This document shows positions 1-31,198 of a DNA stretch of 31,198 nucleotides, in pieces; within the stretch, counting starts at the first letter, position 1, and each line of letters starts with the position of its first letter. A program made the translations under genes and the position numbers. Source of the stretch: an uncultured cyanobacterium (GTDB taxonomy: Bacteria > Cyanobacteriota > Cyanobacteriia > Cyanobacteriales > CAWCAG01). The stretch covers positions 1 to 31,198 of the forward strand of contig CAWCAG010000008.1 in the NCBI GenBank assembly GCA_963793425.1. Direction: 5' to 3'. The notes beneath the pieces are model-generated. The model was given only the letters and a program-made list of their open reading frames with translations, was not told the origin of the DNA and made no database searches.

Positions 1-1547
1 AGTCCCCTTGCTAAAGAAATTGTCGATGAACCCAACCAACAACCTAACTCGACAATTTCTCCCTTACCAGAATATTCATTTTGGGCATAATCTTCTAGAA
101 ATAGTTGTTCTTCCATCGAAGTCATACCTAGTATCCATTGCCTTGGTTGAGTTTTATCTGAATGGGATTCAAAGGACATCACTGTTTCCTCAAAAGTTAG
201 CCCCATGTACTCCCATCTCTGCCTCAGCAATTTTTGATTAATGTCGTCAAGAAATTCCCTTGTCGGTACTTCTAGCTTCTCTGGATATAGGGAAATAGCC
301 TTAAGCAAAGCTTGCGCTAAAGAATAGGCATCTTGAGGTGCAAACCAATGCACACCAAGACTGCGTTCAACCAAATTCAAGGTTTCCTGAAACCCTCCTG
401 CATCGGCAACCACCAAACTCATAGGTAACTGGGCCATTTCTAAAGCTGCATGGGGAAAGTTTTCTTGTTTGCTAGTCAAACAGACAAGGGGAGAATTAAG
501 CTGACGTATCAACTCAATTGCTTCTTGACTAAACAAATCAGTCACAATACTGTATTGATAGCTTTGCCCCAAGGTTTCCTTGATATAATCCTGGCTATCT
601 AACCCCTGCAAACCAGATGTTTGCAACGATACATTCTTACCTAAGAAGATAACCTGGACTTTCTCAGTTACACTGTCTTCTAGTAACTCAAGGGCTTCTA
701 AAAAATAAAGGAGTCCCTTTCTCTCTTCTAACCGCCCGAAGAAAACTACAGGAATTTTGTCTTCTTTTACCAGGTGTTGCAAATCCTCTGTCATCGTCGT
801 TACCGGGGAAGCTTGTGCCAACACAGGAAAACAGTAAGGAAGATGCCAAGCATGGTTAGTTTGCCAACCATATCTTTCTACCTTCTCCTGCAAAAAGTGG
901 GAAAGAAAGAAAGCTAAATCCGCCTGCTCAAAACAATACTGCTCGTAGTGACTAACTTGCCAAAACCACTGGGGATTAACCTGTAAATAACTGCCGTGTG
1001 CCTCCTGTAACCACTCTTGCCCACTGTGCAAAGTAACCGCAACAACGCAATTCTTCCCTAAAATACCAGCCCGTTTAGCTTGAATCGTGCGGTATCCCAA
1101 CCCTAGCATTTCCGGAAATTCTATGTAAATATAAGCATCCTTAAATTGAGTAGCAATTGCTTGGGCAAAAAATAGCGCACCATAATTTTCATACCCTACC
1201 CATTCCCACTCCCGAAACTGAGACAAAATCCCTGAGTGAGTGGAGGGTAACTCCAACACTTCCTCACATTCACTCAAAGAAAAAATCTGGTCAACTACAG
1301 CAATTGTAGATCCCCCACCAAACCTTTCTTTACTCTGAGCTAGCAGTAGTACCACATAAAAATCTGCTGCTGCCAATTTCTCACTAAGAGTACGATAATA
1401 ACTGCCAATACCGCCATTCCTGAAGATACCTTCATATTCAGGAGTAACAAGTAAAGCTATCCGTTTCACTGATGAGGGAACTTTCTCCCTTATCTCCTGT
1501 TTGAATATAACTTTTCCCCAGGATGTTTCTCTACTTGTTTGCTGCAT
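1..1547 (-). CDS. Glycosyltransferase family 4 protein with C-terminal class I SAM-dependent methyltransferase domain (3' end outside window)
   Basis: Not in the ORF track because there is no stop in the window. Manual translation from ATG 1547 gives LLVTPEYEGIFRNGGIGSYY, FFGRLEERKG and ENFPHAALE (GT4 motifs), and near the edge EIVELGCWLGSSTISLARG (methyltransferase motif I). Spot-checked segments are in the same frame. Confidence 0.85.
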   Translation of the reverse strand, partial: MQQTSRETSWGKVIFKQEIREKVPSSVKRIALLVTPEYEGIFRNGGIGSYYRTLSEKLAAADFYVVLLLAQSKERFGGGSTIAVVDQIFSLSECEEVLELPSTHSGILSQFREWEWVGYENYGALFFAQAIATQFKDAYIYIEFPEMLGLGYRTIQAKRAGILGKNCVVAVTLHSGQEWLQEAHGSYLQVNPQWFWQVSHYEQYCFEQADLAFFLSHFLQEKVERYGWQTNHAWHLPYCFPVLAQASPVTTMTEDLQHLVKEDKIPVVFFGRLEERKGLLYFLEALELLEDSVTEKVQVIFLGKNVSLQTSGLQGLDSQDYIKETLGQSYQYSIVTDLFSQEAIELIRQLNSPLVCLTSKQENFPHAALEMAQLPMSLVVADAGGFQETLNLVERSLGVHWFAPQDAYSLAQALLKAISLYPEKLEVPTREFLDDINQKLLRQRWEYMGLTFEETVMSFESHSDKTQPRQWILGMTSMEEQLFLEDYAQNEYSGKGEIVELGCWLGSSTISLARG

Positions 1548-1791
1548 TAAGCTACCCCACCATCAAAACGTCTATTATCTCTTAAATTATTTCTATGGTA
1601 TTTTCGTATTCTAAATGGTTATAACAGGTGAAAAATTTATCCTAGTAACAGGTGGTGCTGGCTATATCGGCTCTCATACCGTACTCCGGCTTCAGCAAAA
1701 AGGTTACAGAGTAATTATCTTAGATAATTTAGTTTCTGGTCATCAAGACCTTGTTGATGAGGTACTAAAGACAAAACTAATATAGCGCTTC

Positions 1792-2331
1792 CTAGTCTAG
1801 TGAGGTACAGTAGCAGCAATGAGTAAACCAATTGCGAATATCGCTTTCGGAGATTTGACAGAAAGCTAACTCAATAGCTCTGGCTAAGTCAGGATAATTT
1901 CTAGCACTGATACCACGTAAAATATTTTTAAGTTTTGACCAGCAATGTTCAATGGGGTTAAACTCAGGAGAGTAAGTGGGAAGATAAATTAATTTAGCAC
2001 CAGTTTCCTCAATCATAGCTCTGATGTTTTCTCCCTTGTGAATAGAGCAATTATCCATAACTACATAAGCTCCGCACCAAAGTTGAGGAACTAATTTTTG
2101 AGAAACAAACGCTTCAAAAGTTACAGTGTCAGTTCCTCCGAGGAGACTACATTGAGCAATAATTTTCTCGAAACTCATTGCCGCAATAACCGAAACATTT
2201 TGACCACGTCGTTGAGGGCGCTCTCCATAAGCTCTTCGACCCTTGATAGAGCGAGCAAATAAACGAACTAAAGCTAAATTAACCCCTGCTTCATCGAGGA
2301 AGATTAAGTTCTTTGCTAATATATTCCTCAC
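1792..2331 (-). CDS. IS630 transposase, DDE catalytic part (orfB; probably joined to orfA by frameshift)
   Basis: FLDEAG, VMDNCSIH and LPTYSPEFNPIEHCWSKLK motifs; the frame is open upstream to the A9 run. Confidence 0.92.
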   Translation of the reverse strand: MRNILAKNLIFLDEAGVNLALVRLFARSIKGRRAYGERPQRRGQNVSVIAAMSFEKIIAQCSLLGGTDTVTFEAFVSQKLVPQLWCGAYVVMDNCSIHKGENIRAMIEETGAKLIYLPTYSPEFNPIEHCWSKLKNILRGISARNYPDLARAIELAFCQISESDIRNWFTHCCYCTSLD

Positions 2332-2368
2332 CCTGTTCCAAAAATCAACGCGAAGATGAAGTACTTTC

Positions 2369-2746
2369 TCAGTTCCTTTTTCTGTGGCCTGTAGAGTTTT
2401 TTTTTCGAGTTAGATTGAGACGACGCAGCATTCTATCTACAGTTGAACGACCAATCACTACTCCAGTTTTTTGTACTAGTTGATGGCGCAGTTCCTCTAG
2501 GGTCGCATCATTGTTTGTTTCCACAAGCTCTTGGAGTACCTTTAACTGAGCAGAGTTTAGTTTAGTCGGAGTTTGTGATTGTCTTTTTTTCGGTGCAATA
2601 TTACCTGTTTCTCTATACTGTTTTAGTAGTTTTTGTACGAAGCTTAATGCTACACGGAATTGAGATGCAAGCTGACGTTGAGATACATTACCTTCGCTAT
2701 AAACCTCAATTATTTTTTGTCTTAGGTCAAGAGAATAAGGTTTCAT
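2369..2746 (-). CDS. IS630 transposase, N-terminal HTH part (orfA)
   Basis: MKPYSLDLRQKII HTH start typical of IS630; ends just past an A9 slippery run (2397-2405). Confidence 0.9.
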   Translation of the reverse strand: MKPYSLDLRQKIIEVYSEGNVSQRQLASQFRVALSFVQKLLKQYRETGNIAPKKRQSQTPTKLNSAQLKVLQELVETNNDATLEELRHQLVQKTGVVIGRSTVDRMLRRLNLTRKKNSTGHRKRN

Positions 2747-2957
2747 GTTATTTTTATGACAAGGAGCTATTGCTCTTCTTACTATACCTCACTAGCTTTG
2801 GAAACGCTATAATAGGCGATATCAGAGATAGCTTACTACTCAAGGAAATATTTGCTGCCCATAATATTGCTGCTGTCATCCACTTTGCAGGCTATGCTTA
2901 TGTAGGAGAATCTGTGAAGCATCCTGCCAGATATTACAACAATAATATGGCAGGAAC

Positions 2958-4122
2958 CAGAAGTGTTGCACGAGGGGGTATTCAGTCTAAAAATAGACAC
3001 ACTACACCTATGTAAAGAAAATACCCTCATGTGAACACTAGCTTTTTAAACCAGTGAACATAGCTAATATGTTCAGTCATAAAAGCTTGTAAATAACGAA
3101 GCTTATCTAACAATTTATTACCAAACTCTTGAGGTATTTTCACCCAAGCTAGTAAAACATAACCAATCAAGCAACTGTATATTTGGATTTCAATTCCATT
3201 GGTGTTTTTAGTTATTAAATTGTCTAGTTTTAGGTGCATCTTAAGAAATTTCCAGAACAACTCTATTTGCCATCTTAAACGGTATAATTCCCCAATTTCT
3301 TGGTTGCTCATTCCCTCTTCACCTTTTTCTGGTAAGTTAGTTGCTAGTCGAAATTCTGTTCTAGTCTCTAAGTCACAAAATACTACTACTTGCTCCTTTC
3401 CTTTGCCCAATATGTAATTGCCATTCTCTAGCATTTGAATGCTTATGTTTTTCTTGATTCTTAATAGGAAGTATTTATTGGTTTCACTTAATAGTGACTT
3501 GATTCTTGACAATCCTGAGAATCCTCTATCCATTAGACTCACTCCATTTTCAGGATTGCCTTCTATGGTATAGTTCCCATACTTGCTGTCATGACCTTGA
3601 CCAAAATGTATCAGTATTCCTTCTGGAGATGATGTTAATAAGTTCAGACCACTGAATAGTTTAACTTGTTTGAATCCTTGCTTCGTTAGCAACTTACTTG
3701 TTAATGTCACTATGGTTGAATCGAGGGGAAATAAAGCTAACTTTCTCTTGTCTATTTTTTTACTTTTGTTTAACTCTTTTCTCAGTTTTTTAAAGAGATT
3801 GTAGAATAACATTGGGTCTCGTTTTTTACTGGCTCTAGAGAATGTTGATTTATCTACCTTTATGCCACGAATATTTAGAGTTTTGAACAGGGATCTCATA
3901 CTTACTTGCCCTTGGTCTAATACGAAACTAAGCCAAGTTGATACAAATAGGAATGTATTCAGGGCTGGGTAATCGTCTTTGGGTAAGCCTCCCAGGTACT
4001 TTTTGACTATTCCAGGAAAGTTTGATACCATCTATTTAACTTTATTATTTGTTTTTGTTGCCTCCATTTTACCAATTTGGAGGCTCTTTTTTACTTTTAT
4101 TTGCTATCACTCAACACTTCTG
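2958..4122 (-). mobile_element. IS4-family insertion sequence
   Basis: Terminal inverted repeats CAGAAGTGTTG (2958) / CAACACTTCTG (4112-4122) around a single DDE transposase; no target duplication visible. Confidence 0.88.
3027..4031 (-). CDS. IS4-family transposase
   Basis: LDSTIV, MDRGF and the YRLRWQIELFWKFLK (YREK) signature. Confidence 0.92.
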   Translation of the reverse strand: MVSNFPGIVKKYLGGLPKDDYPALNTFLFVSTWLSFVLDQGQVSMRSLFKTLNIRGIKVDKSTFSRASKKRDPMLFYNLFKKLRKELNKSKKIDKRKLALFPLDSTIVTLTSKLLTKQGFKQVKLFSGLNLLTSSPEGILIHFGQGHDSKYGNYTIEGNPENGVSLMDRGFSGLSRIKSLLSETNKYFLLRIKKNISIQMLENGNYILGKGKEQVVVFCDLETRTEFRLATNLPEKGEEGMSNQEIGELYRLRWQIELFWKFLKMHLKLDNLITKNTNGIEIQIYSCLIGYVLLAWVKIPQEFGNKLLDKLRYLQAFMTEHISYVHWFKKLVFT

Positions 4123-4347
4123 GATCGCCATACCAATAACCGCCGCTATCTGGGAGGTACGAAGGATAATACCCTCCATCGACCCAACCTTCTATATGTG
4201 GCTCAAAATGAGGTTAACAAGGTGGTGATCGCGGCGGTTTAAAGTCCAATAACCACAGCACAATCTACCCAAACTCACCAAATGTATTACAGGCAAAGAG
4301 AAATCTTGGGCTATGCGATCGCCATGCCAATAACCGCCGCGATCACC
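4123..4347. repeat. Short dispersed HIP1-associated repeat (core AACCGCCGC(G/T)ATC), direct and inverted copies
   Basis: Copies at 4138-4150 (+), 4224-4239 (-) and 4332-4347 (+); further copies at ~5359-5370 (partial) and 5825-5837 (-). Confidence 0.7.
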
Positions 4348-4602
4348 GATGGAGGTTATTTCTGGCAGTTACTCTTCAAGTGTGACTAGTTGTCGAACTT
4401 AATTCAAATGGGTTATGCGATTGCGAATGCTACGGGTCGCGTACAGCAGATATCCTTAGCTTTAGTAACGCAGGCAGTAAGCTGCTTTTAATATTTCCCC
4501 AAGTTCTCCCAAACTCGGTACAGATATTTCTTCTATACTGTCTTTGTTTACTAAAATCTCTGTCTAACATATATTTATCAGTAGTGCATTACTGGTGGGC
4601 TA

Positions 4603-5349
4603 ATGAATAAATCGGAATGGCAAGATTTTTGTTCTAATTTATCTAGGGCCAATGAGCGCTTTGAGAGAGCAGTGCAGGAGTTGGACGTACTAGAACTATT
4701 AAGCATTAGGCGCTTACCTGAAGCTCGGTTTGGTCGAACCAGTCTAGAAGACCACGTGGATTTGTTTTTCTACCACAATAAGAAGCGCCTTGTTCGTCCC
4801 TTCTTGCGTGAAATCAAGAACAATCCGAATCCTCAAACTCGACAGATGATGCGTAGGGAACTCAAGAATTTCTACGGGCCAGCCTCTCGCTATAGCTCTT
4901 CTTTAGATCAGGATCTCTATCAGTACAGAAAGGGTCTTGTTCGTTTGTTACTGCAAGAGTTAGAGAACAGGTCTAATCCTTGCAGACAAATGGTGGTGTC
5001 TGAACTCCCTGAGTGTATCGTTAATAATCCTAATTTAGGGCAAAATATTTACCATTCGGATTTATGTGAATTAGTTGATTGGTTAAAGCACAAAGATACT
5101 TTCGTGCTTATTGTCGTCTGTAGACTCATACTTGATGCTAGGAGCTTACCGCCCTCATTGGCAGAGATTAATAAGAAGGCTGCTAAGGTTCTAATTAAGG
5201 CATTGGAGCAAGGTAATAGGTTAGAGCATCAGTTTGTTGGAGTTCTTGACATTGGCAGAATTCGCAAAAAAGCACTAGGTATTTTGGGAATAAAACCTGA
5301 ATCAAAACCTTTGGTCATCCGTCTCGCACGACAGGAGCCAATGTATTGA
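4603..5349 (+). CDS. Hypothetical protein (248 aa)
   Basis: Long ATG-started ORF; no motif recognised. Confidence 0.65.
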   Translation: MNKSEWQDFCSNLSRANERFERAVQELDVLELLSIRRLPEARFGRTSLEDHVDLFFYHNKKRLVRPFLREIKNNPNPQTRQMMRRELKNFYGPASRYSSSLDQDLYQYRKGLVRLLLQELENRSNPCRQMVVSELPECIVNNPNLGQNIYHSDLCELVDWLKHKDTFVLIVVCRLILDARSLPPSLAEINKKAAKVLIKALEQGNRLEHQFVGVLDIGRIRKKALGILGIKPESKPLVIRLARQEPMY

Positions 5350-5551
5350 GCTAACAGCGTGATCGCGGCTTGGGTTGACAGAAGCGACCCTTGACCTTGC
5401 TTATTCGCTATTCGCGAATATAGAATAGGAGTGGTAATGCCTAATCAATTTCAGAATGCTTAAGCCCCAAGATATTGTAGTTCTACTCAAAGTTTATTTG
5501 AGATAGGTGGTTGTTTAGAAACGAGCTAAGTTAGAAATAGGAAAGTTTATT

Positions 5552-5737
5552 CTAGGCATTTCTATTCTTTACTTCATAACGAATGAGAAAATATATTTCT
5601 CTATTTTTATCTTGAAGCCTATAACAGTTCAAACACATAACACACTCAGGAAAATACCTGTCTTCGAGCGAACAATACTTACCGCAAACACAACATAGAC
5701 GCTTCCTGGCAGCATTAGAGTTTCTAAAATCTTTCAT
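5552..5737 (-). CDS. Small Cys-rich hypothetical protein (possible zinc ribbon)
   Basis: CCVCG...CLNC pattern in a 61-aa ORF; short, so may be spurious. Confidence 0.35.
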   Translation of the reverse strand: MKDFRNSNAARKRLCCVCGKYCSLEDRYFPECVMCLNCYRLQDKNREIYFLIRYEVKNRNA

Positions 5738-5903
5738 AGTCTTTTGTTGAGAAGAATCTTATCAAGACCCATTTCATTATGTGAATATTGGATATCTTGC
5801 GCTCGCGTAGCGTTGCCGTAGGCTGATAGCGGCGGTTGAATAATTGACACTTAGACTATGACTCGTACTTCTTAACACTTTCCCTACCATTACTTCAACT
5901 CTT

Positions 5904-6266
5904 ATGTCCTACTTTACCGATTTGACAATATACAGTTACTCTCGCTGTGTCCCTGAAGAGGCTGTTCTTAATGTCGGTTGGCTAGGGGATGGACACACTT
6001 TTCCGACAGGCAACGTTTCAGATGAGTTTGTCACTGTATTAAAAGCACTTTGCTTGCGACCAGTCATGTTACATCGTGGCTTACATTCGTGTGAATTTTG
6101 TCACAACGCATTTGGCAATGGTCAAATTCGTGTCCTTCATCCTAACGGTAACTGGTATGCTGCACCTGAAATGATACATCATTACGTTGTTGAACATCAC
6201 TATTTTCCTCCCCAGGAGTTTATCGATGCAGTTTTGAACGGTGTCGCTGTCGCGATTGAATTATGA
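5904..6266 (+). CDS. Conserved-looking hypothetical protein (120 aa)
   Basis: LNVGWL, HRGLHSCEFC and YAAPEMIHHYVVEHHYFPPQEF read like a conserved metal-binding small protein; function unknown. Confidence 0.75.
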   Translation: MSYFTDLTIYSYSRCVPEEAVLNVGWLGDGHTFPTGNVSDEFVTVLKALCLRPVMLHRGLHSCEFCHNAFGNGQIRVLHPNGNWYAAPEMIHHYVVEHHYFPPQEFIDAVLNGVAVAIEL

Positions 6267-6515
6267 TGGCTATTATGAGTGGCTCAAATAAGCTTTCACT
6301 TTCCTAACAGTATTGATTGATGCTCCTACTTTTTTGGCTACTTGGCGTAGGGAGAGTGTAACTGAAATCTCGGCTTGAGAGAAACTAAGGTTGTCAACAA
6401 TCTCTTACCCAAGTAGCTCAATCTATTAGATCAATAGAGGTTGGAAAAGTTTGTTATATTCAAATTCTACTCAAGATGTTTTCTCCAATATCGGCACGAA
6501 TAGCCAACACCAAAT

Positions 6516-6986
6516 ATGAATAGAGAGCAGAAGAAAATAACAGAGTCTAAATCGCTTGACAGCCATCAAAAACAACTCTCAGTAAAAATTGAAACTCTGA
6601 CAATCGGTTACAAGGATGAGTTTGTCAATTCAAGGAATCGCAGTTATTGGAAGCAATTTAATGAAACTCAAACTACCAAGAACAACATTTTCTACAACGG
6701 AAAAGATTTCTACTTTGTAGAACTTGCGTTTAAGCTTAATGATGACGAGCAACAGCTAAAGTTATCTTGCATTGCTTACCCCTCTATCAGAAAAGGAACC
6801 AAGATTTTCGTGGGTATGGCTTGGATACAATTGCCTAAGAGTTTGCCTTTATCGATGAACCGTTCTATTGTTTCTGAAGTTGAACCCACAGTTAGAGATG
6901 CTGTGGCTGCTGAGCATAAGGAGCGTATAGAGAAAATGTTGTCTAAAGCTAAAAGTAAAGGTTTTGCTCAATTCTTGAAACGCTAG
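6516..6986 (+). CDS. Hypothetical protein (156 aa)
   Basis: ATG ORF followed by a hairpin; no recognised motif. Confidence 0.6.
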   Translation: MNREQKKITESKSLDSHQKQLSVKIETLTIGYKDEFVNSRNRSYWKQFNETQTTKNNIFYNGKDFYFVELAFKLNDDEQQLKLSCIAYPSIRKGTKIFVGMAWIQLPKSLPLSMNRSIVSEVEPTVRDAVAAEHKERIEKMLSKAKSKGFAQFLKR

Positions 6987-7034
6987 GGCAGTGTGGCGAT
7001 GCTCTAGGATTTTGATTTGATACTAGATAGATTT

Positions 7035-7066
7035 AATGGGTGGAGAGTTTTGCTGTTCCACCCATT
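7035..7066. terminator. Stem-loop, probable terminator
   Basis: AATGGGTGGA / TCCACCCATT perfect 10-bp inverted repeat between convergent genes. Confidence 0.55.
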
Positions 7067-7457
7067 GACTTCCATTCTGCTAGTTTCTCCAGCGAGTGGA
7101 GACTTTGTAGGTGATATTATCTCCTCAGAATATGGCTAGTTTCCATATGGGCCGCCTCCACGAGAGAATAGGGGTTTCAGAGATTTTCTGAGGTGGCCCG
7201 CAACTGGACTTAATTGATAGTTGAACCAGGGTTTTTCGTAATAGGAAGACTACCCTAAACTTTTATCTATTCTAAGGTGTAGCTATAGACAGGATGGAAT
7301 CTAATGCTATCTTTCCTCACATTCACTCTGTTCTAAGCCGAAAACGTAGTTCAGTGTGTTTTTCATCTTTTAGCACTAATCCAAACACTGAATAGTTCTA
7401 CTCATCTCTGAAAAAGCTGACTATCCAAATTTACCTGACCACCAGTACGCAAGTAGC

Positions 7458-9119
7458 TCAATTTATTAAATCAATTAGTATTTCTGGATTTCGATGAGGT
7501 TCTGGCTGATGCCTGCTGTTATGGTAGTTATCGAGTTGACCGTTCTTGGTCAAGCCATGCTTGTTTGCATGGTCAAGAATGTAGTGGTTGTGAGCATCGA
7601 ACCATTTCTTGATTAATCGAGCATTGCTGCCTGACATTGTACGGATTAACTGTGAGTTGGGAACTACCTTTTTCTGTTTATCTGCTTCTGCTGAAAACTG
7701 GTCGTTCCACTTCATTACTGCTTCAACCGAACGCCTGATTTTCTCTTCTGCTGAACCTACTCCCCTAGCTGGTTTCTCATACTTTCCTAAACCGAAAAGC
7801 TCATCTTTGCTAACGCTTTCCCAGTCCCTGGTTTGAACTTTAGTTCTTGTTCTTCCCTCCTGAAGTGCTGTTTCTAACTGGTTGAGTCTTTTTTCTAACT
7901 GAGCAATTTTTTTCTGCTGAGTTTCAATTTTCTCCTGCTTACGTTCTAGTTGATGTTTTAGCTGGTCTATTTCCGTTTGTTCCTGCTGCTCTGGTTGGAC
8001 TTTTGGTAAGAGAGGTTCAATTAAAGGAGCTTCAATGAAAGGAACTTCAACTTCATCTGGTACATAGTAAGCACCATAACCGATTGAGTAGGTTAGTTTA
8101 CTCAAATCTCTATCAGTTAATGCTTGACCATTCTCACCTTCAATTAAATGACCTGCTAGTCTGGCCGCTGCTACTATTTTGGCTGTCATACTACCTTTTA
8201 CATCACGAGCTACAGCTAAACATAGGTAAGCACTTCTTAAGTCAGTCGCAGAGATTAAGTCATTTTCTCCATGTTCGTTGGGTCTGGGAGTTAGGATACT
8301 TTGAAATTCTCTGTCGATGATGCGGTTATAACGGCTGTTTGTCAGCCTGTCTATGGCTCTGTTTTGTTCTGCTTTGTCTGAACTCTTGGCAATGATTGAT
8401 GACCAGATTTTCTGGTATTTCTGGTGTTGTTTAAACTGCTGGCATTTTTTGAGAAAGTATTTTGCTTCTACTAAGGTGGCGATCGCAAATTTTGGTACTT
8501 TAGTGTTTTCTCTTTTTTTACCTTGCCCTGAAAACATGACTGCCCATTGCTCACCTTCAATGGGACTAAATTCTCCCCTGAATAGTTCGTGTGGCCTTCT
8601 CCCAGAGGCAGCAATTAACCCTGCTCCCAAATGACCGAAGTTTTCTTTCTCTAGAAGTTGGTAGGTTTTTTCTATGTGTTTATCTGGTTTTAGGGGGTAG
8701 CTTTGAGCGTTTTTGGCTCTTTCTAAGATGCGAGTGCTTTGATTGCGTTTTTGCCATTCATCTGGAACTTTACCATCTGGGTAGAATTTTGATTTACTCA
8801 GACCACAGTATTTGAAGAAGTAATGCTTTAGTTCGTAGGCCCTGACGTTGCCCTCTGCATCTAGTTTGGTAGTTTTCTGGGCATTTTTCCCTTCTGCTAA
8901 AAGTATGCTTTTAATGAGCTTGTTGTAACCAGCGCTGCTCATTTTGCTTCCTAATGAGGAGACAGAGTAACGATTTCTTAGGTATTCGTCTTCTTCTGTA
9001 GCTATTTGAGCTATTTCGTCTTCGCTCATTAAGGGTCTGATTGCTTCTACTACTAGCTTGGCACGCTCTCTTAGGTTAGTTAGCTTTTTTGCCTTTTCGT
9101 ATATTTGTTGAGATTCCAT
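7458..9119 (-). CDS. Protelomerase / telomere-resolvase-family tyrosine recombinase with C-terminal coiled coil
   Basis: ASGRRPHEL (R), FSGQGKKR (K), DLRSAY (R), RLAGH (H) and a downstream Tyr-rich segment match the TelN-like catalytic arrangement. Confidence 0.8.
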   Translation of the reverse strand: MESQQIYEKAKKLTNLRERAKLVVEAIRPLMSEDEIAQIATEEDEYLRNRYSVSSLGSKMSSAGYNKLIKSILLAEGKNAQKTTKLDAEGNVRAYELKHYFFKYCGLSKSKFYPDGKVPDEWQKRNQSTRILERAKNAQSYPLKPDKHIEKTYQLLEKENFGHLGAGLIAASGRRPHELFRGEFSPIEGEQWAVMFSGQGKKRENTKVPKFAIATLVEAKYFLKKCQQFKQHQKYQKIWSSIIAKSSDKAEQNRAIDRLTNSRYNRIIDREFQSILTPRPNEHGENDLISATDLRSAYLCLAVARDVKGSMTAKIVAAARLAGHLIEGENGQALTDRDLSKLTYSIGYGAYYVPDEVEVPFIEAPLIEPLLPKVQPEQQEQTEIDQLKHQLERKQEKIETQQKKIAQLEKRLNQLETALQEGRTRTKVQTRDWESVSKDELFGLGKYEKPARGVGSAEEKIRRSVEAVMKWNDQFSAEADKQKKVVPNSQLIRTMSGSNARLIKKWFDAHNHYILDHANKHGLTKNGQLDNYHNSRHQPEPHRNPEILIDLIN

Positions 9120-9229
9120 TTCTAAGTTCTTCTAACAAACTAGTGATAAACATAGCATAACTAGTTGTAAATGTAAGAGATTATGACCTAATCGGTAAGG
9201 GAAAATATAGCGGTCTGATGTATGAAGAT

Positions 9230-9241
9230 TCGTCATTCGCA
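9230..9241 (+). promoter_or_regulatory. Conserved 12-bp box TCGTCATTCGCA, copy 1 (upstream of cas10)
   Basis: Identical to the copies at 22046-22057 and 24183-24194(-); 33 nt before TAGTCT (-10-like). Confidence 0.65.
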
Positions 9242-9304
9242 GAAAAACTCTGGTGGTTAAAAAAAACACTATGTTAGTCTATGAGCATCAATACAAACAC
9301 TTAG

Positions 9305-12300
9305 TTGATGTTAATGAAAGCCTGTTCACGTAAGCTAAATACTTTTTTGCAAACAGCATCCTTAAATGAAACAACAGTTCGATTCTTAAGGAACTCAATC
9401 ACATCTGAGAATAGTGTCGATACTTCCCAAACTATAGACTTAGAACTACTGCAATCAATTGCTAGCGCCTCTGACAGAGTAAATCTAGAAACTATTAATT
9501 CAGTAGAATTATTAAGTATTGCTAAACACCCTATTAGTGGACAACACCAAGAATTAACTAGTAAGCAAATTTCTCTTTCTCAAGAAGATTTGCAAACATT
9601 GCCGAGTGATCTTAACGAGGAAAAATTGTTTTGGTGGTTATGGCGCTTTTATCCAGAAGTATGCAACAAAGTTAACTCACAAGCTTTAGTAACACCCCAA
9701 CATGGCGTATTACCAGATTGCCCTCAACACAGTTATACCAGTACAGTATCTGCACTAACAGGAGCAATGTATCCAGAAAGCTGGAAAGGTAATGAACCAG
9801 AACAACCTTACCTATTGCTGTTCACATTCTCTCCGGTTCAGGAGTTTATCAAAGCTTCCCGTAAATTCCTAGACTTTTGGTCTGGTTCCTATCTGCTCCA
9901 TTACCTCAGTGCTAGACTCTGCTGGTATGTAGCTCAAGAATATGGCCCTGACGCAGTGGTCACTCCTTCATTGTGGGGACAAGAAATCATTGATGCTCTT
10001 CTGCTACAAAAGTACTCAGACTTCAGCGAAAGTTTCAGGCATTTTGCTGAAGACGGTTGTGACCCCAAAACTCGCTACAAGAATAAAAAGTCCACATCCT
10101 TAACCACAGCAGGTTTTCCCAATACTATTACTATCCTTGTAGGTAACAAAGAAGAGGCTCAGGAGTTAGGGAAAAAATTAACTGAGCAACTAGTTGAAGA
10201 ATGGAGTGCGATCGCACTCAAAGTAAAAGAAAATATTAAAGAAAAGACAAGAGTTTATCTAGAGAATACAGATACTTGTGAAGAATTGCTCAAAGATTTT
10301 TCCTCCAGCCAAGAAGAGTTAGAGTCCAACCGGGAAGAATTAAGAAAACTAAGACAGCCTGAATGTTGGGCATGGAGTAAACTCTGGGAAGCACAGATTA
10401 ATAATAGCTGGGAACCCTACTGGTGTGCTGTTCCTTTGGGTAGTCCGGAAGAAGAATTTAGTATCGCTGAAGATGAACAACGCAAGTTTGACCAAAAATG
10501 GATTGATGCTCAAGAAAAGGTAGCCCAAACCAGACCGGATATTAGGCCTCCTAGCGAAGCAGAAAAAAACATTTACACATCTCTAAATGTAGGAACTTGG
10601 TGGGGTTCAGTACAAGCTCGTTTAGGACAAGCCATACAAGCAGTTAAGAATACTCGTAACTGGCAAATTCCGGCTGCGCCAGGGGAACGTTCCACTATCT
10701 CCGGTAGATTTAGCGCTGTGCATCCCTTTTTACTTTATAGAGATAAGTACAAGGAAGGAGGAGGTTTAGGGTCAACTTCAATGCGCCTATTTTGGCGAGT
10801 GATGGCAGAGGTTTACCCAGGATTATTTAACGGCTCAGAGAAACTCAATGCCATTGAACTAACTAAGCGTATGGCTTGGTTTTATGGAGGTGTTGCAGAG
10901 ACTTTGGGCATGGGAGAGGTAGAAGAAAAAGAAGAAGTAAGTGAAGAAGTTAACCAAGAGTTAGAGATAGGTGTGGCACAAGACCTAGAAAACCTAGACT
11001 ATGAACAGATGGTTCGTTTTCCTAATCTCAGTTCCATTGCTGCTGCTAGATTTACACACAATGACTGGGAGCAAGGTACAAAGAAAATGATTGCTTACTG
11101 GCGCATTTTAGCTAAGGAAATTACAGCCAACTTAAGAGAAAAACGAGATATTTTTGGTAGTAGGACTCGTGGCCGGGAGTTCCATGTACCGAAAACAGAT
11201 GCTGCAATCACCAAAAAAGAACCAGGTAACAAATACAACGGAGTGATGTTTTCTAGTAAATGGCTAGCAGACGATATGGGACTAGAAATTTCAGACCATA
11301 ACAACTTAAGAGGATTAGTAGACGAAGCCCATAAAAAGGCTGGTTTTGGCAATAGTTCTCCTGGTGATTGGTGGGTGATTCTCCTTGGTGATGGCGATGG
11401 CATGGGACAGTATGTTAATGGTCGCAAATTGAAGGAATATCAAGAATATCTAGCTAATTTGCAGCCTGAAACTTACCAAAGTGTAAAACTCAATAGTGAA
11501 GAAGAAACAGAATTTAAAGAACAGTTCCAAAAGTTGCTAGAAACTAGAAAGCGTATGGGGCCAGCTACCCACATTGGCTTAAACCGGGCCCTCTTAGATT
11601 TTTCTAATCGTCTTGTTCCCTACCTAACAGAAAAACGCTTTTGTGGAAAGGTTATCTACAGTGGTGGAGATGATGTCATGGCAGTCCTACCTCTAGAAGA
11701 CTTGCCAGAATATTTGCGATCGCTAAAATCAGCTTGGTGTGGTGGCACAGATCCGGGTGAGGAGTTTGCTAACCAAGCAACGGAAGATAATCCTAGTGGT
11801 AGTGGTTACTGGTGTTCTAGAGGAGAAGTAGAAGGAGTTCCTAAGCGCCCTCTATTTACTATGGGGAAAGATGCCACTATGAGTGTTGGTGTTGTTGTTG
11901 CCCACAAAAGTGTCCCTTTACCTACAGTATTAGAAGCTCTTTGGGATGCAGAAAAGGAGCGGGCAAAAAAGTTGTTAGGTACACCAAACAAAGATGGTCT
12001 GTGTTTCCGAGTTATTTACAGTTCTGGCAACGTTCTAGAAGCATTGATGAAAGGTCATTTGTTAGATTCTTGGTGGGACTTCGTTAATACGCAACAGAAA
12101 GCTGAACTTACCCCTTTATTATATCGCCTTGCAGAGGAACTTCCTCAACACGCTGTTATTACTAAAAATCTAGAATTGGTCAAAAAAGCTGCCCAGGTAA
12201 TTATCAACAAAAGGGAAGAAAGCAAGCAAGTAGAAGGCATTGAACAGTTACCAAATTGGTTAAATGAATGGGAGAAGTGGGCCTATCAAGCTGCTGAACA

Positions 12301-12430
12301 ACATCGCCTAGCAGGAGACAAAGGTAAGGCGTTAGGTACACAACTAACAGATTTAAAAAACCTCCTCCGCTTCACTGCCTTCTGGCTAGACAAAATGGCC
12401 GAACGAGAAAAATGGCTTGCTGATGACTAA
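9305..12430 (+). CDS. cas10: Type III-B Cas10/Cmr2 (palm/cyclase motif intact, no HD motif)
   Basis: FSPVQEFIKASRKFLDFWSGSYLL, GDGDGMG and YSGGDDVMA motifs. Start could be 9305, 9308 or 9314. Confidence 0.95.
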   Translation: MMLMKACSRKLNTFLQTASLNETTVRFLRNSITSENSVDTSQTIDLELLQSIASASDRVNLETINSVELLSIAKHPISGQHQELTSKQISLSQEDLQTLPSDLNEEKLFWWLWRFYPEVCNKVNSQALVTPQHGVLPDCPQHSYTSTVSALTGAMYPESWKGNEPEQPYLLLFTFSPVQEFIKASRKFLDFWSGSYLLHYLSARLCWYVAQEYGPDAVVTPSLWGQEIIDALLLQKYSDFSESFRHFAEDGCDPKTRYKNKKSTSLTTAGFPNTITILVGNKEEAQELGKKLTEQLVEEWSAIALKVKENIKEKTRVYLENTDTCEELLKDFSSSQEELESNREELRKLRQPECWAWSKLWEAQINNSWEPYWCAVPLGSPEEEFSIAEDEQRKFDQKWIDAQEKVAQTRPDIRPPSEAEKNIYTSLNVGTWWGSVQARLGQAIQAVKNTRNWQIPAAPGERSTISGRFSAVHPFLLYRDKYKEGGGLGSTSMRLFWRVMAEVYPGLFNGSEKLNAIELTKRMAWFYGGVAETLGMGEVEEKEEVSEEVNQELEIGVAQDLENLDYEQMVRFPNLSSIAAARFTHNDWEQGTKKMIAYWRILAKEITANLREKRDIFGSRTRGREFHVPKTDAAITKKEPGNKYNGVMFSSKWLADDMGLEISDHNNLRGLVDEAHKKAGFGNSSPGDWWVILLGDGDGMGQYVNGRKLKEYQEYLANLQPETYQSVKLNSEEETEFKEQFQKLLETRKRMGPATHIGLNRALLDFSNRLVPYLTEKRFCGKVIYSGGDDVMAVLPLEDLPEYLRSLKSAWCGGTDPGEEFANQATEDNPSGSGYWCSRGEVEGVPKRPLFTMGKDATMSVGVVVAHKSVPLPTVLEALWDAEKERAKKLLGTPNKDGLCFRVIYSSGNVLEALMKGHLLDSWWDFVNTQQKAELTPLLYRLAEELPQHAVITKNLELVKKAAQVIINKREESKQVEGIEQLPNWLNEWEKWAYQAAEQHRLAGDKGKALGTQLTDLKNLLRFTAFWLDKMAEREKWLADD

Positions 12431-12442
12431 TTCCTAATCTTT

Positions 12443-12464
12443 TTTAACTTTTGACTTTTGACTT
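12443..12464 (+). repeat. Short heptamer tandem repeat (TTTGACT, STRR-like)
   Basis: tttaact-tttgact-tttgact in the cas10-cmr3 gap. Confidence 0.5.
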
Positions 12465-12466
12465 AA

Positions 12467-13584
<1,118 letters not shown>

Positions 13585-13585
<1 letters not shown>

Positions 13586-14478
13586 TGAAATCTCAACTTG
13601 CTTATCTCTATTTACTTTCTCCTTTGCATACAGGGGGAACTAGTCAGGAAGGAAATGTTGTGGGGATTGCTAGGGAAACCCATACAAACTTCCCTTACAT
13701 TCCTTCTAGTACAATTCGGGGTCGTTACCGGGCTGATGTAACTATCAATGTCGATACTTCTGATAGTGATGCACTTACAGAGGCCAAAATTAAAAGAATC
13801 AAGCTTTTCGGTCCAGATTTGGATGATTTGAAAAACAATAGTTTTCGAGAAGACTATGAAGTACTCACAGACCGAAAATTAACTCAGTTAGAGCAAGGTA
13901 GTATTTGGATTGGGGATGGTTCCCTGCTTTGGTTGCCTGTTGCCTCTCTTAGTCACGGCGTTGTCTGGATTAGTTGTCCTTTGCTGCTGCAACGTTGGTC
14001 AAAGCTTAGTCAAGGTAAAGCTAGCATTAATGTACCGGAATATAGTAGCAGCATTGAAGGGGATGATGTTTATCTCAAAGATGCTATTCTTCCTAAGAAT
14101 GAGCTAAAAAAGTGGTCTAAATGGGAAGATTTTTTACCTCCTGGTGACCATACCGAAATTGTCAATAAAGTTATCGTTTTACCAAATCAGCATTGTGAAA
14201 CCTTGATTCAAATGAGTTTGTGGCGACAGGTGAAGGTCAAACTAAGCGAACATAAGGTAGTTACAGATGGTAGCTTTCGCTATGAAGAAGCAATTCCTCC
14301 AGATACTTTGATGTACTTTCCTTGGGGAATTACAGCCCAAGCTAATGGCAAGACACAAGAACATTACCAAGATTTTCGCCAGCTTCTAGAGGATAACTCT
14401 TTGCTGCAAATTGGTGGTCAGGAAAGCTTAGGTAGAGGGTTCGTTGAACAATGGTTAGCAAATAATAACAAGGAGTAA
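13585..14478 (+). CDS. cmr4: Cmr4 (Cas7-group RAMP)
   Basis: SPLHTGG...IARETHTNFPYIPSSTIRG, YEEAIPPDT and QIGGQESLGRG. ATG overlaps the cmr3 stop (TAATG). Confidence 0.93.
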
Positions 14479-14483
14479 CAAGC

Positions 14484-14945
14484 ATGAGTTTTGACCCCCG
14501 TACTGTTAGTACCCCTGTGTATGAGGCATTGCATAAGTTGCGATCGCAATACGACAATTTTCAAGAATTAGAAAAGTATAAAGCCCATCTACAAGAACAT
14601 AAAAGTCAAGCTGTGCAACTCTACAGTTACATCTCTAGTTGGGGTTTGATGCGCCTGAAAGGGGAAGAAATTGCCCTTGATAAGTGGACAGATACAACTC
14701 CTTCTTTTAGAGAAAGAATTGAAAAGTCTCAAGAAGGAAGAAGAGAAGTAATTGAAACTTTCTTTCAGTGTTTGCAGAAGGTGTCTAAAGTTAACAACCT
14801 GGCTGAAGAAGTGGGTTTGGCAACTCTTAAGAATATGAAGCATAGTCAATATCTGGGCTTAACAGGTTTAGCCCTAGCTTTAGCTAAAGAGTTTAGTTTC
14901 TGGGCTGATGCTGTCTATCATGATATTAAAGCAGGAGAGTCTTAG
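14484..14945 (+). CDS. cmr5: Cmr5-like small subunit (Cas11)
   Basis: Helical 153-aa protein between cmr4 and cmr6; SSWGLMRL and YLGLTGLALALAKEFSFWA. Confidence 0.75.
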   Translation: MSFDPRTVSTPVYEALHKLRSQYDNFQELEKYKAHLQEHKSQAVQLYSYISSWGLMRLKGEEIALDKWTDTTPSFRERIEKSQEGRREVIETFFQCLQKVSKVNNLAEEVGLATLKNMKHSQYLGLTGLALALAKEFSFWADAVYHDIKAGES

Positions 14946-14946
14946 A

Positions 14947-16773
14947 ATGGTCTACAACAATGACAACCAACCTCCCTCTCCTTGGTTAAAGGGACAAAGG
15001 GGATTTACACCTGCTAAAGATGCTGGTTTTGCTGAGTATTTGCGCTGGATGCGTTCTCCTTTACCAGTGAGTGATGCTAAAACATCAGTTGATAAAAGTA
15101 ATGATAAAGAGAACAATTTTACCAAACTACAACTGCTACATTTCGCTGCTGCTGGTGGCAATGGTGTTAATTATCGCACCTATTTCCAGAGACTGAACGA
15201 ACGTACTAAGAAGATTGCCGGAGAAGATAATACTTTTGCCGCAGAATGTCCTTGGCGTATGCGAGTGGGAGGAGAGACTGGGCCGGAAAATATTCTTTTA
15301 CCAGCTTTCGATAATTTAGGATTTCCTTACATTGCTGCTAGTAGTTTACGGGGAGTGGCAAGGCATCAAGCTTGGCGAGAGTTACTCGAAGAAAAACTTA
15401 AGGATGCAGATAATGAAGAGAATGCGAAACAGCAGGCAAAAAAGGAGTTAGAAACTTACTTCGGTTCTCTCGAAGCAGCAGAAGAAGATCAAGCTGGAAA
15501 AATAGTATTTCTTGATACCTATCCTGATTATAAAAGTTGGGGAAAACAGGGAAGAGGTTTAGCAGTAGATATTGCTAATAGTATTTGGGGTTGGCAAGAT
15601 GATGAACCAAAATATAATCCTAATCCGAATAGTTTCCTTTCTCTACGAAAACCTAAATTTATCATTGGTTTGCGTCTTACTTCCCGTGCTAACCAGGAGA
15701 TGTTAGATAAGGTTAAGAGTTGGTTAATTCGCGGTTTGCAAGCGGGGATTGGTTCTCAGGTTAATAGTGGTTATGGGGAAATGGTAATTAAGGGTGAAGA
15801 GGTCACAAGTCAACCTTTCCTAGAACTTAAGTTTACTCTGCAAGGACAGCTTATCCACAGTAACCAGAAGTTTAGAAATCTCAGAAACCCTCACCAAAAC
15901 GGTAACAACCCTACATACCCGGAACCAGAAGTACGTCCCATCGCTTTTAAGTCTATGTTGCGTTATTGGTTTCGCACCATTACTTTAGGTTATTTGTCTC
16001 CCTCTGATGTACAGACTTGGGAAGCAAATTTGTTTGGTGGCATTGAACCCCCAACTCAGGGACTAGCTAAAGTACGGACAGAAGAAAAAGGGCGCTTACG
16101 TTATGAAGAGCAACCAGCAGATCAAGATTGTTTACAACAACAAGGTATTCTTAAGCTACTTTGTTCCTCTGAAGTATCTTCAAACCAGGAAGCAGATGTT
16201 AAGAAGTTGCTGAAAAACCTAACCTGGTTGATGTTTCAGCTTGGAGGAGTGGGGCAAGGGGCGAGAAGACCTCTTCATAAGCGTAGTAGTAACCCCTATT
16301 ACCGTGGTACAAAGTTACGAGTAGAAGGTGGTGATGCTTTTTGGCAGCTACCAGATAGTCTTGATGAGTTTAAAATTCGCTTCCAAGAAAGGTTGACTGG
16401 TTTTTGGCGGGCGTTGGCTTGTTTGCGATCGCAAGAAAATAAATTACCCCTTCTTTCTGTTGCTAGTTCAACAGCCTGGGCAGAAGCGATGGATGTTAAC
16501 TGTAGAATTATTGTTTGTGCTGGAGAGATGGTAAATAATAAGCCCAAGGCTTTAGCAGTTTTGCATAGTGATACTCTCAATCCCAATAAAAGTACCGAGG
16601 GATACAATATTCAGCTTTGTGGTAAAACTGGCGATCGTTCTCCTGTTTGGATAGCAGATTTGGGTGAGTATCAAGTGGTGACTGTTTTTGGTGTTGAAAA
16701 TCAAACTCGTTTTCGGTTTTTAAAAACTTTGGAAGAGGAAGCGGACGAGTATCAGCAAATTTTTCCCGGTTAA
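14947..16773 (+). CDS. cmr6: Cmr6-Cmr1 fusion RAMP protein
   Basis: Two RAMP domains: PYIAASSLRG...GIGSQVNSGYG (Cmr6) and FKSMLRYWFR...LGGVGQGARR (Cmr1). Likely start is ATG 14947, right after cmr5. Confidence 0.88.
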   Translation: MVYNNDNQPPSPWLKGQRGFTPAKDAGFAEYLRWMRSPLPVSDAKTSVDKSNDKENNFTKLQLLHFAAAGGNGVNYRTYFQRLNERTKKIAGEDNTFAAECPWRMRVGGETGPENILLPAFDNLGFPYIAASSLRGVARHQAWRELLEEKLKDADNEENAKQQAKKELETYFGSLEAAEEDQAGKIVFLDTYPDYKSWGKQGRGLAVDIANSIWGWQDDEPKYNPNPNSFLSLRKPKFIIGLRLTSRANQEMLDKVKSWLIRGLQAGIGSQVNSGYGEMVIKGEEVTSQPFLELKFTLQGQLIHSNQKFRNLRNPHQNGNNPTYPEPEVRPIAFKSMLRYWFRTITLGYLSPSDVQTWEANLFGGIEPPTQGLAKVRTEEKGRLRYEEQPADQDCLQQQGILKLLCSSEVSSNQEADVKKLLKNLTWLMFQLGGVGQGARRPLHKRSSNPYYRGTKLRVEGGDAFWQLPDSLDEFKIRFQERLTGFWRALACLRSQENKLPLLSVASSTAWAEAMDVNCRIIVCAGEMVNNKPKALAVLHSDTLNPNKSTEGYNIQLCGKTGDRSPVWIADLGEYQVVTVFGVENQTRFRFLKTLEEEADEYQQIFPG

Positions 16774-16850
16774 AATGCAAAAGGGAAAGATAATGCTGAC
16801 ATAGGGAGATATTTAGCTATGCTTAAAGTAGTTATACTCCCTATTTTAAA

Positions 16851-17810
16851 ATGAGATTTATTAGCCCAAAAACTGACTTTGCTTTCAAAAAGATATTTGG
16901 TTCTAACCAAAGTAAAGGTATCCTGATTTCTTTCCTTAATGCCATCATTTATTCAGGAGATCCTGTTATTCATGATCTAGAAATTATTGACCCTTATAAT
17001 GCTGCTGAGTCAGTGGGTTCTAAAGATAGTTATCTTGATGTTAGAGCAATCTTGCAAGATGGGACTACTGTTATTATTGAGATGCAAGTGTGGCAAGTGG
17101 AAGCCTTTCGACAAAGGATTGTTTACAACCTCTGTAAAACCTATGGTAATCAGCTTGCTAAGGGAGCAAAGTATACTCGTCTTAGCCCTGTTATTGCTTT
17201 AACTATTACTGACTTTAATTTGTTTCCTACTACAGAAGATGTGATTAACTACTTTCACTTCCAGGAAGTAACTAAACATATTTCCTATCTAGAAGATGAG
17301 TTAAGGTTGGTGTTTGTGGAGTTACCTAAGTTTACTAAAACTCTTGAAGAGTTAGAGACTATTACAGACAAATGGATTTACTTTATTAAGGAAGCACCAA
17401 GCTTAGAAGTAATACCAGAAAAGATGAGGGAAGTACCTCAATTAAAACAAGCTTTAGGCATTGCTAACCAAGCTGGCTTGAGTGCTGAAGAGTTGGAAAA
17501 GATTCACCGACAAGAGATGTTTTGGGAGGACAAGAAGAGTGGTTTAAGGTTTGCGGAAAAAGAAGGAGAAGAAAGAGGCATACAAAGAGGTATACAAGAA
17601 GGTAGGCAAGAAGGAATTATTTTGGGGGAAAGAAGGTTTCTTGTGCGACAACTTGAACGCCGTTTAGGAAAGTTGAGTTCGGAGGCTTTTACTGCTATAG
17701 AAAGTTTGGATTCTGCAAGTTTAGAATCGTTAGGAGAAGCGATGGTTGATTTTAAGAGTAGTGAAGATTTGCTTACCGAAGATAATGGGTTTAAAGCCCC
17801 GTCCTTTTAG
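16851..17810 (+). CDS. Rpn-family PD-(D/E)XK nuclease / putative transposase with DUF4351-like tail; last codons supplied by the IS end
   Basis: PKTDFAFKKIFG, LDVRA...IEMQ, FVELPKF and EGRQEG repeats; native sequence stops at the IS boundary 17776. Confidence 0.9.
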   Translation: MRFISPKTDFAFKKIFGSNQSKGILISFLNAIIYSGDPVIHDLEIIDPYNAAESVGSKDSYLDVRAILQDGTTVIIEMQVWQVEAFRQRIVYNLCKTYGNQLAKGAKYTRLSPVIALTITDFNLFPTTEDVINYFHFQEVTKHISYLEDELRLVFVELPKFTKTLEELETITDKWIYFIKEAPSLEVIPEKMREVPQLKQALGIANQAGLSAEELEKIHRQEMFWEDKKSGLRFAEKEGEERGIQRGIQEGRQEGIILGERRFLVRQLERRLGKLSSEAFTAIESLDSASLESLGEAMVDFKSSEDLLTEDNGFKAPSF

Positions 17811-18205
17811 GGCGGCTTTTCTTGATTCTTAATATACTCTTTTAGGACTGATAGCGGCGCACCGCCAACAGAAATAGCAAAATAGCTAGGACTCCACAAC
17901 GACTGCTTGTGGGGTTTTTTAAATCTAGCTTGTCCATAACGACGACTGGATACCCCTTTTAAGGCATTAATTGTTTGAGAAATAGATAATTTAGGTGGGT
18001 ATTCAATCAGCGAGTGAATATGATCTGCTTCTCCATTAAACTCTAAAATTTGAAAATCCATTTTTTTTGCAACGTCTGTAAAGGATTTTTCGATTAAGTC
18101 TAAGCTTTCAGTCGTTAATACAGGCATACGATATTTAGTTACGCAGACCAAATGAATCTTTAGGTCTGTAATACTATGCCTTCCTTTCCGGAATGGGGTT
18201 GTCAT
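17807..18205 (-). CDS. tnpA: IS200/IS605 Y1 HUH transposase
   Basis: HLVCVTKYR, DHIH (HUH), LWSPSYF and YIKNQ. Confidence 0.95.
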   Translation of the reverse strand: MTTPFRKGRHSITDLKIHLVCVTKYRMPVLTTESLDLIEKSFTDVAKKMDFQILEFNGEADHIHSLIEYPPKLSISQTINALKGVSSRRYGQARFKKPHKQSLWSPSYFAISVGGAPLSVLKEYIKNQEKPP

Positions 18206-18256
18206 TTGCTGTAGACCAATATAGTATACAAGTACAGACCAATTGTAGCATTAGCC

Positions 18257-19480
18257 ATGAAAGCTAGATACAAATTCCGTTTCTATCCAACAAGCCAACA
18301 AAAGCAGCTTTTAGCTCAGTTGTTTGGTTGTGTTCGTGTAGTTTGGAATGATGCCCTGGCTATTTGCAAGCAGTCTGAAAAGCTACCCAAAAACGGAGAC
18401 TTGCAAAAAACCTGCATTACCCAAGCCAAGAAAACTGTAGAACGTATTTGGTTAAGTGAAGTTTCCAGTACTGCCCTACAGCAATCCATTGCCGATTTAG
18501 GAGTTGCTTACAAAAACTTTTTTGACTCGTGCAAGGGAAAACGAAAGGGTAGAAAAGTTGGTTATCCCAAGTTCAAAAAGCGCACAAGCGACCAGTCAGC
18601 AAGGTTAACCCGTGGCGGGTTCAAACTCACTGGAGAGAAAGTCTATCTAGCCAAGATAGGAGATATAAAACCTATCTGGTCGAGAGAACTTCCCTCAACT
18701 CCGAGTTCTGTCACAGTAATCAAAGACTGCGCTGATAGGTACTTTGTGAGCTTTATCGTCGAGATTAACCCAAGCAAATTGCCAGATAATAACAAAAGTA
18801 TAGGCATTGATTTGGGTATAACTGACTTTGCCACTACGAGTAATGGAGAAAAGTATAAAGCCCCTAAGCCGTTAAAGCGTCGGCTTAAAAGGCTTAGGAA
18901 GCTGCAACGTAACCTAGCTAGGAAAACCAAGGGTAGTGAAAGGAGAGAAAAAGCCAGAAAGCGGGTAGCCAAACTTCATGCCAAAGTAAAAGATACTCGT
19001 GCAGACTTCCTTCACAAACTGTCTACTAAAATAATCCGTGAGAACCAAACAATTGTTTTAGAAGACTTAAACGTATCTGGTATGGTCAAGAACCGTAAGC
19101 TTTCTCGTGCTATCAGTGATTTAGGTTGGCGTGATTTTAGAACCATGCTAGAAGCCAAATCCGTTATGTATGGTAGAGAGTTCAAGGTAATTAGTCGTTG
19201 GGAGCCTACTAGCCAGACTTGCTCTTGCTGTGGTTTCAGAGGTGGCAAGAAAGAACTCGGAATTAGGAAATGGACTTGTTTAAATTGCGGCGCTGTACAT
19301 GATAGAGACATCAACGCCGCCATAAACATCTTGGTCGCGGGTGGACAATCCGAGACTTTAAACGGACGTGGAGGCAGGCGTAAGACTATCTCGGTAGCAG
19401 CACCCATTGAAGCGTCAACTCGCCAAGAATTCAAACAACGACAGTTGCTTGAATTCTTATTGGAATCCCCGATCCTTTAG
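18257..19480 (+). CDS. tnpB: RNA-guided endonuclease TnpB
   Basis: RuvC motifs GIDLG, VLEDL and DRDINAA, plus a CSCC/CLNC zinc ribbon; all appear intact. Confidence 0.95.
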   Translation: MKARYKFRFYPTSQQKQLLAQLFGCVRVVWNDALAICKQSEKLPKNGDLQKTCITQAKKTVERIWLSEVSSTALQQSIADLGVAYKNFFDSCKGKRKGRKVGYPKFKKRTSDQSARLTRGGFKLTGEKVYLAKIGDIKPIWSRELPSTPSSVTVIKDCADRYFVSFIVEINPSKLPDNNKSIGIDLGITDFATTSNGEKYKAPKPLKRRLKRLRKLQRNLARKTKGSERREKARKRVAKLHAKVKDTRADFLHKLSTKIIRENQTIVLEDLNVSGMVKNRKLSRAISDLGWRDFRTMLEAKSVMYGREFKVISRWEPTSQTCSCCGFRGGKKELGIRKWTCLNCGAVHDRDINAAINILVAGGQSETLNGRGGRRKTISVAAPIEASTRQEFKQRQLLEFLLESPIL

Positions 19481-19513
19481 GGCGGGGAGGATGTCAAGAG
19501 AAAATTTTGGGTA
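19320..19513 (+). ncRNA. Putative TnpB omegaRNA (right-end scaffold + flank-derived guide)
   Basis: Inferred from established TnpB biology; boundaries approximate. Confidence 0.5.
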
Positions 19514-19559
19514 ACAGGTTTGAAAATTTTCTCAGGGTAATCACTTGATTTTGCGCCCC

Positions 19560-19777
19560 AGGGTAGGTCACAGAATGGGGCTTAGGGAAAAAAACGCTGT
19601 AATTCTTTATCTGAGGCGGTTTCAGCGATTTTTATTTTTAAGGGTATCGCGCACCTTACACAGCAAGGATTTCAGCGATTTTGGCTCTGATTGGTAGGTT
19701 AAGAGAACGTTAAATATGCTCCTTGGGCGCAAACTGGTTTTATAATGCTTTCAGGTTGGGGGTTTGAAAAGCCCGCA
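19560..19777 (+). promoter_or_regulatory. Leader of CRISPR array 1
   Basis: Non-coding region adjacent to the first intact repeat; contains a duplicated TTTCAGCGATTTT and TATAAT at 19741. Left boundary approximate. Confidence 0.7.
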
Positions 19778-21201
19778 GTCGAACTCTCTTTTTGGGAGTT
19801 AAATGAATGGAAACCTTTGCCCAAAAACGAAGCCCAGATTCGCCCCTTGGTTTCGTCGAACTCTCTTTTTGGGAGTTAAATGAATGGAAACGCAACACTA
19901 TATAGGAATCTTATCACTGTCACGATAAGTCGAACTCTCTTTTTGGGAGTTAAATGAATGGAAACAACTTTTTCTCATAGTATTCCTGTAGCTCTACTAT
20001 GTCGAACTCTCTTTTTGGGAGTTAAATGAATGGAAACCAAAAGAAGACTTCGGTTCAGTACTAAATTAGGGTCGAACTCTCTTTTTGGGAGTTAAATGAA
20101 TGGAAACAAGAGAAGCTCCGACAATCTTAGCGGAAGTGAAATGTCGAACTCTCTTTTTGGGAGTTAAATGAATGGAAACTTTTGAGACTTTTAGAGACAT
20201 TCTCCAGGTCTTTTTGTCGAACTCTCTTTTTGGGAGTTAAATGAATGGAAACGAAAAATTACTATTGCTAATTTGCTGCTATTGCGTACCCTTGTCGAAC
20301 TCTCTTTTTGGGAGTTAAATGAATGGAAACTTCCTATCTCTGGTGGTAGTGCTGTTAGTTGGTTGTTGTCGAACTCTCTTTTTGGGAGTTAAATGAATGG
20401 AAACAATCTTTATGATGTTCCCTCTTCCCCAGTTGCTCAGTCGAACTCTCTTTTTGGGAGTTAAATGAATGGAAACACTACTCTGTTCTGTTTTGTCTAT
20501 TTCTAATCCCAAGGTCGAACTCTCTTTTTGGGAGTTAAATGAATGGAAACTTTTCAATAGTGCGCTTGACACCATAAACAGCCTTCGTCGAACTCTCTTT
20601 TTGGGAGTTAAATGAATGGAAACCTGCGCAGAATACAATCTTTGGTTTTCTTTGCCAGGTCGAACTCTCTTTTTGGGAGTTAAATGAATGGAAACGTAAT
20701 AAGGTTTAAACTGGGACTTAGTGAAATAGAGTCGAACTCTCTTTTTGGGAGTTAAATGAATGGAAACAACTTTGACTGGAACATCAAAGACGAGACTATC
20801 GAGTCGAACTCTCTTTTTGGGAGTTAAATGAATGGAAACACCTCACCATAAAACTTTTCTCCCGTGATTTGATCGTCGAACTCTCTTTTTGGGAGTTAAA
20901 TGAATGGAAACTTATTGAGTGCGATCGCCAGGAAATAAAGCTTAGAGGTCGAACTCTCTTTTTGGGAGTTAAATGAATGGAAACGGGTGGTAAAGACCTT
21001 TGTTAACAAGACTTTCAAGGTCGAACTCTCTTTTTGGGAGTTAAATGAATGGAAACATCAAAAACATCTTCAAGCGATCGCAAGCTGGGTCGAACTCTCT
21101 TTTTGGGAGTTAAATGAATGGAAATACTTTGCGATCGCATACTCATACGCCAGAAGTTGAGAAAGTCGAACTCTATTTTTTAGAGTTAAATTAATAGAAA
21201 A
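19778..21201 (+). CRISPR. CRISPR array 1: 20 repeats (37 nt GTCGAACTCTCTTTTTGGGAGTTAAATGAATGGAAAC), 19 spacers
   Basis: Repeats counted at 19778, 19855 ... 21089, plus a degenerate copy at 21165; spacers ~32-41 nt. Confidence 0.97.
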
Positions 21202-21489
21202 GTGCAGGAATGCGATCGCACAATACAAAAACTAACTAGTAAACTATAGTTGTTCAACTCTGTTTCTAGGAATCAAAAAAAATAAACTTGAAGTCGAAAT
21301 TTCCTATAAATTTGTCTGATTTTAGATAGTAAAAGCTGCAACCCTTACTGACAAAGAGATTCAAGGTTTTTACTTGATTTTCATATCTGCTTTTTGGCTA
21401 AAGTAAGCCTTAATCAAGAAAATTTAGCCTTGAGGATTTATTGTCAAATATAATCCTTGCTCTTATTCTGTTTTACTCTGTTTAAATCT

Positions 21490-21684
21490 CTCTTTCGTGG
21501 GAAGTTGTAAATCGCTGAAACCCGCATTATTTCGTGCTATCCCGCGAATGGCTCTCTCTGTCTAGGTTTAAGGTAGGTTAAGTCTCTAGTTATTGAGAAT
21601 CTATGTCAACTATTTGCCCCTTATTTGCTATCCCACGAAAATCTGCTGTAGAATGTAGTCACAGCAAGCCTTCTAGAAGGCAGC
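21490..21684 (+). promoter_or_regulatory. Leader of CRISPR array 2
   Basis: Homologous to the reverse complement of 27067-27261. Confidence 0.8.
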
Positions 21685-22001
21685 CTTTTTCCTTTGGGAA
21701 AAATGAACTGAATGGAAACAACTTAGTATCTCCCATTTCTTGTCGCATTTTCTCTACTTTTTCCTTTGGGAAAAATGAACTGAATGGAAACGCTCGTCGT
21801 TACTTTTTAAACTCATATCAACTCCAAACTTTTTCCTTTGGGAAAAATGAACTGAATGGAAACTTCTTCCCCTTGTTTGAGTCGGGTTTCCCCGACTTCT
21901 TTTTCCTTCGGGAAAAATGAACTGAATGGAAACGTTTTTGCAGTTCCATCTGGATACAGATAAATACTTTTTCCTTCGGGAAAAATGAACTGAATGGAAA
22001 C
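21685..22001 (+). CRISPR. CRISPR array 2: 5 repeats (35 nt CTTTTTCCTT(T/C)GGGAAAAATGAACTGAATGGAAAC), 4 spacers
   Basis: Repeats at 21685, 21757, 21829, 21899 and 21967. Confidence 0.96.
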
Positions 22002-22026
22002 CCTCTTTAGTGTTAGAGGGTTTTTT
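21998..22026 (+). terminator. Rho-independent terminator after array 2
   Basis: AAACCCTCT-loop-AGAGGGTTT followed by a T run. Confidence 0.7.
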
Positions 22027-22045
22027 CATAACCAAATAATCAAAT

Positions 22046-22057
22046 TCGTCATTCGCA
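22046..22057 (+). promoter_or_regulatory. Conserved 12-bp box TCGTCATTCGCA, copy 2 (upstream of CARF-HEPN gene)
   Basis: Exact repeat of the box; ends 75 nt before ATG 22132. Confidence 0.65.
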
Positions 22058-22131
22058 ACAAAATAATTGCCATCAAACTACATCTGTTGCACCATAAAAC
22101 AAATAGCTCACAATCTTGACTCACCATAAAC

Positions 22132-23863
22132 ATGGCAATTCTCATCGCGAATATTGGCACTTCTGACCTAGCAATTAAAATTAATAATTACTACATTCCT
22201 GTTGGCTTTGATCGCAGTGAGCCTAACTTAGATAAATCAGGTTTAACTCCGGAAGAAAACCAAACTTGGCGAGATAAAGATAAGCTAGTTGCTGAAACAC
22301 TAAAAGAAGAAATAGGACTTGAGTATAAAGTTGAAGAGAATAGAAAAAAAATACAGTATAAATATTCTTTCCGGGAATTAACAGAAAAACTTTGGCAAGT
22401 ATATCAAGACCAGCCATCTTTGTGGGAACCACGTATTCGCCCTGGTCGTATTTGGGGTGTAATTCAAACTGCACAACTTCAATTTTCTGTTGAAGAAGTT
22501 TATCTATTTGTCACCAATCAAGTAACAGATAAAAACACTCAAGGACACTTTGCTGACTCTTACTATCTTTTTCGTATCTTACAACTTTGGTTTAAAAAAC
22601 AATTACCAAAATTAACTCTCAAAGCAATTACTTTACCTGCTGAAGTACCTGCTAATAACCAAGATGCTCTACTTGACTATTATCATCAATTTTTTAACCA
22701 AAACATAACTAGTTCAGATACACTCCTTCTAAGTACAAAAGGGGGAACTCCTCAAATGCAAACTGCTTTGCAAATTCAATCTCTTTCTTCTACCGCAGAG
22801 AAACAGCTTTTTTTATCGCCGCAGTTAGCAATTAAACGTATTTTAGCTGGTGAATATTCCCAATGCTACTTTCACTTCTTACTGGCGTTATCTTCGTAGG
22901 CAAAAGTATCAAACAGTAAACCAAATTTTGCAACGTTGGGATTTTGAAGGCTCTAGAGAGGTTTTACTTGATTGGCAAAATACTTTAGACTTTTTAAGTG
23001 ACAATATTACCGACGATAGTACTCTTCCCAAGAATAGTAGATTAATTGCTAGTGTTAATCAGAGTTTAGAGTTTGCTTTACGCTACTTTAATTTAGATAT
23101 TAAAGGGGTAGAAAATTTACCCTTAACTGAAGATTTAAAATGGATAAAAGATATTAAAAGTAACTACGACCCTCTACTCAATTTATATACTCAGTGTTGT
23201 ATTTTCTGGAATCTTAACCAAATGGCTAACTTTCTTTCTCGTTTAGGTTCCTTTTGTGAAGAAATCCTTCACGAGTTAATTCGTCAGTTAGGAGGAGAGA
23301 AATATTTTGATAAGCAGTCTGCCCCCCATGATTGGCATTTATGTAAACAAAGAGTAGAAGAAAAGCTTTGGCAGGAGTTTGCTTTGCTAGAACGTAGTAC
23401 TAATTATAGTTTTGCTAGGTGGGACTTTCAAAAGAAACCTCGGTATCGCCTACCAGGACGATTTAGCAAGCGCAATTTTGTTGAAGCACTCGTAAAATAC
23501 CAAGGTAGAGACAATGCAGCTTGGCAAGATATTATTAAATACTTAACCCAGTTAGATTATTGGTTAGAAAAGCGTAATCAATTAATCCACAGTGCTGAAG
23601 GTATCTCAAAAGAAAGAATGAAGAAAATCTTAGCAGAAGATAGAACAAACAATAACAAAAAACCAGACAAATTTAGCCCTAATCCTCACCAAGCCTGTGG
23701 ACGAGATGAAATCTTAACTGTTATGACTATCTTGTTGCAAACCACCTACAAGCTTTTATCTCAGCCCTCTCCTCACCATCTTAACCCCGATGCTCCCTAC
23801 TACATTTATTCCCAAATAGCTAATTGGATACAGCAAAAATTAAAACCAGAAAAACTGGCCTAG
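22132..23863 (+). pseudogene. CARF-HEPN (Csx1/Csm6-like) effector split by a 1-nt frameshift
   Basis: ORF1 has CARF-like IANIGTSD and TKGGTPQM; ORF2 has a HEPN RxxxxH (RNQLIH). Removing one base near TTT 22870-22872 joins them into a 576-aa frame. Confidence 0.75.
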
Positions 23864-23873
23864 AAGCCAGTTT
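23852..23873. terminator. Stem-loop between convergent genes
   Basis: AAACTGGC / GCCAGTTT inverted repeat. Confidence 0.55.
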
Positions 23874-23880
23874 CTAGCTG

Positions 23881-24108
23881 TTAACTCTCCTCCTGCCTTG
23901 CTGCTACAATTTCAATGGCTATTGAAACCATAGCCGGAACAATCTCCGCTAGGAAAGGGCCTTCATTGCAAGCAGCTATACCGCCACAAAGTGCGATCGC
24001 TACTACTTTTACTGTTAGGAGGTTGTTGAGTTTTTTGAGGTTGTGCAGTTTGGCTAAGGGTTTGCGGTTTGTAGCGGTCTGTTGTTGGAAAGGTTTGCCT
24101 TGCTGCAT
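23881..24108 (-). CDS. Small protein with hydrophobic C-terminal half (75 aa)
   Basis: ATG with GAGG upstream; preceded by the 12-bp box at the same 75-nt offset as the CARF gene. Confidence 0.55.
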   Translation of the reverse strand: MQQGKPFQQQTATNRKPLAKLHNLKKLNNLLTVKVVAIALCGGIAACNEGPFLAEIVPAMVSIAIEIVAARQEES

Positions 24109-24182
24109 TTGCTCGTTGCCTCTTGGGTTTTCCTTACATTCACTAAGTTACAGGAGGTTTCTGTTAGAATCTACATTAGAAA

Positions 24183-24194
24183 TGCGAATGACGA
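24183..24194 (-). promoter_or_regulatory. Conserved 12-bp box TCGTCATTCGCA, copy 3 (between divergent small ORF and WYL gene)
   Basis: Reads TGCGAATGACGA on the + strand. Confidence 0.65.
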
Positions 24195-24224
24195 TTTTTC
24201 TTTTGAAGCTATTCTCTCTCAACT

Positions 24225-26231
24225 ATGGTCACAAGTCATTTCTTAATTGGTGTACCTGGTAGTGGTAAATCGACTTTTGCCCAAACCCTAGCCCAAGCAA
24301 TACCTGATGCTGTCATCATCTCCACTGATGCTATTCGTAGTAAATTGTTTGGTCAGGAGGATATTTTAGACCAATGGCCAGAAGTGGAAGCAGAACTGAT
24401 TAAGCAAATGGAAGAGGCTGTAGCTACCCAAAAAACGATTATTTATGATGCTACTAACTTTAAGCGATCGCTACGTTTGGAATTACTGCAAAAGTTAGGT
24501 CGTTTGCAATTGCAGTGGATAGCCTGGTATCTCAAAACTCCCTTAGAAGTTTGTTATCGCCAGAATCAAAAACGCAACCGTCGAGTACCGGAGGAAGTTA
24601 TTGACCAAATGAATAGGTATTTGCGTTCCTTTCCTCCCCACGTAGCAGAAGGTTTTGTCACGGTGAAAGTTATTAAACCTCACCAGGAGAAGTTTGCCCC
24701 TAATGCTATTACTAAGGTGATGGAAAAACTGCCCTTAACTATAGCTACTCGCTCTAGTCGCACTACCCTAAATTCTCATCTCCAACTCCACCAATATTCT
24801 CTTTTAGTAGATTTTGAAAGGTTAATTTACTTAATTTCCTTTCTCATTAACTTTAGCTCCTCTCACCCTCCTCTTTCTGTAGTGGAAATTACTGCCGAGA
24901 TAGGGCAAGAATACGGCCAAGTCTATGCTGATGAAAATGCGATCGCCACTGACTTAGCTTGGTTGGAAAAAAATGGTTTTTGTAACAGCTTAGGAAAAGG
25001 AGAAGCTACTACCCAAGAAATTACCTTAATGCCCCTTGGGGAGCAAGAAATTATTACCCATCAATACTCAGATAGAGAACCCTTCTTACGGCTTCTTGGT
25101 ACTATTCGTTTCCTCATTCATCACCCCTTCACCTACAACTCTGATGCTGGTGGTAGTCTCAACAGTTTGATTGCAGCCCTTAGAGAGGAAGGAATCATTA
25201 CCTACAACTACGCTGATAGAGTTCGTAAAGATATCGAAAAAGTACTCAAGCCCTACGGTATTATGCCCAATCATCCCCAAAAGAAAGGTTACTACGCTGG
25301 AACAGCTATCTTAAGTGAAACGGAATTAAAGCAGGTTTTTTCTGTCCTCCAGTCCCAAGCTGCCAGCTTAAATGACCCTGTGGCAGTAGCAGCCTATCAA
25401 AAACTAGGTGAACGTTTAGGGCTGAGTAAAATCGACCAAGAAAAAGTCTACCCCATTCGTGCCATTGGTACTAGTTCGATTATTGACACTAACCGTTTAG
25501 CAGGTAGCGCCTTACTCAATAAATTAGAAGTGGTGGAAAAGGCTATTTATGCAGGAGAATTATTGGAATTAAAGCCCCTGGCTGGTGGTGGTAGGTTTGC
25601 TAGTGATGAGGAAGAATATTTCCGTGCTTTTCCTTTGCAAATTGTCTTCCATAATTTAGCTTGGTATCTCGGCTATGAAAAACAGCTTGCCAATAAAGAA
25701 ACCCTTTTTAAGTTTCAACGTCTTGACCGTCTTTTTTTGGCTAGGAAGTTAGGTAAAGCTAGGGGGAGAAACAGCACTGAAAAATCCCTTACCAAGTTGC
25801 AAAGACTCTACGAAGCTAGTGCAGGTATTTATTTAGGAGCAACCCCTCAACAGCAACAAGCCTATCTCAGTAGGGATAAAAAGCGCCGTTCCACAACAGA
25901 AACAGTGGTGGAGTTGTGGTGCAATGACTACAGTTTTCAGTTTATCAGCGAAGGAACAAAGCGTTTCCGACCCCAACAGTTAGCTATGTCCCCTGCCCCT
26001 GGTAAGTCATCTTCCCGTATGTTTACCCTCAAGCCTACAGGGGATAAAAAGTTTCCTTATCGTTTTCAGGTTACTTTACCCTCTTGGTCTTTGGATGATG
26101 TTGATTTACTTACCTGGGTAGTTGCTTGGGGAGAAAAAATTAAGGTTATTCGTCCTCAGAAACTGGTTGATTATGTTACTGATTTTGCTATTAATCTTTC
26201 TCAACTTTACGAAGTAGGAAAACAGGATTAA
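24225..26231 (+). CDS. P-loop kinase (AAA_33/PNK-like) - HTH - WYL domain regulator
   Basis: GVPGSGKST, IYDATN and RNRRVPEEVI (kinase); FHNLAWYLGYE...FQRLDRL (WYL); WGEKIKVIRPQKL (WCX). Confidence 0.9.
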   Translation: MVTSHFLIGVPGSGKSTFAQTLAQAIPDAVIISTDAIRSKLFGQEDILDQWPEVEAELIKQMEEAVATQKTIIYDATNFKRSLRLELLQKLGRLQLQWIAWYLKTPLEVCYRQNQKRNRRVPEEVIDQMNRYLRSFPPHVAEGFVTVKVIKPHQEKFAPNAITKVMEKLPLTIATRSSRTTLNSHLQLHQYSLLVDFERLIYLISFLINFSSSHPPLSVVEITAEIGQEYGQVYADENAIATDLAWLEKNGFCNSLGKGEATTQEITLMPLGEQEIITHQYSDREPFLRLLGTIRFLIHHPFTYNSDAGGSLNSLIAALREEGIITYNYADRVRKDIEKVLKPYGIMPNHPQKKGYYAGTAILSETELKQVFSVLQSQAASLNDPVAVAAYQKLGERLGLSKIDQEKVYPIRAIGTSSIIDTNRLAGSALLNKLEVVEKAIYAGELLELKPLAGGGRFASDEEEYFRAFPLQIVFHNLAWYLGYEKQLANKETLFKFQRLDRLFLARKLGKARGRNSTEKSLTKLQRLYEASAGIYLGATPQQQQAYLSRDKKRRSTTETVVELWCNDYSFQFISEGTKRFRPQQLAMSPAPGKSSSRMFTLKPTGDKKFPYRFQVTLPSWSLDDVDLLTWVVAWGEKIKVIRPQKLVDYVTDFAINLSQLYEVGKQD

Positions 26232-26291
26232 GTCTTGCTTTATATTTATAGGTAGGTATTGAAGAGTTTATAAAAAGCTAGAAGTTATTTT

Positions 26292-26411
26292 ATGATTAAG
26301 TTGTTAGAAAAAGCTATTAATCAAATTAAACTGCTACCTGAAAAAGAGCAAAGAAGTTTGAGCGTCTTTGGCGATGGCTTAAAGAAGTCGAAATTTCTGA
26401 TATTTGCTTAA
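26292..26411 (+). pseudogene. Remnant of a small antitoxin-like gene
   Basis: MIKLLEKAINQIKLLPEKEQ resembles N-termini of small cyanobacterial antitoxin-like proteins, then degenerates. Confidence 0.35.
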
Positions 26412-26480
26412 ACAGTGTGAGCGGAAGCTGGCTGTAGGTATCGTAAACAAATAAAAAATAGTACTCGATTTTCAACTAAA

Positions 26481-26519
26481 AAGGAGTATATCAATCAGTT
26501 TGGATTGCATATACTCCTT
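26481..26519 (-). terminator. Terminator hairpin at distal end of array 3
   Basis: AAGGAGTATAT...ATATACTCCTT inverted repeat, followed by a U run on the minus strand. Confidence 0.7.
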
Positions 26520-27066
26520 GTTTTTATTCTGTTAGTTTTTCCGTTATGGAAAAGAGTTAAAAAAGAGCAAGTTGACTCTAGTCAGGCAAGTTTCCATTCT
26601 GTTAGTTTTTCCGTTATGGAAAAGACGGAAAATCGAAGTTGAGTTACTGAACAAAATAAAGTTTCCATTCTGTTAGTTTTTCCGTTATGGAAAAGAAGCC
26701 ATGGATTGTACTCCTTGCCGGACGGTAAGTTTCCATTCTGTTAGTTTTTCCGATATGGAAAAGAGTTGCGAAATCTGCGGGCAAAGCGAAGGCTTCCAAT
26801 GGTTTCCATTCTGTTAGTTTTTCCGTTATGGAAAAGGAGCATAGTATTCATTGCGTATAGCAGAGCTGTACTGTTTCCATTCTGTTAGTTTTTCCCATAG
26901 GGAAAAGGTAATCCGTGCTGAGGTCAGTATTGTTTCCGACACGGAGGAGGTGTTTCCATTCTGTTAGTTTTTCCGATAGGGAAAAGCTTTTGAACAAATT
27001 GCAGATATCAAGGTTCAGTTAATCTTTAAAGTTTCCATTCTGTTAGTTTTTCCGTATATGGAAAAG
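26520..27066 (-). CRISPR. CRISPR array 3: 8 repeats (consensus CTTTTCCATAACGGAAAAACTAACAGAATGGAAAC), 7 spacers
   Basis: Repeats begin (+ coordinates) at 26520 (degenerate), 26590, 26661, 26729, 26802, 26873, 26952 and 27031; leader on the right. Confidence 0.96.
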
Positions 27067-27261
27067 GCTGCCCTCTGAAACCCTTACCCTGACTGCGCTC
27101 CTCAGCGAATTTTCGTGGGATAGCTTTTTAGGGTCAAATAGTTGACACAGATTCTCAATAACGAGAAACTTCACCCACCTCAACCCCTTACTGGGAGAGT
27201 CATTCGCGGGATAGCACGAAATAATGCGGGTTTCAGCGTTTTACAACTTCCCACGAAAGAG
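27067..27261 (-). promoter_or_regulatory. Leader of CRISPR array 3
   Basis: Homologous to the leader of array 2. Confidence 0.8.
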
Positions 27262-27445
27262 GAAGTTATAACGAGCTTTGACTATTATAACTCAATTCAT
27301 AAACTTCAAGCAACCTCTCATCAGCAAAACTGCTTAATTAAGAGCAAATTTAAGCAAAATTTATAAACAATACAAACCAAAATTACTTTAATTCCTTGCC
27401 AGATAAGCGCTACAGCCATTACTCAACCAAATTGACCCCATCATC

Positions 27446-27567
27446 AAGAAAGTTCTCTCCCTAACCTGAAGCTAAGGAAAGAACTTTCCCAGAGTCACAT
27501 CGTTACTTAGAGTAACTTTGTTTTCTTGTATGTTTCCATTCTGTTAGGTTTCCTAGTAATAGGAAAC
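27446..27567 (-). ncRNA. Solitary CRISPR repeat variant + 41-nt segment + long hairpin (candidate crRNA-like RNA)
   Basis: 27532-27567 reads GTTTCCTATTACTAGGAAACCTAACAGAATGGAAAC on the minus strand; hairpin at 27446-27490. Confidence 0.55.
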
Positions 27568-27639
27568 ATTTATAGAATAATGAAAAGAAAAAAGGAAAGA
27601 AATATCATCTTGCTATTGATATTTCCAGCAAACCATGTA

Positions 27640-27954
27640 TCACTCCTTGGGCTTTTTATCTTTACAAAGTTGTCCCCACAAATCTTCAGGAATCTCTTCA
27701 AAATGCTCTAATAAAAAATTCATTACAGCTAAATGACGTAAATCATTGGCAGTAGGGCGACGATAATAACGTCCCTGGCGAAACCAACCTTGCACAGTAG
27801 AACGAGAGCGGTTACAGATTTCAGCCATTTGTTCGTACTTAACACCCCACTTAAAGTAAAACTTTTGAGGAGTCATGCCCAACTCACAGTAACTATAGAG
27901 ACTGATTAGCTCCAACTCTCTGTCGCCAATCCTACGACTCTCACTCATCTTCAA
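27640..27954 (-). CDS. Helix-turn-helix domain protein
   Basis: VKYEQMAEICNRSRSTVQGWF is an XRE-like HTH pattern; overlaps the upstream gene's stop. Confidence 0.8.
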   Translation of the reverse strand: MKMSESRRIGDRELELISLYSYCELGMTPQKFYFKWGVKYEQMAEICNRSRSTVQGWFRQGRYYRRPTANDLRHLAVMNFLLEHFEEIPEDLWGQLCKDKKPKE

Positions 27955-28477
27955 ACCTCTCTAAATCGTACTCCCAAGCCGTATCTACTAAACACCAACG
28001 GGAAGAAAGGGAGTCAGGGTCTAGGAGGATTAGATAGCACCACATCCACCTTCCCGACTCCGGGGCATAGCCATAGAAGCGCCCAATAACCATGCCCCAA
28101 TCTGTTAACTCTGGTTCTTCCAAAGGAGTCCAACGAACAATGGAACCGAAAGGAAACTGAGGAGGAGTAGCATCAAGGAAAAAAGCTGGTGCATCAGAGG
28201 GAAGAGGTAACTGTTGGGCGTGTTGTAGAAACTGGGAAACCACTTCTCCTTGCCCATCGCGAATACTATGGCCATAAACTCGGAAACATTCAGGATGGAC
28301 GGAAACGGTAAGATGCTTAATCAACAAAGTAGCTAAAGTTTCTAAATCTTTAACATCAGATGGATGAGAGTTAATCGTTGCTAGTTTTTGCAATAACTCA
28401 ATGATGCCAAAATCATTCAAGGCTTTGTAGTAGCCCGGAGGTTGTTGAGTTAGATATTTGTGTTGATAGTTGAACAT
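27941..28477 (-). CDS. Hypothetical protein with SH3/KOW-like C-terminal region
   Basis: PQFPFGSIVRW...WGMVIGR...WCYLILLD pattern; overlaps the HTH gene start. Confidence 0.7.
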   Translation of the reverse strand: MFNYQHKYLTQQPPGYYKALNDFGIIELLQKLATINSHPSDVKDLETLATLLIKHLTVSVHPECFRVYGHSIRDGQGEVVSQFLQHAQQLPLPSDAPAFFLDATPPQFPFGSIVRWTPLEEPELTDWGMVIGRFYGYAPESGRWMWCYLILLDPDSLSSRWCLVDTAWEYDLERFEDE

Positions 28478-28546
28478 AGTTTTTCTGTGTAAGGATTGGC
28501 TTCGGTAGGTTGGGTTGAGGTAACGAAACCCAACACCTTAATTGGC

Positions 28547-28810
28547 TTAATGATTGCTGAGAAAGAGGATTAGAATGGTTGCTTTCTCGGCATAGTCCCA
28601 ATAGAAGCGGAGAAACATTGAAGCTGAAGAACCCCAAACCTTCCTATCTTTAAGTCGGTAATAGTGGGTTCGCAAACTTCTGTACTGAGGCCCCTGAATT
28701 GCTAACAGTTGAAAAGCTTTGTAATATTGCTTTTGCCAACTAGGAGCAAGGGTTTTGAGTTGTTTCTTCGCTTTGAGACTAAAAAGTAAAGAAAATTGTG
28801 GTGAAGACAC
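28547..28810 (-). CDS. RelE/ParE-superfamily toxin-like protein
   Basis: 87 aa, basic; LLFSLKAKKQLKTL...YRSLRTH...LRFYWDY...ILILFLSNH follows the RelE/YafQ-type pattern. Confidence 0.65.
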   Translation of the reverse strand: MSSPQFSLLFSLKAKKQLKTLAPSWQKQYYKAFQLLAIQGPQYRSLRTHYYRLKDRKVWGSSASMFLRFYWDYAEKATILILFLSNH

Positions 28811-28828
28811 AGGTAAAAAGTGGTAAAC

Positions 28829-28849
28829 TAGGGGCGCTAAACGCCCCTA
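28829..28849. terminator. Stem-loop after cas2
   Basis: TAGGGGCG / CGCCCCTA inverted repeat. Confidence 0.55.
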
Positions 28850-28865
28850 AGAGTTGAGCGAAAAT

Positions 28866-29144
28866 TCAAATTACAAAAGCTGGGTCATCAACAGAAAACT
28901 CTGGCTGCAAACCTAAGATGAGAACTTGCTTACGGGTACGCTCTGTCAGAGGATAAAACCGCAGTTGGTCTTCTTCTTCGTTAATCAGTTTCTGCAACCT
29001 TCTTTGTAACTTGAGATATTCAGCTTCCTCTGCCATGACTTCAAAAACTGACTTTTGTACCCTCAAGCCATAAGCTTCCAGCAATTTGGCTACCTTATTG
29101 CGACGGCTGTCTTGCACAATGTCGTAGCAAACTAGATAAAGCAT
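28866..29144 (-). CDS. cas2: CRISPR-associated endonuclease Cas2
   Basis: YLVCYDI, RVQKSVFE and DQLRFYPL. Confidence 0.96.
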   Translation of the reverse strand: MLYLVCYDIVQDSRRNKVAKLLEAYGLRVQKSVFEVMAEEAEYLKLQRRLQKLINEEEDQLRFYPLTERTRKQVLILGLQPEFSVDDPAFVI

Positions 29145-29195
29145 AGTAGGTAATAGGTTTTAGTTTTGTCTTCTCCCCAGCTCCCTAACGCCCAA

Positions 29196-31198
29196 TCACT
29201 TCTCCCAAAGCATAGGACGATAGTAGTCTGCATCTCCCATTAAGCAAGTAACGTACTCCCTTACTTGCAACTCTAAGCAGCGACGCAGGGTAACTTTGTA
29301 ACCTGTGTAGGGATGGGTCATTTCACTACGGAGTTTTTCTTCCCAATGTTTGAGGAACTTCTTGAGGGCATCAGGCAGGAGATAAACACCACCTCGTTCG
29401 TCTTGAGGAGTGAAATCTTCAGGAGTGAAGATTTTCTTATTCACCAGGTAAGCCACTTGGGAATCTACAACTTGAGCGCGAAACTCTTCCATTAAGTCAG
29501 AAACTAAGGCAGGATGGTTATCACGGGGGACGTGGAGGCTACCAAAATGGGTATGTAAACCTACAGTTTCAATAAAAGAGTGAACAATCTGACTAAGGAG
29601 GGTGTAGCCTAAACTGAGTAAGCTATTTACTGGGTCAGTGGGTGGACGTTTGCTACGATGCTCAAAGGTAAAACTAGAGTTAAACAGAGAACCCAGTCCC
29701 CGGAAATAAAGCTTTGCAGCATTACCTTCATAGCCTCGTAAGGAATCTAAAGATTCTGCTAGGGGTAAGTTATCAATAATTTGGGCAATTTCATTGATGG
29801 CAATAGTTGCACATTCACTCCTACGACGACGGTTTAAACGCATAAGCAGAACACGGGAGTTATGTAACTTCGCCCTAACAATAGTTTCTGCTTGTTGACG
29901 GGTAAATTCTGGGTCTTCAGCACACCTAGTTTGCTGTGCCAAGTAAGCCACCTTGGCCTGTCCTTCTGTTTCCAAACGACCGAAGTAACGACCCCTTTGG
30001 GAAAGATACAGGACAGGGATGCGCCGGGATAAAGCTAGTTTGATTGCGCCGTGGGTAATGTGGCAACAACCAAAGAGAATAATCTGACTAACCCGGTTGA
30101 CGGGGACTTGACAACGTAACTCACCGTGGAAAAAGATCCGGAATTGGTAGTTTTGCGCCCTTAACAGGGAACCTTGTTCGATTAGATAAAGAGTAGTCAT
30201 TTCTTCTGCAAAGTAGTATTTAGGGTTAATAAGAGTTGGTACAGAAGCCTGTTTCTGTAAGTTGCAAACCTTGGGAGGACGGGAGAGAAAGGAATGAATG
30301 TAAATAGGTCGGGGTTTGCGGGGTACACCAGAGGGATCTAGGATTAACTTTCCTTTGCTAGGAAGTCGGGGGGGTGGTGCAAACACCTTGCCTTGGCGAA
30401 ATTGGTAGCCAAGAAAGGTAAACTCTTCTTCTGGGGAGAAGATGCGGGTTTTCTCTGGTTGGAGGTTGAGGAATATCTTTCTTACCCAAATAGCTAGTAA
30501 GCTTAAGGTATATTTAGCTTCTTCTAGGCTCGAACAAGCTACGACAAAGTCATCACCGTAGCGAACAAACTTGATGCCATTACTAAGGCAACTATGGTCA
30601 AATTCGTTCAGATACAAGTTAGCTAAAGCACCGGAAAGGATTGAACCTTGCAAAACCCCTTTTTTAGGGTAGAGACGGCGACCTTGGATAACAATGCCTG
30701 ATTTGAGTTGTTGCCCAATCAGTTGTAGAATAACTTCCTCAGTTTCCATCTGCTCCAACGCAGCTAGTAGTAGAGCTTGGCAGATACTATCAAAGAAGTT
30801 AGCAATGTCAGATTTAATCACCCAACAAGGCTGCATTTGGTAGTAGAAGTAGAAGTGTTTGACAGCGATTTGAATACCACGGTTAGGGCGATAGGCATAG
30901 CTGCAATCAGCAAACTGTTTTTCTAAAGAGAGATAAATTTCCTCTAGCAGCCACCTTTGGACTATGCGGTCTTTAACTGTGGGTATTCCTAGTAAGCGTT
31001 GACCACCATTGCGTTTGGGAAGATAGAATCCTCTAGCTGGGCTAGGAAAATAGGTTTCTTCTCCTAACTGTTGTTGCAGGGTCTTGAGTTGCTCTGTGGC
31101 AACCCCTGCAAACAGGTCTGTAGTGATGCCATCAATTCCTGGGCTACGACTTCCTTTGCGAACCAAGTTCCAAGCATATTTAAGTTCAGGAAATGTTA
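29196..31198 (-). CDS. cas1: Reverse transcriptase-Cas1 fusion (5' end outside window)
   Basis: Group II intron-like RT motifs (PGIDG, LGIPTVKDR, QGSILS, RYGDD, FLGY) fused to Cas1 (TLYLIEQG, RGYEG, NSLLSLGY, DLMEEFR). The frame is open to the window edge. Confidence 0.95.
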   Translation of the reverse strand, partial: TFPELKYAWNLVRKGSRSPGIDGITTDLFAGVATEQLKTLQQQLGEETYFPSPARGFYLPKRNGGQRLLGIPTVKDRIVQRWLLEEIYLSLEKQFADCSYAYRPNRGIQIAVKHFYFYYQMQPCWVIKSDIANFFDSICQALLLAALEQMETEEVILQLIGQQLKSGIVIQGRRLYPKKGVLQGSILSGALANLYLNEFDHSCLSNGIKFVRYGDDFVVACSSLEEAKYTLSLLAIWVRKIFLNLQPEKTRIFSPEEEFTFLGYQFRQGKVFAPPPRLPSKGKLILDPSGVPRKPRPIYIHSFLSRPPKVCNLQKQASVPTLINPKYYFAEEMTTLYLIEQGSLLRAQNYQFRIFFHGELRCQVPVNRVSQIILFGCCHITHGAIKLALSRRIPVLYLSQRGRYFGRLETEGQAKVAYLAQQTRCAEDPEFTRQQAETIVRAKLHNSRVLLMRLNRRRRSECATIAINEIAQIIDNLPLAESLDSLRGYEGNAAKLYFRGLGSLFNSSFTFEHRSKRPPTDPVNSLLSLGYTLLSQIVHSFIETVGLHTHFGSLHVPRDNHPALVSDLMEEFRAQVVDSQVAYLVNKKIFTPEDFTPQDERGGVYLLPDALKKFLKHWEEKLRSEMTHPYTGYKVTLRRCLELQVREYVTCLMGDADYYRPMLWEK

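Follow-up and report, generated by a model that had tools for sequence, protein, structure and literature searches.

A solitary CRISPR repeat with a fixed place behind the cas1-cas2 cassette in many cyanobacterial genera, a candidate source of a one-guide crRNA-like RNA

CRISPR repeats residing outside of canonical arrays are known as the source of crRNA-like regulators, CreA/CreR and scaRNA, which originate from standalone repeats or mini-arrays in systems of types I and V-A and, for scaRNA, of type II; in types I, II, and V, such regulators with a standalone repeat are well documented. Another class of riboregulators is represented by small RNAs derived from 3′ untranslated regions, which are released from mRNA by an endonuclease at an RNase E site and follow the Hfq-type pathway. 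For type III systems, the accessible part of the survey by Shmakov et al., 2023 reports mini-arrays near 10–14% of the loci, for which neither a conserved position nor enriched clades nor targets were seen, and judges them degraded. Here, we characterize a solitary CRISPR repeat (SR) located at the 3′ end of a cassette of adaptation genes in an uncultured cyanobacterium, together with the segment and the hairpin which follow it. Its anatomy, strand-specific structure, conserved position, co-variation with the arrays, and the covariation of its terminator are directly observed in the loci compared below, and the cyanobacterial clade of such elements is an exception to what the consulted portion of the survey (Shmakov et al., 2023) states on positional conservation and enriched clades. 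The SR unit is a real, conserved, and unannotated RNA element of about 100 nt present in finished genomes, plasmids included, and, since it recurs at the same place in many other cyanobacteria, it most likely functions as a unit for a one-guide RNA rather than being debris of a lost array. No description of this element was found in the literature covered by our search, which extended to Shmakov et al., 2023 without its supplements, where type III loci are possibly listed.

The window, that is, the whole stretch of DNA analyzed here, is a complete contig of 31,198 bp (C8) in a genome of 5.28 Mb assembled into nine contigs, and this contig may itself be a plasmid. Its features relevant for the SR unit are collected in Table 1. 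Apart from array 3, which is transcribed from the minus strand, two CRISPR arrays are situated on the plus strand of C8, and the presumed user of an SR-derived RNA is the type III-B Cmr effector encoded by the same contig. No cas6 gene was revealed in the window, and the sole cas6 found in the genome (TIGR01877 and PF01881), at C9:3585-4409, lies inside a type I-D locus on contig C9. The leader of array 3 is matched in blastn by C2:6297-7064, C2:12063-12818, C8:21490-21719, and C9:677659-677880, and a promoter-like site is found within it at 27137-27109. The segment C2:58-4726 is a paralog of C8:26520-31198 with 95.8% identity; between the HTH gene and the leader the two copies differ in one base, located in the leader, and since their SR units are identical this pair is uninformative on selection. 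A third SR unit, belonging to another repeat family, follows an HTH paralog on contig C6. Two further lone repeats of the genome, C8:7072-7107 and one on C9 near 677660, consist of a leader and one repeat; they look like collapsed arrays and belong to a class distinct from SR.

Table 1. Features of the 31,198-bp window that surround the solitary repeat.
Feature	Coordinates	Strand	Description
Type III-B effector genes	9305..16773	(+)	cmr2/cas10, cmr3, cmr4, 153-aa ORF, cmr6-like 621-aa RAMP; Pfam and NCBIfam
CRISPR array 3	26520..27066	(-)	8 repeats, the last degenerate
Leader of array 3	27067..27352	(-)	homologous to four other array/single-repeat leaders in the genome (blastn)
Long hairpin with about 21 pairs in a row, G-U among them	27446..27490 (approx.)	(-)	strand-specific
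Guide-sized segment, 41 nt	27491..27531	(-)	internal 6-bp hairpin at 27502-27516
Solitary CRISPR repeat (SR)	27532..27567	(-)	36 nt; 8-bp hairpin and 16-nt 3′ handle
Inverted repeat ATATCA..TGATAT with T-rich tract	27581..27622	(-)	directly after the HTH stop
'HTH' gene, 104 aa	27640..27954	(-)	last of the RT-cas1 - cas2 - p87 - p178 - HTH cassette
p178, cyanobacterial protein, 178 aa	27941..28477	(-)	overlaps the HTH start by 14 nt
p87, RelE/YoeB/YafQ-fold protein, 87 aa	28547..28810	(-)	AF2 and Foldseek
cas2	28866-29144	(-)	Pfam CRISPR_Cas2 1.6e-25
RT-cas1	29196-31166	(-)	frame open to contig end; Pfam Cas_Cas1 1.3e-89, RVT_1 2e-32

On the minus strand, the stop of the HTH ORF is separated by 72 nt from the start of SR, which is followed by the 41-nt segment, the long hairpin, about 95 nt more, the leader of about 285 nt, and array 3. 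The 3′-terminal 16 nt of SR (CTAACAGAATGGAAAC) coincide with the repeats of array 3 in all 16 positions, and at up to two mismatches this 16-mer occurs at nine sites of the window (eight array repeats and SR itself) against none expected from 100 shuffles. The stem of SR, GTTTCCTA/TAGGAAAC, is perfect over 8 bp with the loop TTAC, whereas stems of the array 3 repeats comprise only 6–7 bp (TTTTCC/GGAAAA). Folding of the region 27430-27575 as minus-strand RNA gave −51.7 kcal/mol (z −6.8, none of 200 shuffles being as good), the plus strand reaching −32.9 kcal/mol with z −2.9, and this far better minus fold means that the strand asymmetry arising from G-U pairs around SR is genuine. Thereby, the arrangement proposed for this DNA in an earlier note, made from the letters alone, was confirmed both for the 36-nt repeat with the 3′ end of array 3, a perfect 8-bp stem, and the 72-nt distance from the HTH gene, and for the subsequent 41 nt and the hairpin pairing fully only as minus-strand RNA. 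No U-tract follows the full hairpin and the terminator scan returned no sites in 27000-28000; the hairpin occupies the place of the intrinsic terminator known from relatives. Rfam models applied at gathering thresholds had no matches in the window.

Being single, SR does not make up a CRISPR array understood as two or more direct repeats with spacers, and 465 nt separate it from the next closest repeat, which stands behind a leader of its own. Homology common to the five leader loci of the genome ends near 27352, about 180 nt before SR and not adjoining it, and therefore SR is no part of a leader. At the sequence level, the array-identical handle and the 41-nt segment agree with the constitution of a type III crRNA, an 8-nt tag and a guide of about 30 nt or longer. 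A degenerate second repeat downstream of SR was considered and rejected, the 3′ hairpin being unlike the repeat, as well as an anti-tag pairing of the SR 5′ arm GTTTCC with GGAAAC of the tag, other units having no such arm. The position of the cut in SR was deduced from the 8-nt 5′ tags reported for Cas6-processed crRNAs of cyanobacteria in the accessible part of a preprint (Reimann et al., 2020), according to which Cas6 enzymes of Anabaena 7120 also process remote arrays leaving such tags; after cleavage at this predicted position, the downstream RNA would carry ATGGAAAC as its 8-nt tag.

Among the products of the preceding cassette, p87 had no match in Pfam or NCBIfam, and its assignment comes from the AF2 model (pLDDT 89.4, pTM 0.80), for which the top Foldseek match in PDB was RelE (2khe, TM 0.76, E 2e-4) followed by RelBE2, YafQ, and YoeB, the CARF-RelE protein Cami1 also being among the matches. 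This gene is confined to the cas-linked form of the cassette and may correspond to Csx18, mentioned in the consulted part of the literature as a small adaptation-associated gene of cyanobacterial type III-B, a cas1-cas2-csx18 cassette being reported for Anabaena 7120. Pfam, NCBIfam, PDB (searched by sequence and by profile), and the ESM Atlas yielded no family for p178. The 'HTH' label of the last gene is weakly supported: its product matches Pfam HTH_23 with E 0.004, under the family cut-off, and the best fold matches of its AF2 model (pLDDT 82) are XRE-type HTH proteins with E 0.2 or worse. As for the gap between this gene and SR, the inverted repeat located there is a diverged copy of a post-HTH motif with the consensus of about GTCAAnnTCA-N-TGACCTGTCTT, which a regular expression applied after the HTH stop detected in 31/33 HTH-only, 19/38 p178-HTH, and 14/44 cas-linked loci; it could be a (weak) operon terminator or an operator for the HTH protein. 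The promoter scan gave no sigma-70-like site directly upstream of SR, and no promoter block common to the upstream regions of the units was seen in their alignment; a weak TATTCT is visible by eye 7 nt upstream of SR. A 43-aa plus-strand ORF opposite to the 3′ end of the HTH gene (27580-27711) was considered as a cis-antisense toxin and dropped, having no counterpart in Gloeothece by eye.

Positional conservation was assessed starting from the HTH gene, for which 336 cyanobacterial relatives were confirmed by tblastn; the best 80 loci were kept and supplemented by 14 further HTH loci from relatives and the window's own genome, amounting to 94. In 23 of them cas2 adjoins HTH in the order cas1-cas2-p87-(p178)-HTH, and the remaining 71 contain p178-HTH or HTH alone, without cas2. 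A lone repeat on the same strand, no farther than about 440 nt past the HTH stop, was found in 17 of the 23 cas-linked loci, which, accounting for identical paralogs (L001/L010) and identical sequences (L002/L018), correspond to 15 distinct ones. A detector requiring a hairpin followed by a handle ending in GAAAC, outside arrays, on the same strand, and not more than 800 nt downstream, picked out 14 of the 23 loci with cas2 and none of the 71 devoid of it; in two of these 14 (L005 and L017) the call fell on a neighboring site and the true repeat was placed by eye, and three loci (L022, L039, and L067), having weaker stems or one mismatch in the handle, were added by eye only. A laxer detector combined with a required terminator likewise yielded 0/71 for the non-cas HTH loci. 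SR is absent in five cas-linked loci, all of them from Microcoleus, and one of the 23 could be inspected over 197 nt only.

The second sample was collected using p87. Of 401 cyanobacterial genomes searched, 19 contain this gene, representing 12 of 156 genera, and in 21 of 22 loci its neighbors are cas1-cas2 and HTH. Among 17 loci of this sample originating from genomes outside the first set, 16 have the HTH gene, and the repeat, the segment, and the terminator are all present in 12 of these 16, two cases being doubtful and two without SR, one of which had just 403 nt available for inspection; the two samples overlap slightly, as the unit of L106 is identical to that of L086 from the first set. 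Finally, the SR unit was found in all five plasmid loci inspected (two of Gloeothece verrucosa PCC 7822 and one each of Anabaena cylindrica PCC 7122, Nostoc TCL26-01, and Nostoc UHCC 0870), in stretches carrying no annotated feature. Thus, the property known for CreA/CreR, that is, a standalone repeat in the cas locus with a conserved position, is found here in 17/23, 12/16, and 5/5 loci versus 0/71, these counts overstating the number of independent events, since the loci are related. The earlier note had proposed to look for conservation after orthologous HTH genes, which is indeed observed, and had envisaged that relatives might show SR as the last repeat of a deleted array; in the inspected loci, there is no array in that place.

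These counts bear directly on the assumption that SR is a functionless relic, the last repeat of a decayed or recombined array. This is what the consulted portion of Shmakov et al., 2023 holds probable for standalone repeats and mini-arrays of type III, and the genome under study does contain the two leader-bearing lone repeats resembling collapsed arrays. Against such an origin, the position, strand, and architecture of SR recur in at least 12 genera and in 0/71 control loci, its handle tracks local arrays, its hairpin persists through different sequences, and its terminator covaries; moreover, the loci are diverged in sequence rather than representing one undiverged cassette spread recently by horizontal transfer. 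The conservation seen in these alignments largely refutes the relic reading, which we consider barely tenable.

Comparison of the units allowed discriminating the parts that are kept from those that drift. The last 16 nt of SR are identical to the local array repeat in 13–16 positions of 16 in all 14 loci having an array for comparison, and the handles themselves vary between loci (..AGAATGGAAAC, ..TTAATGGAAAC, ..TTGTTGGAAAC, and ..GGTGTTGAAAC). The stem of SR often differs from that of the local array yet retains its pairing, including by paired changes such as ACCAATT/AATTGGT in the array versus ACCGATTA/TAATCGGT in SR, or AACTTC/GAAGTT versus GACTTC/GAAGTC; retention does not extend to the 5′ part of the array repeat. 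In 25 of 29 units for which a hairpin with a T-run was detected by script, the segment between SR and the terminator has a length of 26–70 nt with the median of 30, and in the consensus fold of 12 Nostocales units it is predicted to be unpaired. In the same 12 units, 96.7% of alignment cells pair in the terminator helix, compared to at most 50% with slid partner columns, and compensatory changes are observed in five of its ten pairs, one U-G pair being invariant. The first ~10 nt after SR are similar across genera (AyyTGCrTTT), the window's own start, ATACAAGAAA, matching this pattern loosely. In six pairs of loci, the segment past these ~10 nt has 38–86% identity compared to 64–80% at third codon positions of HTH, the repeat being 86–95% identical and DNA past the terminator 20–50%. 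Thus, the guide-like segment evolves at a pace close to that of synonymous sites, which speaks against a long, conserved target for base pairing. In the two paralogs of Gloeothece, identity of ~98% extends from HTH through the repeat and 5 nt further and then collapses over the next ~50 nt; units of this genus carry a hairpin similar to that of the window (GGGAAAG..CTTTCTCTCCC). In Nostocales, the repeat stem starts at TGA of a 57-aa ORF which follows HTH and is the last in the operon, implying that the unit is co-transcribed with the operon; judging by this layout, the Nostocales unit appears to be the operon 3′ UTR with the terminator in common.

The constant neighborhood with the adaptation module might also be explained at the DNA level, if SR served cas1-cas2 as a seed or anchor repeat, being an integration site or a docking site of the integrase. 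SR always adjoins this module and is often followed by an array having its own leader (the window, L022, and L045), as would be expected for such a role. Nevertheless, no second repeat was found in any of the 34 units examined, no leader homology adjoins SR, the 5′ part of the array repeat is lost, and the strand-specific G-U structure together with the covarying terminator indicates RNA, so that we find this explanation highly improbable.

If the segment after SR is a guide, complementary sequences might be expected in the cell or in its invaders. Blastn-short searches with the 41 nt and with 86 nt against the whole genome returned only self-matches, orthologs, and chance matches, and ungapped complementarity of the 41 nt to both strands of C8 and C2, with and without G-U pairs, stayed within the shuffled null. 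A complementarity scan in 17 fetched loci gave nothing above the maximum of 30 shuffles, and BLAST searches of eight other genomes with the post-repeat segments of their own units produced matches at chance level. The segment of the C6 type has an 18-nt exact match at C5:2101814 (E 0.034). No segment target above chance and no match to the SR unit was found in the phage collection, and exact-pattern scans of viral and metagenome contigs detected nothing above chance either; all these target searches perceive seeds of about 12 nt and longer. In the ungapped scan, no complementarity to the guide segment was found for the RelE-fold gene p87 of the same operon, and partial complementarity of the spacer to the promoter or transcript of a cas or toxin gene, as known from CreA/CreR, was not seen. 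The earlier note, in which no target was seen by eye in the window, is therefore upheld by complementarity scans at chance level, and the partial complementarity of 27491-27531 which it suggested to search for genome-wide gave nothing above chance. Its analogy with CreA/CreR/scaRNA-like regulators or antitoxins found no support, as the defining complementary target was not found in nine genomes and 17 loci. From its alternative between a regulatory mini-crRNA and a processing site in the operon 3′ UTR, what holds is the functional nature of the element and, given the stop codon in Nostocales, its 3′ UTR location, the analogies with regulators being the part that does not.

The drift of the guide-like segment and its lack of a visible target make a role limited to mRNA processing or stability the main rival of a guide-bearing RNA; in this case, the repeat nuclease would bind or cut the SR hairpin and thereby set the half-life or the 3′ end of the operon mRNA, and the released fragment would be a by-product devoid of a guide role. 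Such a function, which we regard as unlikely, would imply a feedback between the crRNA-processing capacity and the adaptation genes, an implication rated equally low. It would be in line with the repeat abutting the stop codon in Nostocales, with strong conservation limited to the repeat (86–95%) and a segment drifting at near-synonymous rate, and with no guide target found. It accounts less readily for a segment whose length does not fall below 26 nt and which is predicted to be unstructured, for its first ~10 nt (AyyTGCrTTT) being common to several genera, and for the exact preservation of the array 3′ handle (16/16 in the window), which a mere cleavage site might not need.

An inhibitory function was also weighed, with SR as a self-encoded decoy similar to RNA anti-CRISPRs, titrating Cas6 or Cmr subunits and damping type III. 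The succession of a repeat, a short tail, and a terminator resembles the solitary repeat units of RNA anti-CRISPRs in what is accessible of Camara-Wilpert et al., 2023, and the stem of SR is stronger than those of the array repeats (8 versus 6–7 bp). On the other hand, SR lies inside cas loci beside adaptation genes in many genera and was found neither in the phage collection nor in viral contigs, and a host-encoded inhibitor held in a fixed place needs a rationale which is absent from the data. We consider a decoy very unlikely.

With the alternatives in view, the reading we prefer, at about an even chance of being correct, is that SR is a conserved functional RNA element, namely a processing site at the 3′ end of the operon which releases a one-guide crRNA-like RNA for Cmr. 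In the RNA sense of the operon, the strongest selection falls on the repeat with its hairpin and exact handle, and therefore the machinery serving the array repeats must see SR. The guide function is supported by the segment which is never shorter than 26 nt, is near to spacer length, and is predicted to be single-stranded. From these features we infer transcription, cleavage, loading into Cmr, and a downstream effect of the SR unit as the following putative chain of events. Minus-strand RNA of the unit would arise either from operon transcripts that read through or from a weak promoter belonging to the unit; its hairpin and handle would be recognized by the machinery maturing neighboring arrays; and cleavage at 8 nt from the end of the repeat would produce an operon mRNA terminated by the repeat hairpin, the downstream piece becoming a crRNA-like RNA with the ATGGAAAC tag, a 41-nt single-stranded guide-sized segment, and the 3′ hairpin. 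As type III crRNAs carry a tag at the 5′ end only and undergo 3′ trimming, a tag, a guide, and a hairpin would suffice for a type III (Cmr) complex. The supply of a fixed guide might thereby be coupled to the expression of the adaptation cassette. Several observations point against the guide reading: the 3′ hairpin of the window ends without a U-tract, a small hairpin of 6 bp is present inside the 41 nt, cas6 is absent in the window, no target was found, and the Microcoleus loci are devoid of SR.

The RelE-fold protein of the cassette allows one more elaboration, a CreTA-like guard circuit of type III operating at the RNA level, wherein the action of Cas6 or Cmr on SR would restrain the toxin module, either through cleavage or re-ending of the toxin mRNA or with Cmr being directed against a cis-antisense RNA. 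Loss or inhibition of type III might then release the toxin, so that an addiction or anti-anti-CRISPR device would be built around a single repeat; we hold this circuit to be distinctly unlikely.

If the unit is processed and loaded as predicted, a type III system can carry a hard-wired and inherited guide with a single repeat, and the production of this guide is coupled to the adaptation operon, which, if true, would give a concrete handle on the wiring of adaptation, a toxin-like gene, and interference. SR has its fixed place at the 3′ end of the cas1-cas2-RelE-fold-HTH cassette in many cyanobacterial genera. As it is present in finished genomes, among them plasmids of A. cylindrica PCC 7122, G. 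verrucosa PCC 7822, and Nostoc, it is directly testable in culturable strains, a Microcystis strain being another culturable carrier of the unit.

Compared to the systems described so far, the SR unit shares features with several of them and coincides with none. It resembles CreA/CreR in having a repeat-like sequence in the cas locus outside the array, with a conserved position and a spacer-sized segment behind it, and its RNA would likewise reuse the RNA-loading route of the effector. The guides of CreA/CreR are partly complementary to the promoter of a cas or toxin gene, whereas no such complementarity was found for the SR segment; CreA/CreR mostly comprise two (pseudo)repeats, whereas the SR unit has a single repeat and then a terminator; and they act with DNA-binding effectors, whereas SR belongs to an RNA-targeting type III-B system. 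For tracrRNA and scaRNA an anti-repeat is required, whereas SR has the same sense as the array repeats and is not antisense to them. With RNA anti-CRISPRs (Racr), it has in common a single well-folded repeat mimicking that of the host and a short unit ended by a terminator, but Racr are encoded by viruses or other invaders, whereas SR sits inside the cas locus at a fixed place after the adaptation genes, has no phage or viral match, and, unlike Racr, possesses a tail of at least 26 nt. An ordinary type III crRNA unit is approached by the hairpin repeat, the 3′ handle, the predicted 8-nt tag, and the segment of spacer length; in distinction from a unit of an array, there is neither a second repeat, nor leader homology, nor conservation of the repeat in its 5′ part; a hairpin or terminator defines where the unit ends at the 3′ side, and the "spacer" is inherited and drifts by point mutations instead of being acquired. 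Finally, the Nostocales unit, starting at the stop codon and using the operon terminator, is akin to small RNAs derived from 3′ UTRs, with the difference that its signal is a CRISPR repeat and its product would enter a CRISPR effector.

In two paralogous units on plasmids of Gloeothece verrucosa PCC 7822 (L097 5321-5420 versus L098 5300-5400), the sequences are about 98% identical until 5 nt past the repeat, the next ~50 nt are unalignable, and identity then returns at about 75%; the guide-like part looks to have been replaced rather than to have drifted. As for the unit of the other repeat family that follows the HTH paralog on contig C6 of the window's own genome, its guide-like segment has an 18-nt exact match in the same genome (C5:2101814-2101831, E 0.034); the matched sequence is of low complexity, and the match is probably due to chance.

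Lone repeats occur elsewhere in this genome as well (see table). The second one of the window, with the ResT/TelK-like gene upstream, is preceded by sequence resembling the leader of array 3, and a 10-bp hairpin comes directly after it. The arrangement has the look of a leader with one repeat, i.e., a collapsed or empty array. The chromosomal orphan on contig C9 comprises one perfect repeat after ~220 nt of array-type leader, with no spacers. Searches with TIGR01877 and PF01881 detected only one cas6 in the genome, that inside the type I-D locus of C9.

Features of the window and of contig C9 of the same genome
Feature	Location	Strand	Remarks
Type I-D locus, complete	C9:1-13600 (locus L099)		cas3', cas10d, csc2, csc1, cas6, cas4, cas1
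Chromosomal orphan repeat	C9, about 677660-677880 (locus L100, about 7660-7880)	-	leader + single repeat
Second lone repeat	window 7072-7107, with 7159-7186	-	handle ..CTAGCAGAATGGAAGT; stem TCTCCA/TGGAGA
553-aa protein	window 7458-9119	-	ResT/TelK telomere-resolvase catalytic domain (Pfam, 1.5e-21)
IS200/IS605 tnpA + tnpB	window 17807-19480		tnpB: OrfB_IS605 plus Cas12f-like TNB domain
Two adjoining ORFs	window 22132-23863	+	weak Csm6-like matches (E 1e-4 and 1.6e-3, far below cut-off)
668-aa AAA-kinase protein	window 24225-26231	+	weak WYL match
43-aa ORF	window 27580-27711	+	antisense to HTH gene 3' end; start 13 nt beyond solitary repeat
Palindromic motif	window 27581-27622	-	about GTCAAnnTCA-N-TGACCTGTCTT; conserved downstream of HTH genes
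p87	window 28547-28810	-	87-aa gene after cas2

The palindromic motif, which may be the HTH protein's operator, recurs at the equivalent place in L003, L017, L045, the Gloeothece locus L097 and most of the HTH loci, the next element after it being either a 57-aa ORF or a lone repeat. The 43-aa ORF would encode a product with basic N-terminus and hydrophobic core; no counterpart was seen in Gloeothece, and it is probably spurious as a gene.

Among the remaining genes of the window, the two adjoining ORFs show their weak similarity to the N-terminal part and the C-terminal part of the Csm6 model and, together with the AAA-kinase gene, are possible type III ancillary genes. The IS200/IS605 insertion separates array 1 from the cmr genes. 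The contig with the ResT/TelK-like gene is 31 kb long, that being the entire record, and may represent a linear plasmid or phage-plasmid bearing the type III-B system.

The p87 gene is flanked by cas1-cas2 on one side and by the HTH gene on the other in 21 of 22 loci. Its product is confidently predicted to adopt the fold of RelE/YoeB/YafQ toxins, and it may correspond to the “Csx18” of the literature.

Follow-up and report, generated by a model that had tools for sequence, protein, structure and literature searches.

The window analysed here, 31,198 bases long, is contig C8 in its entirety, from a cyanobacterial genome bin of 5.28 Mb. Its plus strand carries a type III-B effector set (Cmr2/Cas10, Cmr3, Cmr4, and Cmr6) interrupted by insertion sequences, and the contig holds three CRISPR arrays. 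At its right end, on the minus strand, a fusion of reverse transcriptase (RT) and cas1 is followed in order by cas2, a gene for an 87-aa protein (here relE87), genes for a 178-aa and a 104-aa protein, a lone repeat, a leader of about 290 nt, and an 8-repeat array. The first-pass annotation had placed a trio of small genes behind RT-cas1-cas2, reaching up to a solitary repeat, and its coordinates and gene order are correct. In minus-strand order the features are:

29196..31198, minus strand: RT-cas1 fusion gene, 5' end truncated by the contig end (Pfam RVT_1 2e-32, Cas_Cas1 1.3e-89; TIGR00287 cas1 9.2e-94)
28866..29144, minus strand: cas2 (Pfam CRISPR_Cas2 1.6e-25; TIGR01573 6.1e-21)
28828..28850, minus strand: G+C-rich 10-bp hairpin inside the 55-nt cas2/relE87 gap (RNA fold -16.6 kcal/mol, z -4.55, 0/200 shuffles equally stable)
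28547..28810, minus strand: relE87, 87-aa RelE/YoeB/YafQ-fold protein of a cas2-linked cyanobacterial family
27941..28477, minus strand: 178-aa protein, SH3-like, optional partner of the HTH gene
27640..27954, minus strand: 104-aa cyanobacterial HTH protein (102 aa from ATG), cas-linked branch of a widespread family
27582..27626, minus strand: A+U-rich hairpin then a U-rich run just past the HTH stop, terminator-like but weak (fold of 27500-27639; uncalled in the consensus scan)
27532..27567, minus strand: lone 36-nt CRISPR repeat variant (repeat comparison, fold)
27067..27355, minus strand: leader of the downstream array (blastn against own genome, 82-90% identity to the leaders of three other arrays)
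26515..27066, minus strand: CRISPR array of 8 repeats, each repeat ending in ATGGAAAC in the minus-strand reading (repeat search)

The last 4.2 kb of C8 recurs, at 99.4% identity, where contig C2 of this genome begins. In the C2 copy RT-Cas1 is a complete 669-aa ORF (2724..4733), and the spacers of the array differ from those of the C8 array. The two copies are strain variants of a single locus that was assembled twice, or else they stem from a very recent duplication. The 31,198-base stretch is present in four DNA contig runs of one study, with no RNA run listed. The hairpin between cas2 and relE87 could act as a partial terminator or mark a processing site; the same gap is also filled by strong hairpins in Oscillatoriales-type loci, e.g. 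L097, L098, L110, and L119. A micro-ORF in this gap was matched in 1 of 52 loci with a pattern too strict to bear a coding claim. Rfam gave no match at E<=1 across 26400-29200, and the sites returned by a consensus promoter/terminator scan were not above those of shuffled sequences, none of them accounting for the unit.

The 87-aa protein consists entirely of a single RelE-fold domain, the compact beta-alpha-alpha-beta3/4 fold of the approximately 85-95-residue class, which places it at fold level in the RelE/ParE superfamily. Family members range from 81 to 111 aa. No Pfam family matched relE87 at E<=0.1, the ParE_toxin, YafQ_toxin, HigB-like_toxin, and YoeB_toxin cut-offs were not reached, the four closest representatives scanned against Pfam gave 0 matches, and NCBIfam gave none for relE87 at E<=1. 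Solved structures searched by sequence, with the single protein and with the family profile, returned nothing relevant. A profile search of 1.84 billion representatives yielded only 35 proteins at E<=1e-3, of which 7 reached E<=1e-10. When 32 of these 35 were scanned against Pfam (three short ones were omitted), weak ParE, YafQ, HigB, or YoeB matches were found in 17, and the ParE_toxin cut-off was reached by 4. In the joint alignment of the family and its distant relatives Arg68 is invariant and His87 nearly invariant. The RelE fold is well supported by these weak Pfam matches of distant relatives together with the conservation of Arg68 and His87, in agreement with the earlier description of the protein as RelE-like, while membership of any named Pfam family is not supported.

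Within the relE87 family R44, R47, and H49 are invariant, and YRSLRTH is an invariant motif of its own. The motifs are conserved across Nostocales, Oscillatoriales-type, and Chroococcales-type genomes. We take R44, R47, H49, R68, and H87 to be the residues that an active RelE-type site would retain, and relE87 is most likely a small endoribonuclease, its catalytic activity being a prediction. The protein ends at His87, the residues that follow the conserved His in distant relatives being missing, and the window's copy has Y at position 50, which is R in at least 90% of the family.

The distribution of the family was surveyed by a family-alignment scan using one genome per species. The 52 relE87 loci recovered are nearly all labelled cyanobacteria. 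All 52 have cas2 as the direct upstream neighbour of relE87, on the same strand, and none of them has relE87 away from cas2. cas1 is also visible in 50, and the remaining two contigs start inside cas2. Between the cas2 stop and the first position of the family model lie 36-427 nt (median 133.5). At least one CRISPR array is present in the examined flanks of 46 of the 52 loci, and a reverse transcriptase gene in 24, with none visible within the short flanks examined in the other 28. An even, phylum-wide sample contained the family in 21 of 401 genomes and in 13 of 156 genera. A further sample was anchored on cas2 and consists of the matches listed, not of a clean ranking. Among the matches listed, 43 loci are mostly cyanobacterial; relE87 comes after cas2 in 16 of them and is lacking from the other 27. 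In the 37 listed loci mostly from other phyla, the count is 0. No relatives of relE87 were found in 50,697 phage records. On plasmids there are 7 relE87 places, all in 6 cyanobacterial plasmids, and the two plasmids inspected carry RT-cas1 or cas1, cas2, relE87, in some cases the SH3-like gene, and then the HTH gene, adjoining Cmr genes. On both, relE87, the SH3-like protein, and the HTH protein are annotated as 'hypothetical protein'. In Gloeothece verrucosa PCC 7822 the trio is identical in makeup to that of the window; this strain and Anabaena cylindrica PCC 7122 are culturable carriers of relE87. The relE87 loci are rich in insertion sequences, and some are on plasmids.

Homologues had been expected to be enriched near CRISPR loci, and they were found only directly behind cas2. 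Because a RelE fold is supported and the cas2 linkage holds in 52 of 52 loci, the first-pass proposal withstands the refuting conditions of fold and enrichment that had been set for it. The association with cas genes is non-random and conserved across taxa, as is expected of a CRISPR-ancillary gene. These observations are best explained by relE87 being a satellite devoted to the adaptation operon cas1-cas2 in cyanobacterial type III-B (Cmr) systems, many of them with RT-Cas1.

The two genes that follow have a history of their own. The 178-aa protein has a helical N-terminal half and a putative small C-terminal beta-barrel (SH3/chromo/Tudor-like, residues ~103-178); a peptide-pattern scan with the protein alone gave no relative, and relatives were found by genome and word-index searches. 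Against Pfam the 104-aa protein gave sub-threshold HTH_23, HTH_17, and Sigma70_r4_2 matches, the best being HTH_23 at 17.4 bits against a cut-off of 24.6. Its structure neighbours in the Atlas are XRE/HTH_3 clusters with TM 0.47-0.55, which is a lead only. The word-index search gave 207 relatives of the HTH protein at 90% clustering, and 476 loci were found in species genomes; identity to the window's protein is 56-87% among 26 relatives, and for the family across orders it is given as 55-87%.

Neighbourhoods were compared for the 80 loci nearest to the window's HTH. Here cas2 lies directly upstream in 19, 16 of which also have relE87, and 61 have no cas gene within 2.5 kb. An SH3-like gene precedes the HTH gene in 38 of the 80, and an MTY gene follows it in 67. 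The MTY protein is ~55-90 aa long, starts M-T-Y-x-E-Q-L-x-P-W-C, and has no Pfam match; there is no MTY gene in the window. On a conjugative Nostoc plasmid an HTH-MTY pair lies downstream of a 3'-5' exonuclease/DNA polymerase gene. Elsewhere in the window's genome, contig C5 carries a 304-aa SH3-like/HTH fusion and then MTY amid housekeeping genes, and contig C6 has cas2, SH3-like, and HTH genes downstream of a cas1 split into two ORFs. The SH3-like/HTH(/MTY) genes are a separate, cyanobacteria-wide cassette, mostly outside CRISPR loci.

Among the 52 relE87 loci the HTH gene is present in 47, MTY in 33, and the SH3-like gene lies between in only 8. The SH3-like and HTH genes overlap in 7 of the 8 relE87 loci carrying both (by 8 nt in the window); relE87 and HTH, by contrast, are separated by 10-374 nt (median 108). 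The remaining 5 loci have an intact relE87 with all conserved motifs, and no downstream HTH or other small partner. The first-pass view of the three genes as one module fails on the scarcity of the SH3-like gene between the other two and on the 61 of 80 nearest HTH loci away from cas genes. A quick maximum-likelihood tree was built from 89 HTH sequences after removal of duplicates and of envelopes shorter than 70 aa; 50 of the 89 are cas-linked and 39 are not. On this tree the cas-linked state changes 3 times, against 24-33 times in ten shuffles. The cas-linked HTHs thus form few clades; as labels are shared among kin and the sampling differed between the two sets, the tree shows few recruitment events rather than co-evolution. 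In five further loci, among the matches listed, the HTH gene overlaps the cas2 stop with no relE87 between, so that the HTH protein has a link of its own to the adaptation operon.

The lone repeat of the window is identical to the array repeat over its 3' 16 nt, which end in the 8-nt ATGGAAAC tag; its stem is unlike that of the array repeat in sequence, with pairing kept. Of the 50 relE87 loci with room for it, 29 have a repeat-like element of this kind no more than 700 nt past their last gene and 21 have none; two more loci are too short to judge. Where MTY is present (n=21), the first base of the lone repeat falls between -7 and +10 nt relative to the MTY stop in 20 loci. Among the 80 nearest HTH loci it was found in 10 of the 18 cas-linked loci with room and in 0 of 59 non-cas loci, the latter doubling as a chance control. 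Identity between lone repeats and the array repeats of their own locus averages 0.67 (26 loci). Many lone copies share the form GACTTC-loop-GAAGTC-GAATTAATGGAAAC, then a partly conserved A-y-C-T-G-C-r-T-T-T-A-G. The array lies 400-600 nt past the lone repeat in the window and in loci L097, L099, and L106, and upstream of cas1 in most other loci. A covariance model of the lone repeat gave 573 matches, mostly array repeats, with the lone copies top-scoring by construction; its counts were not used.

The lone repeat belongs to the relE87 module, and its position is conserved among related loci, as for CreA/CreR standalone repeats. The spacer-like part that in CreA/CreR is complementary to a promoter or transcript of the locus was not seen in 26 loci. 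In all 26 tested, the 40 nt after the lone repeat contained no complementary site in the same locus above shuffled controls, using exact seeds of at least 9 nt on the sense strand. According to the accessible part of Shmakov 2023 (PMC10120712), type III standalone repeats are not position-conserved and are probably degraded remnants or debris. The lone repeat of the relE87 module is an exception to the debris view as given there.

Several known systems resemble the module in part. RelE87 differs from the RelE, YoeB, and YafQ ribosome-dependent mRNA interferases in having no Pfam or NCBIfam model match and no solved structure findable by sequence, in the YRSLRTH motif, in ending at the conserved His, in always lying behind cas2 and, within the window, in having no antitoxin gene upstream. 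In the HigBA-type order the toxin gene comes first and the HTH antitoxin gene second. Likewise, a RelE-fold gene is followed by an XRE-like HTH gene in 47 of the 52 relE87 loci. The earlier statement that a classic antitoxin is missing holds for the upstream side in the window, but it overlooked the HigBA-type order, which the 87-aa/HTH pair mimics. The likeness to HigBA ends with the gaps of 10-374 nt, the 5 loci without HTH, the fixed rather than mobile context, and an HTH family that occurs mostly without relE87 and with partners of its own.

The known RelE-fold RNases of type III systems are CARF fusions, namely the Csm6-RelE cluster 3 of Shah 2018 and Cami1, and the portion available of the 2025 classification (PMC12669027) mentions RelE only as a cOA-activated effector. 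Unlike these effectors, relE87 has no CARF sensor, is 87 aa in all, and adjoins adaptation genes rather than effector or signalling genes; control by cyclic oligoadenylate is therefore not expected. Csx18 is a known small adaptation-associated protein of cyanobacterial type III loci, to judge from excerpts of Shah 2018 (PMC6546367) and of a ribosome profiling study of Synechocystis (10.64898/2025.12.20.695498). Like Csx18, described in the same excerpts for III-B/III-D, relE87 is small and encoded beside cas1-cas2 of such loci; unlike it, relE87 lies downstream of cas2, Csx18 being upstream of cas1 in pSYSA by annotation. The identity of the two was ruled out by direct comparison (hhalign against slr7091, RefSeq name Csx18: probability 0.04%, E 0.91). 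This comparison was used since TIGR03984 (170 positions), a possible Csx18 model, matched nowhere, control genomes included, and was hence uninformative. The module has in common with CreTA and crRNA-like RNAs a repeat variant outside the array, at a fixed place in a cas locus and beside a toxin-type gene. It differs from CreTA in that one repeat stands alone, the locus is type III, no target shows up within that locus, and the toxin candidate is a protein and not an RNA.

Beside the fold, the strict cas2 linkage, the gene order, the separate origin of the HTH cassette, and the conserved lone repeat, all of them shown here, we infer RNase activity, control by the HTH protein, and a physiological role. 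The reading we favour, with confidence a little short of even, is that relE87 could be a toxin-type RNase that belongs specifically to the type III adaptation operon and is regulated by the HTH protein, as repressor or neutraliser. RelE87 would be transcribed at the tail of the cas1-cas2 operon, followed by the specialised cyanobacterial HTH branch with or without the SH3-like partner and MTY, and the lone repeat would close the unit. As in toxin-first HigBA pairs, the HTH protein would act as a repressor, and perhaps as a direct neutraliser, of relE87. The activity of relE87 would be tied to the adaptation module, either guarding the module against loss or damping translation during spacer uptake.

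Parts of the evidence sit uneasily with this. The HTH protein is awkward as an obligate antitoxin because 5 of the 52 loci keep an intact relE87 without a partner. Most type II toxin-antitoxin pairs are translationally coupled; relE87 and HTH are not, given the spacing of 10-374 nt (median 108). That 61 of the 80 nearest HTH loci are non-cas, that 67 of 80 are paired with MTY, and that the HTH protein is highly conserved make it unlike a dedicated antitoxin. The strict cas2 linkage is unlike that of mobile toxin-antitoxin pairs, and the C-terminal truncation at His87 and the Y in place of the nearly invariant R50 in the window also count against the favoured reading.

Partnerless relE87, loose HTH spacing, an independent HTH family, and a fixed context also favour the main rival, in which relE87 is a working part of adaptation itself. 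As an RNase, it would cut invader or ribosome-bound transcripts, or trim RNA or RNA-DNA prespacers for (RT-)Cas1-Cas2 in type III systems without Cas4. To our knowledge RelE-type enzymes do not produce defined fragments, a point against such a role, as is the lack of a visible RT in 28 of 52 loci, short as their flanks are. Adaptation, moreover, does not need relE87, because 27 of the 43 mostly cyanobacterial cas2 loci, among the matches listed, do without it. In its favour stand the cas2 linkage in 52 of 52 loci and 13 of the 156 genera sampled, the RT gene in the examined flanks of 24 of 52 loci, with RT-cas1 right before cas2 in the window, and the survival of relE87 without HTH in 5 loci, as expected of an enzyme and not of an unguarded toxin. 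Accessible sections of Toro 2017 (PMC5541045) and Silas 2017 (PMC5513706), which give RT-Cas1 plus a separate Cas1 in cyanobacterial loci, are also in line with it. We regard this role as possible although unlikely. A non-catalytic RelE-fold adaptor or co-repressor, which with the HTH protein would bind leader, repeat, or operon DNA and set cas1-cas2 or array transcription, seems quite improbable. The truncated C-terminus and R50Y would suit it, as would the lone repeat and leader directly downstream of the module. The HTH genes overlapping the cas2 stop in 5 loci without relE87 (among the matches listed) suggest a CRISPR-related DNA-binding task of the HTH protein. Toxins of type II pairs do serve as co-repressors. 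Set against it are the invariant R44, R47, H49, R68, and H87, which, with the residue roles assumed above, fit an active site, and the failure to find an operator motif: TTGTCAATATC, a block conserved between the HTH and MTY genes in relatives, matched the window 16 times when up to 2 mismatches were allowed (10.3 expected), in no case beside the module.

A further reading is a plain selfish type II toxin-antitoxin pair, or what is left of one, that arrived behind cas2 a single time and was inherited with it, serving no CRISPR-related function. It would agree with the insertion-sequence-rich and plasmid-borne loci, with the occurrence of the SH3-like/HTH/MTY cassette on conjugative plasmids, and with toxin-antitoxin genes being common in CRISPR neighbourhoods (PMC10120712, accessible part). 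Such a pair would be expected elsewhere too, yet 0 of 52 loci lie away from cas2, none is in phages, the 7 plasmid places are all in 6 cyanobacterial plasmids with both of those inspected behind cas2, and the invariant motifs are kept across Nostocales, Oscillatoriales-type, and Chroococcales-type genomes; we consider it very improbable. A CreTA-like safeguard, in which a crRNA-like RNA from the lone repeat, cut by Cas6 and loaded on Cmr, silences relE87 or another toxin that loss of the effector or of Cas6 would set free, is in our estimate the least probable. It draws on a lone repeat conserved in place (29 of 50 relE87 loci; close to the MTY stop, at -7 to +10 nt, in 20 of 21), found in 0 of 59 non-cas HTH loci, retaining hairpin and 8-nt tag despite 0.67 mean identity to local array repeats, and followed by partly conserved bases. 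It is opposed by the following 40 nt, with no complementary match above shuffled controls in 26 of 26 loci, by the single repeat rather than a mini-array, missing in 21 of 50 loci, and by the judgement on type III standalone repeats as degraded remnants in the part of Shmakov 2023 (PMC10120712) referred to above.

Pfam, NCBIfam, and PADLOC do not contain the family. Nor is a RelE-fold family that stands alone and is tied to cas2 mentioned in the accessible parts of the literature on CRISPR adaptation, Csx18, RT-Cas1, standalone repeats, and CRISPR-linked genes, including Toro 2017, Silas 2017, and the Shmakov 2018 preprint, though it may appear under a cluster number in the supplements of Shah 2018 and Shmakov 2018/2023. 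For relE87, the earlier suggestion of something undescribed and linked to CRISPR is in keeping with both observations. A broader proposal, which we hold doubtful though conceivable, is an unrecognised extension of the type III-B, often RT-bearing, adaptation operon, comprising cas1, cas2, a RelE-fold RNase, HTH with or without SH3-like and MTY, and the lone repeat. The RNase would make or select RNA-derived prespacers or couple uptake to translation arrest, and the lone repeat, as a Cas6-cut 3' end or a crRNA-like regulator, would be the first position-conserved functional standalone repeat of type III. If this extension is true, relE87 merits a cas or csx name.

For the choice and preparation of RNA-derived spacers by type III systems with RT-Cas1, we know of no nuclease partner comparable to Cas4. 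As a RelE-fold protein that occurs nowhere but behind cas2, in at least 52 genomes at species level, relE87 is one concrete candidate. If it is instead a guarded toxin, relE87 would parallel the CreTA safeguard with a protein, and at the adaptation module instead of the effector. At minimum, three families annotated as 'hypothetical protein' become nameable.

Several further genes lie next to the Cmr genes and CRISPR arrays of the window, at the following positions:
22132-23863, plus strand, two overlapping ORFs of 255 and 337 aa, between arrays
24225-26231, a gene for a 668-aa protein, between two arrays
16851-19480, an Rpn-family nuclease gene and an IS200/IS605 tnpA-tnpB pair, after the Cmr gene set

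The first of the overlapping ORFs (255 aa) has a faint match to Csm6-CARF (E 0.01), and a frameshift may have split a single accessory gene of CARF type into the two. The 668-aa protein carries an N-terminal AAA_33 (polynucleotide-kinase-like) domain, with weak WYL and WCX matches, and is a candidate for a kinase-WYL regulator of the type III locus. The tnpB stretch (17773-19497) has a 100% identical copy on contig C9 of the same genome. In Anabaena cylindrica, Rpn genes likewise adjoin the cas2-linked relE87/HTH module.

The right end of the window (27031-31198) matches the start of contig C2 of the same genome (560-4726, locus L012) at 99.4% identity. On contig C2 RT-Cas1 is complete (669 aa), and the array that lies upstream of the leader shares its repeat with the window but carries different spacers. 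The pair is either a recent duplicate or a single locus assembled twice from strain variants.

The gap between cas2 and relE87, the gene for the 87-aa RelE-fold protein, is filled in 19 of the 52 relE87 loci, those of Nostocales type, by a conserved nucleotide block, GCACGCGCTCCACC ... CGCTTTCGGTCAA.TTTGGATATTCGGAAAC, which is absent from the window. Examples are:
L100, 5864-5994, cas2-relE87 gap block
L124, 1313-1447, cas2-relE87 gap block

In L100, L117, L124, and L125 the block, judged by eye, can be read as a micro-ORF of about 27 codons that ends at the relE87 start; in L103, L108, and L138 its frame is interrupted by a stop. Possible roles for the block are those of a mini-antitoxin, of a leader peptide, or of an RNA element. 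On the other side of relE87, the gap to the 178-aa SH3-like gene (window 28478-28546) holds an imperfect hairpin, GTTGGGTT...AACCCAAC, whose folding energy is unremarkable (z -1.23) and which may resemble the dispersed short repeats known from filamentous cyanobacteria.

Beyond the HTH gene, 67 of the 80 loci nearest to that of the window, cas-linked or not, encode a small, conserved protein of about 55-90 aa, here termed MTY, for which no Pfam match was found. Loci outside the window with an HTH or MTY gene include:
L038, 8587-8751, MTY gene
L125, 6999-7181, MTY gene
L228, 4819-7796, HTH-MTY pair on the Nostoc cf. commune plasmid pANSO36B
L014, 7248-9044, contig C6 of the same genome, a second set of cas2, SH3-like (101 aa), and HTH (106 aa) genes
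L013, 7460-8704, contig C5 of the same genome, a natural SH3-like/HTH fusion (304 aa) followed by a 73-aa MTY protein

Alignment of ten Nostocales-type loci reveals a conserved block, TTGTCAATA...GACCTGT, between the HTH and MTY genes; this block is absent from the window. The HTH-MTY pair is also carried by conjugative cyanobacterial plasmids (L228 and 16 plasmids), directly after a gene annotated as 'bifunctional 3'-5' exonuclease/DNA polymerase', and the chromosomal Nostoc loci L038 and L056 have the same neighbour.

The set on contig C6 lies behind a cas1 that is divided between ORFs of 155 and 103 aa. A separate RT-cas1 (657 aa) is encoded close by on the opposite strand; neither relE87 nor a repeat occurs in the 15 kb analysed. 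The fusion on contig C5 has neighbours that, judged by eye, look like housekeeping genes, with long ORFs resembling secD/secF and others. Because the SH3-like and HTH proteins are naturally fused there, the arrangement argues that the two work together.
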